Shown here: one piece after another, positions 1-54,764 of the stretch
Layout of the letters: every line of letters starts with the position of its first letter
Position numbering within the stretch: position 1 is the first letter of the stretch
The notes under the pieces: generated by a model
Databases searched by the model: none
What the model was told of the DNA's origin: nothing
Seen by the model: only the letters and a program-made list of their open reading frames with translations
Origin: an uncultured Gammaproteobacteria bacterium
GTDB lineage: Bacteria; Pseudomonadota; Gammaproteobacteria; Steroidobacterales; GCA-2729495
Direction of reading: 5' to 3'
Length of the DNA: 54,764 nt
NCBI GenBank assembly: GCA_937958785.1
Contig: CALGMY010000141.1
Span: 1 to 54,764, forward strand
Made by a program: the position numbers and the translations under genes

Positions 1-54
1 GTCTGCGAGATGACGTAGGAGCGCCGGCCGGCGCTCCTACGTCATCTCGCAGAC
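1..54. repeat. Perfect 27+27 bp palindrome with a REP-like GTAGGAGCG core
   Basis: gtctgcgagatgacgtaggagcgccgg / ccggcgctcctacgtcatctcgcagac are exact reverse complements. The right arm holds the last 6 codons and the TAG stop (37-39) of the 37..1113 gene. The left arm touches the window edge, so the palindrome may extend further. Confidence 0.9.
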
Positions 55-1113
55 CAGCACCTGCCGGGCGGTGATCGAGCCGATCAGCAGCTTGCTGCCC
101 CAGGTCACGCCGACGCTGCCGGCGGAGATCTGCTCGCCCGCGTTCAGGTAGATCTCGTCGACGACCGCCGCGTCGCCGGTGCTGCCCGGGACCACCCGCA
201 GGACCTGGGTCGGCGCCGGGGAGCCGTTGATGAAGTGCTGGATCAGCTTCACGGTGTTGGCGTGGCCCGTGACCCACAGGCTGCCGTCGGCCGCCACGTC
301 GATGTTGTCCGGCGAGGTGGGCACGGCGATGCGCGCCCGGTCCGTCACCGAGCCATCGGCCGGGTCCCGCGCGAGCACCCGCACGCGCTGGGCGGAGGTT
401 TCCGAGACGTACAGGGTCGTGCCGTCGGGCGACACGTTGATGCCACCCCCGGACGCGATGTCGCCCGTCACGACCCGGGCCGCGGTGCCATCGAAGTAGG
501 TGAGCGGCGAGGCGCCGACGCCGAGCTGCTGGAGTCCCGCCGCGAGGCCGCCGTCCATGGTCTTGTCGTTGGCCACGTAGAACTGCCGGTCGCCCACGGC
601 GGCGAGGTCGTTCGGCGAGTTGAAGAGGGGACTGGTCACGGTCTCCCGGTGGGTGAAGGTGCCCGGGGCGGTCTCCGTGAAGATCTCGATGAGTTCCGGC
701 TCGCTGCCCCGGTTCACCGGGTGGTTGATGGCCATGAGCGTGCGCCGGCCGGAGGCGTCCACGAACAGGCTGAGCCCGTGGGGGCGCAGGTGCGCCGGCT
801 TGTCGGCGAGCGCGTCCTCGATGGCGAGCGGCGAACGGTTCAGGTCGATGCGCATCACGGTGCCCTGCACGTTGGTCCCGTCGCCCTTCACCAGGGACTG
901 GCGATCCAGGTAGGACAGGTAGACCAGGCCGCGTTCCCGGTCCACCGTCAGGTCCTCGGCGCTGGCATCGAGCGGCAGGGCGGTGCAGTTGCCGGCGAAG
1001 TGCGGCTCGATCTTGCGGAAGGCGCCGCCGCGGTTCAGTACGTACAGGGTGCCGACCGTGGCGACCAGGACGAGGATGCCGATGAGCTTGAGGATCCGCT
1101 TGATGAGACGCAT
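37..1113 (-). CDS. Paraoxonase/arylesterase-family (PON-like) six-bladed propeller lactonase/esterase with an N-terminal membrane anchor
   Basis: 358-aa ORF with ATG at 1113. Hydrophobic N-terminus ILKLIGILVLVATVGTLYVL. Collinear PON-type motifs: LRPHGLSLF..MAINHP, NDLAAVGDRQFYVAND, GINVSPDGTTLYVSE, DNIDVAADGSLWVTGH. Confidence 0.75.
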   Translation of the reverse strand: MRLIKRILKLIGILVLVATVGTLYVLNRGGAFRKIEPHFAGNCTALPLDASAEDLTVDRERGLVYLSYLDRQSLVKGDGTNVQGTVMRIDLNRSPLAIEDALADKPAHLRPHGLSLFVDASGRRTLMAINHPVNRGSEPELIEIFTETAPGTFTHRETVTSPLFNSPNDLAAVGDRQFYVANDKTMDGGLAAGLQQLGVGASPLTYFDGTAARVVTGDIASGGGINVSPDGTTLYVSETSAQRVRVLARDPADGSVTDRARIAVPTSPDNIDVAADGSLWVTGHANTVKLIQHFINGSPAPTQVLRVVPGSTGDAAVVDEIYLNAGEQISAGSVGVTWGSKLLIGSITARQVLVCEMT

Positions 1114-1306
1114 GGCTGCTCCGGGAGGGCTGGCGACGGGGTGGGGGAACTCTGTTGCAGGGAGGCTGTCCGGTCAATAACCCCGGCGCGTGCATCGGAC
1201 CCCGGGGGCAGGGCGAATCACCAGACGGATAAGCCCGCGCGGGGCCTTGTTTCCGTGGCGGATACTGCCACGATGGCGCCAGTTCACGGGCCCTGAAAGG
1301 GCGGCA

Positions 1307-2674
1307 ATGGTCACCAGTCCCACCGACAGCCTTCCCGGCCAGCAGGGCATCCGCATCGGCCCGCTGGAAATGCGGCCCGGCGTCAGCCACCGGCATGTCC
1401 TCACGCTGTTCTTCGTGTCCTATTTCGGCATCGCCATGATGAACTCGGTGGGCATCATGCAGGCCTACCTCTTCAACGAGATCCTGAAGATCCCGCCGGA
1501 CCAGCAGGGCGCGCTCACCGGGACGCTGCTCGTGGTGCAGGAGCTCGTCGTGATCCTGCTCGTGGGGCTCGCTGGCGCCGTCTCCGACCGGGTGGGTCGA
1601 CCGCCCGTGTTTGCCGCCGGCTTCCTGCTGCTGGCCTTGGGTTATTGCCTCTACCCCCTGGCGTCGGGGGACTTCGAGACCGTGCGCTGGGAACTGGTGT
1701 TCTTTCGGCTCTTCATCGCCTCGGGGGTCGCCTGCATCAACGTCATGCTGTCGTCGGTGGCCAACGACTATCCCGTGGACCGGACCCGCGCGAAGATGAT
1801 CGCCGAGGTCTTCATGTTCAACGGCGTCGGCATCGCCACGCTGCCGCGCCTGATCGGCGGGCTCCCCCAGATGTTCATCGAGATGGGCATCGACCCCCTC
1901 TGGGCTGGCCGTTACGCCTACTGGTGCCTGGCCGGGACCTGCACCATGCTCGCCCTGGTGCTGCTCTGGGGCCTCAAGCCCGGCGCCATGACGAAGACCA
2001 AGGAGCGCGAGCCCCTGCTCGCCACGCTGAAGATCGGCTTCGCGGCGGCGCGCATGCCCCGGGTGGCCCTGGGCTACGCGGCCGCCTTCGTGTCCCGGGC
2101 GGACCTCGCCGTGGTCAGCCAGTTCCTCACCCTCTGGCTCGTCCGGGAGGGGATGGAGCAGGGCATGACCCCGGCCGAGGCCACCGTGAAGGCCACCCTG
2201 TTCTACGTCGTCATCCAGGCCTTCGCCCTGCCCTGGGCGGCGGTCTTCGGGATCCTGCTCGACCGGATCGACAGGCTGAAGGGCCTCATGATCGGGATGG
2301 GCGTCGCCTTCGGCGGCTATGCCTCCCTGGGATTCCTCGAGGACCCGCTCAGCTTCGAGATGTACATCGCCGCCGCGTTCGTGGGCGCCGGCGAGATGTC
2401 GGCCAACATCTCCGCGACCTCCCTCATCGGCAAGGAGGCGCCGGACAAGGGCCGGGGCGCCGTGCTGGGCCTGTTCAGCCTGTTCGGCGCCGTGGGCATC
2501 ATGGTGGTCGGCCTGGTGGGCGGCTGGCTCTTCGACAACTGGAAGCCCGTCGGCCCGTTCCTCTACATGGCGGCCTCGAACGCCGTCCTCGTGGTGGCCG
2601 CCCTGCTGGTGTACCTCGCCACCCGGACGACCGGGGGAGACCGCCCCGGGGACCCGGCGGCCACCCGGGCTTGA
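1307..2674 (+). CDS. MFS transporter (paralog of 5375..6733)
   Basis: Track ORF 1190..2674. I prefer the internal ATG at 1307 (MVTSPTD), preceded by aaaggg. About 12 hydrophobic segments. Contains the MFS loop SDRVGRPPVF. Confidence 0.8.
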   Translation: MVTSPTDSLPGQQGIRIGPLEMRPGVSHRHVLTLFFVSYFGIAMMNSVGIMQAYLFNEILKIPPDQQGALTGTLLVVQELVVILLVGLAGAVSDRVGRPPVFAAGFLLLALGYCLYPLASGDFETVRWELVFFRLFIASGVACINVMLSSVANDYPVDRTRAKMIAEVFMFNGVGIATLPRLIGGLPQMFIEMGIDPLWAGRYAYWCLAGTCTMLALVLLWGLKPGAMTKTKEREPLLATLKIGFAAARMPRVALGYAAAFVSRADLAVVSQFLTLWLVREGMEQGMTPAEATVKATLFYVVIQAFALPWAAVFGILLDRIDRLKGLMIGMGVAFGGYASLGFLEDPLSFEMYIAAAFVGAGEMSANISATSLIGKEAPDKGRGAVLGLFSLFGAVGIMVVGLVGGWLFDNWKPVGPFLYMAASNAVLVVAALLVYLATRTTGGDRPGDPAATRA

Positions 2675-2716
2675 TATGATCCGGGCTCACTCCACCTGAC
2701 CTCGAGGACTGCACCG

Positions 2717-3736
2717 ATGCAGACGACCCGCCGGGACTTGCTGAATTCCTTCGCCACCGTCGGCCCCCTGGGGGCACTGTCCCTGGGCCTGCTCCAGTCC
2801 GGCACCGCCCTGGGCGGCGCCCACTCGGCGGCGGGTTCGATGACCACCAGCCGCTACGGCAAGGGCCCGGGCCTCGAGGGGCCGTACCTGGACCTCCGCA
2901 CCGGCAAGGGCAACAAGCTCGCCTACGCGCGCATCCAGGGCGACCTGGACAATACCAAGCAGAAGTATTTCTGGTTCAAGGGCTACTGCTCGGGCGTGCG
3001 CCCCGGCAAGAAGATCGACGACCTGGTCGGGGCCCAGGGTTTCGGCACCATCCGGCTGAACCCGCTGCCCGACGGCAGCATCCAGCGCATGTGCCGGGAG
3101 GTCATCTTCTACACCGACCTGCGCAGTGGCGAGGTCATCCAGGAGTGGAAGAACCCGTACCTCAACGAGACGGTGAAGGTGGTCCACGTGGACAACGACC
3201 CCTTCAACTACATGATCGAGGACTACTTCCCGGCGCCGCCGTCTTTCGGCGGCCTGAACAAGGAGGCGCCCCCGCCCCGGATCCCCTTCATCCTGCCCTG
3301 GTACCAGCACGGGGCCTGGGCCGAGATGGAGATCCACATCCACCTGGCCTACCCGAGCGCGCTCCAGCCGGACAAGTGGCCCCGGGAGTCCGCGGGCCCG
3401 ATCGCGGTGGTGTCCGAGTACTTCGCCCACCACATGCGGGTCGAGGACCTGCAGAACGAGAAGCTCACCACGATCGACTACCACGGCACCTGGAACCGCA
3501 CCACGCCCTGGCTGCCCTGGATGCTCATGGGCCAGATGCCGGGCCACGTCCAGTACAACTGCTTCATGGGCACGACGCCCGATCTCGAGCAGGTGCTGAG
3601 CCGGTCGGCGCTGGACTTCGCCGAGAAGAACTACAAGAAGTACTTCAACGCCCCGGACAAGTACGAGGCCGTCCGCAGCCTGTCCAGCCTCGAGCACTAC
3701 GCCGAGCGGGAGAAGCCCCAGCCGCCGAAGCCGTAA
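2717..3736 (+). CDS. Tat-signal secreted protein of unknown function (DUF1838-like)
   Basis: 339-aa ORF, GAGGA 9 nt upstream of the ATG. Twin-arginine leader MQTTRRDLLNSFATVGPLGALSLG..ALG. High GC3. The DUF1838 assignment is from memory of the family and was not searched. Confidence 0.6.
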   Translation: MQTTRRDLLNSFATVGPLGALSLGLLQSGTALGGAHSAAGSMTTSRYGKGPGLEGPYLDLRTGKGNKLAYARIQGDLDNTKQKYFWFKGYCSGVRPGKKIDDLVGAQGFGTIRLNPLPDGSIQRMCREVIFYTDLRSGEVIQEWKNPYLNETVKVVHVDNDPFNYMIEDYFPAPPSFGGLNKEAPPPRIPFILPWYQHGAWAEMEIHIHLAYPSALQPDKWPRESAGPIAVVSEYFAHHMRVEDLQNEKLTTIDYHGTWNRTTPWLPWMLMGQMPGHVQYNCFMGTTPDLEQVLSRSALDFAEKNYKKYFNAPDKYEAVRSLSSLEHYAEREKPQPPKP

Positions 3737-3745
3737 AATGGCGCT

Positions 3746-3795
3746 GTAGGAGTGCCTTCAGGCGCGATCTGGGTCGGGCCTGAAGGCGCTCCCAC
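3746..3795. repeat. Inverted pair of REP-like elements
   Basis: gtaggagtgccttcaggcgcgat (3746-3768) faces the reverse complement of gtgggagcgccttcaggcccga (3774-3795). Same GTAGGAGCG..CGCGA family as 12931, 45247 and 46934. Confidence 0.8.
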
Positions 3796-3936
3796 TGGTT
3801 CTCCTGCAGGCCCCTCCTGCCCCAGACCCCGCTCCCTCCGGTAGGTGGTCGCCGCGGCAATCCCGTATGGCGCCGCATTTCCCGTGGAACCGGCGGTCCC
3901 CCACAATAGGGCCCTGACCAGCCTGGATCCCCCGCT

Positions 3937-5388
3937 ATGTCCCGCAAGTTTGGCGATCGCCTGATGTACATCGGCGGTCAGTTCGTCGCCGGCAGTGGCG
4001 GCGACTGGCTCGACTCCGTCAATCCCGGCACCGAGGAGGTGCACGGCCGCGTGCCCGTCGCCACGGTGGAAGACGTGGACCGGGCCACCCGCGCCGCCGA
4101 GGCGGCCCAGCCCGCCTGGGCGGCAACGTCCATCTGGGAACGCCGGGACTACCTGCGCCAGCTCGGGGCGGCCATGAAGGCCCGGGCGGGGGAGATCGTG
4201 CCCCTGGAGGCCGCCGACACCGGCAATACCATCGGCAGCCTCGGCCGGGACGTGGAGGTGGCCGCCAACTACCTGGATCTCTTCTCGGGTTACGGCACCG
4301 AGCTCAAGGGCGACAGCGTGCCGGCCTCGAAGGACGGCATCCACTTCTCCATCCGGGAGCCCTATGGCGTCGTCGCCCGCATCGTGCCCTTCAACCACCC
4401 GTTCCTGTTCGCCGCCGCCCACCTGGCCGCGCCGCTCATGGCCGGCAACACGGTGATCGTGAAGACCCCGGAGACCAGTCCCCTCACCGGCACGCTGATG
4501 GGGGAGATCTGCCGGGACGTGCTGCCACCAGGCGTCGTCAACATCGTGCACGGCCCGGGGCTGCCCACCGGCGACGCGCTCGTCCGCCACCCGCGCATCT
4601 GGCGCATCGGCTTCACCGGATCGGTACAGACCGGGCTCGCCATCCAGCGGTCCGCCGCCGAGGTCGCCGTGAAGCACATCTCCCTGGAACTCGGCGGCAA
4701 GAACCCGATGATCGTCTGCCCGGATGCCGATCCGGCCACGGTTGCCGATGCCGCGGTGGGCGGCATGAACTTCGCCTGGGCGGGACAGTCCTGTGGCTCG
4801 AACAGCCGGGTGCTCCTGCACGAGTCCCTGTACGACGAGGTGGTCGAGCGGATCGTCGCCCGGGTGTCCGCGTTGCGGGTGGGCGATGCACTGGACCCGG
4901 CTTCCCAGATGGGTCCGGTGAACTCGGCGGCCCACTACCGCCGCATCCTGTCCTTCGTCGAATCCGCCCGGCAGGAAGGGGCGAAGCTATTGACGGGCGG
5001 CGAACGCCCGGCCGGTGAGGCATTTCGCCGCGGCTACTGGCTGCGGCCCACCGTGTATGGTGACGTGACCATGGACATGCGGGTCGCCCGGGAGGAGATC
5101 TTCGGGCCCATCATGTCCATCCTGAAGTGGAAGACCCAGGACGAGGCGATCGCGATGGCAAATGCCACCGAGTACGGGCTGGCCTCCGGGGTCTGGACCC
5201 ATGACCTCAAGGTGGCAATGACTTTCGCCCGGGCCCTTCAGTCCGGGTTCGTCTGGATCAACACGACGGCCCGGCACTTCGTCGGCACGCCGTTCGGTGG
5301 CTGGAAGAACAGCGGCCTCGGCCGCGAGGAATGCCTCGAGGAACTGCTGAGCTACACCCACAACAAGGCCATCCATGTCTTCGTCTGA
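3937..5388 (+). CDS. NAD(P)+-dependent aldehyde dehydrogenase
   Basis: 483 aa. ALDH signatures: FTGSVQTG, catalytic Glu in LELGGKNP, catalytic Cys in AGQSCGSNSR, EEIFGPI. The start could also be Met10 (3964). Confidence 0.9.
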   Translation: MSRKFGDRLMYIGGQFVAGSGGDWLDSVNPGTEEVHGRVPVATVEDVDRATRAAEAAQPAWAATSIWERRDYLRQLGAAMKARAGEIVPLEAADTGNTIGSLGRDVEVAANYLDLFSGYGTELKGDSVPASKDGIHFSIREPYGVVARIVPFNHPFLFAAAHLAAPLMAGNTVIVKTPETSPLTGTLMGEICRDVLPPGVVNIVHGPGLPTGDALVRHPRIWRIGFTGSVQTGLAIQRSAAEVAVKHISLELGGKNPMIVCPDADPATVADAAVGGMNFAWAGQSCGSNSRVLLHESLYDEVVERIVARVSALRVGDALDPASQMGPVNSAAHYRRILSFVESARQEGAKLLTGGERPAGEAFRRGYWLRPTVYGDVTMDMRVAREEIFGPIMSILKWKTQDEAIAMANATEYGLASGVWTHDLKVAMTFARALQSGFVWINTTARHFVGTPFGGWKNSGLGREECLEELLSYTHNKAIHVFV

Positions 5389-6733
5389 AACCGCGTCGCC
5401 GGCCTCCGCCGGCACCACCGCCGCGCGAAAATTCCTCTTCGTCGAGCTGGCCGAGGGCATCAGCCGTTCCAATTTCGGCACCCTGCTGTACGCGGCCTTC
5501 ACCGCGATCGGGCTCCTCGCCTTCATCGGCGTCGGCACGCCCTACGTGCTGAACGTCTATCTCAAGATCCCCACGAGCGAGCAGGGCCAGATCGCGGGCG
5601 ACCTGGCCGCCTGGACCGAGGTGATGCTGCTTCTCGTGTTCGCCCCGGCCGGCATCCTCGCCGACCGGATCGGGCGACGGGAGGTGTTCGCGGTCGGCTT
5701 CCTCTTCATGGCCATTGCCTACGCCCTGTACCCCTTCGCCGATACCGTTACCGAGCTCACCGGCTACCGCCTGGTCTACGCGCTCGGCATCGGGCTTGCC
5801 ACTGCCATGCTGCAGACCGTGGTGGCCGACTATCCGGCGAATGTCTCGCGTGGCAAGGCCACGGCGCTGGTGGGTACCCTCAACGGCCTCGGCGTCATCG
5901 TGCTCACCGTCGGCCTCGGCGGGCTCATGCGCTCCTTCGTCCAGCGGGGCTTCACGCCCGAGATGGCCGGCTACATCACCCACTTCATCGTCGCGGGCCT
6001 GTGCTTCGTCTCGTCGATCGTCGTGCTGACGGGACTCAGGAAAGGCACCGGTGTCCAGCACGAGGAGCGGCTGCCCCTCAAGGTGCTGGTGACAAGCGGC
6101 TTCGCGGCAGCCCGCAATCCCCGCATTGCGCTGGCCTACGCCTGCGCCTTCATCGCCCGGGGCGACCTGGTGGTGATCGGCACGTTCGTGAACCTGTGGG
6201 GGACCAATGCGGGCATGGAGGCCGGCATGGACCCCGCCGCCGCCTCGGCCCAGGGGCGGATCCTGTTCGCCACCGCGACCACGGCGGGGCTCGTGTGGCT
6301 GCCGATCATGGGCTACATGCTCGACAAGGTGAACCGGGTGACCGGCACCGTGATCTGCATGACCCTCGCGGCCCTCGGGTTCCTCTTCACCGACCTCGTG
6401 GACGATCCGCTGGCGAAGGAGTCGCTGGTGTTCTTCATCCTGCTCGGCATCGGCCAGATCAGTGCCTTCGTCGGCGCCGCCACGCTGATCGGCCAGGAGG
6501 CGCCGAGGGAGTCCCGGGGCGCGGTGGTCGGACTCTTCAACATGTCCGGCGCCATCGGCATCCTGTTCTGCACGGCCATCGGCGGCCGTCTCTTCGATGC
6601 CATCGGGCCCCACGCAGTCTTCGAGATGGTGGGCGGCATCACGGTGCTCGTGGTGCTCTACGCCGTCTGGGTGCGGTGGAAGGCCCCCGGCCCGATGACC
6701 ACCGGCGGCGGCTTCATGGGCGCCGCCCACTGA
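5375..6733 (+). CDS. MFS transporter (paralog of 1307..2674)
   Basis: 452 aa. The ATG overlaps the ALDH stop by 14 nt. LKIPTSEQGQIAGDL..ADRIGRREVFAVGFLFMAIAYALYPFA aligns with LKIPPDQQGALTGTL..SDRVGRPPVFAAGFLLLALGYCLYPLA of the first MFS. Confidence 0.85.
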   Translation: MSSSETASPASAGTTAARKFLFVELAEGISRSNFGTLLYAAFTAIGLLAFIGVGTPYVLNVYLKIPTSEQGQIAGDLAAWTEVMLLLVFAPAGILADRIGRREVFAVGFLFMAIAYALYPFADTVTELTGYRLVYALGIGLATAMLQTVVADYPANVSRGKATALVGTLNGLGVIVLTVGLGGLMRSFVQRGFTPEMAGYITHFIVAGLCFVSSIVVLTGLRKGTGVQHEERLPLKVLVTSGFAAARNPRIALAYACAFIARGDLVVIGTFVNLWGTNAGMEAGMDPAAASAQGRILFATATTAGLVWLPIMGYMLDKVNRVTGTVICMTLAALGFLFTDLVDDPLAKESLVFFILLGIGQISAFVGAATLIGQEAPRESRGAVVGLFNMSGAIGILFCTAIGGRLFDAIGPHAVFEMVGGITVLVVLYAVWVRWKAPGPMTTGGGFMGAAH

Positions 6734-6948
6734 GGACGTCGGAGCGGCTTCAGGCGGAAGCCGGCGGCGGTGATCGCCTTCGCGAGGGCGTCCTGCCCGA
6801 TCTGGCCGGGATCGAATTCCACGGCCACCGTGCCGCTCACCCGGTCCGCCTTCGCCGCCGTCACGCCCTTGTGGCTCGTCAGGGCGTTCTGGACGCTGCG
6901 CTCGCAGCCCCCGCAGGTCATGCCCTGCACCTTGAACTCCGTCTTCAT
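6658..6948 (-). CDS. copZ: CopZ-like heavy-metal-associated (HMA) copper chaperone
   Basis: MKTEFKVQGMTCGGCE metal-binding motif. GGAGGAAAG lies about 9 nt before the ATG at 6948 (the track ORF starts at 6972). A roughly 27-aa C-terminal tail overlaps the convergent MFS gene by 76 nt. Confidence 0.75.
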   Translation of the reverse strand: MKTEFKVQGMTCGGCERSVQNALTSHKGVTAAKADRVSGTVAVEFDPGQIGQDALAKAITAAGFRLKPLRRPQWAAPMKPPPVVIGPGAFHRTQTA

Positions 6949-6996
6949 GAGGTTCTTTCCTCCGGTCATCATGGTGTTTTCCTCGCGGTGCGCCGG

Positions 6997-9462
6997 CTAC
7001 CCGCGTGGGTGCCAGCGGCGCAACAGCAGTGAATTGGTCACGACGCTGACGCTGCTCATGGCCATGGCCGCGCCCGCCAGGGCGGGGCTGAGGAAGCCGA
7101 AGGCAGCCAGCGGAATGCCGATCACATTGTAGATGAAGGCCCAGAACAGGTTCTGCTTGATCTTGCGGAACGTGGCCCGGCTGACCTCGATGGCCCCGGC
7201 CACCAGGCGCGGGTCCGGGCGCATCAGGGTGATGCCCGCGGTCTCCATGGCAATGTCGGTCCCGGTGCCCATGGCGATGCCCACGTCGGCGGCCGCCAGG
7301 GCGGGGGCGTCGTTGATGCCGTCGCCGAGCATGCCCACCACCCGGCCGGCCGCCCGGAGTTCGTCGACCGCGCCGGACTTGCCCTCGGGCCGGATGGCCC
7401 CGCGGGCTTCGTCGACGCCAGCGTCCCGCCCGACGGCGGCGGCGACCAGTTCCGCATCGCCGGACAGCATCAGGGTGCGCACGCCCATCCGGCGCAGGGC
7501 CGTGACCGCGGGGACGGCCTCGGGCCGCAGCGGGTCGGCGATGGCGAGCACGCCCAGCACGCCGCCGCGATCGGCGACGAACACGGCCGTGCGACCCTGG
7601 CGTTCCCACTCGAGCACCCGGGCCGCCGCGTCGCCGGTTTCGATGCCCTGCTCGTCGAGGAGCCGGGCATTGCCGATGAAGATCTCCCGGCCCGCGACAC
7701 TGCCGCTGACCCCGCGCCCGGTGTGGCTGCGGAAGTCCGTCACCGCGAGGCGACCGAGGTGGCGCTCGCCAGCCCCCGCGAGCACGGCCCGGGCCAGCGG
7801 GTGCTCGCTGCCGTGCTGCACGGATGCGGCCAGCTGCAGCAACTCGTCCTCGCTGCCCCGGAGGGCCGCCGTGCCGACCAGCGTGGCGCGGCCGGCGGTG
7901 AGGGTGCCGGTCTTGTCGAACACCACGGTGTCGAGCCGGTGGGCCCGTTCGAGGGACTCCACGTCCTTGATCAGGATGCCGGCCCGGGCCGCCGCCCCCG
8001 TGCCGGTCATGATGGCGGTCGGCGTCGCGAGGCCGAGCGCGCAGGGGCAGGCGATGACCAGCACCGCCACACCGGAGACCAGCGCCTGTTCGAAGCTGCC
8101 GGTCACCAGCAGCCAGCCGGCGAAGGTCAGCAGGGCGAGCACCACGACGATGGGCACGAAGATCGCGCTGATGCGGTCCACCAGGCGCTGCACCGGAGCC
8201 TTGCCGCCTTGGGCGTTCTCGATCAGGCGGATGATGCGTGCCAGGGTGGAGTCGGCGCCCACCGCCGTGGCCCGCACCTCGAGCAGCCCGGTGCCGTTGA
8301 TGGCGCCACCCGTGACCGAGCTGCCGGGCTGCTTGTCCACCGGCAGGCTTTCCCCGGTGATCAGGGCCTCGTCCAGCTCGCTGCGGCCGGCCACCACCTG
8401 GCCGTCCACCGGAACCCGCTCCCCTGGCCGGACGACCACCAGGTCGCCGGCCCGCACCGCCGTGATCGGCACCTCCCGCTCGCTGCCGTCGGCGGCGCGC
8501 AGGCGGGCCGTCTGGGGGCGCAGGTCCATCAGCTGGCGGATGGCCGCGGTCGTGCCGCGCTTGGCCTTCGACTCCAGGAACTTGCCGAGCAGCACCAGGG
8601 TGATGATGACCACCGACGCCTCGAAGTAGAGCTGGCCCATCGCCCCGTCGAGGCCCAGGGTGGCCAGCAGGTACACGCTGTAGCCGTAGGCGGCCGAGGT
8701 CCCCAGGGCGACCAAGACATCCATGTTGCCCGAGCGGGCCTTGATCGCCTTCCAGGCGGAGCGGTAGAAGCGGGCGCCGATGACGAACTGCACGGGCGTC
8801 GCGAGCAGCAATTCGATCCAGGCGGGCAGGTGCCAGTGCAGGTCCAGGGACATCGCCCCCATCTGCACGAGCAGGGGCGCAGCGAAGGCGGTCGCGATCA
8901 GCAGGATGGCGAGTTCCCGGCGCAGCGCCGCCTGGTCCCGCTGCCGGTGGGCCTCCTCGGCCTCCGCCTGGCCCGCGGCCGGGGAGTCGATGCGGGCGCC
9001 GTAGCCTGCCTTCGTGACGGCCTCGGCCAGGTCGGAGAGGCGCGCAACGCCGGGCACGGCGCGCACGTCGGCGCGCTCGATGGCGAGATTGACGTTGGCC
9101 TCCAGGACCCCCGGAACCTGGCGGAGTGCCTTCTCGACCCGCGTCGAGCAGGCGCTGCAGGTCATCCCCTCGATGGCGAAGGAAAACGACTCCGCAGGCA
9201 CCTCGAAGCCGGCCTTCACGATGGCGTCGGCGATGGCCGCCACGGCCAGCCGGTCCGGGTCATAGCTGACGTCCGCCCGCTCCACGGCGAAGTTGACCGT
9301 GGCCGATTCCACGCCCGCGACCAGCCCGAGGGCCTTCTCGAGCCGGGTGGCGCAGGCGCTGCAGGTCATGCCGCGCACCGGCAAGTCCACCCGGGCACGG
9401 GCCGTGCCGGCGGGCATGGCCGGATCGGAGGCACGGGCAGCGTCGGCGGGAATGACGCTCAA
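6997..9462 (-). CDS. copA: Copper-translocating P1B-type ATPase
   Basis: 821 aa. Two N-terminal HMA domains ([24 protein letters not shown]), CPC in [26 protein letters not shown]. The track start is a TTG at 9462 after GAGGAA; an alternative ATG lies at 9417. Confidence 0.93.
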
Positions 9463-9575
9463 GGAAGTTCCTCGGCAGGCGGGCGGCGGAATGACCCCCC
9501 GATGGTATCAAGCGGACTTGGTGGTGGCGGCCGCAAATTCAAGCCGCGGCATTACGTCACACCGGCGCGTCGCCG

Positions 9576-10487
9576 TCAGGGCGGGTCCAGCAGCGCCGCC
9601 ATCCGCCGGCGCAGCGGCTCATCCGGCAGCCGCCCGGTGCCGCCCGCCAGGTTGTCCCGGAGGTTCTTCACGCTGGTCGTCGCCGGGATCACGGCCGTGA
9701 CCGCCGGGTGGGCGACGATGAACTTCATGAAGAACTGGCCCCACGACGTGCAGTCGAATTCCGCGGCCCAGCCCGGCAGGGGCCTGCCGCGGACGCGGCC
9801 GAACAGTTCACCCCGCATATAGGGGCGGTTCACCAGCACGGCCATGCCCCGCTCCTGCGCCAGCGGCAGCAGCACCTGCTCCGCCTCCCGCTCCCCGAGG
9901 CTGTAATTCAGCTGGACGAAATCCAGGGGTTCGGCCCGCATCACCGCGGCAAACTCCTCGTACTGCTCCTTGCGCGAGGTGGTGATGCCGAGGTAGCGGA
10001 TGCGGCCCGCCTCCCGCCAGTCCCGGAGCGTCGCAAGGTGCGTCCGCCAGTCCCGCAGGTTGTGGACCTGCATGAGGTCGATCCGGGCGACGCCGAGCAG
10101 GGCCAGCGACTGCTCCATCTGCCGGATGCCGGCCTCGCGGCCGTCGGCCCAGACCTTGGTCGCGGTGAACACGGGCGGCCGGCCGAGGGCGCCCAGCAGT
10201 TCGCCGGTCACAGCCTCGGCGCGCCCGTACATGGGTGAGGAATCGATGACGGTGCCACCCCCCGCGAGCAGGGTGCGGACCACCTCCACGAGCGGGCCCC
10301 GGGCTTCTGGCGTGCTGGTCACGTCGAAGGTGCGGGACGTCCCGAGGCCGATCACCGGCAGGGCCTCGCCGGTGGCAGGGATGCGGCGGGTCAGCAGCGG
10401 CGCGGGCGTGGCATCGGCGCGGACCCGCCCGTTGGCCAGGAGCGCCGCGCCGGCCAGCTGGGCGAGGAATGTCCTGCGATTGGTCAT
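9576..10487 (-). CDS. Aldo/keto reductase with a Tat-type signal peptide
   Basis: Internal ATG at 10487 (MTNRRTFLAQLAGAALLANGRVRA) preceded by gagagg. AKR-like core: IDSSPMYG, DLMQVHN, YLGITTS. The track's N-terminal extension is not coding-like. Confidence 0.8.
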   Translation of the reverse strand: MTNRRTFLAQLAGAALLANGRVRADATPAPLLTRRIPATGEALPVIGLGTSRTFDVTSTPEARGPLVEVVRTLLAGGGTVIDSSPMYGRAEAVTGELLGALGRPPVFTATKVWADGREAGIRQMEQSLALLGVARIDLMQVHNLRDWRTHLATLRDWREAGRIRYLGITTSRKEQYEEFAAVMRAEPLDFVQLNYSLGEREAEQVLLPLAQERGMAVLVNRPYMRGELFGRVRGRPLPGWAAEFDCTSWGQFFMKFIVAHPAVTAVIPATTSVKNLRDNLAGGTGRLPDEPLRRRMAALLDPP

Positions 10488-10633
10488 TGGCTGCCTCTCT
10501 GCATCAATACGGGTGTCAATGGCCAGATATGCCGCTGGAATCCGGCGTGCGTCAAGCCCAGAATCGTCGCTGCGCACCGTGACAACAATGTACTAACATG
10601 TCGGGAGGCCAGAAACGAGTGCTCGTTCCATCC

Positions 10634-10885
10634 ATGAAGACCACGATTCGCAGGCTCGGGAATTCCCGCGGCATCCTCATTCCAAAGCCTTTCCTGGTAC
10701 AGGTCGGGCTCGAGCAGGGGGCCGCCGAGCTGACCGTGGAAGGCGATGCCATCGTGCTCCGTCGCGCCCGGCCGGAGGTCAGGGCCGGCTGGGCCGAGGC
10801 GTGCCAGTCCCTCTCGCTGGCGGGCGATGACGCGCTGGTCTGGCCCGAGTTCGGCAATTCGGGCGATGAGGACCTGGCGTGGTGA
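10634..10885 (+). CDS. mazE: MazE/PemI (AbrB/SpoVT-fold) antitoxin
   Basis: MKTTIRRLGNSRGILIPKPF swapped-hairpin motif and an acidic C-terminus (GDEDLAW). The stop overlaps the mazF start (GTGGTGA). Alternative in-frame starts at GTG 10619 or ATG 10598. Confidence 0.8.
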   Translation: MKTTIRRLGNSRGILIPKPFLVQVGLEQGAAELTVEGDAIVLRRARPEVRAGWAEACQSLSLAGDDALVWPEFGNSGDEDLAW

Positions 10886-11199
10886 AGCGTGGTGAAGTCT
10901 GGCTGGCCACCCTGGACCCCGCGCGGGGCAGCGAAATCCGCAAGACCCGGCCGTGCCTCGTGATCTCGCCCCCGGAAATGAACGCCCACCTGCGGACGGC
11001 CATCGTCGCACCCCTCACCCGCGGGGCCCGCTCCGCCCCGTTCCGCGTCCCCGTGCGCTTTGCCGGCAAGTCGGGGCTGATCGTGCTCGACCAGATCCGG
11101 ACCCTCGACAAGGAGCGGCTGGTGAAACGCCTTGGCAGCGTGGGCCGGCGAACCCTCGCGGCGACCCTGGGCACCCTGCAGGAGATCTTCGCGCCCTGA
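10879..11199 (+). CDS. mazF: MazF/PemK-family endoribonuclease toxin
   Basis: 106 aa, GTG start. KRGEVWLATLDPARGSEIRKTRPCLVISP and LDQIRTLDKERL are typical of PemK/MazF. Confidence 0.85.
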   Translation: MVKRGEVWLATLDPARGSEIRKTRPCLVISPPEMNAHLRTAIVAPLTRGARSAPFRVPVRFAGKSGLIVLDQIRTLDKERLVKRLGSVGRRTLAATLGTLQEIFAP

Positions 11200-11204
11200 C
11201 GGCG

Positions 11205-11951
11205 CTACCGGGATGGCAGAACCGTGCGCCGGCGGCGCGCCTGGAAGAGCCGGATGAACTCCCCGAACACCGCGTCACCGAGCCGGCGCGACCTATCGAT
11301 GTGTACCGGGGTATCGCGGGCGATCGCCTCGGGGTCTATGACCCCCTGGAGCGCTTCGAGTTCACGGCGATTGACCGGCGCGTGCAGCCAGCGGTTGACC
11401 ATGGGCTCGTCCACCTCCAGGTGGAACTGCAACCCGTACACGTTGTGCCCGTAGCGGAATGCCTGGTGCGGGCACGCGGCCGAGGTGGCGAGGTGCACCG
11501 CACCGTGCGGGATGGCGAAGGTGTCGCCATGCCACTGGAAGATCTTCTCGGGTCCCGCGAAGTGCCGGAACAGCGGGTCCGAGCGGCCGGCCTCGGTGGG
11601 CGCCACGTCGTACCAGCCGATCTCCTTCGTGTGATGGGGCAGCACCGGGGCGCCGAGGGCCCGGGCCAGCAGCTGGGAGCCGAGGCAGATCCCCAGCACG
11701 GGCTTCCCGTCCCGCATCGCCGCCTGGATCGCCGCCACCTCCGTCGCCAGGTGCCGGTAGCGGGTGACCTGGTCGCAGTTCATGGGGCCGCCGAGCACGA
11801 CGAGCCCGTGGTAGCGGTCGAGGTCGGGCACCGCGTCCGGATGGCGGCCGAAGTTGACGTAGCGGATCCGGAAGCCGTGGTCCCGGAGCAGCGGGTCGAG
11901 GGTGCCGAGGATCTCGTGGGGGACGTGCTGGAAGACGAGCAGGCGGCGCAT
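11205..11951 (-). CDS. Class-I glutamine amidotransferase (GMP-synthase-like GATase domain protein)
   Basis: 248 aa. Nucleophile elbow PVLGICLGSQLLARALG; His-Glu in LQFHLEVDEP. Confidence 0.8.
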   Translation of the reverse strand: MRRLLVFQHVPHEILGTLDPLLRDHGFRIRYVNFGRHPDAVPDLDRYHGLVVLGGPMNCDQVTRYRHLATEVAAIQAAMRDGKPVLGICLGSQLLARALGAPVLPHHTKEIGWYDVAPTEAGRSDPLFRHFAGPEKIFQWHGDTFAIPHGAVHLATSAACPHQAFRYGHNVYGLQFHLEVDEPMVNRWLHAPVNRRELEALQGVIDPEAIARDTPVHIDRSRRLGDAVFGEFIRLFQARRRRTVLPSR

Positions 11952-11991
11952 CCGGCGATTCTAGGGCTGGACGCGCCGCCTGTCCCGGGCC

Positions 11992-12489
11992 TCAGCGGGG
12001 CTTCGAGAAGACGTAGTCGCTGGCCTTCTGGCTGGTGTGGCAGCCGAAGCAGGCGGTCGCCGCCTGGTCACCCACCACTCTCTGGGCCGGATCGCCGGCC
12101 GCAAAACCCTCAAAGCCCCAGCCGCCGGTGGCAGCGTACTTCCGCGCGTCCTTGTGCATCACCCCGAGGACCTTGCGCGGTCCCTCCTGCACGGCGTTGC
12201 CCCCGGTCACCACATCCAGCAGGTCGAAGGCGATGACCGCGCCATCGGGGAATGTCCCGCTGGCGTACCCCGTCATCGCCTCGGCGTTGGCGTACAGGTG
12301 GTGGATGCCGCCGAACGAGGCGTAGAGTTCGTGGCCGGGCTCGATGACCATGCTCTTCACGTGCTGCCACGTCCGGTAGTCCTTCGGGTAGGGGACGACG
12401 GCGTCGACGGCGAGGGCGGCCTGCCCGGCGGTGGACAGCACGGCGGCGAGCACGGCCGGGGGGAGTCGGTTGGCGGGGTTCTTGGGCAT
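11992..12489 (-). CDS. Cytochrome P460-family haem protein, periplasmic
   Basis: Internal ATG at 12489 after GGAGAG. Signal peptide MPKNPANRLPPAVLAAVLSTAGQAALA. C-terminal CFGCH haem motif; YPKDYRTWQHVKS and GGWGFEGF resemble P460 proteins. Confidence 0.75.
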   Translation of the reverse strand: MPKNPANRLPPAVLAAVLSTAGQAALAVDAVVPYPKDYRTWQHVKSMVIEPGHELYASFGGIHHLYANAEAMTGYASGTFPDGAVIAFDLLDVVTGGNAVQEGPRKVLGVMHKDARKYAATGGWGFEGFAAGDPAQRVVGDQAATACFGCHTSQKASDYVFSKPR

Positions 12490-12592
12490 GGCACTCTCCG
12501 GTGTTGACGTGAAACGGGACCACACGCTATCAACGGGGGTCGGCCCTGCCCAGCAGGCACCGGCAGGTGGGTGGGTTACCGGAAGGTTCAGT

Positions 12593-12940
12593 ATGTTGAT
12601 GAAAAAAGAATTCGATCCGGAGCGCGGCCAGCGCAGCGTGCCCCGCATGGTCGAGCAGGTGCTGGGCTGCAAGTGGACCCTGCGCGTCCTGGCTGCCATC
12701 CGCGGCGGCGTGGTCCGGCCCGGCGCGCTCGAGCGCGACATCGCGGGCATCAGCACCAAAGTGCTCAATGAGCGGCTGCGCAAGCTGGTCCGCTTCGGCG
12801 TCGTGGAGCGGCGCGCCTTCCCGGAAGTGCCTCCCCGGGTCGAGTACCGACTGACACCCTTCGGGCGCCGTTTCAGCCGGGTGCTCGACGCGGTGGAAGC
12901 GCTCGAGGCCGAGAGCGCCGACAGGCCTGTTCGCGGCTGA
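12593..12940 (+). CDS. HxlR-family winged-helix transcriptional regulator
   Basis: ATG at 12593 after GGAAGG. VLGCKWTLRVLAAI, ISTKVLNERLRKLVRFGVVERRAFPEVPPRVEYRLTPFG. Divergent from the P460 gene. Confidence 0.85.
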   Translation: MLMKKEFDPERGQRSVPRMVEQVLGCKWTLRVLAAIRGGVVRPGALERDIAGISTKVLNERLRKLVRFGVVERRAFPEVPPRVEYRLTPFGRRFSRVLDAVEALEAESADRPVRG

Positions 12941-12953
12941 AGCCGCTCCTACA
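12931..12953. repeat. REP-like element between convergent genes
   Basis: tcgcggctgaagccgctcctaca is the reverse complement of TGTAGGAGCGGCTTCAGCCGCGA. It contains both the HxlR TGA (12938-40) and the yafV TAG (12949-51). Confidence 0.85.
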
Positions 12954-13722
12954 GGAGCGTGAAAGGGTCGGCGTCGCGCCAGGCGGGGAACTTCTCCCGG
13001 TAGCGGCGCAGGGCGGCAAGGTCCAGATTGACGGTGCAGTGCCCTGGGTCGCAGCCGAGATCCGCGAGCGGCTGCCCCAAGTGGTCGTGCACGCTGCTGT
13101 CGCCCGAATAAGCGATGCCCTTGCCGTCGGTGCCGGTGCGGTTGACGCCGGCCACGTAGCACTGGTTCTCCACGGCCCGGGCCGGCAGCAGCGCGCGCCA
13201 GGCCGTGCGGCGCGCGGCGGGCCAGTTGGCCACGTAGAGCAGCAGGTCGTAGGCGTCGGCGCCCCGGCTGAAGACCGGGAAGCGGAGGTCGTAGCAGACG
13301 AGGGGGCAGACGCGCCAGCCCTTTAGTGTCGTGATCAGCCGGTCCCGCCCCGGCGCGAAGTGCTCGTGCTCGCCGGCCATGCGGAAGAGGTGGCGCTTGT
13401 CGTAGTGCCGGTGGCGGCCGTCGGGGGGCATCCAGACGAAGCGGTTGAAGTAGCGTCCGCCGTCCTCGATGACCAGGCTCCCGCAGATCACGGCGCCGAG
13501 TTCCGCGGCCAGGGCGGCCAGCCACCCGACCGTGGGCCCGGACATGGGCTCGGCCTGGGCCCGGGTGTCCATGGTGAAGCCCGTGGTGAACATCTCCGGC
13601 AGGACCACGAGGTCCGTCGGCCCCGGCAGGCCGCGGAGCAACGCGCCGAAATGCGCCCGGTTCGCCGCCGGGTCGTGCCAGGCGAGCGGCGCCTGCACGA
13701 GCGTGACGGTCAGATCCTGCAC
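12949..13722 (-). CDS. yafV: Omega-amidase / carbon-nitrogen hydrolase (YafV-like)
   Basis: In-frame GTG at 13722 (VQDLTVTLVQ). Nitrilase-superfamily triad context: VVLPEMF (Glu), YDKRHLF (Lys), VCYDLRFP (Cys). Overlaps the ybdL stop by 13 nt. The upstream 264 codons of the track ORF are an artefact. Confidence 0.85.
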   Translation of the reverse strand: MQDLTVTLVQAPLAWHDPAANRAHFGALLRGLPGPTDLVVLPEMFTTGFTMDTRAQAEPMSGPTVGWLAALAAELGAVICGSLVIEDGGRYFNRFVWMPPDGRHRHYDKRHLFRMAGEHEHFAPGRDRLITTLKGWRVCPLVCYDLRFPVFSRGADAYDLLLYVANWPAARRTAWRALLPARAVENQCYVAGVNRTGTDGKGIAYSGDSSVHDHLGQPLADLGCDPGHCTVNLDLAALRRYREKFPAWRDADPFTLL

Positions 13723-14903
13723 AGGATCTCCGCGGCGCGCTCGAGGGTGGACTCGTCCTTGGCGAAGCAGAAGCGGAGCAGGGGGCGCGCCAGCGGCTCG
13801 GCGCAGAACACCGACACGGGGATGCACGCGACCCCCGCCTCCCGGGTCAGCCGCCGGGCGAAGGCCACGTCGTCCTCGCCGGTGATGTCGCCGTAGTCGA
13901 GCAGCTGGAAGTAGGTGCCCGCCGCCGGCGCTAGCCGGAACCGCGAGCCCGCCAGCAGCGCGCAGAAGCGGTCCCGCTTCGCCTGGTAGAAGGCGGACAG
14001 GCCCAGGTAGTGACCGGGGTCCGACGCGAGGAAATCCGCCAGGGCCCACTGCATGGGCGTCACCACGCAGAACTGCACGAACTGGTGCACCCGGCGGAAC
14101 TCCCGGGTCAGCGCCGCGGGCGCCACGCAGTAGCCGATCTTCCAGCCCGTCGCGTGGTAGGTCTTGCCGAAGGACGAGACCACGAAGCTGCGGTCGGCGA
14201 GCGCCGGGTATCGCAGCAGGCTCTCGTGTCGCCGGCCGTCGAAGAGGATGTGCTCGTAGACCTCGTCGCCGAGGAGGAGGAGGCGCGACCCGCTGACCAG
14301 TTCCGTGAGTGCGTCGAGGTCGGCCGGGACCAGCACGGCGCCGGTCGGATTGTGGGGCGTGTTGAGGATGAGGAGCCGCGTGCGGGGCGTGACCGCCGCC
14401 CGCACCCGGTCCCAGTCCACGGCGAAGTCCGGCGCCATGAGGGGCACGTGCACGGCCCGGCCGCCGGCCAGGCGGATGGCGGGATCGTAGGCATCGTAGG
14501 CCGGGTCCAGGCACAGCACCTCGTCACCGGGCTGCACCACGGCCTCGATGGCGCAGAACAGGGCCTCGGTGGCCCCGGAGGTGATGGTCACCTCCGTGTC
14601 CGGGTCGACCACCCGCCCGTACAGGGCGAGCGTCTTCAGCGCCACCTGCTCCCGCAGGGCGGGCAGGCCGGCCATGGGGGCGTACTGGTTGTGGCCGCTG
14701 CCGAGGTGCGCCGCAACCCGCTCGAGCAGGCCCGCGGGCGGCGGAAAGTCCGGGAACCCCTGGGACAGGTTGATGGCCCCGTGGCGGGCCGCCAGGTCGG
14801 ACATCACGGTGAAGATGGTCGTGCCCACGTCGGGCAGCTTGCTCACGACCTCGGGCGGCGGGCCGGCAGGCGCCCGGGTGGCAGGGGATGCGGGGGGCGG
14901 CAT
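13710..14903 (-). CDS. ybdL: Class I/II PLP-dependent aminotransferase (methionine/glutamine transaminase, YbdL-like)
   Basis: SKLPDVGTTIFTVMSDLAARHGAINLSQGFPDFPPP matches the YbdL N-terminus. PLP lysine in SSFGKTY. Start chosen at ATG 14903; ATG 14963 is also possible. Confidence 0.85.
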   Translation of the reverse strand: MPPPASPATRAPAGPPPEVVSKLPDVGTTIFTVMSDLAARHGAINLSQGFPDFPPPAGLLERVAAHLGSGHNQYAPMAGLPALREQVALKTLALYGRVVDPDTEVTITSGATEALFCAIEAVVQPGDEVLCLDPAYDAYDPAIRLAGGRAVHVPLMAPDFAVDWDRVRAAVTPRTRLLILNTPHNPTGAVLVPADLDALTELVSGSRLLLLGDEVYEHILFDGRRHESLLRYPALADRSFVVSSFGKTYHATGWKIGYCVAPAALTREFRRVHQFVQFCVVTPMQWALADFLASDPGHYLGLSAFYQAKRDRFCALLAGSRFRLAPAAGTYFQLLDYGDITGEDDVAFARRLTREAGVACIPVSVFCAEPLARPLLRFCFAKDESTLERAAEILCRI

Positions 14904-14998
14904 GGATCCGGTGACGGGAATTTGGCGTTTTGTTTGACTTCGGTTGCGGCGCACCCCGATCATAGCGCCTGTTTTCCCGCGGTACCCCGCCAGGACGC

Positions 14999-16066
14999 AT
15001 GAATCCCCTCACCGATGCCCCGGTGGCCCCGGCCGCCGCGCCCGGAACCCCGGTCGCACCCGGCCCGTCGGCCTTCTTCCCGACCGGCCAGAGTGGACGC
15101 ATGACCGCGGTCCGCCACCTCATCGAGCAGGTGGCGGCATTCCAGACCAGCGTCCTCATCACCGGCGAGTCGGGCACGGGCAAGGAGTGGGCCGCGCGCT
15201 ACGTGCACGAACTTTCACCCCGGGCCGACAAGGCCTTCGTGCCCGTGAACTGCGGGGCGATCCCCGCCGACCTGCTCGAGAGCGAACTCTTTGGCCACGA
15301 GAAGGGAGCCTTCACCGGCGCCATCTCCACCCGGGTGGGACGGTTCGAGGCCGCCGAGGGCGGCACGCTGTTCCTCGACGAGATCGGTGACATGAGCCTG
15401 CCAATGCAGGTGAAGCTGCTGCGGGTGCTGCAGGAGCGGACCTACGAGCGGGTCGGCAGCAACCGTCCCCGCAGCTGCGACGTGCGGATCATCGCGGCGA
15501 CCCACCGCAACCTGGAGGCGGCGATCCGGGAAGGCAACTTCCGGGAAGACCTCTATTACCGCCTCAACGTGTTCCCGATCGAGTTGCCCCCGCTCCGGGA
15601 GCGGCTCGAGGACCTCGGCGACCTCATCGCGAACATCCTGGAGCGTTGCCGGGCCACCGGCCTGTCACCGGTACAGGTGACGCCCGGCGCGGTGCGCATC
15701 CTCCGGCACTACGCCTGGCCCGGGAACATCCGGGAGCTCGCCAACCTGCTCGAGCGGCTCTGCGTGCTGTATCCGGACGGGGTGGTGGATATCCCCCAGC
15801 TGCCCACCCGGTACACGGCCAGCGCCCCCTTGCGGGAAGCGGACCGGCGGGAGGTGGCCGCCACCCGCGCCTCCGGGCCCCAGCCCCAGGACATCGAGCT
15901 GCCGGCGGAGGGCCTGCCGCTCAAGGACTACCTGGAGCAGATCGAGATGGCCCTGATCCGCCGCGCGCTCCACGACGCCAACGGCGTCATCGCCCACGCG
16001 GCCGAGAAGCTGCAGGTCCGCCGCACCACCCTCGCCGAGAAGATGAAGCGCTACGGGATCGGCTAG
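14999..16066 (+). CDS. Sigma-54-dependent enhancer-binding protein with AAA+ and Fis-type HTH domains only (no N-terminal receiver or sensor domain)
   Basis: 355 aa. A Pro/Ala-rich 30-aa N-terminus runs straight into Walker [15 protein letters not shown] loop, Walker [11 protein letters not shown]-terminal [24 protein letters not shown]. Confidence 0.9.
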
Positions 16067-16077
16067 GCCGCCATTCC

Positions 16078-17598
16078 TCAGGCGGCGCGTTCGGCCTTGT
16101 GGCAGGTGAACCGGTCGCGACCGGCCCGCTTCGACTCGTAGAGCGCGGCGTCGGCTGCGGCCAGGAGCGCCTTCGGGTCCTCGAAGCGGGTCCCGGAGTC
16201 GCAGGTCGCGATGCCGAGCGACAGCGTGATCCCCACCGACTTGCCATCCGCCGTCTGCGCCTTGCGGGACCGGGCCTCCTGGCAGACCCGCGTGCCCACG
16301 TGGTTCGCCTTCTCGGCATCCACGCCCGGCAGCAGCAGTACGAACTCGTCACCGCCGTAGCGGGCCACCACGTCGGTGTCGCGCAGTGACTCCCGCAGCA
16401 GGCGGGCCACCGTCTGCAGCACGGCGTCGCCGGCCTGGTGCCCGTTGGTGTCGTTGACCTCCTTGAACTTGTCGAGGTCGACGAACACGACCGAGAGTGG
16501 CCAGCCGTTCTTCGTCGCGGCCTCGAACTCCCGGGCGAGGGATTCCTCGAAGAACCGCCGGTTGTGCGCGTTCGTGAGGGGGTCCCGGATGTTCTCGGTC
16601 TTGAGCTCGCTGTTTTCCTCCTCGAGCTGCTTCTTCGTGCCCTTGAGGTCCTGGTTCTCGGCAATGGTGTACAGGTTGCGCACCATCAGCGTCTCGCGGG
16701 CCGCGTCGGTGATGTCCTGCAGCTGGTCCGCGTCGTAGAGCTCCATCTGGAAGAGCTCCTCGGCCACGGGCAACTGCTCCCGGACGAGATCGAACATCTC
16801 ACCCAGGCGGTGTGGCTGGATCCCGAGGAACTTGTGGGCCTGCTGGCCCACGCGACGCAGCGTCACGTCGTTGCGGGCGCCGAGCCAGACGTCGGACAGC
16901 TCGCCCGACAGTGCGACCGTCCGGACGAAGAGCTTGTCGTCGCCCTCGACGCCGGCCGCGCTCGGGTCATGGCTGTGCTGGACGGCCTGCACGAGGCTGG
17001 CGGGCAGCTTCCAGATGCCGAGCAGCGCGGAGCCAATCATCCGGTGGTCGGAACCGATGCAGTTCTGCTCGTGCTGGCAGATCCGCGGGTGCTCGATCTT
17101 GAACGGCGACATGCCGTCGTAGACCTCCGGCCAGAGCTTGAAGATCACCAGCATGCCGAGGTCCTGCAGCAGCGAAGCGAGGAAGATCTCCTCCGCGTCC
17201 CGGCGTCCCAGCTCGCTAGCCAGCAGCTTGGCCCAGGCTGCCGACAGCACCGTCCGGCGCCAGTAGGCCTGGAAGTCGAAGCCCTCGGTCGAGGTCTTCT
17301 TGAGGGCCTGTACCAGCGTGAAGCTGAGGGCGAGGGTCAGCGTGGCATTGAGGCCGAGCGTGATCAACGCCTGGCGCAGGTTCGCGCTTTGCCGGCGCCG
17401 GGCATACATTGCCGAGTTGGCGATGCGCATCACCTTGGCGGCGATCGCGGGATCGGCGCTCACCGCATCGGCCACCTTGCCGAGGTCGATGTCCGGATTC
17501 TGGGCGAGCTGCAGCACCTGCATCGCGACGGGCGGCGGCGTGGGGAAGTTCGTGCAGGTCTTCAGGCGCTGCATGATGTGCTCGGGGATCTGGCTCAT
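16078..17598 (-). CDS. HDOD-domain / GGDEF diguanylate cyclase
   Basis: ATG at 17598 (MSQIPEHIMQRL). N-terminal HDOD-like region (PPVAMQVLQLAQNPDIDLGKVADAVSADPAIAAKVMRIANSAMY), a coiled-coil linker, then GGDEF with an intact RYGGDEF and an I-site RDTD five residues upstream. Confidence 0.85.
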   Translation of the reverse strand: MSQIPEHIMQRLKTCTNFPTPPPVAMQVLQLAQNPDIDLGKVADAVSADPAIAAKVMRIANSAMYARRRQSANLRQALITLGLNATLTLALSFTLVQALKKTSTEGFDFQAYWRRTVLSAAWAKLLASELGRRDAEEIFLASLLQDLGMLVIFKLWPEVYDGMSPFKIEHPRICQHEQNCIGSDHRMIGSALLGIWKLPASLVQAVQHSHDPSAAGVEGDDKLFVRTVALSGELSDVWLGARNDVTLRRVGQQAHKFLGIQPHRLGEMFDLVREQLPVAEELFQMELYDADQLQDITDAARETLMVRNLYTIAENQDLKGTKKQLEEENSELKTENIRDPLTNAHNRRFFEESLAREFEAATKNGWPLSVVFVDLDKFKEVNDTNGHQAGDAVLQTVARLLRESLRDTDVVARYGGDEFVLLLPGVDAEKANHVGTRVCQEARSRKAQTADGKSVGITLSLGIATCDSGTRFEDPKALLAAADAALYESKRAGRDRFTCHKAERAA

Positions 17599-17665
17599 GG
17601 CTCGTCGCTCCGGAGGGCTTGTTCTTGATTGATGTGGCTGGGTTGCTGGTGCTGGAAGTTGCCGC

Positions 17666-18157
17666 TCAGTGCAGTTCCGCCGGGCCGTCCTGGCCCGGGG
17701 CGCGGCCGTAGAGGGTCTGGACGAGGTGGGCCTCGCCCTGGCTGAGGCCGCAGGTGTCGACCAGCTGGCGGGCCGTGGCGCCGTGGCGCGACAGGGCGAT
17801 GGCCTGGCGGAGGCCATTGCGCGTGTTGCCGCCCGTCACGGCGTCCTGGCGGGAGGCAAGCTGGTCCACCCGCTGCCGCAGCTGGATGGCCTCGCTGGCG
17901 GCATCGGCCAGCAGCAGTTCCGTCGCCTGCAGGCGCTGGTGCAGTTCGTCCCAGCGCTCTGCGATGTCCGTGGCCCGCGACGGGCGGGCCAGCCGGCGCG
18001 CGAGCCAGCCGAGCGCGAGCAGGCAGGGTATGGCGGCGATGGCCACGGCCACCGAGGCCGGGGTGGCGGCGGGCAGTGCCACCTCGTTCAGGAGGCCGGC
18101 CGTGCGGGCGAGGGCCTCGTGGAGGGAGGGCAGTGCAAGGTTGTCGAGCGCGGGCAT
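17666..18157 (-). CDS. DUF2802-type flagellar-cluster protein
   Basis: 163 aa. One TM segment, a coiled-coil and a C-terminal helix-turn-helix-like GLSQGEAHLVQTLY. It sits where DUF2802 genes sit at the end of Pseudomonas/Vibrio mot-che clusters. Confidence 0.6.
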   Translation of the reverse strand: MPALDNLALPSLHEALARTAGLLNEVALPAATPASVAVAIAAIPCLLALGWLARRLARPSRATDIAERWDELHQRLQATELLLADAASEAIQLRQRVDQLASRQDAVTGGNTRNGLRQAIALSRHGATARQLVDTCGLSQGEAHLVQTLYGRAPGQDGPAELH

Positions 18158-18166
18158 GGGATTCCC

Positions 18167-18349
18167 CTAGGCAAGTTCGTCGATGTGATGGGTGGAGCCG
18201 TCCGGGTCCTGCCCGGGCGTCTGCTTGCGGTCGTTGCCGGTCTTGTCCTTGTCATCCTGCCGGCGCGGGTCCGGCCGGCGGCGACGGTCCTCCACGCGGC
18301 GGACCCAGTTGGACGGGATGGTGGGCGTGACGTGATCCACGGGTTTCAT
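18167..18349 (-). CDS. Small, highly charged hypothetical protein (60 aa), translationally coupled to motB
   Basis: ATGA overlap with the motB stop. Nearly every codon ends in G or C. The stop lies 9 nt before the DUF2802 ATG. No family recognised. Confidence 0.5.
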   Translation of the reverse strand: MKPVDHVTPTIPSNWVRRVEDRRRRPDPRRQDDKDKTGNDRKQTPGQDPDGSTHHIDELA

Positions 18350-19269
18350 CCGGTCACCTCGCTGGCCAGGCTGGCGGGCTCGGGCGTGGTGGCACCCGCA
18401 GGGACCGCGCTGGCGGGTTCCGGCAGGGCCGCGGGCAGCTCCTCGATGGCCGGTCCGGCGGCGATACCGCCCGGCATCGGGTCTGTGGCGGCAGGTGGCG
18501 TCCCGAGGATCACCAGGGCCACCCGCCGGTTCCGGTTGCGGCCCTCGGTGGTCGAGTTGTCGGCGACCGGCTGGTTCTCGCCCATGCCGGCCACCACCAT
18601 GCGGCTCGCGGTGATCCCGCGCTGCTCGAACAGCCGGACGATGCGCGCGGCGCGGGCGGCGGACAGCTCCCAGTTCGACGGGAACTGCACGGTGCGGATG
18701 GGGCGGTTGTCCGTGTGGCCCTCGATGCGGATCGGGTAGGGGCGTTCCGCCAGGATCGCCGCGAGGCGCTCGAGGATCCCGACGGCGGCCGGCTCGATCT
18801 CGGCGCTGCCGCTCGGGAAGAGGATGTCGGTGTTGATCTCCACCTCGACCCAGGATGGCGCCCGCTGGATGCGGATCATGTCCTGGTCGATGAGGAGCTG
18901 GAGGGCGCTCTCCAGGTCCTCGGTCATCTGGCGGAGCTGGGCCTGGAGGGCCTCGTCCTCCTCGGCGGCCGGCGTCCCGGCGCCCTTCTCGGGAAACTTG
19001 ATGGCCTGGTTGGGCTTCAGGCCGGCGAGCGTATCGTCGCCCTTCGACTTGGCGGGCTTGTCGCCGATCGGCACCGGCTCCATCGTGCGCGGCGTGCCGC
19101 GGAATGCGGCGGTGAGCGAGTCGGACAGCACCCGGTACTTGCCCTCGTTCACCGAGGACACGGCGTACATGACCACGAAGAAGGCGAGCAGCAGCGTCAC
19201 GAGGTCGCCATAGGGAATGGCCCAGGCCTCGTGGTTGGCGTGCTCCTCGTGCTCGTGCTTGCGGGCCAT
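18346..19269 (-). CDS. motB: Flagellar stator protein MotB (OmpA-like peptidoglycan-binding C-terminus)
   Basis: ATG at 19269 (MARKHEHEEH). Plug/TM region with the conserved Asp (AIPYGDLVTLLLAFFVVMYA). OmpA-like motifs: GHTDNRPI, SNWELSAARAA, NRRVALVI. Confidence 0.9.
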   Translation of the reverse strand: MARKHEHEEHANHEAWAIPYGDLVTLLLAFFVVMYAVSSVNEGKYRVLSDSLTAAFRGTPRTMEPVPIGDKPAKSKGDDTLAGLKPNQAIKFPEKGAGTPAAEEDEALQAQLRQMTEDLESALQLLIDQDMIRIQRAPSWVEVEINTDILFPSGSAEIEPAAVGILERLAAILAERPYPIRIEGHTDNRPIRTVQFPSNWELSAARAARIVRLFEQRGITASRMVVAGMGENQPVADNSTTEGRNRNRRVALVILGTPPAATDPMPGGIAAGPAIEELPAALPEPASAVPAGATTPEPASLASEVTG

Positions 19270-19283
19270 GGTCGTGCCGGGCG

Positions 19284-20024
19284 TCAGCCCATGAACCCCT
19301 TCAGCTTCGACTCGAGGTTGCGGGGGTTCTCGCCCTCGGCAATGGCGATGATCCCCTCGATGATCATCTCCTTGGCGTGGGTCTGCTTCTTGATGATGTC
19401 CTTCAGCTTGTTGGCCATCGGCAGGAAGAACAGGTTCGCGAGGCCGATGCCGTAGATCGTGGCGGTGAACGCCGCCGCGATGCCGGGGCCCAGCTTGCTG
19501 GGGTCGGCCAGGTTCTTCATGACCGCGATGAGGCCGAGCACGGCGCCGATGATGCCGAGGGTCGGGGCGTAGATGCCCATGCCCTCGAACACCTTGGCGC
19601 TCTGGGTCTCGGACTTCTCCTTGGCGTCCAGCTCCACTTCGAGGGCCTCGCGGATCTTCTCCGGCTCCGTGCCGTCCACGAGCATCTGCAGGGCCTTCTT
19701 GGCAAACGGGTCGGGCTCGGTTTCCAGGGACGGCTCGAGGCCGAGCAGGCCCTGCTTGCGGGCGGTCTCGCTCCACTCGACCATCTTGGCGATGAGCTTC
19801 TCGTGGTCCTCCAGCGGCGGCTTGAAGATCCAGGGGACGATCTTCCAGGCCCGGGCGAAGGTGGCCTTCGGGGTCTGGATCAGGATCGAGGCGAAGGTGC
19901 CCACCACCACGATGGTGAAGGCGGCGCCGTTCAGCAGGGCGCCGACGCCCGCGCCTTTGAGGACCGCACCGACGACGATCGCCACGAAGGCGAGCACGAG
20001 GCCGATGACGCTCAGGATATCCAT
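19284..20024 (-). CDS. motA: Flagellar stator protein MotA/PomA family
   Basis: 246 aa with four TM segments. GIYAPTLGIIGAVLGLI and AAAFTATIYGIGLANLFFLPMANKL are typical of MotA. Confidence 0.9.
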   Translation of the reverse strand: MDILSVIGLVLAFVAIVVGAVLKGAGVGALLNGAAFTIVVVGTFASILIQTPKATFARAWKIVPWIFKPPLEDHEKLIAKMVEWSETARKQGLLGLEPSLETEPDPFAKKALQMLVDGTEPEKIREALEVELDAKEKSETQSAKVFEGMGIYAPTLGIIGAVLGLIAVMKNLADPSKLGPGIAAAFTATIYGIGLANLFFLPMANKLKDIIKKQTHAKEMIIEGIIAIAEGENPRNLESKLKGFMG

Positions 20025-20770
20025 CAGCGTGTCACCACGGCCCGCGAGTCGAGGGCCTCGTGCATCAGGGCCCGAACCCGGGCGAGGGCCTGCCCGTGGA
20101 TCTGGCAGACCCGGGACTCGGTCACGCCGAGCACCTCGCCGATCTCCTTCAGGTTCAGCTCCTCGTCGTAGTAGAGGGACATCACGAGCGCTTCACGCTC
20201 GGGCAGCGACTGGATCGCCCGGGTGAGTGCCTGCCGGAACTCGTCGGACTCCAGCTCCAGGGAGGGTTCGTTGTCCGGATCCTGGATCTGGTGGACCGGC
20301 ATGTCGCCGTCGTCACCCTCCTGGTCGAGGCTGAAGAGGCGGTGGGCCGCCGCCGCCGTCACGATGCGGAAGTACTCCTCGAGGCCCACGCCGAGCTCGG
20401 CGGCGATCTCGCGGGCGTCTGCCGGCTTGCCTGTCCTGTTTTCCACTGCCTGAATCGCCGCTGTCAGTTCCCGTTGCCTGCGATAGACCGAGCGTGGCGT
20501 CCAGTCCGTGTTCCGCACCTCGTCCAGCATCGCCCCGCGCACGCGGATCCCCGCGTAGGTCTCGAAACTCGCTCCCTTGGCCGGCGAGTACTGGCGCGCG
20601 GCATCCAGCAGCGCGATCAGTCCGACCTGGACCAGGTCATCCTGGTCCACACCGTCCGGCAGCCGCCCACGCAGGTGGTTCGCGATCCGCTTCACGAGCG
20701 GCGCGTACTCCTGCACGAGCACGTCGGGCGACTGCCCGGCGGCGGTGGCATACCGGTTGGCGGGGGTCAT
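20024..20770 (-). CDS. fliA: Flagellar sigma factor sigma-28
   Basis: 248 aa from the ATG at 20770 (ATGA overlap with fleN). Region 2 DLVQVGLIALLDAARQY; region 4.2 LNLKEIGEVLGVTESRVCQIH. Confidence 0.92.
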   Translation of the reverse strand: MTPANRYATAAGQSPDVLVQEYAPLVKRIANHLRGRLPDGVDQDDLVQVGLIALLDAARQYSPAKGASFETYAGIRVRGAMLDEVRNTDWTPRSVYRRQRELTAAIQAVENRTGKPADAREIAAELGVGLEEYFRIVTAAAAHRLFSLDQEGDDGDMPVHQIQDPDNEPSLELESDEFRQALTRAIQSLPEREALVMSLYYDEELNLKEIGEVLGVTESRVCQIHGQALARVRALMHEALDSRAVVTR

Positions 20771-21663
20771 GCCGCGGCGTGCTCCCGGCCGGCGCCGCCG
20801 CCCTTCAGCAGGCGCTCGACGAAGAACTCGATGTTGCCCCGTGCCGCGCGGGGTCCCTCCCAGTTGTCGGCACGGTGGGCCAGCTTCTTGAGGGCGCCGG
20901 CCGCGAGGCTGGTGGGGAACGCCGTCACGAAGGGGGTCTGCAGCTGGACGGCGCGCCACACCCGGTCGTCGTAGGGCACGCTGCCGGCGTGGTCCAGCGT
21001 GACCTGCAGGAAGCGCTCCGACACCCGCAACAGCTTTTCGAAGAGGCTGCGCCCGTCGCCGCCCTGGTGGGTCATGTTGGTGACGATGCGGAACCGCGTC
21101 ACATTGTGTTCGGTGCTGAGGACCTTGATGAGGGCGTAGGCGTCCGTGATCGACGTGGGTTCGTCGCACACCACAACCAGGACCTCGTTGGCTGCCGCGC
21201 AGAAGCGCAGGACCCCCTCCGAGATGCCGGCCGCCGTGTCGATCATGAGGACGTCCAGGTCCTCCGTGAGCTCGCTGAAGGCGTGGATGATCCCGGCGTG
21301 CTGGGCCGGTGCGAGGTTCGCCATCGAGGCGAGTCCCGAGGCGCCCGGCACGACGCGGATCCCCGCGGGGCCGGTCACGATGACGTCCTCAAGCCTGCGT
21401 TCGCCGCTCACCACGTCCGACAGGGAATGGGCGGGCTGCAGGCCGAGCAGCACGTCGACGTTGGCGAGGCCGAGGTCGGCATCAAGCAGCATCACCCGCC
21501 GCCCGAGCATGCTCATGGCGATGGCGAGGTTGGCCGCGATGTTGGTCTTGCCCACGCCGCCCTTGCCGCCGGTCACCGCGAGCACCTTCACGGGCCGCGG
21601 GTTGCGCTGGCGACGGAGGCCCTCGGCCTGGTCGGTCACGGTCTGGCCTTCAGGCGCAAGCAT
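20767..21663 (-). CDS. fleN: MinD/ParA-type flagellar number regulator FleN/FlhG
   Basis: Deviant Walker A GGKGGVGKT, followed by LLDADLGLANVDVLLG. Confidence 0.9.
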   Translation of the reverse strand: MLAPEGQTVTDQAEGLRRQRNPRPVKVLAVTGGKGGVGKTNIAANLAIAMSMLGRRVMLLDADLGLANVDVLLGLQPAHSLSDVVSGERRLEDVIVTGPAGIRVVPGASGLASMANLAPAQHAGIIHAFSELTEDLDVLMIDTAAGISEGVLRFCAAANEVLVVVCDEPTSITDAYALIKVLSTEHNVTRFRIVTNMTHQGGDGRSLFEKLLRVSERFLQVTLDHAGSVPYDDRVWRAVQLQTPFVTAFPTSLAAGALKKLAHRADNWEGPRAARGNIEFFVERLLKGGGAGREHAAA

Positions 21664-22888
21664 GGTCGGCCACCTCCGAGAACTGGCGCGCCAGGGTGTC
21701 CGGGTCCACCACGCGACTCTCCCGGCGCATCAGCTCGACCGCCATCTTGGCGAGCCAGGACTGGCGGTTCTTCATCAGGTGCAGGTCCTCGGGGACGCGC
21801 TGGCCATTCGCCACGTAGGCGAGCGGCAGGCCGGTCCGGATCAGTACCGAGAGGGCGCCCCCAAGCGACGTGGCCTCGTCGGTCTTGGTGAGGATGCACC
21901 CGGCCGGGCGGGCCGTCCGGAACACGTCCACAATTTCCTGCAACGCGCCCGCGGCCGTGGTGGCCGGCAGGGCCAGCAGGGTGGAGACCCGGGTGTCGGT
22001 CGCCGCGAGCCGGGCCAGCTGCTCGGGCAGGCGCCCGTCCCGCTGGCCCATGCCGGCCGTGTCCACGAGGACCAGGCGCCGGTCCTTCAGGGCGGCCAGG
22101 GCCTCGGTCAGGCTCTGGGTATCGGCAGCCTGGGCCACCGGGACCCCCATGATCTGGCCGAAGGTCTCCAGTTGCTCCCGCGCTGCAACGCGGAAGGTGT
22201 CCGTCGTCACCAGGCCCACGGCCTCGGGGCCGAATTGCAGGGCGGCCCGGGCGGCCAGCTTGGCGATGGTGGTGGTCTTGCCGACCCCGGTCGGGCCGAT
22301 GACGGCGTACACGCCGCCGTCGGCCACCAGGTCGCAGGTGGCGATGGGCAGCTGCTCGACCAGGGTCCGCAGGCCGGCGGTCCAGCCGCCCACCGGGTGA
22401 TCGGCCGTGGCCCGGTCCGCCAGCCGGCGCGCAATGTCCGGGTCGAGGCCGAGCTGGGTGTAATGGCGTAGCAGGGTGGCGACCGCGGGTGACTGGCGGG
22501 CGCCTTCGTCCCAGAGCAGGCGGCCGAGCTGGGCTTCCAGCAGGGAGCGGATGGCGCGCATTTCCTCCCGCATCTCGTCGAGTTCGCTGGCGGTGGCCGC
22601 CGTTGCGGCCCGGGGAGGCTGGTACCAGCCGCCGTGGCGGTCATTGCCCCCGTCGATGCGCACCACGGGGCCTTCGTCCTCCCGGCCGCTCGTGCTGGCA
22701 TAGCCGGTCGCCGTGTAGGTCATCGGGGCAGCGGCAGCGGGAACGTCGGCTTCGTCCGTGGCCGCCGAGATCTCGACCCCGGCGCCGGTCCGCGCGGTCT
22801 CGAGGATCACGGCGTCGGCGCCCAGGGCTTCCCGCACCTGGCGCATGGCATCACGCATGTCGGTGCCGGTGAATCGTCTGATCTTCAT
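21650..22888 (-). CDS. flhF: SRP-type GTPase FlhF (polar flagellar placement)
   Basis: MKIRRFTGTDMRDAMRQVREALGADAVIL N-terminus. G-domain motifs GPTGVGKTTT, DTAG, LTKTDE. Confidence 0.92.
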   Translation of the reverse strand: MKIRRFTGTDMRDAMRQVREALGADAVILETARTGAGVEISAATDEADVPAAAAPMTYTATGYASTSGREDEGPVVRIDGGNDRHGGWYQPPRAATAATASELDEMREEMRAIRSLLEAQLGRLLWDEGARQSPAVATLLRHYTQLGLDPDIARRLADRATADHPVGGWTAGLRTLVEQLPIATCDLVADGGVYAVIGPTGVGKTTTIAKLAARAALQFGPEAVGLVTTDTFRVAAREQLETFGQIMGVPVAQAADTQSLTEALAALKDRRLVLVDTAGMGQRDGRLPEQLARLAATDTRVSTLLALPATTAAGALQEIVDVFRTARPAGCILTKTDEATSLGGALSVLIRTGLPLAYVANGQRVPEDLHLMKNRQSWLAKMAVELMRRESRVVDPDTLARQFSEVADHACA

Positions 22889-22907
22889 GGCCTCTTCCTC
22901 TGCTGCC

Positions 22908-24995
22908 TCAGGTGCCGACGGCGGCTATCAGTCGTACGCGCTTGCTGTCCGGGACCTCGTTGTAGGCGAGGACCCGCAGGGTGGGCACGGCGAACCTCAG
23001 GAACCGTGCCAGCCAGGGACGGAGCGTTGGCGCCACCAGGAGGACCGCCGGCTGGCCGGCGGCTTCCTGACGGTGGGCCGTCTCCGCCAGCTGGCCCTGC
23101 AGCTTCTCGGCCAGCGTCGGCTCGATCCCGGCGGTTTCCGCACCGCCCTTGAGTGCTTCTTGCAAGATCTGTTCCAGCCGGGGGTCCAGGGTGATGACCG
23201 GCAGCTCCTCGTTGCCGCCGCTCGCCCGCTGGACGATGGTCCGGCCGAGGGTCACCCGCACCGCGCCCACCAGGGCATCCGGGTCCTGGGTGGCCCGGCC
23301 GTGTTCCGCGAGGGCCTGGCAGATGGCCCGCATGTTCGTGACCGGGACCTGCTCCCGCAGGAGCTCCTGGAGCACCCGCACGATCACCGACAGGGGCAGG
23401 GTCTTCGGGACCAGCTCCTCGATGAGCTTGGGCACCTGCTTGCCCAGCCGGTCCAGCAGTTCCTGGGCCTCCTGGTGGCCGAAGATCTCGTGGGCGTGCT
23501 CGTGCAGGACCTTGGACAGGTGGGTGGCGATCACCGTCGGCACGTCCACCACCGTGTAGCCCCGCGCCTGGGCCTCCTCCCGCTGGCCGGTCTCGATCCA
23601 CACGGCCTCGAGGCCGTAGGCCGGGTCCTTCGCGGGGATGCCGTTGATGCGCTGCTCGATGTGGCCCGGGTTGATGGCGAGCTCCTTGTCCACGTGCACC
23701 TCGCCGGAGGCGACGCCCGAGCCCATCACCGAGATCCGGTAGCCGTTCGCGGGCAGGTCCAGGTCGTCCCGGATCCGGACCGGCGACACGAGGAAGCCGA
23801 GTTCGTCGGACAGGCGCTTGCGCACCCCCTTGATCCGGCGCATGAGTTCCCCGTCCTGCTGGCGGTCCACGAGCGGGATCAGGCGGTAGCCCACGTCGAG
23901 GCCGATCGCATCGGTCTCGACCACGTCGTTCCAGGAGAGGTCCCGGTTGGCTTCCTTGTCCACCACGTCGGGGGCGACGATGTTCTCGGTGACGGTCGCC
24001 TCGGCCGCCTTCCGGCGCTCGATCAGCCAGGCCGCGCCAGCACACACGGCGGCCATCAGCAGGAAGGCGAGGTTGGGCATGCCCGGCACGATGCCGAGCA
24101 GGCCGAGCAGCACCGCCACGACGCGCAGCACCCGCTTGTCGCCGAGCAACTGGGAATACAGCTGGCTGCCCATGTCTTCCGAGCGGGACATGCGGGTGAC
24201 GATCACGGCCACCGCCACAGCCAGCAGCAGTGACGGGATCTGGGCGACCAGGCCGTCGCCGATCGTGAGCAGGGCATAGGTCTCCGCGGCCTGCCCGACG
24301 TCCATGTCGTGCTGGAGGACGCCGATCAGGATGCCGCCGACCAGGTTGATGAACAGGATCAGCAGGCCGGCCACGGCGTCGCCGCGCACGAACTTGCTGG
24401 CACCGTCCATGGAGCCGTAGAAGTCGGCTTCCATGCGCACCTCGGCCCGGCGGGTAACGGCTTCCTGCTGGGTGATGATGCCCGCGTTCAGGTCGGCGTC
24501 GATCGCCATCTGCTTGCCGGGCATGGAATCCAGGGTGAACCGGGCGCTCACTTCCGACACGCGCCCGGCGCCCTTGGTGACCACCACGAAGTTGACGATC
24601 ACGAGGATCGCGAACACCACGATGCCCACCGCGTAGTTGCCGCCGATCACGAATTCGCCGAACGCCTCGATGACCTTGCCGGCCGCATCAGTTCCCGTGT
24701 GGCCATGGAGGAGCACCACCCGGGTCGACGCCACGTTGAGGGCGAGGCGCAGCAGGGTGGCCAGCAGCAGCACGGTCGGGAAGGCCGCCAGGTCAAGGGG
24801 TCGCATCACGTAGACGACCGCCAGGATCACTACCAGCGACATGCAGATGTTGAAGGTGAACAGCGCGTCCAGCACCAGGGGTGGCAGCGGCAGCACGATC
24901 ATGGCCAGCATCGCCAGCACGACCAGGGGCAGGCCCGCGGCCAGCATGGCCGTGCTGCGCAGGGTGCCGAGGATATTGTTGCCGGGGGTTGCCAT
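22908..24995 (-). CDS. flhA: Flagellar export gate protein FlhA
   Basis: 695 aa. FHIPEP region (GAGRVSEVSARFTLDSMPGKQMAIDADL) and a conserved cytoplasmic domain. Confidence 0.97.
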   Translation of the reverse strand: MATPGNNILGTLRSTAMLAAGLPLVVLAMLAMIVLPLPPLVLDALFTFNICMSLVVILAVVYVMRPLDLAAFPTVLLLATLLRLALNVASTRVVLLHGHTGTDAAGKVIEAFGEFVIGGNYAVGIVVFAILVIVNFVVVTKGAGRVSEVSARFTLDSMPGKQMAIDADLNAGIITQQEAVTRRAEVRMEADFYGSMDGASKFVRGDAVAGLLILFINLVGGILIGVLQHDMDVGQAAETYALLTIGDGLVAQIPSLLLAVAVAVIVTRMSRSEDMGSQLYSQLLGDKRVLRVVAVLLGLLGIVPGMPNLAFLLMAAVCAGAAWLIERRKAAEATVTENIVAPDVVDKEANRDLSWNDVVETDAIGLDVGYRLIPLVDRQQDGELMRRIKGVRKRLSDELGFLVSPVRIRDDLDLPANGYRISVMGSGVASGEVHVDKELAINPGHIEQRINGIPAKDPAYGLEAVWIETGQREEAQARGYTVVDVPTVIATHLSKVLHEHAHEIFGHQEAQELLDRLGKQVPKLIEELVPKTLPLSVIVRVLQELLREQVPVTNMRAICQALAEHGRATQDPDALVGAVRVTLGRTIVQRASGGNEELPVITLDPRLEQILQEALKGGAETAGIEPTLAEKLQGQLAETAHRQEAAGQPAVLLVAPTLRPWLARFLRFAVPTLRVLAYNEVPDSKRVRLIAAVGT

Positions 24996-25006
24996 CGCTC
25001 AGGGTC

Positions 25007-26161
25007 CTATCGACGCCGGCGCCGCGGCTGCGGCCCGCTCGCAAGCTTCTCGTCCACGGTCACGACCGGCCGCTCGGGCCAGATGCCACCCTGCTCACGC
25101 ACCACCTTCAGCCGGTAGACATAGGTGAGCACCTGGGCGACGGCCAGGTAGAGCTGGGACGGGATCTCCTGGTTGAGGTCGGTGGTCCAGTAGAGCGCCC
25201 GCGCCAGCAGGGGTGACTCGAACAGGGTGACCTTGTTCTCGGTGGCGACCGCGCGGATACGGGCCGCGACCTCGTCGGCGCCCTTGGCGAGCACGACCGG
25301 GGCGCGCATCCGGGCCTCGTCGTAGCGGAGCGCCACGGCGAAGTGCGTCGGGTTGGTCACCACCACGTCGGCGGTGGGTACGGCCTCGAGCATGCGCCGG
25401 CGGGCGACTTCCTGCTGCATCTGGCGGACCCGGCTGCGGATCTCCGGGTTACCCTCCGACTCCTTCAGCTCGTCCTCGACTTCCTTGCGGGTCATGCGCA
25501 GCTGCCGGGCGTGGGACCAGAGCTGGAACGGGGCGTCTACCGCCGCGATGAGCAGCAATGCCCCCGCGCAGATACCGAGCGTGAGCAGGGTGAGGGTCAT
25601 CGAGTCGCCGATGGCCGCGATGAGTGGCTGGTCGCTGAGGCCGAGCAGCCGGTCCATGCTGCCGTAGAGCAGGGCCACCGCCGCAATGACGATGAACCCC
25701 GCCTTGGCGACCGCCTTCAGCACCTCGACCAGGCCGTTGACGCTGAAGATCCGGCCGAGCCCGGCCACCGGGTCGAGCCGCTCGGGCTTGAAGGCCAGCG
25801 GGGCGGGCGTGAAGATCCAGCCCCCGATCGCGATGGTGCCGAGGAATGCCGCCACCACCAGTCCGGTGAAGAGCGGTGCACAGGCGGCGAGCACGGTGAG
25901 CACGGCATCGGCCAGCGCGCCGGTGAGATAGCCCGGGTCGTCCAGGGCCGGGGGCGAGAGCCGGAACGACCGGATCATCATCTCCCGCAGGCTGGTGCCG
26001 AGCTGGTTCCCGTTCGAGTAGAGGACGAGGGCGCCGGTCATCAGCACCGCCGCCATGGAGAGCTCCCGCGACCGCGGGATCTGGCCCTTGCGGCGCGCCT
26101 CCTCCAGGCGCTTCGGTGTGGCCTGTTCGGTACGTTCGTCCTGGCGCGTCGTCTCGGCCAT
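25007..26161 (-). CDS. flhB: Flagellar export switch protein FlhB
   Basis: 384 aa. N-terminus TEQATPKRLEEARRKGQIPRS; NPTH autocleavage site (VVTNPTHFAVAL). Confidence 0.97.
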   Translation of the reverse strand: MAETTRQDERTEQATPKRLEEARRKGQIPRSRELSMAAVLMTGALVLYSNGNQLGTSLREMMIRSFRLSPPALDDPGYLTGALADAVLTVLAACAPLFTGLVVAAFLGTIAIGGWIFTPAPLAFKPERLDPVAGLGRIFSVNGLVEVLKAVAKAGFIVIAAVALLYGSMDRLLGLSDQPLIAAIGDSMTLTLLTLGICAGALLLIAAVDAPFQLWSHARQLRMTRKEVEDELKESEGNPEIRSRVRQMQQEVARRRMLEAVPTADVVVTNPTHFAVALRYDEARMRAPVVLAKGADEVAARIRAVATENKVTLFESPLLARALYWTTDLNQEIPSQLYLAVAQVLTYVYRLKVVREQGGIWPERPVVTVDEKLASGPQPRRRRR

Positions 26162-26162
26162 G

Positions 26163-26933
26163 TCAGCTCCCGAGGATCCGCGCCAGCAATTCGAACGCGT
26201 CGCCCATCTGCGCCTGCCACACGGGGCCCTGGGTGCGGATGGACAGCACGAGGATGAGCAGGCCCAGCATGATCGTGATCGGGAAGCCGACTGCGAACAG
26301 GTTCAGGGTCGGCGCCGCACGGCTGATCACGCCGAACGCCACGTTGACCATCAGGATGGCGATCACCGAGGGTAGCGCGAGCTGCAGGGCGCCGGCGAAC
26401 ATGGCGGCGCCGAAGTCGGCGATGACACGGGCATCGGAGGCATCGATGCCGCCCGTGCCGAGGGGCACGGCGGCGAAGCTCTGGGCGAGGAGCGCGATCA
26501 GCGAGAGGTGGGCGTTGGTGGCGAGCAGCAGCAGCGACGCGACGACGATGTAGAAACGGCCGAGCAGCGGCATGCCGCCGTTCTGGGGGTCGACCACCGT
26601 CGCGAACGACAGGCCCATCCCGGTTGAGATCAGCTGGCCGGCCAGCAGGGCCGACTCGGTCGCCAGGCGCAACACGAAGCCGATGGCGAGTCCGACGATG
26701 AGTTCCTGGGTGATGGCGACCAGTCCCGCGCCGCTCAGCGGGTCCAGGGCCGGCGGTGGCCCCGCCGAAGGCAGCAGGGCGAGGGAGAGCACCAGGGCCA
26801 TGGCCAGCCGGAGCCGGCGCGGCACGTACATGGCACCCAGCAGGGGCGCCAGCATCACGACGCCACCCACGCGGAGGCAGGTCCACAGGATCGCGAACAG
26901 GCCGTCGGCGAGCTGTGCGGTCGTCGCGATCAT
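26163..26933 (-). CDS. fliR: Flagellar export apparatus protein FliR
   Basis: 256-aa polytopic membrane protein between fliQ and flhB. FliR-like AFGVISRAAPTLNLFAVGFPI. Confidence 0.93.
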   Translation of the reverse strand: MIATTAQLADGLFAILWTCLRVGGVVMLAPLLGAMYVPRRLRLAMALVLSLALLPSAGPPPALDPLSGAGLVAITQELIVGLAIGFVLRLATESALLAGQLISTGMGLSFATVVDPQNGGMPLLGRFYIVVASLLLLATNAHLSLIALLAQSFAAVPLGTGGIDASDARVIADFGAAMFAGALQLALPSVIAILMVNVAFGVISRAAPTLNLFAVGFPITIMLGLLILVLSIRTQGPVWQAQMGDAFELLARILGS

Positions 26934-26934
26934 G

Positions 26935-27204
26935 TCAGCCGAGCATCCCGGGGATGCTGGTGAACAGGGTCCGGGTGTAGCCGATGATCAGCTGGAGCAT
27001 CCAGGGGCCCGTGATCAGCAGGGTGAGCACGAGGGCGAGCAGCTTGGGGATGAACGACAGCGTCATCTCGTTGATCTGGGTGGCCGCCTGCAGAACCCCC
27101 ACCAGCACGCCGGTCACCAGGGTGACGAGCAGCAGGGGTGCGGACAGCAGGGCCGTGAGCGTCAGCGACTCGCTGGCGATGGTCAGTACCGACTCGGGGG
27201 TCAT
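26935..27204 (-). CDS. fliQ: Flagellar export apparatus protein FliQ
   Basis: 89 aa. VGVLQAATQINEMTLSFIPKL motif. Confidence 0.95.
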   Translation of the reverse strand: MTPESVLTIASESLTLTALLSAPLLLVTLVTGVLVGVLQAATQINEMTLSFIPKLLALVLTLLITGPWMLQLIIGYTRTLFTSIPGMLG

Positions 27205-27214
27205 GGAGCGTTCC

Positions 27215-27982
27215 TCAGGCCTGCGGCACGAAGCTGGTGGCGAGCGTGCCGACGATGAGCCCCCACCCGTCGACGAGCACGAACAGCATGATCTTGAAGG
27301 GCAAGGAGATGAGCATGGGAGAGAGCATCATCATGCCCATGGACATCAGCACGCTGGAGACGACCAGGTCGATCACGAGGAACGGGATGAAGGTCAGGAA
27401 GCCGATCTGGAACGCGGTCTTCAGCTCGCTGGTCAGGAAGCTCGGCAGCAGCACCGACAGCGGCACGTCCTCGGGCTTCTCGAAGCCCTCCTTGCCGGCC
27501 AGGCCCGCGAACAGCGCCAGGTCGGGTTCCCGGGTCTGGCTCAGCATGAATTCACGCATCGGCCCCTGGGCCTTGTCGGCGGCATCGACGAGTTCGATCG
27601 TGCCGGCGAGGTACGGCTGCAGGGCGTCCTGGTTCACGCGTTCCAGCACCGGCGCCATGATGAAGAAGGTCAGGAAGAGCGCGAGGCCGACCAGTACCTG
27701 GTTCGGCGGGGTCTGGGGCATGCCGATGGCCTGCCGGAGGATTGCCAGCACGATCACGATGCGGGTGAATGAGGTCGCCGCCAGCAGCAGCGATGGCAGC
27801 AGCGTCAGCGCCGTCATCAGCAGCAGGATCTGGATGCTCACCGACCAGGTCTTGCTGCCCTCCGCGTTGTCCACCAGGGAGAGGGCCGGGATCGCCGGCG
27901 CCGCTGCCTCGCTCAGCACGGGGGCCAGCATCAGCAGCAGGAAGCAGCCTTGTCGGGCGAGGTGGGCGATGCGGGGGCTCAT
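27215..27982 (-). CDS. fliP: Flagellar export apparatus protein FliP
   Basis: 255 aa, with a signal peptide. TSFTRIVIVLAILRQAIG, PPNQVLVGLALFLTFFIM, FLIPFLVIDLVV-like motifs. Confidence 0.96.
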   Translation of the reverse strand: MSPRIAHLARQGCFLLLMLAPVLSEAAAPAIPALSLVDNAEGSKTWSVSIQILLLMTALTLLPSLLLAATSFTRIVIVLAILRQAIGMPQTPPNQVLVGLALFLTFFIMAPVLERVNQDALQPYLAGTIELVDAADKAQGPMREFMLSQTREPDLALFAGLAGKEGFEKPEDVPLSVLLPSFLTSELKTAFQIGFLTFIPFLVIDLVVSSVLMSMGMMMLSPMLISLPFKIMLFVLVDGWGLIVGTLATSFVPQA

Positions 27983-28404
27983 GGGGTCCTGTCCAGGTAG
28001 TTGGCGAAGTCGCGGCCCGCGCCGTCGCCGGGCGCGTCGCCGCTGCTGTTGAGTACGTGGAGCGTGCGCATGCCGGAGGGGCTCACGCCCACCAGCACCT
28101 GGTCACCACCGACGCGGATGAGCACCACCCGTTCGCGTGCGCCCAGGGAGAGGCCGCTGACGACCTCGATCAGGCCCCCGCGCATGCCGGCGCCGAGCCG
28201 GAAGCGGCGCGAGGCCCACGCCGCCGCGCCAAGCAGTGCCAGCACGACGGCGAGGCCGAGCACCATGCGGATGGCGGCGGACGTCAGGTCCGCGGCGGGC
28301 AGTCCGCCCGTCGCGACACTGGCCGGCGCGCCCGCCAGCGCGGGGCCGGCGAGGAGCAGGAGGGTCGGGACCAGCGCGAGGCGCATCACGGGGGCTCGAG
28401 TCAC
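27979..28404 (-). CDS. fliO: Flagellar biosynthesis protein FliO
   Basis: 141 aa. GTG start overlapping the fliN stop (alternative ATG at 28386). Single TM and a conserved LSLGARERVVLIRVGGDQVLVGVS core. Confidence 0.85.
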   Translation of the reverse strand: MTRAPVMRLALVPTLLLLAGPALAGAPASVATGGLPAADLTSAAIRMVLGLAVVLALLGAAAWASRRFRLGAGMRGGLIEVVSGLSLGARERVVLIRVGGDQVLVGVSPSGMRTLHVLNSSGDAPGDGAGRDFANYLDRTP

Positions 28405-28766
28405 GGTGCCGGGGCGCGCTTGGCAGGCGGCACCACGTCGGTGAGGCGGATGCCGAACTTGTCGTTGATGATCACGATCTCCCCATGGGCGACCAGCGCA
28501 CCGTTGACCAGCACGTCCAGGGGTTCCCCGGCATTGCGGTCGAGCTCGACCACCGAGCCCTGGGAGAGCCGCAGCAGCTTGCCGACGCTCATCTGGGCGC
28601 GGCCGACCTCGAGGGAGAGCGTGACGGGGACATCGAGGATGACGTCGATGTTCGCGCGCAGCTCGCCGCCCACGGGGCTGCCGGCCACGCCGGCGTCATC
28701 GAGTGCAGGGGCCTTGAAGGCCTGCGCCGCGCCGGCGCCGGCTTCAGGAGTTTTCGCCTCGTCCAT
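28401..28766 (-). CDS. fliN: Flagellar switch protein FliN
   Basis: SpoA domain: VPVTLSLEVGRAQMSVGKLLRLSQGSVVELDRNAGEPLDVLVNG. Confidence 0.95.
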   Translation of the reverse strand: MDEAKTPEAGAGAAQAFKAPALDDAGVAGSPVGGELRANIDVILDVPVTLSLEVGRAQMSVGKLLRLSQGSVVELDRNAGEPLDVLVNGALVAHGEIVIINDKFGIRLTDVVPPAKRAPAP

Positions 28767-29745
28767 ACTTCTCTCCTACGGTGATTCGGTTGGCGGGCTT
28801 GGTGACCCGCACGGCATTCCGGCCCTGGTACACGCCGAAGGTGCCTTCCACGAGCGGCGTGTCGCCGGCGTAGAGCAGCACCGAGGGCAGCAGGTCGGTC
28901 GGGATGATGTCGCCAGGCTTGGCCTCGGTGAGGTCCCGCAGGCTGATCTCGGTGCGCGCGACGACGGCGCGCAGTGACACCCGGGCGTCCTGCACGTCGT
29001 TCTTGAGCCGGGTCGACCAGCGCTGGGTCTCCTCCGCGGCCTGGCCTGCCTGGCCCGCGTCGCGCAGCTGGCGGATCGGCTCCATGAGTGATTCGGGCAG
29101 CACGACCTCGAAGCGGAAGTCGCGGCCGGCGAGGGTGAGCTCGAAGCCGGTGATGGCCATGGGGTCCGAGCCGGCTGCCACCGCCGCGAAGATGGGGTTG
29201 ACCTCGGAGGCCCCGAGCTGGAAGTCGACCGCCAGGAAGGGCTTCCAGGCCTCGCGCATGTCCTGGAGGATGCTGGCGACGAACTTGCGGACGAGTCTCA
29301 CCTCCATCGGGGTGAACTCGGCAGTGGCCTCGAGGCGCGTACCCTTGCCGTCGCCGCCGAAGAAGATGTCGACCAGTGTGAATACGAAGTCGGAGTCGAG
29401 CGTGACCACGCCCTTGCAGCCATGGGACCGGATGTCGATCACGTTGAGGCTGCTCGGCACCGGCATCCGCCGGGAATGCAGCCCCCAGCGTTCCGCGCGC
29501 CACGGGCGCGGGGTGACTTCCACCGACTGGCGGAAGAACTTGCGCGCGGTGAGCTTCAGCAGGCTGGTCAGCCGCTCGGAGATGGACTCGAGGGCGGGGA
29601 CCTTGTCGGACGCGATGCGCTCCCAGTGGTCGGCGTGCAGGTCGAGCACGTGGCCAGTGGGGGCGGGGCCCTGCGGGTCCGCCGGATCGGCCGGCGCGCG
29701 CAGTGCCTGCGATTCCTCGTCCGACAGGATGTCCTGGGTGGTCAT
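28744..29745 (-). CDS. fliM: Flagellar switch protein FliM
   Basis: 333 aa. N-terminal LSDEESQAL CheY-P-binding-type motif, FliM middle domain and a C-terminal SpoA-like domain. Confidence 0.95.
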   Translation of the reverse strand: MTTQDILSDEESQALRAPADPADPQGPAPTGHVLDLHADHWERIASDKVPALESISERLTSLLKLTARKFFRQSVEVTPRPWRAERWGLHSRRMPVPSSLNVIDIRSHGCKGVVTLDSDFVFTLVDIFFGGDGKGTRLEATAEFTPMEVRLVRKFVASILQDMREAWKPFLAVDFQLGASEVNPIFAAVAAGSDPMAITGFELTLAGRDFRFEVVLPESLMEPIRQLRDAGQAGQAAEETQRWSTRLKNDVQDARVSLRAVVARTEISLRDLTEAKPGDIIPTDLLPSVLLYAGDTPLVEGTFGVYQGRNAVRVTKPANRITVGEKYGRGENS

Positions 29746-29760
29746 CGGGGAATCCCGTGG

Positions 29761-30336
29761 TTACTGGACGACGAAGCTGGTGAAGTAGAGGTCCTCGACC
29801 ACGCCGGGATGCTCCGGATCGGCCTTCGGCATCGGGTTCTTCTTCAGGATCTCCTGCACCTCGGCGAGGGCAGCCTGGCGGATCTTCTCCTTCTCCTCCC
29901 GGTTGGTGAGCGACGGGATGGGCTGCCCACCGAGGAGCATGAGCAGGTTGTTGCGGATGACGGGCATGTGGTTCTTCAGCGCGTCGATCACGTGCTGGTC
30001 CCGGGACATGAGCTCGACCGTGACCTGCAGGAAGCGGATGCTGCCCTGGTCCTCGAGGCTGACCACGAGCGGCGGGTCCATCGGCAGGTACAGCGGCGGA
30101 CCCGTCGGGGCTTCCGGTACCGGCTTGCCGTCCTCGCCGACCTTCACCTCGGGCGCGGGGCAGTTGGGGGTGACCGAGTTCAGCACCTTGCAGCCGATGA
30201 TCGGGGCCGCGAGCTGGGTGGTGAGCAGCATGATGAACAGGCCGATGACGGTGCCCACCGCCTTGAGCAGGCTGCCGCTCCTGGCGGCGGCGGCGGGGGC
30301 GGCTTCGGCGGGGGCGGCGGTCTCTTCAGTGGCCAT
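29761..30336 (-). CDS. fliL: Flagellar basal-body-associated protein FliL
   Basis: 191 aa. Single TM after an Ala/Pro-rich N-terminus. FLQVTVELMSRD and NREEKEKIRQAAL are FliL-like. First gene of the fliL-to-DUF2802 array. Confidence 0.9.
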   Translation of the reverse strand: MATEETAAPAEAAPAAAARSGSLLKAVGTVIGLFIMLLTTQLAAPIIGCKVLNSVTPNCPAPEVKVGEDGKPVPEAPTGPPLYLPMDPPLVVSLEDQGSIRFLQVTVELMSRDQHVIDALKNHMPVIRNNLLMLLGGQPIPSLTNREEKEKIRQAALAEVQEILKKNPMPKADPEHPGVVEDLYFTSFVVQ

Positions 30337-30370
30337 GAGTGTCTGTCCGTGGGAGTCCCGGACAGCTTCA

Positions 30371-30387
30371 AAGCAAGAGACGTGCCA
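30371..30387 (-). promoter_or_regulatory. Sigma-54 (-24/-12) promoter upstream of fliL
   Basis: Minus strand reads TGGCACGTCTCTTGCTT, matching TGGCACG-N4-TTGCW. The -12 element lies about 37 nt upstream of the fliL ATG. Confidence 0.8.
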
Positions 30388-30510
30388 GCGGCGGCCGCTG
30401 GATAAAAAGCTTATGAATCAGCTATCTGTGGCCGCCCACCGGGGCCAGGCGGCCGCCGGCCGCCAAACGGCTGGCGGGCGGCCCACGGCCGCCAACCGAT
30501 TGGCCGACCT

Positions 30511-32712
30511 TCAGGGCGTGACGGGCAGGGCCGGACTCGGCGGCGGCGGCACGAGCACCGGGTCGAAGTCGGGGAGGGCGCCGATCGCGCCGTTGTCGAG
30601 CCCCGTCGCCGGGTCCCCAGCGCCGGGGATGACGCCGGCCATCCAGTCGGCGAGGTACTGGGCGAAGTCCCAGCGGGCCCCTTCCGCGTCCATCGAGTGC
30701 GCCGGCAGGCCCCGGTTGGGATCCCGCGGGCCGCCGTTCGGGTACAGGCTCGCGTACGGCGGCTGGTGGTAGGTCACGTCCGTGCCGGCCGTGAGCAGCG
30801 TGGCGTAGAGCCGGTCGGACCACTGCACGGGCGTCGCGGAGTCGCCTTCCGCATGGACGATGAGATAGGGCGTCACCAGTTTCCGGGCTTCCCGCTCGAC
30901 CACGGCCAGCGTGTCGGGGCCGTAATAGCTCAGGACACTGCGGGGCGTGACCAGCACGGACGCGCTCAGCAGCCCGCCGTTGCCCAGGGTGACGCCGGCG
31001 AGGAACTCGTAGGGGATGTCGCCCCGGCCCGCGTCGATCTCCACCTGCGCCTGGGCCAGCGCGCAGGGGTAGAGCAGGGGACCGCAGTTCAGTCCGGGGA
31101 AGACTTCTTCCTCGAGGGACGGACCGGCGAAGGGCGCGGCCGTGGCGCCTTCCCGGTTGTCGGCGATGGTGCCGACCGACACGACACCCGCCACCCGCGG
31201 GTCGTTGGCCGCGGTGCTGCCTGCCACATCGGGGCCGCAACGCCTGAAGTTGCCCGGGTACACCGGCACGAAGCTCGTGCCCTTGCTGTGGCCGAGCAGC
31301 ACCACGCCCTCGTAGCCCAGGGTGTCCACGAGGTACTCCACGCCACTCTTGAGGTCGCACATCGCGTCGGGGTACAGGGTGTTGCCGCCGCCCTCGTTCG
31401 CGCCGTAGTCGGTGCTGTCGCGCCGGTTCAGGACCAGGGTGGTGATCCCGTGGGGTTCCAGCCACCAGCCAAGCCAGCCGACGAGACCGCGGTCGTAGCC
31501 GCCGAAGGTGCCGTGGGTGGCGAGTACCGCGACCTTGCGGGTGGCGCCGGCGGGCACGAACAGCGAACCATCCAGCTCCGTGCGGGGCGCAGCACCCCAG
31601 GGCGTGAAGCTGCCGTTCCACACGGGCAGCGCCACCTTCTTGACCCGCATGCCGGTGTTGGCCGTGGTCTCGCAGGCCATCGCGGTGTCGAGGCCGATGC
31701 CACCGTCGCAGGTGTCCCGGCCCTCGTCGCCGTTCACCATGTCGTTGCCGAGGCCGGCCCGGACGAAGTCGTTGCCGAACCCGCCGATGATCGTGTCGTC
31801 GCCGGGGCCGCCGTCGATGAAGTCGTGCCCGTTGCCCGCGCTGATCATGTCGTTGCCGGGACCGCCGCAGATGGTGTCGTTGCCGCTGGCGCCCGTGATG
31901 GTGTCGTTGCCGCCGAGGCCGACGATCACGTCGGGCAGCTTGGTCCCGCGCAGGTTGTCCGCCTCCGGAGTGCCGACGATTGTGGCGAGCTTGCCGTTGC
32001 AGGTCTCGGTGATGACCTGGGCCTCCCCCGGGTTCGCGGCGAGCAGGGCCAGGGCGCCGGCTGCGGCGGGTGCCGCGGCCCGCAGGCGGCGGCGCAGCAG
32101 TCCGACGCCGGCCAGTGCCCAGCCGAGCAGCCAGCCCGCGGCCGGCGCCGGCACCACGGCAACCCCGTCGCCACTCACGTCCACCGCCCAGAAGGACGTC
32201 CGGGACTCGGCGCTGACGTCGCAGAACTGGCCGGCGCTGCAGCCGAAGACGCTGGTGAAGTCCGCCCCGGACTTGCTGAAGCCGGCGGCGAGGTCGGGCC
32301 CCAGCGGTTCGTTGTTGAACTGGGTGATGGCGACGAGGTAGTTCCCCGCCGCGAGTTCCGTCACCACGTTCACGTCGAAGCAGTCGTTGGTGAGCGGGTC
32401 GTTGGGCACGCTATTGCATTCGGGAGTGGCGTCGTCCTGGGTGAGCAGCAGGAGGCCTGCCGCGTCGAACAGCGCGATGCCCGGGTCGAAGCCGCCGGCC
32501 GGGACGGCGGCCCCGGCGCCGTTGGTGCCACCCGCATAGGAGAAGCTCCGCAGCGTCACCGTGCCGGCCGCGGTCACGACGAAGCCGAACGTGGCGACGT
32601 CGTCATCCCGGGTGAGGTTGCCGGTGAAGCTCAGGGTGGCGGCACCGGCGGTGGCCGTGAAGCCGAGGAGGCCCGTGAGGGCGAGCGCGGCCGGAAACGT
32701 GGTGAAGCGCAT
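30511..32712 (-). CDS. Chimeric secreted/membrane protein: signal peptide, DVUA0089-like domain, internal PEP-CTERM-like anchor, RTX Ca-binding repeats, alpha/beta serine hydrolase
   Basis: ATG at 32712 (MRFTTFPAALALTGLLGFTATAGA) after GGGGGA. GGFDPGIALFD and NYLVAITQFNN. VPAPAAGWLLGWALAGVGLLRRRLR lies mid-protein. GLGGNDTITGASGNDTICGGPGNDMISAGNGHDFIDGGPGDDTIIGGFGND. GHSKG nucleophile elbow. Confidence 0.7.
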   Translation of the reverse strand: MRFTTFPAALALTGLLGFTATAGAATLSFTGNLTRDDDVATFGFVVTAAGTVTLRSFSYAGGTNGAGAAVPAGGFDPGIALFDAAGLLLLTQDDATPECNSVPNDPLTNDCFDVNVVTELAAGNYLVAITQFNNEPLGPDLAAGFSKSGADFTSVFGCSAGQFCDVSAESRTSFWAVDVSGDGVAVVPAPAAGWLLGWALAGVGLLRRRLRAAAPAAAGALALLAANPGEAQVITETCNGKLATIVGTPEADNLRGTKLPDVIVGLGGNDTITGASGNDTICGGPGNDMISAGNGHDFIDGGPGDDTIIGGFGNDFVRAGLGNDMVNGDEGRDTCDGGIGLDTAMACETTANTGMRVKKVALPVWNGSFTPWGAAPRTELDGSLFVPAGATRKVAVLATHGTFGGYDRGLVGWLGWWLEPHGITTLVLNRRDSTDYGANEGGGNTLYPDAMCDLKSGVEYLVDTLGYEGVVLLGHSKGTSFVPVYPGNFRRCGPDVAGSTAANDPRVAGVVSVGTIADNREGATAAPFAGPSLEEEVFPGLNCGPLLYPCALAQAQVEIDAGRGDIPYEFLAGVTLGNGGLLSASVLVTPRSVLSYYGPDTLAVVEREARKLVTPYLIVHAEGDSATPVQWSDRLYATLLTAGTDVTYHQPPYASLYPNGGPRDPNRGLPAHSMDAEGARWDFAQYLADWMAGVIPGAGDPATGLDNGAIGALPDFDPVLVPPPPSPALPVTP

Positions 32713-32798
32713 GGTGGGTCCCCCAGGCAGTCTCCGGGCGGGACTGCCGCCGGACTGCCGATCGTTGTTCTGGTTTGATCGCCCGAGCTTAACCAAGC

Positions 32799-32836
32799 CG
32801 CCGCGGAGCCGCCATGGCATCCCCGGCTCCGCGGCG
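32799..32836 (-). terminator. Terminator-like hairpin downstream of fliK
   Basis: cgccgcggagccg / cggctccgcggcg form a 13-bp perfect stem with a 12-nt loop, starting 15 nt after the fliK stop. The trailing sequence CTTGGTTAAGCT is only moderately T-rich. Confidence 0.5.
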
Positions 32837-32850
32837 CCTTATGTCGAGAC

Positions 32851-34161
32851 TCAGGCCCAGACATCCAGCAGGCGGTCCGGCGCGGGCCGTGCCGGCGATC
32901 CGTCGCCGGCGATCCGGCTGTCGCGCCGCGTGGCCGCGGCCCAGGGCCCCGGCACCTCGCTCGTCCGGCGCTCCTGGCCGGAGGCAGACTGGCCGGAGGC
33001 GGACTGGCCCGGATTGCCCGTGCCGGTGTCCACCTGGGTGCGGGTCAGCTGGATGCCCTGCTCGGCGAACATCTCCTTGAGCCGCGGCAGGGTGCCCTCG
33101 ATGGCTTCGCGGGCCTGGGCGCTGCTGGTCCCGAACCACACCTGGGCCGTGCCGTCTTCCAGGGTGATCTGCACGTCGAGTTCACCGAGCTGCTCCGGGT
33201 GCAGCCGGAGCCGGGCGGAGTGGCTCCCCGGCCCCGCGAGGGTGAGCAGCCGGTCGGCGAGGCCGCCGGCGAACGCGGCCCCGTCACCGAGCGGCTGCAG
33301 CGGCGGCAGGCCGGTGCCGGCCAGGCGGCCGGCCAGCGTGCCGCCATCGGTGGCGCTGGCGGGCAGGGTGGTCGTGGCCAGGGTGGTCGCCGGCGACGTG
33401 TCCGGTGCCGCGGCGAATGCGGCGATGTGGCCGGCCAGCCATTCACCGCCGGCGAGCGGCACCGCCGGCAGCGGGCTCCGCGTGAGGTCCGCGCCCGCGA
33501 GTCGCAGGGTGAGCCGGTCGTTCGCCTGGGGCAGGGGGAGCGGCACTGTGGCCGGCGTGGGAGTCGGTGCGCCGGTCGACGCTGGCAGGCGTGCCGCCGC
33601 CGGGACCTCGTCCGGATGGTCCGTTCCCGCGGACCTTACGAGCGGGAGCGGGTTCGCCACCGGGCCAGTCGCGCCGCCTGCCACGGCCGGCTCATCCCCG
33701 GGGATCGCCGGGACCGGGACCGGCGGCGCCGCCACCGGCCGCGTCAGGGCGAGGGCGGCGAGGGAAATGCGTTCGGGGGGTGGGGGTGGCGCCGGCGTGC
33801 CGGTGGCCGGTGCCGGCAACTCTCCACCCGACAGCGGCAAGCCGTTGCCGCCGGCCGGCAGCGCATTGCCGGACGGCAGTGCCGCGGGCAGTGCCGCAGG
33901 AAGGGCGACGGGTGACGGGGCCAGCGCGGGCAGGGGCGGCAGCGAGCCTGTGGCGTCGGCCTCCGCCGCGTCGCTGGCGAGGTCGGGAAAGAGGGCTTCG
34001 GTGCCGTTCGCGGCGGCCGGCGGTGCGAGCGTCTGCGTGCCGCCGAGCACGCCGGCCAGGAGCGCGGCAAAGGGGTTGCCGGCACCGGGCCGGAGGGGGG
34101 CCGGTGCGGCGGCGGTCACCAGTTCCGGGGCCGGGACGACGTTCAGGGACACTTCGCTCAC
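32851..34161 (-). CDS. fliK: Flagellar hook-length control protein FliK
   Basis: 436 aa. Pro/Ala-rich N-terminal and central region. C-terminal Flg_hook domain LRLHPEQLGELDVQITLEDGTAQVWFGTSSAQAREAIEGTLPRLKEMF. GTG start; the start is uncertain (see findings). Confidence 0.88.
   Translation of the reverse strand: MSEVSLNVVPAPELVTAAAPAPLRPGAGNPFAALLAGVLGGTQTLAPPAAANGTEALFPDLASDAAEADATGSLPPLPALAPSPVALPAALPAALPSGNALPAGGNGLPLSGGELPAPATGTPAPPPPPERISLAALALTRPVAAPPVPVPAIPGDEPAVAGGATGPVANPLPLVRSAGTDHPDEVPAAARLPASTGAPTPTPATVPLPLPQANDRLTLRLAGADLTRSPLPAVPLAGGEWLAGHIAAFAAAPDTSPATTLATTTLPASATDGGTLAGRLAGTGLPPLQPLGDGAAFAGGLADRLLTLAGPGSHSARLRLHPEQLGELDVQITLEDGTAQVWFGTSSAQAREAIEGTLPRLKEMFAEQGIQLTRTQVDTGTGNPGQSASGQSASGQERRTSEVPGPWAAATRRDSRIAGDGSPARPAPDRLLDVWA
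32974..33010. repeat. 15-bp tandem repeat (about 2.4 copies) inside the fliK 3' end
   Basis: ctggccggaggcaga ctggccggaggcgga ctggccc encodes GQSASGQSASGQ. Confidence 0.85.
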
Positions 34162-34172
34162 GGGGAGGTATC

Positions 34173-34189
34173 AAGCAACCTCCGTGCCA
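34173..34189 (-). promoter_or_regulatory. Sigma-54 promoter in the 35-nt fliJ-fliK gap
   Basis: Minus strand reads TGGCACGGAGGTTGCTT, matching TGGCACG-N4-TTGCW. The -12 C is only about 13 nt from the fliK GTG. Confidence 0.7.
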
Positions 34190-34196
34190 CCCGCCG

Positions 34197-34637
34197 TCAC
34201 ACTTTGCGGTCGGTGCCACCCCGGCCGTTGGCCATCTCGTCGAGCCGGGCCTGCTCGCGCCGGTCGGCCCGCTCCCGCTCGCCCTCGGCCTCCCGCTCGC
34301 CGAGCTTCTCCAGGGATCGGGTCCTCGCCCGGGCGGCCCGCCAATTCAGCGTCTGCTGCTCGACCTGGCGGCGCTGCACATCCACCGCGCCCCGCTGCTC
34401 GTCGACGGCGTTCCGCAGCCGCTCGAGGAAGCCCCGGCCGCTCTTCAGGCTGCCGATGGTCATGCTCCGGCCGTGGCCGGATTCCTGGCCGTACTCGGCA
34501 AGGTAACCCCTGATCTGTTGCAAACGGCGCTCCTCGGCGTCGAGGCCCCGCAGGCGCTCGGCGAGGCGCCGCGCGTTCTCGGTCTCGGTGTGGCTCGCGA
34601 GCCGCTTCAGGATGTCGATGCGGCTACGCCGGGCCAC
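34197..34637 (-). CDS. fliJ: Flagellar export chaperone/stalk protein FliJ
   Basis: 146-aa coiled-coil protein between fliI and fliK. RLQQIRGYLAEY and QRRQVEQQTLNWRAA are FliJ-like. Confidence 0.85.
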   Translation of the reverse strand: MARRSRIDILKRLASHTETENARRLAERLRGLDAEERRLQQIRGYLAEYGQESGHGRSMTIGSLKSGRGFLERLRNAVDEQRGAVDVQRRQVEQQTLNWRAARARTRSLEKLGEREAEGERERADRREQARLDEMANGRGGTDRKV

Positions 34638-36036
34638 GGGTGCGGGCGTCCGCCGGGTCGGTGTTCACGAGGGTTTCCAGCTGGGCGATGCTTTCCTGGA
34701 AGCTCACGGGCTGGTCGGTCGCCTGCTTCAGGAAGGCCTCCACCCGGGGCCAGAGGCGCACGGCCCGGTCCAGCTGGGGGTCCGCCCCCGGCCGGTACGC
34801 GCCGACCGTGATGAGGTCCCGGTTGCGCAGGTAGCAGGACACGATCTCCCGGAACTTCTGGGCCGCCGCCAGGTGCTGTCGCGAGGCGATGCGGCTCATG
34901 GAACGGCTGATCGACGACTCCACGTTCACCGGCGGGTAGATGCCGCTCTCGGCCATGTCCCGGGACAGCATGATGTGGCCGTCCAGGATGGCCCGGGCGG
35001 CGTCCACGATGGGGTCGTTCTCGTCGTCGCCCTCGGCGAGGACCGTATAGAAGGCGGTGATCGAGCCGCCGCCCGTGTCGCCCGTGCCGGCGCGCTCCAC
35101 CAGCTGGGGCAGTCGCGCGAACACGGAGGGCGGATAGCCCTTGGTCGCGGGTGGCTCGCCGATCGCGAGGCCGATCTCGCGCTGGGCCTGGGCAAAGCGG
35201 GTGAGCGAGTCCATGAGCAGCAGCACCTGCCGCCCCTGGGCCCGGAAGTGCTCGGCGATCGCCGTGGCCCGCCAGGCCCCGTGGATGCGGAGAAGGGGCG
35301 AGCAGTCGGCGGGCGTCGCCACCACGATGGAGCGCGCGAGGCCTGCGGCGCCCAGGTTGTCCTCGACGAATTCCTTCACTTCGCGGCCGCGCTCGCCGAT
35401 CAGGCCGACCACGATCACGTCGGCGCGGGTGTAGCGGGTCATCATGCCGAGCAGGGTGCTCTTGCCAACGCCGCTGCCGGCGAACAGGCCGAGGCGCTGG
35501 CCGCGGCCGGCCGTGAACAGCGCATTGATCGAGCGCACGCCCACGTCGAGCGGCTGGTGGATCGGCTGGCGGGCGAGCGGATTGATGGGCTCCGCCTCGA
35601 GTCGTGTCGCGTCCTGGCACACCAGCGGGCCCCGCCCGTCGAGGGGATTGCCGGCGCCGTCGATCACCCGGCCGAGCAGGGCATCGCCCACGGCAACCCG
35701 GGCCACGGACCGTTGGGGGATCACCCGCGCGTTGGGCATGACCCCGGCGAGGGTGCCGGTGGGCATCAGGAACAGCCGGTCACCGGAGAAGCCGACGACT
35801 TCGGCCTCCACGGGGTTGCCGGTGGTTCCCTCGATGAGACACCGGGCGCCGAGGGCCGCCTCGCACCCGACGGCCTCGAGCGTCATGCCGGCCACCCGGG
35901 ACAGCTTGCCCTCGACGACGATGCCGGGCTGGCGTGCGGCCGCCCGGAGCGTGGCGAGGCGGCGCGACCACCGCTCGCTGCGCTCCCCGGCGAGCCGGAC
36001 GGCCGGATGCCTAGGCAGGCTGGTGATCTGGCTCAT
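34624..36036 (-). CDS. fliI: Flagellum-specific ATPase FliI
   Basis: In-frame ATG at 36036 (MSQITSL). Walker A GSGVGKST, Walker B VLLLMDSLTR. The track's 169-codon upstream extension overlaps fliH and is rejected. Confidence 0.95.
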   Translation of the reverse strand: MSQITSLPRHPAVRLAGERSERWSRRLATLRAAARQPGIVVEGKLSRVAGMTLEAVGCEAALGARCLIEGTTGNPVEAEVVGFSGDRLFLMPTGTLAGVMPNARVIPQRSVARVAVGDALLGRVIDGAGNPLDGRGPLVCQDATRLEAEPINPLARQPIHQPLDVGVRSINALFTAGRGQRLGLFAGSGVGKSTLLGMMTRYTRADVIVVGLIGERGREVKEFVEDNLGAAGLARSIVVATPADCSPLLRIHGAWRATAIAEHFRAQGRQVLLLMDSLTRFAQAQREIGLAIGEPPATKGYPPSVFARLPQLVERAGTGDTGGGSITAFYTVLAEGDDENDPIVDAARAILDGHIMLSRDMAESGIYPPVNVESSISRSMSRIASRQHLAAAQKFREIVSCYLRNRDLITVGAYRPGADPQLDRAVRLWPRVEAFLKQATDQPVSFQESIAQLETLVNTDPADARTRGPA

Positions 36037-36646
36037 CGCGCTGGTCCTCCATGAGTCCCGCGACCAGGCGGGCGAGCCGGGCGTCCAGCCGCGCGTCGAT
36101 CGTCGACCGGGGCGAGGTGATGAGGCAGCCCCCCCGCTCGAGCGTGGGATCGGTCTCCACCCGCCAGGCCCGGTCGCCGGCTGGCTGGCCGAGCCGCTCG
36201 GCGAGCGCTTCTGCATCCGCAGGGTGCAGGCGCACCACCACGTCGCCGCTCGCGAGCGGGAGCGCGGCGAGGCCCTCGCGGATGATGCCCACGAGGTGCC
36301 CGGGATCCAGGCGCAGTTCGCGGCGGACGAGCTGGCGGGCGACTGCCTGCACCAGGGCGAGCAGCTCGTCCTCGACCCGGTGGTCCAGGTCCCCGAGCGG
36401 CCGCGCGAGGGCGTCGAGGATGGACTCGACCGCCTCGATGCGGGCCGCCAGTTCCCGGGTGCCGGCCTCGATCCCGGCGGCACGCCCTTCGCTGAAGCCC
36501 TTGTCCCAGGCCCGCTGCTGGACCGCCGCGAGGTCGCCATCACCGGTGCGCCGGTAGCTGCCCGGGCCGCCCTGGGTGGGGACCTCGGGTGCGCGCCAGG
36601 CGACGACGGGGGCGTCGCCGCTGCGGATCAGCCTAGACGAAGTCAT
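36011..36646 (-). CDS. fliH: Flagellar assembly protein FliH
   Basis: 211 aa. AWDKGFSEGRAAGIEAG followed by the FliH C-terminal domain. Lies between fliG and fliI. Confidence 0.88.
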   Translation of the reverse strand: MTSSRLIRSGDAPVVAWRAPEVPTQGGPGSYRRTGDGDLAAVQQRAWDKGFSEGRAAGIEAGTRELAARIEAVESILDALARPLGDLDHRVEDELLALVQAVARQLVRRELRLDPGHLVGIIREGLAALPLASGDVVVRLHPADAEALAERLGQPAGDRAWRVETDPTLERGGCLITSPRSTIDARLDARLARLVAGLMEDQRDEPDHQPA

Positions 36647-37637
36647 CGCCGCCGCCGCCCAGGATGATGGTGCCCTCGTCGGCGAGGCGCCGGGCGACGG
36701 TGACGATCTCCTTCTGGGCCGCCTCGACCTCCGCGATGCGCACGGGGCCCTTGGCCTCCAGGTCGGACTTCAGCATCTCGCCGGCGCGCTTGGACATGTT
36801 CTTGAAGATCTTGTCCTGCAGGGCCTGCTCGGCGCCCTTGAGGGCGATCACCAGGATGTCCGTCGTGACCTCCCGGACCAGCGCCTGGATGCCGCGGTCG
36901 TCCACGGCCAGCAGGTTGTCGAACACGAACATGTTCTCCTGGATCTCCTGGGAGAGGACCGCGTTCTCCTGGTTCAGGTTCTCGATGATCTGGTGCTCGA
37001 TCTCCTTCTCCACCATGTTCAGGATCTCGGCGGCATTGCGCACCCCGCCCATGGCGGTGACCTTGAAGCCGGTGGACTGGGAGAAGCGCTGCTGCATCAC
37101 CTCGTCGAGCTCGGCGATGGTGTGCTGGGGGATCTCGCCCATGCGGGCGATGCGCGTCACCACCTCGGTCGAGAGGCGGACCGGCAGCTGGGAGATGACG
37201 TCGGCTGCCTTCTTCGACTCGAGGCCGGCCAGCACGACGGCGATGACCTGGGGATGCTCGCGGTGAATCACTTCGGTGATCTCCTTCGCTTCCATCAGCT
37301 GCAGCGAGTCGAGTCCCCGCGGCTCGTCCTCGACGATCCGGTCGAGGACTTTCGAGGCCTTCTCCTCGCCGAGGGAGCTGGTCAGCAGCCGCTTGAGGAA
37401 CGTGGGCGAGCGGCCGACGAGCGGGGCATCGCCCTCGACGTTGTTCGTGAACTGGGAGAGCACGGACTCGGCCTGGCCGCGGGTGACCTTGCGGAGGGAG
37501 GCCATGGCCTTGCCGAGGCGCTGGACCTCGCTGACGGGCATGTGCTTCATCACCTCGGCGGCTTCCTTCTCGCTGAGGGACATCAGGAAGATGGCCGCCC
37601 GCTCGCTGCCGGAGAGGTCCTGCTGTTTCTCAGCCAT
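36633..37637 (-). CDS. fliG: Flagellar motor switch protein FliG
   Basis: 334 aa. LSGSERAAIFLMSL, the MFVFDNL motif, and a charged C-terminal helix (KRAGEMLKSDLE). Confidence 0.97.
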   Translation of the reverse strand: MAEKQQDLSGSERAAIFLMSLSEKEAAEVMKHMPVSEVQRLGKAMASLRKVTRGQAESVLSQFTNNVEGDAPLVGRSPTFLKRLLTSSLGEEKASKVLDRIVEDEPRGLDSLQLMEAKEITEVIHREHPQVIAVVLAGLESKKAADVISQLPVRLSTEVVTRIARMGEIPQHTIAELDEVMQQRFSQSTGFKVTAMGGVRNAAEILNMVEKEIEHQIIENLNQENAVLSQEIQENMFVFDNLLAVDDRGIQALVREVTTDILVIALKGAEQALQDKIFKNMSKRAGEMLKSDLEAKGPVRIAEVEAAQKEIVTVARRLADEGTIILGGGGDDFV

Positions 37638-39303
37638 CGGCCTGCACCCACGACCTTACGATCTGTGCCACGCGCTCGGGATTCTTGTCGGCGAGCTGGC
37701 GGGCGACGCTCACCTTGTCGTCGTAGCTGAGGGGCACGCGGGGGTCCGCCATGGCGCCACCGCCGCCGCCGGCGCCCGCCCCGGCATAGGCCGGCACGCC
37801 CGGCGCGCCGGGTGCGCCGCCACCGCCGCCGAGTGCCCGCAGCAGCGGCTTCACCAGCACGAGGGCAACCACCAGGATGAGCAGGCCCGCGAGGCCCTGC
37901 TTGCCCAGGGACTGGACGGTGGGGTTCTGCAGCATGCCCGGTCCCTCGACCTCCTCGGCCGGCGGGCTCTGGTAGAAGGCCATGCTGCTCACGCTGACCG
38001 TGTCGCCCCGGGCCTCGTCGTAGCCCACGGCGTCGCGGACCAGCTTCTGGATCGCCTCGAGTTCCTCCGGCGGGACCTTGGCGGAGCTCACCGTGCCGTC
38101 CTCGGCGGTCACGCGCTTCTCGTCGATGAGCACGGCGACGGACAGCCGCTTCAGGTTGCCGGTGGACTGCTTCGTGTGGCTGAGGGTACGGTCCATCTCG
38201 AAATTGCGGGTGCGGCGCACCGACTCGTTCTCGGGCTGGGCGGCTACCGTGGCCGCCGCCTGGGCGGCCGCCGCCTCGGGCGGGATGGCCGGGTTGGCCG
38301 CGCCCGGGGCCGGGGTCGCGGCCTGGGCCGGCGTGGCGGCCAGCGGCGCCGGCGGGGGTGGCTGGTTGCTGAGGGCGCCCGGGATGCCGCCCGCGAGGCC
38401 GCTGCCGTTGTTCCGGTCCTCCGCCACCTGCTCGCTGCGGACGATGGTCTCCGGGTCGTAGAGTTCCTGGGTCTCCTCGCGCTGGGTGAAGTCGAGTTCC
38501 GTCGTCACGGTGGTGCGGACGCGGCCCGCGCCGAGCATCGGGACCAGCAGGTTCTCGATGCGCTGGACGTAGCTCTCCTCGACCTTGCGCACGTAGTCGA
38601 GCTGACGGGCCGAGAGGCCGAGCTCGGAGCCGTCCTCCGGCGAGCTGAGCAGCCGGCCGGTCTGGTCGACCACGGTGACCTGGCTCGGCTCGAGGTCGGG
38701 GATGGAGGATCCCACCAGGTGCACGATGGCCGCGACCTGGGCCTCGCTGAGCTGCCGGCCCGCATAGAGCTGCAGCAGCACCGAGGCGCTCGGCCGCTGC
38801 TTCTTGCCGAGGAAGACCGTCGACTTGGGCACGGCGAGGTGCACCCGGGCGCTCTGCACCGGCTGCAGGCTGCCGATCGTGCGCGCCAGCTCCGTCTCGA
38901 GGGCGTGGTGGTAGCGCGCGCCTTCCATGAACTGGCTGGTGGAGAAGCTGTTGCCCCCCTCCATGATCTCCAGGCCGAAGCCCGAGCTCTTCGGCAGGCC
39001 CTGCTCCGCGAGCTTGAGCCGCGCCTGGTGGACCATCTCGCTGGGCACCTTCACGGCCCCGCTGTTCTGGTCGAGCTGGTAGGGGATGGAGGCGCTGCCG
39101 AGGACGTTGATGACCTCGCTCGCCTCCTTGTCGGAGATGTTGCCGAGCAGGACCGTGTAGCCGGGGTCCTTCATCCAGAAGGCCGCGGTGACCCCGATCG
39201 AGATGCTGGCGGCGAGGCCGATCAGCACCAGCAGCTGGCGCATGCCGGGCATGCGCGTGAGCGGCTCGAAGGGGTTGGTGAGCTGGTTGTCTGCAGTGGC
39301 CAT
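37630..39303 (-). CDS. fliF: Flagellar MS-ring protein FliF
   Basis: 557 aa. N-terminal TM, YscJ/FliF ring-building motifs (IPYQLDQNSGAVKVP), second TM and a C-terminal FliG-binding tail. Confidence 0.96.
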   Translation of the reverse strand: MATADNQLTNPFEPLTRMPGMRQLLVLIGLAASISIGVTAAFWMKDPGYTVLLGNISDKEASEVINVLGSASIPYQLDQNSGAVKVPSEMVHQARLKLAEQGLPKSSGFGLEIMEGGNSFSTSQFMEGARYHHALETELARTIGSLQPVQSARVHLAVPKSTVFLGKKQRPSASVLLQLYAGRQLSEAQVAAIVHLVGSSIPDLEPSQVTVVDQTGRLLSSPEDGSELGLSARQLDYVRKVEESYVQRIENLLVPMLGAGRVRTTVTTELDFTQREETQELYDPETIVRSEQVAEDRNNGSGLAGGIPGALSNQPPPPAPLAATPAQAATPAPGAANPAIPPEAAAAQAAATVAAQPENESVRRTRNFEMDRTLSHTKQSTGNLKRLSVAVLIDEKRVTAEDGTVSSAKVPPEELEAIQKLVRDAVGYDEARGDTVSVSSMAFYQSPPAEEVEGPGMLQNPTVQSLGKQGLAGLLILVVALVLVKPLLRALGGGGGAPGAPGVPAYAGAGAGGGGGAMADPRVPLSYDDKVSVARQLADKNPERVAQIVRSWVQADG

Positions 39304-39346
39304 CAGTCACTCCTGGGGAAGATGCCGGCGGGTCCCGTGCGGGCCC

Positions 39347-39676
39347 CTAGATCGGCATGTTCATGATTTCCTGGTACGCCTCGACGAGCTTGTTCCGGAC
39401 CTGGGTCATGGCCGTGAAGGACAGGCTGGCCTTCTGCATGGCGACCATCACCTCGGCGACGCTCGCGCTGCCGGTCCCGGTCTGGAAGTCGGTGATGAGC
39501 TGGGTGGCGCCTGCCTGCTGCTCGCTCACGCTGTTGATGGAGCGCGCCAGCACCTGGCCGAAGCTGCCGGCCCCGGCTTCCGTCGCCGCGGGCGTGAGGT
39601 TCGGCTCCGGCAGTCCCATCGTGCCCTGCAGGGCACGCATCTGGGTCAGTACCTTGCTGATCTCGAGGTTGCTCAT
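39347..39676 (-). CDS. fliE: Flagellar hook-basal body protein FliE
   Basis: 109 aa. C-terminal MVAMQKASLSFTAMTQVRNKLVEAYQEIMNMPI. Confidence 0.95.
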   Translation of the reverse strand: MSNLEISKVLTQMRALQGTMGLPEPNLTPAATEAGAGSFGQVLARSINSVSEQQAGATQLITDFQTGTGSASVAEVMVAMQKASLSFTAMTQVRNKLVEAYQEIMNMPI

Positions 39677-39682
39677 GGGGCA

Positions 39683-41046
<1,364 letters not shown>

Positions 41047-41050
<4 letters not shown>

Positions 41051-41880
41051 GCGGCCTGGTGCTCCCGGAGTGCGCCGACGCCGGCCGCGAGGGGCAGGCG
41101 CAGGATGAAGCGGGCGCCCGGCCGGTCGGCGGGTCCGCCGGCGGCCTCCACGCGGATCTCGCCGCGATGGGCCTCCGCGACGGAGCGGACCACGGCGAGG
41201 CCGAGTCCGGTGCCGTCCGGGCGCGAGGTGAAGAAGGGTTCGAAGATGCGCTGGCGGAGGGCCTCGGGCACGCCCGGGCCGTTGTCGGCCACGCGGATCT
41301 CGACGTTGCCGCCGTCGATTGCACCCTCGACCTGCACGGCCGCGGCGGGGCCTGCAGCCTGCAGCGCGTTGCTGACGAGGTTCAGGATGGCACCGACGAG
41401 TGCCGCCCGGTTGCCGCACACCACGGCGTCGGGCGCCGGGCGGCAGTCCAGCTGCTGCCCGGGACGCACGAGGGCGGTCGCCGAGTTGGCCAGGGCGCCA
41501 AACACTTCGGGAAGCCCGACCGGTGCGTCGCTGGCGGCGGCGCCGCGGGCGAAGCCCAGCATGTCGCCGACCAGCTGTTCCAGGTTGTCGAGGCAGCCGA
41601 TGGTCCGGCCGAGCAGCTCGTCCCGGCGGGCCGCCGGCAGGGCGGCATTGGTCGCATTCGAGGCATAGAGCAGCGCCGCCGAGAGCGGCGTGCGGATCTG
41701 GTGCGCGAGGGTGGCGGCCATCTCGCCGAGGGCCGCCAGGCGCTGGTGCCGGGCCAGCACGGCGTCGAGTTCCCGCTCCCGGAGGGTCCGGCGGGCGGTG
41801 TCCCGCTCGGCGATCGCAGTGGCGAGCGCTGCCCGCAGGGCAGCGACTTCGGTGGTGCGGTCGTCAGGGCTCATGGGCAT
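41047..41880 (-). CDS. fleS: Histidine kinase FleS/FlrB, short form without a recognisable sensor domain
   Basis: H-box MAATLAHQIRTPLSAA, N-box LVSNALQA, G-boxes DNGPGV and GTGLGLAV. Start set at ATG 41880 because the track's TTG at 41916 lies inside the -12 box of the upstream sigma-54 promoter. Confidence 0.85.
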
Positions 41881-41911
41881 GGGTTCTTGCGGGTGATCAC
41901 GGAGATCACAC

Positions 41912-41927
41912 AGCAAGAAGCGTGCCG
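41912..41927 (-). promoter_or_regulatory. Sigma-54 promoter upstream of fleS-fleR
   Basis: Minus strand reads CGGCACGCTTCTTGCT (GG-N10-GC with correct spacing). About 33 nt upstream of ATG 41880. Confidence 0.7.
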
Positions 41928-42013
41928 ATGGCTGCTAGACCATAAGAATCATGGTGTTAGGTCGATGAACAGAGCGGCTTGCCAGCGGGCTGGCGGCCGG
42001 TCCGGGGCCGCTG

Positions 42014-42619
42014 TCAGGTTTTTGGCGCCCGGTGGATCCCGGTCTTGCTGAACACGTCGGTGCCCCGGGCGATGGCGACCTGGCGCCGGTGCCGGCGGAA
42101 GATCAGCTTCTCGAGGCCCACGGAGACGAGGGGCGAGAGGTGCTCGAAGCGGGTGATCCGCCAGCGCACGCCGCTGCGCTCCACCGAGCCCGATACCCGG
42201 CCCGCCAGGCGGAACGGGATCGGCAGCAGGGGGTTCGCATACAGCACCAGGACGCCGCTGTCGCCCGTCCGCGCCTGGTCCGCCGAGGGCCCGGTCCACT
42301 CGAGGCAGTCCGCGCGCAGCACCGTGTTGTGGCGCTTCGGCAGGCCGTGCTGCTGGGTCACCAGCCGGGTCACGAGGGACAGCAGCACGTCCACCTTGGC
42401 TTCCAGGTGATGGAGCTCCTGGCCCTTGGGGTTCGGGTCGGTCGAGACCTCCTTCGGGGCTTCCTCGAAGAGGGCAATGGCCTGCAGGGCCCGGGCCGTC
42501 TCCTGGTTGTAGTGCTCGAGTTCGGCCGGGTCGGCGAGCGGGGACGGCTCCCAGGCCAGCGGCAGGAAATCGTGCAGCGCGAGGCCCTCGAATTCGGTCG
42601 GGTTCGGTGCCCTGTTCAT
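42014..42619 (-). CDS. PilZ-like (atypical PilZ, candidate c-di-GMP receptor) protein in the fliD-S-T operon
   Basis: 201 aa, starting 6 nt after the fliT-like stop. HHLEAKVDVLLSLVTRLV helix, a beta-rich core, and C-terminal LEKLIFRRHRRQVA, which I recall from atypical PilZ-domain proteins. Not verified by search. Confidence 0.45.
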   Translation of the reverse strand: MNRAPNPTEFEGLALHDFLPLAWEPSPLADPAELEHYNQETARALQAIALFEEAPKEVSTDPNPKGQELHHLEAKVDVLLSLVTRLVTQQHGLPKRHNTVLRADCLEWTGPSADQARTGDSGVLVLYANPLLPIPFRLAGRVSGSVERSGVRWRITRFEHLSPLVSVGLEKLIFRRHRRQVAIARGTDVFSKTGIHRAPKT

Positions 42620-42625
42620 GCGGTT

Positions 42626-42961
42626 CTACTCCCCGGCGGTGGCCGCGAGGCGCGGCGCCCCCTCGGCCGTGCGTTCATAGGCCCGGACGGCGCCCGGGGC
42701 AGCAGTGAGGGCTCGTGCCGCGGCGGACAGCGTGCGACGCGTGGCGTTGAGTGCGGCGGCCGTGGTGTCGGTGCGGGCACGCAGCTGCTCGAGGATGGCC
42801 CGGGACGCGCCATCCCGGGCGACGTCCGGCTGGCTGGCAAAAAGCGTGGTGAGCAGCTCGCGGCGCTCGAGATCCAGGTCCGTGGCGCCCGCCCAGTCCG
42901 CGTCGGCGACGCGGGCCTCGATGGCGGTCGTCAGGTCCATGATCCGGTCGAGAAGGCTCAT
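42626..42961 (-). CDS. fliT: FliT-like flagellar chaperone (small helical protein)
   Basis: 111 aa. ATGA overlap with the fliS stop. Helical, Ala/Leu/Arg-rich. The call rests mainly on position after fliS. Confidence 0.5.
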   Translation of the reverse strand: MSLLDRIMDLTTAIEARVADADWAGATDLDLERRELLTTLFASQPDVARDGASRAILEQLRARTDTTAAALNATRRTLSAAARALTAAPGAVRAYERTAEGAPRLAATAGE

Positions 42962-43401
42962 GCGGGGCTCCGGCCGGCTCCCTCGGTGGCGGCGGGCACG
43001 ACCTTGAGGCCGGGCGCGGCCATCATCTGTTCCCAGCCGCTGCGGATCTCGTCCAGCAGGTCCGCGACCTCGTCCAGCAGCCGCTGGTCGTTGCGCAGGT
43101 TGGCCTCCGTCAGCCGGCGGGTCATGTACTCGTAGAGCGCCGCCAGGTTGCCGGCGATCTCCCCGCCGCGCTCCTGGTCGAGGCAGGCGCGCAGGCCGTC
43201 GATCAGCCGCACGGCGCGCCCGAGGGCCTCGCCCTTGGCCGCCTGCTCGCCCCGCTGCATGTGGCCGCGGGCCGTGGCGATCCGGTCGAGGGCACCCTGG
43301 AGCATGCGGGCGATGAGCTGCACGCGGTCGCCGGCGGATGCGGCGCCATAGGCGTCCACCGTCCGGTACTGGTACATCGGGTTGTTGGGGCCGTAGTTCA
43401 T
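42958..43401 (-). CDS. fliS: Flagellin-specific chaperone FliS
   Basis: 147 aa. QLIARMLQGALDRIATARGHM, LIDGLRACLD and GEIAGNLAALYEYMTRRL are typical of FliS. Confidence 0.93.
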   Translation of the reverse strand: MNYGPNNPMYQYRTVDAYGAASAGDRVQLIARMLQGALDRIATARGHMQRGEQAAKGEALGRAVRLIDGLRACLDQERGGEIAGNLAALYEYMTRRLTEANLRNDQRLLDEVADLLDEIRSGWEQMMAAPGLKVVPAATEGAGRSPA

Positions 43402-43427
43402 GGCGCGAAGGTCCTTCGGAAGGGTCG

Positions 43428-44780
43428 CTAGCTGAGCTGCTGCGAGAGGAAGCTGCTGGTGTTCTTCAGCTGCCCGAGCAGCTGGTCCATGGCGTTGAAC
43501 TGGTCGAGGAGCCGGCTGCGCACCCGTTCGATGCGCTCCTCCAGGGTCTCCCGCTGGGCGGTGATGGTCTTGAGGGTGGTCTTCAGGGCGTCCTCGCGGG
43601 TGGTGATGGTGCTGCCGCTGGAGAGTGTGGCCTCCGCGATCTCCTCGAGGCGTGTCGCGAGGCCAGTGGTGCCGGCGAACAGGTTGCTCACCGCGTCGAA
43701 GTCGTCGTCGATGGCCGCGGCCAGCTTCGTGGCGTCCACCGAGAGCTTGCCGGTGATCTGGGTAGTGACGCCGATGGCGGCCAGGGAGTTGAAGGCACCA
43801 GAGCCGAGGCTGGCGCTCATCTCCCGGCGGAGCTGGTCGCGGATGCCGCGGACCGTCGCGTCACCCAGCAGCGGCGCGGCGTCCCGGGTGTCGGCGTTGT
43901 AGCGGGTCAGCTCGGTGACCGTGTCGATCAGCTTGTTGTAGGCCGTGACGAAGCCCTGTACCGAGTTCTTCGCGCTCGCCGGGTCGTACTCGACCGACAG
44001 GTCCAGCATGGTGCCGGGCTTGGCCGCCACCAGGTTGACCGTCACGCCCTCGATGGCGTCGCTGATGGCGTTGCTCGCGCTGGTCACCGGGAAGCCGTCG
44101 ATGACGATGTTGGCATCCGCGGCGGCCTGCAGCTGGAGCATCGGGTTGGCTGGCGCGCCGGCCGCGTAGGCGAAGTTGGCGAGGCCGCCATCGCCGCCGC
44201 TCACCGTCACCGTGATGGCGTTGGCGGCCCCGGTCTCGGTGGCGGACAGCACGAGGTGGGCGCCGTCGCTGGCGTTTACGATCGTGGCCCGCACGCCCGG
44301 GTTGTCGGGCGACTGGTTGATGGCGTCGCGGATGTCGTTCAGCGTGTTGGCCGGCGCCGCGATGGCAATGTTGGCCGTCTGGCCATTCACGGTGATGGCG
44401 AGCATCCCCGTGCCGACGGCGGTGGCCGCGTCCGGGAAGCCGATGGAGCGCAGGCGCTGGGCCGAGGCGAGGTTCATCACCTCGATGGAGTAGGTGCCGG
44501 GCAACGAGTCGCTGCCGGCCGTGGCCGTGAAGACCTTGTCGTCCTGGACCTTGACCGTGCGTCCCTGGAAGGTGTCCGCGTCGCTGAGTCCCGCCACCGC
44601 GTCCTTGAAGGCGGCGAGGGCGCTCTTGAACTTGCCGAGGGCCGACAGCTCCTCGTTGGCCTTGCCCTCCCGGCTCGTGAGCCGGTTGGCGGTGGGCGCG
44701 CGCTCGGCGGCCACCAGCTGCTCGACGATCGAGTTGATGTCGAGGCCGGAGCCGAGTCCGGTGGACGTCAGTGTGGCCAT
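43428..44780 (-). CDS. fliD: Flagellar filament cap protein FliD
   Basis: 450 aa. N-terminus TSTGLGSGLDINSIVEQLVAAERAP. C-terminus RLLDQFNAMDQLLGQLKNTSSFLSQQL. Confidence 0.95.
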   Translation of the reverse strand: MATLTSTGLGSGLDINSIVEQLVAAERAPTANRLTSREGKANEELSALGKFKSALAAFKDAVAGLSDADTFQGRTVKVQDDKVFTATAGSDSLPGTYSIEVMNLASAQRLRSIGFPDAATAVGTGMLAITVNGQTANIAIAAPANTLNDIRDAINQSPDNPGVRATIVNASDGAHLVLSATETGAANAITVTVSGGDGGLANFAYAAGAPANPMLQLQAAADANIVIDGFPVTSASNAISDAIEGVTVNLVAAKPGTMLDLSVEYDPASAKNSVQGFVTAYNKLIDTVTELTRYNADTRDAAPLLGDATVRGIRDQLRREMSASLGSGAFNSLAAIGVTTQITGKLSVDATKLAAAIDDDFDAVSNLFAGTTGLATRLEEIAEATLSSGSTITTREDALKTTLKTITAQRETLEERIERVRSRLLDQFNAMDQLLGQLKNTSSFLSQQLS

Positions 44781-44831
44781 GGTGCGCGGTGGTCCGTTTC
44801 AGGGGCTCGGGTCGGGCTCATGCCCTGACCG

Positions 44832-44848
44832 AAGCAAGATGCGTGCCA
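44832..44848 (-). promoter_or_regulatory. Sigma-54 promoter upstream of fliD
   Basis: Minus strand reads TGGCACGCATCTTGCTT, matching TGGCACG-N4-TTGCW. The -12 element lies about 54 nt before the fliD ATG. Confidence 0.8.
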
Positions 44849-44862
44849 TTCGTTCCGGCCGG

Positions 44863-45225
44863 TCAGGCCAGGTCGGAGAAGAGCCGGCCGCCGGTGGCAC
44901 CGATCGCCCGGGCGAGCTTCAGCACCTCCTCACCGGGGATCTGGCGGATAACCTCGTTGGTCTCGGGGTTTACGACCCGGACGATGGTGCGCCCGCTGTC
45001 CGCGTCCACCTGGAACTGCAGCTGGCGCTGGGAATCATTGAGGTAGCTCTGGATCTGCTGGACGGCCTGGGCCACCCGCTCCGGGGTGGGCTCCGGGGCC
45101 TTGTCCTCCGGCAGCTTCTCGCCGGTTTCGGGCAAAGCCTTGCCGGTGGCCTGCTTCTCGGGCCTCCCGGCGCTCGTCGCCGCCGGCGTGCCGGTGGCGG
45201 TGCGTATGTTCAGACTGCTGTCCAC
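44863..45225 (-). CDS. flaG: Flagellar protein FlaG
   Basis: 120 aa. GTG start 4 nt after GAGGTGA. LQFQVDADSGRTIVRVVNPETNEVIRQIPGEEVLKLA is the FlaG core. Confidence 0.9.
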   Translation of the reverse strand: MDSSLNIRTATGTPAATSAGRPEKQATGKALPETGEKLPEDKAPEPTPERVAQAVQQIQSYLNDSQRQLQFQVDADSGRTIVRVVNPETNEVIRQIPGEEVLKLARAIGATGGRLFSDLA

Positions 45226-45246
45226 TGCTCACCTCGCCTCGAGGCG

Positions 45247-45270
45247 GTAGGAGCGGCTTCAGCCGCGAAT
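45247..45270. repeat. REP-like element
   Basis: gtaggagcggcttcagccgcgaat, with internal hairpin GCGGCT-tc-AGCCGC. Lies in the fliC-flaG spacer. Confidence 0.85.
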
Positions 45271-45295
45271 CCGTCTCATGTCAAGGCGGAAGGGG

Positions 45296-45315
45296 GGCCG
45301 GCTGTGAAGCCGGCC
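45296..45315 (-). terminator. Terminator-like hairpin downstream of fliC
   Basis: ggccggct-gtga-agccggcc forms an 8-bp perfect GC stem, 26 nt after the fliC TAA. Followed on the minus strand by CCCCTTCC, a weak U tract. Confidence 0.5.
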
Positions 45316-45340
45316 ACCCGTCCCTGGTCGTCTTCGTCGC

Positions 45341-46783
45341 TTACCGGAACAGACCCAGCACCGTCTGGGGAGCCGCGTTGGCCTGGGCCAACACCGCCAC
45401 GCCCGCCTGCTGCAGGATCTGGGCCCGGGTCAGGGCCGCCGTCTCGGCCGCGAAATCGGCGTCCTGGATCCGGCTGCGGGAGGCCGTGAGGTTCTCCGCG
45501 ACGCTGGACAGGTTCGAGATCGTGGACTCGAAGCGGTTCTGGATGGCGCCGAGCTGGCTCCGGAGCGAGGACACGGCGGTGAGGGCCGCGTCAGCGCGCT
45601 GGATGGCCGTGTTGGCGTTCGCCACCGACGTCACGCTGACCGTGGAGAGGGTCGTCGTGTCGACGGCGATCGAGGTGCCGGCGAAGCCGATCGCCGCGTT
45701 CGCACCGCCCAGGGTGATGTTCTGGGCAGCAGCCAGCGTGATCGTGCCCCGCAGCGTGCCTTCCTGGGCAGCCGCGATGCCGGTACCGGTCAGCGTCGCG
45801 CCAGCGCCCTGGGTGATCGTCTCGGCGACCACCACATTGCGGCCGTCAGCCGCGGTCAGGGTCAGGCTGGTGCCCGACACGGCCGCGGAAACGCCCGTCT
45901 GGGTGGAGAACAGGTTGATCTGCGCAGCGACGTCGGCGGCCGTCAGCGAGGCGCCGGCGGCAACGTTGTCGGCACCCGCGTAGATCGCCACGCCGTTCAC
46001 CGTCAGGTTATAGGTCGAAGTCGCGGCCGCGTTGTTGATGGTCGAGAACGTGCCGGTCGTGACGTTGGTGGCGGTGGCGGTCAGGCCCGAGACGCCGGCC
46101 GCGTTGATCGCATTGACCTTCGCGTAGGCGCTGTCGGCCGTCTGCTGCACCTGGGTACCGGCGGCGCTGGCGCCGACGGACACCGCGGCCGCCTGGCCCA
46201 CGGCGATCGTGAGGCTGCCATCCGTCAGGACCGCGTTGGTCACCGCCGTGCCCGTGGCCGTGGCGATCTGGCCAAGCTGGTCAGCCCGGACGCCCGTGGT
46301 CAGGTTCACGTTGATCGTCTCGCCGACGTTCGCGCCGACCTGGAACTGGGCGGAGCCGAAGCTGCCGTCGAGGACCTTCTGGCCGTTGAACGAGGTCTGG
46401 GAGGCGATGCGGTTGATTTCCGCGATGCGCTGCTGCACTTCCTGGTCGAGGGCGGCCCGGTCCGACGCAGAGTTGGTCGCGTTGGCGGCCTGCACGGCCA
46501 GCTCACGGATGCGCTGCAGGTTGTTGCCGAGCTCATCCAGGGCCGACTCGGCCGTCTGGGACAGGGAGATGCCGTCGTTGGCGTTCCGGACAGCCTGGTT
46601 CAGGCCGCGGATCTGGGTGGTGAAGCGGTCGGCGATCGCGAGACCCGCAGCGTCGTCCTTGGCGCTGTTGATCCGGAGACCGGAGGAAAGCCGCTGCAGC
46701 GCGGTGGACAGGGTGCTGTCGGAGCGCGACAGGTTGCGCTGGGCGTTCAGCGACAGCACGTTGGTATTTACGACACTAGGCAT
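45341..46783 (-). CDS. fliC: Flagellin
   Basis: 480 aa. Conserved N-terminus ([36 protein letters not shown]) and C-terminus ([39 protein letters not shown]). Ala/Thr/Gly-rich central region. GGAGGG 6 nt before the ATG. Confidence 0.97.
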
Positions 46784-46875
46784 GATGCCCTCCTGATGTT
46801 GAACCGAATTCGCCGGCTTTCCTCAAGTCCACCCCAAGCCTTGGGAGGGAAACCTTGTGAAGCTGTGCGGGGTGG

Positions 46876-46905
46876 ATATCGGCCGGGGAGGAGGGGGACT
46901 TGAAG
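46876..46905 (-). promoter_or_regulatory. Sigma-28 (FliA) promoter for fliC
   Basis: Minus strand reads CTTCAAGT-N14-GCCGATAT, compared with the TAAAGTTT-N11-GCCGATAA class-IV consensus. The spacer is a few nt longer than that consensus, but TCAA-N16-GCCGATA is close to the alternative TAAA-N15-GCCGATAA form. About 90 nt upstream of the fliC ATG. Confidence 0.7.
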
Positions 46906-46933
46906 CGGAGGATGTGACGCGGGTCGCAGATTC

Positions 46934-46990
46934 GTAGGAGCGGCTTCAGCCGCGATTCAAACGGGGATCGCGCCTGAAGGCGCTCCTACA
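46934..46990. repeat. Inverted pair of REP-like elements
   Basis: gtaggagcggcttcagccgcgatt (46934-57) faces atcgcgcctgaaggcgctcctaca (46967-90). The TAG of the second copy is the flgL stop codon (46986-88). Confidence 0.85.
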
Positions 46991-48173
46991 GCACGTCGAA
47001 GAGGGAGAGGGACTGGGTCCTCGCGTAGGCCTTCTGCGCCGCCTCCAGGCTCGTGAGCTGCTGCTCCAGCCGGGAGATGGCCGTGGCGTAGTCCAGGTCC
47101 TCGATCGTCGAAAGCGAGCTCTTGAGCTCCAGGGCCACGTCCGCGTTGCTGTCGAGCTGCTGGTCGATGGTGGCGAGGCGCGCGCCCACCTGGCTGCGGA
47201 AGTTGCCGATGTGGGTCAGGGCCTGGTCCAGGTCCTGCAGGTTGGCATTGACCAGGTTCTGGAAGGTGGACCGGCCCGCGGCATCGTTCGTGTTGGTGCC
47301 CAGCAGGTCGATGAAGTCCTGGACCGTGCGGAACACGTCCTGGAAGCCGGCCGACCCGACGGTGAACTGGTCACCGGCGGCCGGTGTGCCCTGGAACTGG
47401 ATGCTGGCGCCGAGGAAGCTCACCGTATCGCCCGGCGCGTAGGTGCCGTTGTCCACCACCACCCCGGCGCTGCTCACTTCCCAGGTCGTGGCGGAGGTGA
47501 ACTGGAGCGTGTAGGTGCCGTTGATAAAGCCCGTCCCGCTCGCCACTTCGGCCGACGTCCAGGACGCCGTGCCCGCGTTCCCGGCGGCCGGGGTGATGGT
47601 GTACGCCCCGTTGCCGCTCGCGATCTGCATGAACACGGCGGAGCCCGCATCGTTCTCCTGCACGGTCCGGGCGTCGGCCACCCGCTGGGAGCGCACGCCG
47701 GTGTCGCCGGCGTACTGCACGCCGCCCGACTGGACGAAGGGCCGGGTTTGAACGAGGTTGCCGGCGAAGAGGTAGCGGCCCTCGCCGTCCTGGGCGTTGG
47801 CAATGTTGAGCAGGCCGGTCAGCAGCTCCTTCGCCTCGGCGGCGATCGCGGCCCGGCTCTCGTTGGTCTGGGTGCCGTTCGCGGCCTGGATCGAGAGCTC
47901 CCGGATCCGGTTCAGGGTGTCGGTCGCGCCCGCCAGGGAGTCTTCCTCGAGCGACAGCCGGCGCCTGGCCGTCTCGGCGTTGGTGCCGAAGTTCTCCAGC
48001 CGGTCCAGGCCCTGCTGCAGCAGCAGGCCCTGGGCCGCGCCGGCCGGGTCGTCGGCCGCGGTGCTGATGCGCTTGCCGCTGCTCACCTGGCCCTGGATCT
48101 CGGCCAGTTCCGCCTGCTGGCGCCGGATGGCCGACAGCCACTGCAGCTGGTAGACGTTCGAGGCTATGCGCAT
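46986..48173 (-). CDS. flgL: Hook-filament junction protein FlgL (HAP3)
   Basis: 395 aa. Flagellin-like N-terminus (MRIASNVYQ..VSSGKRISTAADDPAGAA) and C-terminal helices. Confidence 0.93.
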   Translation of the reverse strand: MRIASNVYQLQWLSAIRRQQAELAEIQGQVSSGKRISTAADDPAGAAQGLLLQQGLDRLENFGTNAETARRRLSLEEDSLAGATDTLNRIRELSIQAANGTQTNESRAAIAAEAKELLTGLLNIANAQDGEGRYLFAGNLVQTRPFVQSGGVQYAGDTGVRSQRVADARTVQENDAGSAVFMQIASGNGAYTITPAAGNAGTASWTSAEVASGTGFINGTYTLQFTSATTWEVSSAGVVVDNGTYAPGDTVSFLGASIQFQGTPAAGDQFTVGSAGFQDVFRTVQDFIDLLGTNTNDAAGRSTFQNLVNANLQDLDQALTHIGNFRSQVGARLATIDQQLDSNADVALELKSSLSTIEDLDYATAISRLEQQLTSLEAAQKAYARTQSLSLFDVL

Positions 48174-48175
48174 GC

Positions 48176-50068
48176 TCAGCGTCCCACGATCTGGATCAGG
48201 TTCTGGAACAGGCCGTCGGCGACGCTGATCACCTTGCTCGCCGCGAGGTAGGCCTGCTGGTAGCGCAGCATGTTGGCCGCCTCCTCGTCCAGGTTCACGC
48301 CGGAGACGTTCTCCAGGTCGATCTCGGCCTGCTCCCGGAGGGTCTGCTGCACCTTCACCTCGTTGGCCGCCCGATTGGCCGTCGAGCCGACCGTGGCCAG
48401 GATGTCCGCGCCCACGTCATTGACGGACTGGGTGCCGCCCGCGAAGAAGCCCTGCTGGGCAACCCCGGCGAGGGCCTGGATGTTGGCGTTGTCGCCGCTG
48501 CCGGCCGCCGCCGCCGAGACGATGAAGCGGTCGCCGGTCTGGGGCTGGCCGCTCACCTCGACCGTCCAGCCCGCGAAGCTGATGGTCCCGCCGCTGGTGT
48601 AGGGCAGGGGGCCCACCAGGTCGAGGCCGCCGCCCGTGAAGACCACGTAGGAACTCGGCGAGTCGAAGACGATGTTGGCCGTGGTCAGCAGCTTCGGGTC
48701 CGTGATGTCGGTGACGGACGGCGCGCCGACGGTCGCGACCGAGGCGTTGGTGGCCGAGGCGCGGGACACCAGCGGTGCCGCGGCGGCAATGGCCGCCGGG
48801 TCCGTCAGCGCGACGCCGAACTGGCTGGCGGCGCTGGCGAAGGGCCGGACCAGGAAGCGGTCCCCGGCCGCGGCGCTGGCCGTGACCGAGAGGCCGGCGA
48901 AGACGAGCGGGCTGCCCGCCGTGCCCGCGCCGGTCGCCGGTATGGCGGTGCCCGTCTGCGCATCACGGACGGACCAGGCGGCGCCGTCGAAGCGCAGCTC
49001 GTAGTCCCGGGACGAGAGCGCGCTCGCGTCGGTGATCACGGCCGCCAGGGTGGAGCCTGCGGAATTTCCGGACGCCCCGGACGACACCGGGGCACCGGTC
49101 GTGAAGAAGTCGCCGCCCAGGTCGCCGGCGAGGTCCATGCCCTGGCGGTGCTGGGCATTGAAGGCGGCGCCGAGTCCCACGGCCAGCTGGCCCAGGTCGC
49201 GCCGCGCGCCGTCCAGCACGTCGTTGCGGAAGGCCAGCAGTCCGCCCACCAGGCCCCCGTTGACCTTGTTGCTGATGACCTGCGGGCCGCCGCCAAAGTC
49301 CACGGCGAGCTGCAGGCGGGAGGCATCGAAGTCGTCCTGCACCGTCAGCACCCGGGCCGCGTTCGGGCCGAGGACCAGCGACTGGCCGCTGCCGACCAGC
49401 ACGTTCACGCTGCCGTCGCCCTGGCGCACGGTGGTGATGTCGACCAGCCCGCCCAGCTCCTTCAGCAGTTCGTCCCGCTGGTCCAGCAGGTTGGCTCCCG
49501 CCGAGCTGCCCGCCGCCATGATCTGGCCGTTGACCGCGGCGAGCTGGCTCGCCAGCTGGTTGATGGCGCCCGCCGCATCCTGCAGGCGGCCGTCGATCTC
49601 GTTGCCGAGGCCGTCCAGCTGGAGGTCCAGCTGGTCGAGCCGCGTCGCCAGGCTCTCGCCCTCCAGCAGCAGCTGCTGGCGCTGGGCGATGGAGGTCGGG
49701 TCGCGGCCCACCGCCTCGACCTGGTCGAAGAAACGCTGCACCGACGCGCTGATCCCGGTGTCCGGATTGCCGAGGATCGTGTCTAGCCGGGATGCGTAGG
49801 CCCCGAAGGCGGCGTAGCGCTGCTCGAGGGAGGTGGTGTTCCGCAGGTTGTCGGTCAGGAACTGGTCGTAGACGCGCGAGATATCGGCCACGGCCACGCC
49901 GGCGCCGATCGTGAAGTTGCCGAGCGGCGTGCCGGGACGCTCGACGAAGTCGATGCGCTGGCGCACATAGCCCGCCGTGTTGGCGTTGGCGATGTTGTTG
50001 CTCGTGGTCTGCAGCGCCCGCTGGGCGGCCAGCAGGGCGGTGAGGCCGTTGGTGATCGTCCCGCTCAT
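48176..50068 (-). CDS. flgK: Hook-filament junction protein FlgK (HAP1)
   Basis: 630 aa. N-terminus GLTALLAAQRALQTTSNNIANANTAGYVRQ. C-terminus GVNLDEEAANMLRYQQAYLAASKVISVAD. Confidence 0.96.
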   Translation of the reverse strand: MSGTITNGLTALLAAQRALQTTSNNIANANTAGYVRQRIDFVERPGTPLGNFTIGAGVAVADISRVYDQFLTDNLRNTTSLEQRYAAFGAYASRLDTILGNPDTGISASVQRFFDQVEAVGRDPTSIAQRQQLLLEGESLATRLDQLDLQLDGLGNEIDGRLQDAAGAINQLASQLAAVNGQIMAAGSSAGANLLDQRDELLKELGGLVDITTVRQGDGSVNVLVGSGQSLVLGPNAARVLTVQDDFDASRLQLAVDFGGGPQVISNKVNGGLVGGLLAFRNDVLDGARRDLGQLAVGLGAAFNAQHRQGMDLAGDLGGDFFTTGAPVSSGASGNSAGSTLAAVITDASALSSRDYELRFDGAAWSVRDAQTGTAIPATGAGTAGSPLVFAGLSVTASAAAGDRFLVRPFASAASQFGVALTDPAAIAAAAPLVSRASATNASVATVGAPSVTDITDPKLLTTANIVFDSPSSYVVFTGGGLDLVGPLPYTSGGTISFAGWTVEVSGQPQTGDRFIVSAAAAGSGDNANIQALAGVAQQGFFAGGTQSVNDVGADILATVGSTANRAANEVKVQQTLREQAEIDLENVSGVNLDEEAANMLRYQQAYLAASKVISVADGLFQNLIQIVGR

Positions 50069-50107
50069 GGCTCTTCAACTCGGCACATCGTCGTCACTCC
50101 TTGAGGC

Positions 50108-51085
50108 CTAGCGGGCCGGATCCAGCAGCGAACTGGCGGCGATGCTGCGGATCTTTTCTGCATAACGCGGGTCGGTGGCGTAGCCCGCCGACTGCAGGCC
50201 CGCCGCGTAGGTGTCAGCACTGGCGCCGGCCCGCAACGCATCCCCGTAGCGCGGATTGCCCTGCAGGAAGCGGACATAATCCTCGAAGCCGGACGCGAGG
50301 TCGGGATAGGCGCGGAACTGGGCCCGCTGGGGTTTTGGTAAACCGCCCTCGTACTCGAGGGTGGTCACCGTCACCCGCGGGCCGCTCCAGCGGGAGTCCG
50401 CCTTGATGCCGAAGAGGTTGTTGCCACTCACGCCGGCATCGTCCCGGATCAGGCGGCTGCCCCAGCCGGTCTCGAGGGCGGCCTGGGCGACGATGGCCCG
50501 CGGATTCACGCCGAGCTTTTCCCCCGCACGCACCGCGAGTGGCCAGATCTCCCGCACGAATTCCTCGCGGCTGCCCGGCCGGAAGTCGCTACGGGCGGAC
50601 GTGGTGAAGGCGGCCGGCGCGGCGGGTTCCTCCGCCGCCGGCAGCGCGATGCTGAGCCGCGCGGCGAGCTCGGCAGGGTCGGGCACCATCAGCGCCGGCG
50701 TGACGCCCGCCGGCAGCTCGGGCAGTTCGGCACTGGCGCGGGCAGGCAGGCGCGTGAGCAGCATGGCGAGTTCCGCCGGCGGCTGTGCACCATCCGCCCC
50801 GTCGGTGTCACCGAGCTGCTTCGCGAGGAGATCGGCGAGGCCGAGGCCCTTGCCCTTCGTCATCTCCAGCGAGATCTGCTTGTCGAACATCTCCTCGTAG
50901 GTCGTGTCCCGCTCCTCGCCGAGCACGGCGTTGGCGTCGCGCATGCTCTTCAGCATCATCTGCACGAACAGGGCCTCGAACTGGCGGGCCGCCTCCCGGG
51001 CGGCCGCCGGCGAGCGTGCGCCCGCATCAGAGCGCAGCTGAGAAAGGCCCTGGAAGTCGTTGATATTGTTGATCTGAACGGTCAT
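50108..51085 (-). CDS. flgJ: Flagellar rod assembly protein / peptidoglycan hydrolase FlgJ
   Basis: 325 aa. N-terminal rod-binding domain (AAREAARQFEALFVQMMLKSMR) and C-terminal glucosaminidase domain (AQAALETGWG, NNLFGIK). Confidence 0.93.
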   Translation of the reverse strand: MTVQINNINDFQGLSQLRSDAGARSPAAAREAARQFEALFVQMMLKSMRDANAVLGEERDTTYEEMFDKQISLEMTKGKGLGLADLLAKQLGDTDGADGAQPPAELAMLLTRLPARASAELPELPAGVTPALMVPDPAELAARLSIALPAAEEPAAPAAFTTSARSDFRPGSREEFVREIWPLAVRAGEKLGVNPRAIVAQAALETGWGSRLIRDDAGVSGNNLFGIKADSRWSGPRVTVTTLEYEGGLPKPQRAQFRAYPDLASGFEDYVRFLQGNPRYGDALRAGASADTYAAGLQSAGYATDPRYAEKIRSIAASSLLDPAR

Positions 51086-51094
51086 CGCCAGTCG

Positions 51095-52234
51095 TCAGAT
51101 CACGATCAGCTCGGCGCGCAGGGCGCCGGCCTCCCGCAGGGCCTCCAGGATCGCCACCAGGTCGCCGGGAGCGGCCCCCACCTGGTTGACGGCCTGGACG
51201 ATGTCGTTCAGCTCGACGCCCGGCCGGAACAGGAACATCCGGTTGTCGCCCTGGGTGACCTCGATCTGAGAGTCCGGCGTCACCACCGTCTCGCCGTTCT
51301 CGCTGAACGGCTGGGGCTGGCTGACGTCGAAGTCTTCCGTGATGGAGACCACCAGCGAGCCGTGGGACACGGCGGCCGGCGACACCTGCACGCTGGCGTT
51401 GATCACGACCGTGCCGGTGCGGGAATTCACGATCACCTTCGCCGCGGCCTCGCCCGGGGTCATCTCCAGGTTCTCGAGGGTGGCGATCAGCGAGATGCGG
51501 TCGGCCTGGCTCGCCGGCGCGCGCACCTGCACGGACATGGGGTCCCGGGCCTCGGCGGTGCCGGCGCCCAGCAGGTTGTTGATGGTCTCGGCGAGTCGCG
51601 TCGAGGTGGTGAAGTCGGGCCGGTGCAGGTTCAGTGTCAGCAGCTCGGCCTCGCCGATGACCGTGCGCACCTCGCGCTCCACCGTCGCGCCGTTCGGCAC
51701 GCGCCCGACGCTCGGCACGTTGATGGAGATCTTCGAGCCGTCCTCCCCGGACAGGCCGAGGCCGCCCACGGCCAGGTTGCCCTGGGCCATCGCGTAGACC
51801 TGGCCATCCAGGCCCTTCAGCGGCGTGATCAGCAGCGTGCCACCCCGCAGGCTCTTGGCGTTGGCAATGGACGACACGGTCACGTCGATGCGCTGCCCCG
51901 CCTTGGCGAAGGGCGGCAGGTCCGCGTGCACGGCGACCGCCGCGACGTTCTTCAGCTGCAGGCTGGTGCCGGCCGGGATGGTGACCCCGAGGCGCTCCAG
52001 CATGCTGATGAGGCTCTGGGTGGTGAAGGGCGCCTGGGTCGTCTGGTCGCCCGTGCCGTCCAGGCCGACCACCAGGCCGTAGCCCACCAGCTGGTTCTGG
52101 CGCACGCCGGCCACCGCGGCCAGGTCCTTGACCCGGTCGGCCCGGGCGGGCGCCATCTGCAGCAGCAGGGCCGTGAGGGCCCCGGCCACCAGGAAGAGCG
52201 TGTGGCGGCGGATCTCGTCGCGTTGCTTGCGCAT
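51095..52234 (-). CDS. flgI: Flagellar P-ring protein FlgI
   Basis: 379 aa with a signal peptide. [30 protein letters not shown]. Confidence 0.97.
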
Positions 52235-52256
52235 GTCGGGTCGTTCCTCGCGGGCC

Positions 52257-52949
52257 TCAGAGGGGCCAGAGCTTCATGAAGAAGCGGGCGAGCAGGCCGG
52301 GGCGGTTGGAATCCGCCAGGGTGCCCTTGCCGCTGTAGGTGATGCGGGCATCCGCCACCTTGTAGGAAGGCACGGAGTTGTCCGAGCCGATGTCCACCGG
52401 CCGCACGATGCCGGCGATCTGCACGTATTCCTCGCCCTGGTTCAGGGTGAGCCACTTCTCGCCGCGCACGTACAGGTTGCCGTTGGGGTACACGTCGGCG
52501 ACCGTCACCGTGATGTCGCCCTCCAGCCGGTTGCTCTGGCTGCTGTTGCCCTGGCCCTGGAATTCCTGGGTGGTGGCCCACTCGTTGTTCAGGATCTGGT
52601 CGCCGTTCTTCGTCACCGGGCCGCCGAGCAGGGTCGGGATGCCGGTGTCGATGCTGCTGTCCTTGGTGGCCCCGGTGCTGGCGCTCTTGGAGGCCTGGGT
52701 CCGCTCGGCCAGCCGGATGGTCACCGTGTCGCCGATGCGGCGGGCCTTCACGTCCGAGAACAGGGCCAGCTCGAGGCCGGCCTGGTAGATCGTGCCGCTG
52801 GACGCGGGTGGCGGCGCGTAGGTCGGCGGCGGAGTGGGCGCGTAGGCGCCTGCCCGCACGCCCGGCAGCGCCGGCGAGCAGGCGGCCAGCACGAAGAGCG
52901 CCACGAGGGCACCGGCGGCGATGAGCATGCGCGTGTTCATGGCGATCAC
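52257..52949 (-). CDS. flgH: Flagellar L-ring lipoprotein FlgH
   Basis: 230 aa. Lipobox [20 protein letters not shown] and [21 protein letters not shown]. Confidence 0.96.
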
Positions 52950-53728
52950 AGGTTGTTGTTCAGGTACTGGAGCATCTGGTCACTGGTCGAGATGGCCTTG
53001 GAGTTCATCTCGTAGGCGCGCTGGGTCTCGATCATGCTCACGAGTTCCTCGACCACGTTCACGTTGGAGCCCTCCAGGGAGCCCTGTTCCAGGGTGCCGA
53101 TGCCCTCGAGGCCCGGGTTGGCCACCTGGGGCGAGCCGCTGGCCGCGGTCTCCATGAAGAGGTTCTGGCCCTTCGGCTGCAGGCCCGCGGGGTTGATGAA
53201 GTCGGCGAGCTGCAGCGTGCCGAGGCTGGTGGGCGAGGTCTGCCCGGCCAGCGTGGCCTGCACCGTGCCGTCGAGGCCGATGGTGATGGACTGGGCGTCG
53301 CTCGGGATGGTGAGCGACGGCTGGATCTCGTAGCCGCTGGACGTGACCAGCCGGCCCTCCGAGTCGATCTTGAAGGACCCGTCCCGGGTGTAGGCCAGCG
53401 TGCCGTCCGGCTGCAGCACCTGGAAGAAGCCGCGGCCCTGGATCAGCACGTCCAGCGCATTGCCGGTCTGCTGGGCGGAGCCCTGGGTGAAGGTCTTCTC
53501 GGTGGCGACCACGCGCACGCCCGTGCCCGTGCTGAGGCCGGTCGGGCTCTCGGTGTTCTGGGAGGTGGCGCCGCCCGCCTGGGTGACGTTCTGGTACAGC
53601 AGGTCCTCGAACACGGCCCGGCCGCGCTTGAAGCCCGTGGTGTTCACGTTGGCCAGGTTGTTCGCGACCACCGACATGCGCGTCTGCTGCGCGTCGAGTC
53701 CGGTCTTGGCTACCCACAATGATTCCAT
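52946..53728 (-). CDS. flgG: Distal rod protein FlgG
   Basis: 260 aa. N-terminus [33 protein letters not shown]-terminus [37 protein letters not shown]. Confidence 0.97.
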
Positions 53729-53750
53729 GGTCCTGTTCCTCGGTCAGTCG

Positions 53751-54494
53751 CTAGCCGTTGAGGCGGATGAGCCGCGAGTTGGCGGCGTCGAGTTCGTCGG
53801 CGGTGTTCATGGCCCGCACCTGCATCTCGTAGTGGCGGGACATCTCGATCATCTCGGCGAGGGCCTCGGCCGGGTTCACGTTGCTCGACTCGAGCTGGCC
53901 GCTGGCGATGCGCACGTTGGGGTCGGGTGGTGCCGTGCTGCCGTCGCGGAGGCTGAAGATGCCGTCGCCGCTCCGGACCAGGTCCAGGGCCGGCGGGTTC
54001 GCGAGCCGCAGCCGGTCCACCTGCACCAGCGTCTCGGCCGTCTGGCCCTGGGCGATGATGGAGATCTGGCCGTCGTCGCCGATGAAGACCTTCTCGTAGG
54101 GTGGCAGCGTCACCGGCCCCCCGTTGCCGAGCACCGGGTTGCCCGCGGCGGTCTCGAGGATGCCGTTGGGCCCGATCCGCAGGTTGCCGTTGCGGGTGTA
54201 GGCCTCGTTGCCGTCCGGCCCCTGCACCACGAGCCAGCCCTGGCCCTGCACCGCGACGTCCAGGTCGCGGCCCGTGGCCTGCATCTGGCCCTGGCGCGAG
54301 TTCCAGAGCTCCGGCTGCCGCACGGTGTTCACCCGGGTCGGCAGGCCGGTGCCATAGACCGGCGCGCTGTCCAGGACGTTGCGCAACGCGCGGAAGCCCG
54401 TCGTCGAGAGGTTCGCCAGGTTGTGGGCCGTGGTGGCCTGGCCGCGCATGGCCTCCCTGGCGCCGGACATGGCCACGTAGATGAGCTTGTCCAT
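53751..54494 (-). CDS. flgF: Proximal rod protein FlgF
   Basis: 247 aa. MDKLIYVAMSGAREAMRGQATTAHNLANLSTTGFR and LESSNVNPAEALAEMIEMSRHYEMQ. Confidence 0.95.
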   Translation of the reverse strand: MDKLIYVAMSGAREAMRGQATTAHNLANLSTTGFRALRNVLDSAPVYGTGLPTRVNTVRQPELWNSRQGQMQATGRDLDVAVQGQGWLVVQGPDGNEAYTRNGNLRIGPNGILETAAGNPVLGNGGPVTLPPYEKVFIGDDGQISIIAQGQTAETLVQVDRLRLANPPALDLVRSGDGIFSLRDGSTAPPDPNVRIASGQLESSNVNPAEALAEMIEMSRHYEMQVRAMNTADELDAANSRLIRLNG

Positions 54495-54518
54495 GGGGGG
54501 TTCACCCGGTCCTTACGA

Positions 54519-54764
54519 TTAGCGGATGTTGATGATCGTCTGGGTGATCGTGTCCTGCGTCGAGATCACCTGCGCGTTGGCCTGGAAGAGCCGCTGCGCC
54601 GTGATCAGCCGCACCAGCTGCTCGGTGAGGTCCACGTTGGACGACTCGAGTGCACCGGACTGGATCAGGCCGAAGTTCGACTCGGTGGCCTCGCCCCGCT
54701 GGGCGACGCCGGAGTTGAAGGTCTCCTGGAACGACGTGTCGCTGACCTTCTGCAGGCCTTCCGG
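54519..54764 (-). CDS. flgE: Flagellar hook protein FlgE, C-terminal fragment (gene continues beyond the window)
   Basis: Not in the ORF track because the start lies outside the window. My translation of the minus strand gives ...GLIQSGALESSNVDLTEQLVRLITAQRLFQANAQVISTQDTITQTIINIR, ending at a TAA (54519-21). Confidence 0.85.
   Translation of the reverse strand, partial: PEGLQKVSDTSFQETFNSGVAQRGEATESNFGLIQSGALESSNVDLTEQLVRLITAQRLFQANAQVISTQDTITQTIINIR

Follow-up and report, generated by a model that had tools for sequence, protein, structure and literature searches.

By definition, and in annotation, the PEP-CTERM sorting signal belongs at the C-terminus, and the exosortase reaction is hardly characterized biochemically. 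Why then does such a signal lie in the first third of a much longer protein? The question is raised by an open reading frame of 733 codons plus stop (positions 30511 to 32712) in a 54,764-nucleotide stretch of DNA, here called the window; all features located below are on its minus strand. The signal ends at residue 211 of 733 and hence is not C-terminal, as 522 residues follow. The frame almost certainly arose from two adjacent, functionally coupled genes. Gene A encodes a DVUA0089 PEP-CTERM protein, in which a beta-sandwich resembling PPC and collagen-binding domains lies between a signal peptide and a VPxP-helix-Arg sorting tail, and gene B encodes a Sec-exported serine esterase with nine RTX Ca-binding repeats. 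Judging from the sequence, both halves of the fusion are probably exported through a membrane hairpin and, more likely than not, cut into two products.

Anatomy of the fused reading frame

Translation presumably starts at the ATG at 32712, which is preceded at a distance of 6 nucleotides by a Shine-Dalgarno-like GGGGGA read from the sequence (32719 to 32724); the related locus L001 carries an equivalent ribosome-binding site, GGAGGA. A 769-residue version starting from the ATG at 32820 is unlikely, as that start lies inside a hairpin and the orthologues begin with MR.

The preliminary description took the N-terminal third for a complete PEP-CTERM protein, and this is borne out by an end-to-end alignment of residues 1 to 211 with standalone DVUA0089 PEP-CTERM proteins (NF038127), with which it shares the signal peptide, the GGFDP beta-sandwich, the PxP motif, the helix, and the Arg cluster. 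The predicted Sec-type signal peptide (residues 1 to 24, MRFTTFPAALALTGLLGFTATAGA then A; 32641 to 32712), called from the alignment and its hydrophobic peak, lines up with those of the standalone proteins and ends in AGA|A. The domain that follows (residues 25 to 185; 32158 to 32640) is of the DVUA0089 type, as had been suspected: it matches NF038127 (DVUA0089/FDP_fam) with 135.1 bits against a cutoff of 29 (E = 2.5e−39, residues 22 to 181), and the alignment spans profile positions 1 to 149 of 150. Its AF2 model (pLDDT 87) is a soluble beta-sandwich of the PPC/collagen-binding type between signal peptide and tail, with no other membrane segment between the two, and Foldseek matches it to the Tk-SP jelly roll, the ColG/ColH collagen-binding domains, and a PPC domain. 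The DVUA0089 family comprises about 3,900 representative clusters; the 733-residue frame lies outside its typical 200- to 240-residue architecture, and 178 standalone members are shorter than 300 residues.

The internal sorting signal (residues 186 to 211, VVPAPAAGWLLGWALAGVGLLRRRLR; 32080 to 32157) consists of VVPAP, the hydrophobic helix AAGWLLGWALAGVGLL, and RRRLR. Column by column, it matches the C-terminal tails of standalone members, which stop 0 to 12 residues later, and the tails of the PepA, EDSAP-1, and THxN PEP-CTERM families align onto the same residues with E-values of 1e−4 to 1e−3. For the PEP-CTERM-like tail called earlier, the HMM scores are marginal: on the isolated tail, TIGR02595 gives 16.0 bits, equal to its cutoff of 16, and PF07589 remains under its cutoff (13.7 against 20.7 bits). 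The motif is VPAP and not PEP, whereas the standalone proteins, of 190 to 250 residues, usually have VPEP. Because split relatives in the window's clade end in the same P[AVL]P variant at their true C-terminus, we take this variant to be the clade's normal signal.

Directly behind the tail, the preliminary description had read a Sec signal peptide devoid of a start codon. This internal remnant (residues 212 to 231, AAAPAAAGALALLAANPGEA; 32020 to 32079) indeed matches, in alignment, the true signal peptides with which split orthologues begin. RRRLR doubles as its n-region, and the order at the junction is RRRLR, AAAPAAAGALALLAA, NPGEA, and then Q, with a predicted signal peptidase I site at A231|Q232 (GEA|Q). 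The second hydrophobic segment is Ala-rich and moderately hydrophobic (KD peak, 1.83). Between residues 188 and 240 there is no in-frame ATG, GTG, or TTG, as stated before, and CTG codons only, which excludes an internal translation start for the esterase.

The tandem RTX Ca-binding nonapeptides (residues 265 to 345; 31678 to 31920) number nine rather than the originally estimated six or so, and were called from the sequence and with PF00353 (78.5 bits against 23, E = 3e−22). According to the AF2 model (pTM 0.82) and Foldseek (best E-value 1.5e−11, target TM-scores up to 0.74), residues 352 to 733 (30514 to 31659) have a predicted alpha/beta-hydrolase fold with a lid and a conserved Pro-rich C-terminal tail; the matches are cinnamoyl/feruloyl esterases, monoglyceride lipase Rv0183, TTL lipase, and PET46. 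The hydrolase with a GHSKG elbow of the earlier reading thus stands on its fold, but no curated hydrolase family reaches its cutoff (PF00561, 19.9 against 25.8; PF12146, 15.2 against 27; PF08386, 15.4 against 21; EstD, 10.5 against 600), and no close solved structure was found, the sole PDB sequence match having an E-value of 0.002. The GHSKG motif (G474-H-S476-K-G; Ser476 codon, 31285 to 31287) and the triad partners Asp624 (30841 to 30843) and His672 (30697 to 30699), in the order Ser, Asp, His, are unchanged across 16 homologues at 40 to 82% identity, and the six cysteines of the esterase are invariant. RTX repeats fold only where Ca is abundant, outside the cytoplasm, and this dependence and the six cysteines fit an exported enzyme.

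By which route would such an enzyme be exported? The RTX lipases and esterases of type I systems (PueA/PueB, NF050046; serralysin type) also combine nonapeptides with a hydrolase. Unlike these, the fused protein has its repeats N-terminal to the catalytic domain and has a Sec signal peptide and six invariant cysteines. PueA/PueB-type models give weak, partial matches over the repeats only (26 against 670 bits), RTX toxin and serralysin models remain far under cutoff, and the split esterase orthologues begin with Met and a signal peptide. The gene tables for the relatives' loci list no type I ABC transporter, MFP, or OMF genes, and in the window the frame is bordered by fliK and fliL. We rejected a type I secretion substrate on account of these neighbors and of the repeats being N-terminal to the catalytic domain, behind a signal peptide.

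Split and fused relatives

The features described above are far beyond chance, given the very small HMM E-values and the conservation of the whole module architecture in orthologues. Is the fusion itself real? The preliminary description left room for an assembly error, for which nothing speaks beyond the general prior that attaches to high-GC metagenomic assemblies. An independent contig across the gene, encoding an identical protein (L024), is 99.86% identical over 5,110 bp, with 7 mismatches and 0 gaps; fused orthologues at 82, 80, 69, and 57% identity come from many independent samples, one of them (P0013) from four separate assemblies; and the coding signal continues unbroken across the junction in a single frame, with a GC3 of at least 0.87. 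These data exclude an indel at the junction or another assembly or sequencing artifact, to which we assign a next to negligible probability, and the frame almost certainly stems from a real in-frame fusion between the members of a conserved gene pair. The second earlier suggestion, a gene pair fused by mutation, was right in the evolutionary sense, for relatives carry the halves as separate adjacent genes.

Down to 47% identity, all loci inspected have the DVUA0089 region immediately upstream of the RTX-hydrolase and in the same orientation; the pairing is absent from the most distant homologue (L023, 40% identity), which has no DVUA0089 neighbor. The split versions (L003/L004, L014, L002, L011, and L017) encode both proteins in the order and orientation of the fused frame, with mature parts 47 to 78% identical to it, but have a stop codon, a 0- to 98-nucleotide spacer or ATGA overlap, and a start codon where the window lacks about 55 nucleotides. 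Their junctions are graded, from a gap of 98 nucleotides (L014) through 25 nucleotides with a Shine-Dalgarno sequence (L003), 5 nucleotides (L011), an ATGA overlap (L002), and one frame split by TGA TAA (L017) to complete fusion. We propose that a small deletion took gene A's stop codon, the spacer, and gene B's start codon, and that A's sorting tail and B's signal peptide survived it with one Arg cluster in common.

In a simple neighbor-joining tree, which carries no support values, the fused proteins form three clades with split ones in between, and the earliest-diverging lineages are split, suggesting that fusion arose independently at least three times. Two syntenic loci, L002 (split) and L016 (fused), are essentially alike except at the junction, and because the two states interconvert freely in syntenic loci, the comparison suggests that they are functionally equivalent. 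Between the window and L001, dN/dS is 0.145 for the module, 0.21 for the RTX repeats, and 0.17 for the hydrolase; the junction, at 0.45, is similar to the genuine N-terminal signal peptide (0.40). The low values in module, repeats, and hydrolase point to purifying selection on both halves, which thus appear to be still functional after fusion.

This bears on the idea that the fusion is dead or decaying, effectively a pseudogene whose esterase is stranded in the cytoplasm and has neither folded repeats nor disulfides. Accidental read-through does exist, for example, in L005 (P0006), where frameshifts destroy the PEP-CTERM helix; L005 and L012 were left out as frameshift-ridden assemblies. However, the strong purifying selection on both halves in the fused clade (dN/dS, 0.15 to 0.21), the invariant catalytic triad and six cysteines, and the recurrence of the design in at least three clades and a second phylum largely refute this idea, and we consider it very improbable.

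The proposed junction hairpin and its predicted processing

How could one polypeptide deliver two exported proteins? We hypothesize that the N-terminal signal peptide begins Sec export of the module, that the PEP-CTERM helix then stops the transfer with the Arg cluster in the cytoplasm, and that the second hydrophobic segment re-inserts with its N-terminus in and its C-terminus out, driving export of the RTX-esterase. Both domains would then lie outside the cytoplasm, joined by a membrane hairpin of two helices. Signal peptidase I could then cut after GEA231|Q232 and an exosortase-type enzyme at VPAP, yielding the two mature proteins that the split genes also make, but at a fixed 1:1 stoichiometry. 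Of these steps, export of both halves through the hairpin appears likely, and on balance we expect the cleavage into two products as well.

A precedent for the first cut exists in Bradyrhizobium japonicum, in which cleavage at an internal signal peptide turns the fbcH product into cytochromes b and c1. Viral polyproteins (hepatitis C virus core-E1 and bunyavirus Gn/Gc) use internal signal peptides in a similar manner (PMC5402940, PMC5113920). As in these single open reading frames, the internal signal peptide of the fused frame comes after a membrane segment, and the FbcH-like layout of a basic n-region, an h-region, and a −3/−1 site directly after a membrane helix is found here too. The differences are that the upstream part would itself be fully exported, that its release would need a second enzyme, the exosortase, and that cleavage is predicted here.

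Alternatively, the hairpin might stay uncut, and the protein would be a stable, bifunctional inner membrane protein displaying the module and a tethered, Ca-dependent esterase in the periplasm, much like the membrane-tethered esterase imagined in the preliminary description. The hairpin features are compatible with this, and the direct, hairpinless DVUA0089 fusions P0268 (lipase-like hydrolase) and P0190 (LVIVD beta-propeller) illustrate that the module can work when covalently joined to a partner. However, all fused RTX-esterase proteins keep the PxP motif, the helix, 4 to 8 basic residues, and the second hydrophobic stretch, and an anchored xxA|Q test finds the −3/−1 site in all 8 fused proteins of the family and in 9 of its 10 split ones; in the fused proteins the site lies shortly before the invariant mature Cys. 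Cleavage is favored over a pure anchor because the fusions keep the −3/−1 site and PxP/PEP, which an anchor does not need, at a rate equal to or above that of the unfused forms, and the interconversion of split and fused states in syntenic loci also speaks against the anchor. A tethered esterase is thus possible but unlikely in our view, the retained signal peptidase site arguing for release of the enzyme.

Cleavage by both enzymes is our preferred reading, but processing could also stop halfway, with the esterase released by signal peptidase and the module left anchored by the remaining hairpin, either because the genome has no exosortase or because the internal, variant VPAP tail is not recognized. 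The marginal HMM scores of this variant would agree with such an outcome, as would the fact that no exosortase (EpsH/Xrt) was seen among the 20 scanned window genes or among the genes tabulated for the roughly 10 kb around each cassette. In addition, 87% of PEP-CTERM domains have fewer than 10 trailing residues, and the authors of that survey thought that long-tailed ones may be nonfunctional (Haft et al. 2006, PMC1569441). Against it stand the P[AVL]P ends of the clade's split relatives and the exact PEP motif, which is kept internally in 53/53 hairpin-bearing fusions of an acidobacterial family, compared with 111/178 standalone proteins. We regard incomplete processing as quite unlikely.

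The acidobacterial family is unrelated and occurs both fused and split. Its fused members, annotated by NCBI as 'DVUA0089 family protein' and 1,400 to 1,500 residues long (P0333, P0382, P0264, and P0358), are built alike at the junction: the DVUA0089 domain is followed by VPEP, a helix, a basic cluster, a second hydrophobic segment, and an xxA|Q site, and then by the cargo. They differ from the fused frame in phylum, in the canonical PEP, and in their unrelated cargo of about 1,200 residues, which is FG-GAP/VCBS-like. PF07589 passes its gathering cutoff at the internal position in P0264 and P0241, and a signal peptidase-type site is present in 34/34 fused and 24/25 split members; in the single split locus examined (L027), the cargo gene comes first and the module second. 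Altogether, 54/67 extended DVUA0089 proteins pass a strict hairpin pattern. Thus, an internal PEP-CTERM signal followed by a signal peptide recurs in dozens of other bacterial proteins, and the design is previously unreported: on internal PEP-CTERM signals, DVUA0089 function, and bacterial PEP-CTERM polyproteins, the literature yielded only the remark by Haft et al. and a paper on a Desulfovibrio vulgaris regulon.

More than 50 natural proteins therefore hold an internal, motif-conserved PEP-CTERM signal with a signal peptide immediately after it, and they offer a ready test of two points: whether an exosortase depends on a free C-terminus close by, and whether bacteria cleave internal signal peptides. 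They also provide a first functional clue for the DVUA0089 family, in that genetic coupling joins the module to a particular secreted partner, the RTX-esterase in Gammaproteobacteria and the giant FG-GAP protein in Acidobacteriota. A more daring and rather doubtful extension is that DVUA0089/PEP-CTERM modules are dedicated escort or anchor partners and the hairpin is a secretory polyprotein cassette, used in at least two phyla and excised by exosortase and signal peptidase I. Exosortases would then also accept sorting signals inside a protein. Taken to its extreme, the idea is that the exosortase acyl-intermediate would be resolved by re-attaching the module to the cargo or to a surface polymer that holds the cargo, with the hairpin spliced out. 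Adjacent genes for exported proteins may fuse easily without loss of function, because a C-terminal anchor and an N-terminal signal peptide automatically form a correctly oriented hairpin. For annotation, the labels 'DVUA0089 family protein,' 'Ca2+-binding RTX toxin-like protein,' and 'pimeloyl-ACP methyl ester carboxylesterase' hide the two-protein nature of such products.

Genomic setting and transcription

The frame is flanked by fliK upstream (32851 to 34161; PF02120) and fliL downstream (29761 to 30336), as first described. The hairpin noted after fliK was found again, GC-rich and with 17-nucleotide arms of 94% complementarity (32795 to 32840; ΔG −41 kcal/mol, z = −2.95), and GC-rich nested hairpins fold just after the stop codon of the fused gene (30443 to 30505); neither has a U-tract adjacent to it. 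The sigma-54 promoter reported for fliL is an exact consensus, TGGCACGTCTCTTGCT, about 35 nucleotides upstream of that gene (30372 to 30387). A motif scan of the window detected no more than three exact matches, each on the minus strand, and one of them lies just upstream of fliK (34174 to 34189). The transcriptional insulation that the preliminary description deduced was overstated: a simple scan revealed neither a sigma-70 promoter nor a canonical intrinsic terminator for the fused gene, and because the hairpins lack U-tracts and no promoter of the sigma-70 or sigma-54 type was found for it, read-through from the fliK sigma-54 promoter is possible.

The founder of the family, D. vulgaris DVUA0089, belongs to the sigma-54/DVUA0057 EPS-biofilm regulon (PMC4641369). 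A comparable sigma-54 promoter for the cassette was rejected, as 0/11 cassettes have a site (GG/GC-spaced, at most 2 mismatches) within 400 nucleotides upstream. Aligned with L001, the region upstream of the gene contains conserved blocks, none of which can be assigned to a known promoter type.

The description framed the gene as an insertion into a flagellar cluster, and some relatives do carry it at the same site, none with a known function. The cassette lies between fliK and fliL on the same strand in the window, L001, and L025, and on the opposite strand, with a MauG-like gene, in L003/L004; elsewhere, it is found in at least five unrelated contexts. We rejected a flagellar function and a strict linkage to fliK-fliL in view of these unrelated contexts and the one reversal of strand. 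From this comparison of loci, only part of the lineage has the cassette between fliK and fliL, and this placement appears to be incidental.

The fused gene and its domains

The ORF occupies positions 30511 to 32712 of the minus strand and is bordered by fliK (PF02120) and fliL, as the preliminary description had placed it. GC3 stays at or above 0.87 in a single frame throughout the gene, junction included. A GGGGGA ribosome-binding site lies 6 nt 5' of the ATG at 32712, which, together with the orthologue alignment, indicates a product of 733 amino acids. In public data the identical protein (P0001) is annotated with 769 amino acids, from an ATG at 32820 within the RNA hairpin that follows fliK; this is probably a miscalled start.

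The N-terminal third is a DVUA0089-type module, as first thought (NF038127, E = 2.5e-39, residues 22 to 181, by profile search). Standalone members of this family are 190 to 250 amino acids long and stop 0 to 12 residues past the Arg cluster; hence, residues 1 to 211 of the window protein correspond to a complete DVUA0089-family protein. The segment that had been read as its PEP-CTERM-like tail, VVPAPAAGWLLGWALAGVGLLRRRLR, aligns with several full-length PEP-CTERM family tails and scores exactly at the cutoff of TIGR02595, but it falls below that of PF07589. The junction that follows indeed lacks a start, with no canonical start codon in frame across residues 188 to 240. The RTX assignment stands (PF00353, E = 3e-22), although the tandem nonapeptides number nine and not about six. 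The GHSKG elbow of the proposed alpha/beta hydrolase is present, but all Pfam matches to this domain are subthreshold.

The preliminary description allowed for either a real fusion or an assembly error. Window positions 28437 to 33546 recur in L024, a 5,110-bp metagenome contig from a separate assembly, at 99.86% identity with 7 mismatches and 0 gaps. Orthologues that carry the complete fusion were found at 82% (P0002, three samples), 80% (P0003), 69% (P0005), and 57% identity (P0014 and P0013, the latter in four assemblies). These matches rule out an artefact of assembly or sequencing. The type of artefact that had been feared is exemplified by another protein, P0006 (L005, 3279 to 5538), a spurious fusion with frameshifts within the DVUA0089 domain and the PEP-CTERM helix, which reads across the old spacer into a downstream gene still bearing its MPMRGTVMRQGNL... 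start. The contig name, contig_23951, suggests a long-read assembly; L005 and L012 were both set aside as assemblies full of frameshifts.

The AF2 model of the N-terminal module is confident (pLDDT 87) and shows a beta-sandwich. Its top matches in the PDB are the Ca-binding jelly-roll of Tk-SP, collagen-binding domains from clostridial collagenases, and a pre-peptidase C-terminal (PPC) domain; carbohydrate-binding modules come lower in the same list. Judged by its predicted fold, the module looks like a binding module rather than an enzyme. For the C-terminal domain, the predicted structure (pTM 0.82) is that of an alpha/beta hydrolase with a lid, and the nearest folds are cinnamoyl/feruloyl esterases, monoglyceride lipases, a thermophilic lipase, and PET46. 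HMM and PDB sequence searches returned neither a curated family match nor a solved structure close by sequence. Ser476, Asp624, His672, and six cysteines are invariant in the homologue alignment, in keeping with an exported, disulfide-bonded enzyme. A conserved Pro-rich tail, ALPDFDPxLVPPxPNPxLP (window 30514 to 30580, residues ~712 to 733), is found in all homologues, down to the L023 protein at 40% identity (...GLPDFDPPLRP); the model gives this tail low pLDDT, and it could be a sorting or partner-binding motif. In the hydrolase homologue P0019 (480 amino acids), a candidate Ig-like region replaces the RTX block.

Fused and split relatives

The same homology search retrieved homologues of about 525 amino acids that match the window protein over its C-terminal ~70% only. 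Each begins with its own Met and signal peptide, which align column for column with the start-less signal peptide of the window protein. At every locus examined down to 47% identity, the RTX-hydrolase gene is directly preceded, on its own strand, by a DVUA0089 coding region; this neighbor is absent at L023, the locus of the most distant homologue (40% identity).

The junctions across these loci form a graded series from a 98-nt spacer to fusion. At L014 the module gene ends with ...GLRRRAA* and the 98-nt spacer follows; the distance is 25 nt, including a GGGGG Shine-Dalgarno sequence, at L003 and L004, and 5 nt at L011. The two genes overlap by an ATGA stop/start at L002, and at L017 they share the same frame, broken only by TGA TAA and 24 nt. 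The window, L001, L006, L016, L018, and L025 carry the in-frame fusion. The split locus L002 and the fused locus L016 are syntenic, and relative to L003 the fused forms are about 55 nt shorter at the junction, lacking the stop codon, spacer, and start codon. An unannotated gene for 613 amino acids lies 3' of the fused gene at L016 (6481 to 8322). In a neighbor-joining tree of the shared part, calculated without support values, three fused clades interleave with split forms and the deepest branches are split, which makes at least three independent fusions the most parsimonious reading.

Selection acts on both halves of the fused protein. Between the window and L001, within one fused clade, the module has a dN/dS of 0.145, the RTX block 0.21, and the hydrolase 0.17; the value for the junction (0.45) is about equal to that of the genuine N-terminal signal peptide (0.40). 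The architecture is conserved: every fused protein retains the PxP motif, the hydrophobic helix, 4 to 8 basic residues, and a second hydrophobic stretch, as well as a small-x-Ala site a few residues N-terminal to the invariant mature Cys. The region diverges fast in sequence but keeps its physicochemical pattern, as is typical of the evolution of signal sequences.

Internal sorting signals and a proposed export route

The architecture, its conservation and recurrence, and the selection on both halves are observed; from these patterns we infer a membrane topology and two cleavages. The end of the module would form an N-out/C-in anchor with a cytoplasmic Arg cluster, and the signal peptide that follows would use the same Arg cluster as its n-region. 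By the positive-inside rule, the two would fold into a correctly oriented two-helix membrane hairpin, allowing Sec export of both domains from one polypeptide. Signal peptidase I would then cut after GEA231|Q232 and an exosortase-type enzyme at VPAP. Both cuts would regenerate the two products made by the split relatives, which would explain the free interchange of fused and split states. No exosortase was found among the 20 window genes scanned or, in the gene tables, within ~10 kb of any cassette.

The architecture recurs with an unrelated cargo. When 1.84 billion representative proteins were searched with a profile of the module, about 3,900 DVUA0089 family members emerged, mostly of ~200 to 230 amino acids, together with long proteins in which the match, including the PEP-CTERM tail, lies at the N terminus. 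These form an unrelated acidobacterial family (P0264, P0241, P0286, P0310, P0312, P0333, P0353, P0358, P0382, and others; loci L027 and L028), with a DVUA0089 domain, a canonical VPEP, a helix, a basic cluster, a hydrophobic stretch ending in xxA|Q, and an FG-GAP/VCBS-like cargo of ~1,200 amino acids. The Pfam PEP-CTERM model scores above its gathering cutoff at internal positions in these proteins. The lengths are bimodal (~1,400 to 1,500 versus ~1,190 to 1,280 amino acids), the short forms having their own Met and signal peptide, and at L027 the genes are split and in reversed order, the module gene following the cargo gene at a distance of 37 nt. At L028, a paralogous standalone cargo gene (14499 to 18005) lies 3' of the fused gene, whose 5' neighbors encode an ECF sigma factor and a Ser/Thr kinase with Tricorn/PD40 domains. 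P0362 (1,234 amino acids) keeps the signal peptide and first ~50 residues of the module and continues directly at the cargo cleavage site, an internal deletion of module and hairpin.

Of all the proteins retrieved, 67 extend more than 150 amino acids beyond the module, and 54 of these pass a strict membrane-hairpin pattern. In the second family, 34/34 fused and 24/25 split forms retain the signal peptidase-type site. The exact PEP motif is present in all 53 hairpin-bearing fusions versus 111 of 178 standalone proteins; the motif plays no part in hairpin formation, and its internal conservation therefore argues that the sorting enzyme still recognizes it. PEP-CTERM domains with long tails have been considered possibly nonfunctional (Haft et al. 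2006; PMC1569441), and for the internal class our conservation data argue against this view.

Two proteins join the DVUA0089 domain directly to a partner without a PEP-CTERM/signal-peptide hairpin, P0268 (629 amino acids) to a PGAP1/lipase-2-like alpha/beta hydrolase and P0190 (643 amino acids) to an LVIVD beta-propeller; both are independent evidence that the module works with a partner protein. Tandem duplicated DVUA0089 domains occur in P0174 and P0188.

The components, namely, the DVUA0089 family, PEP-CTERM, RTX repeats, and the alpha/beta-hydrolase fold, are all known, and the family to which the window gene belongs appears in public data under generic labels only. We found no description in the literature of the overall design, in which a PEP-CTERM signal inside the protein directly adjoins an internal signal peptide and which recurs with different cargos and in different phyla, with fused/split dimorphism. 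Bradyrhizobium japonicum FbcH is among the closest mechanistic precedents. Viral polyproteins with internal signal peptides are others (PMC5402940, PMC5113920).

Genomic position and transcription

The gene had been thought to be transcriptionally insulated. The RNA hairpin after fliK is strong (dG -41 kcal/mol, z = -2.95) but lacks a U-tract, as does a hairpin after the ORF's own stop (dG -59.8, z = -2.5), and a terminator scan detected none at either. The 54.7 kb contain only three exact copies of the sigma-54 consensus TGGCAC-N5-TTGCW, each of them on the minus strand: 30372 to 30387, ~35 nt before fliL, in agreement with the promoter proposed for that gene; 34174 to 34189, just before fliK; and 44833 to 44848, upstream of a 450-amino-acid ORF (43428 to 44780). 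No sigma-70- or sigma-54-type promoter was found for the fused ORF, and no sigma-54-like site lies 5' of any cassette examined. Given the missing U-tract and promoter, read-through from the fliK promoter is possible, and the claim of insulation was too strong. In D. vulgaris, DVUA0089 belongs to a sigma-54-dependent EPS/biofilm regulon (PMC4641369).

The window, L001, and L025 have the cassette in the fliK-fliL gap, oriented like the flagellar genes. At L003 and L004, in one relative, it occupies the same gap on the opposite strand, adjoining a MauG-like peroxidase gene, which suggests repeated insertion into this gap or an inversion of the cassette; other relatives have it in unrelated neighborhoods. 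Location in this gap between two sigma-54 operons is a lineage trait and does not point to a flagellar role. The cassettes of L003 (831 to 4379) and L004 (2162 to 5710) comprise three genes, for a MauG-like di-haem cytochrome c peroxidase, the DVUA0089 protein, and the RTX-hydrolase.

The window also contains tandem flagellin genes on the minus strand (45341 to 46783 and 46986 to 48173; 480 and 395 amino acids), the second matching the flagellin N- and C-terminal models much more weakly. Beside or within the flagellar cluster are genes for a cytochrome P460 protein (11992 to 12783), a sigma-54 activator without a detectable N-terminal receiver domain (14999 to 16066), an HDOD-GGDEF protein (16078 to 17817), and an atypical PilZ (tPilZ) protein (42014 to 42619), which are possible c-di-GMP/sigma-54 control points of a motility-biofilm switch.
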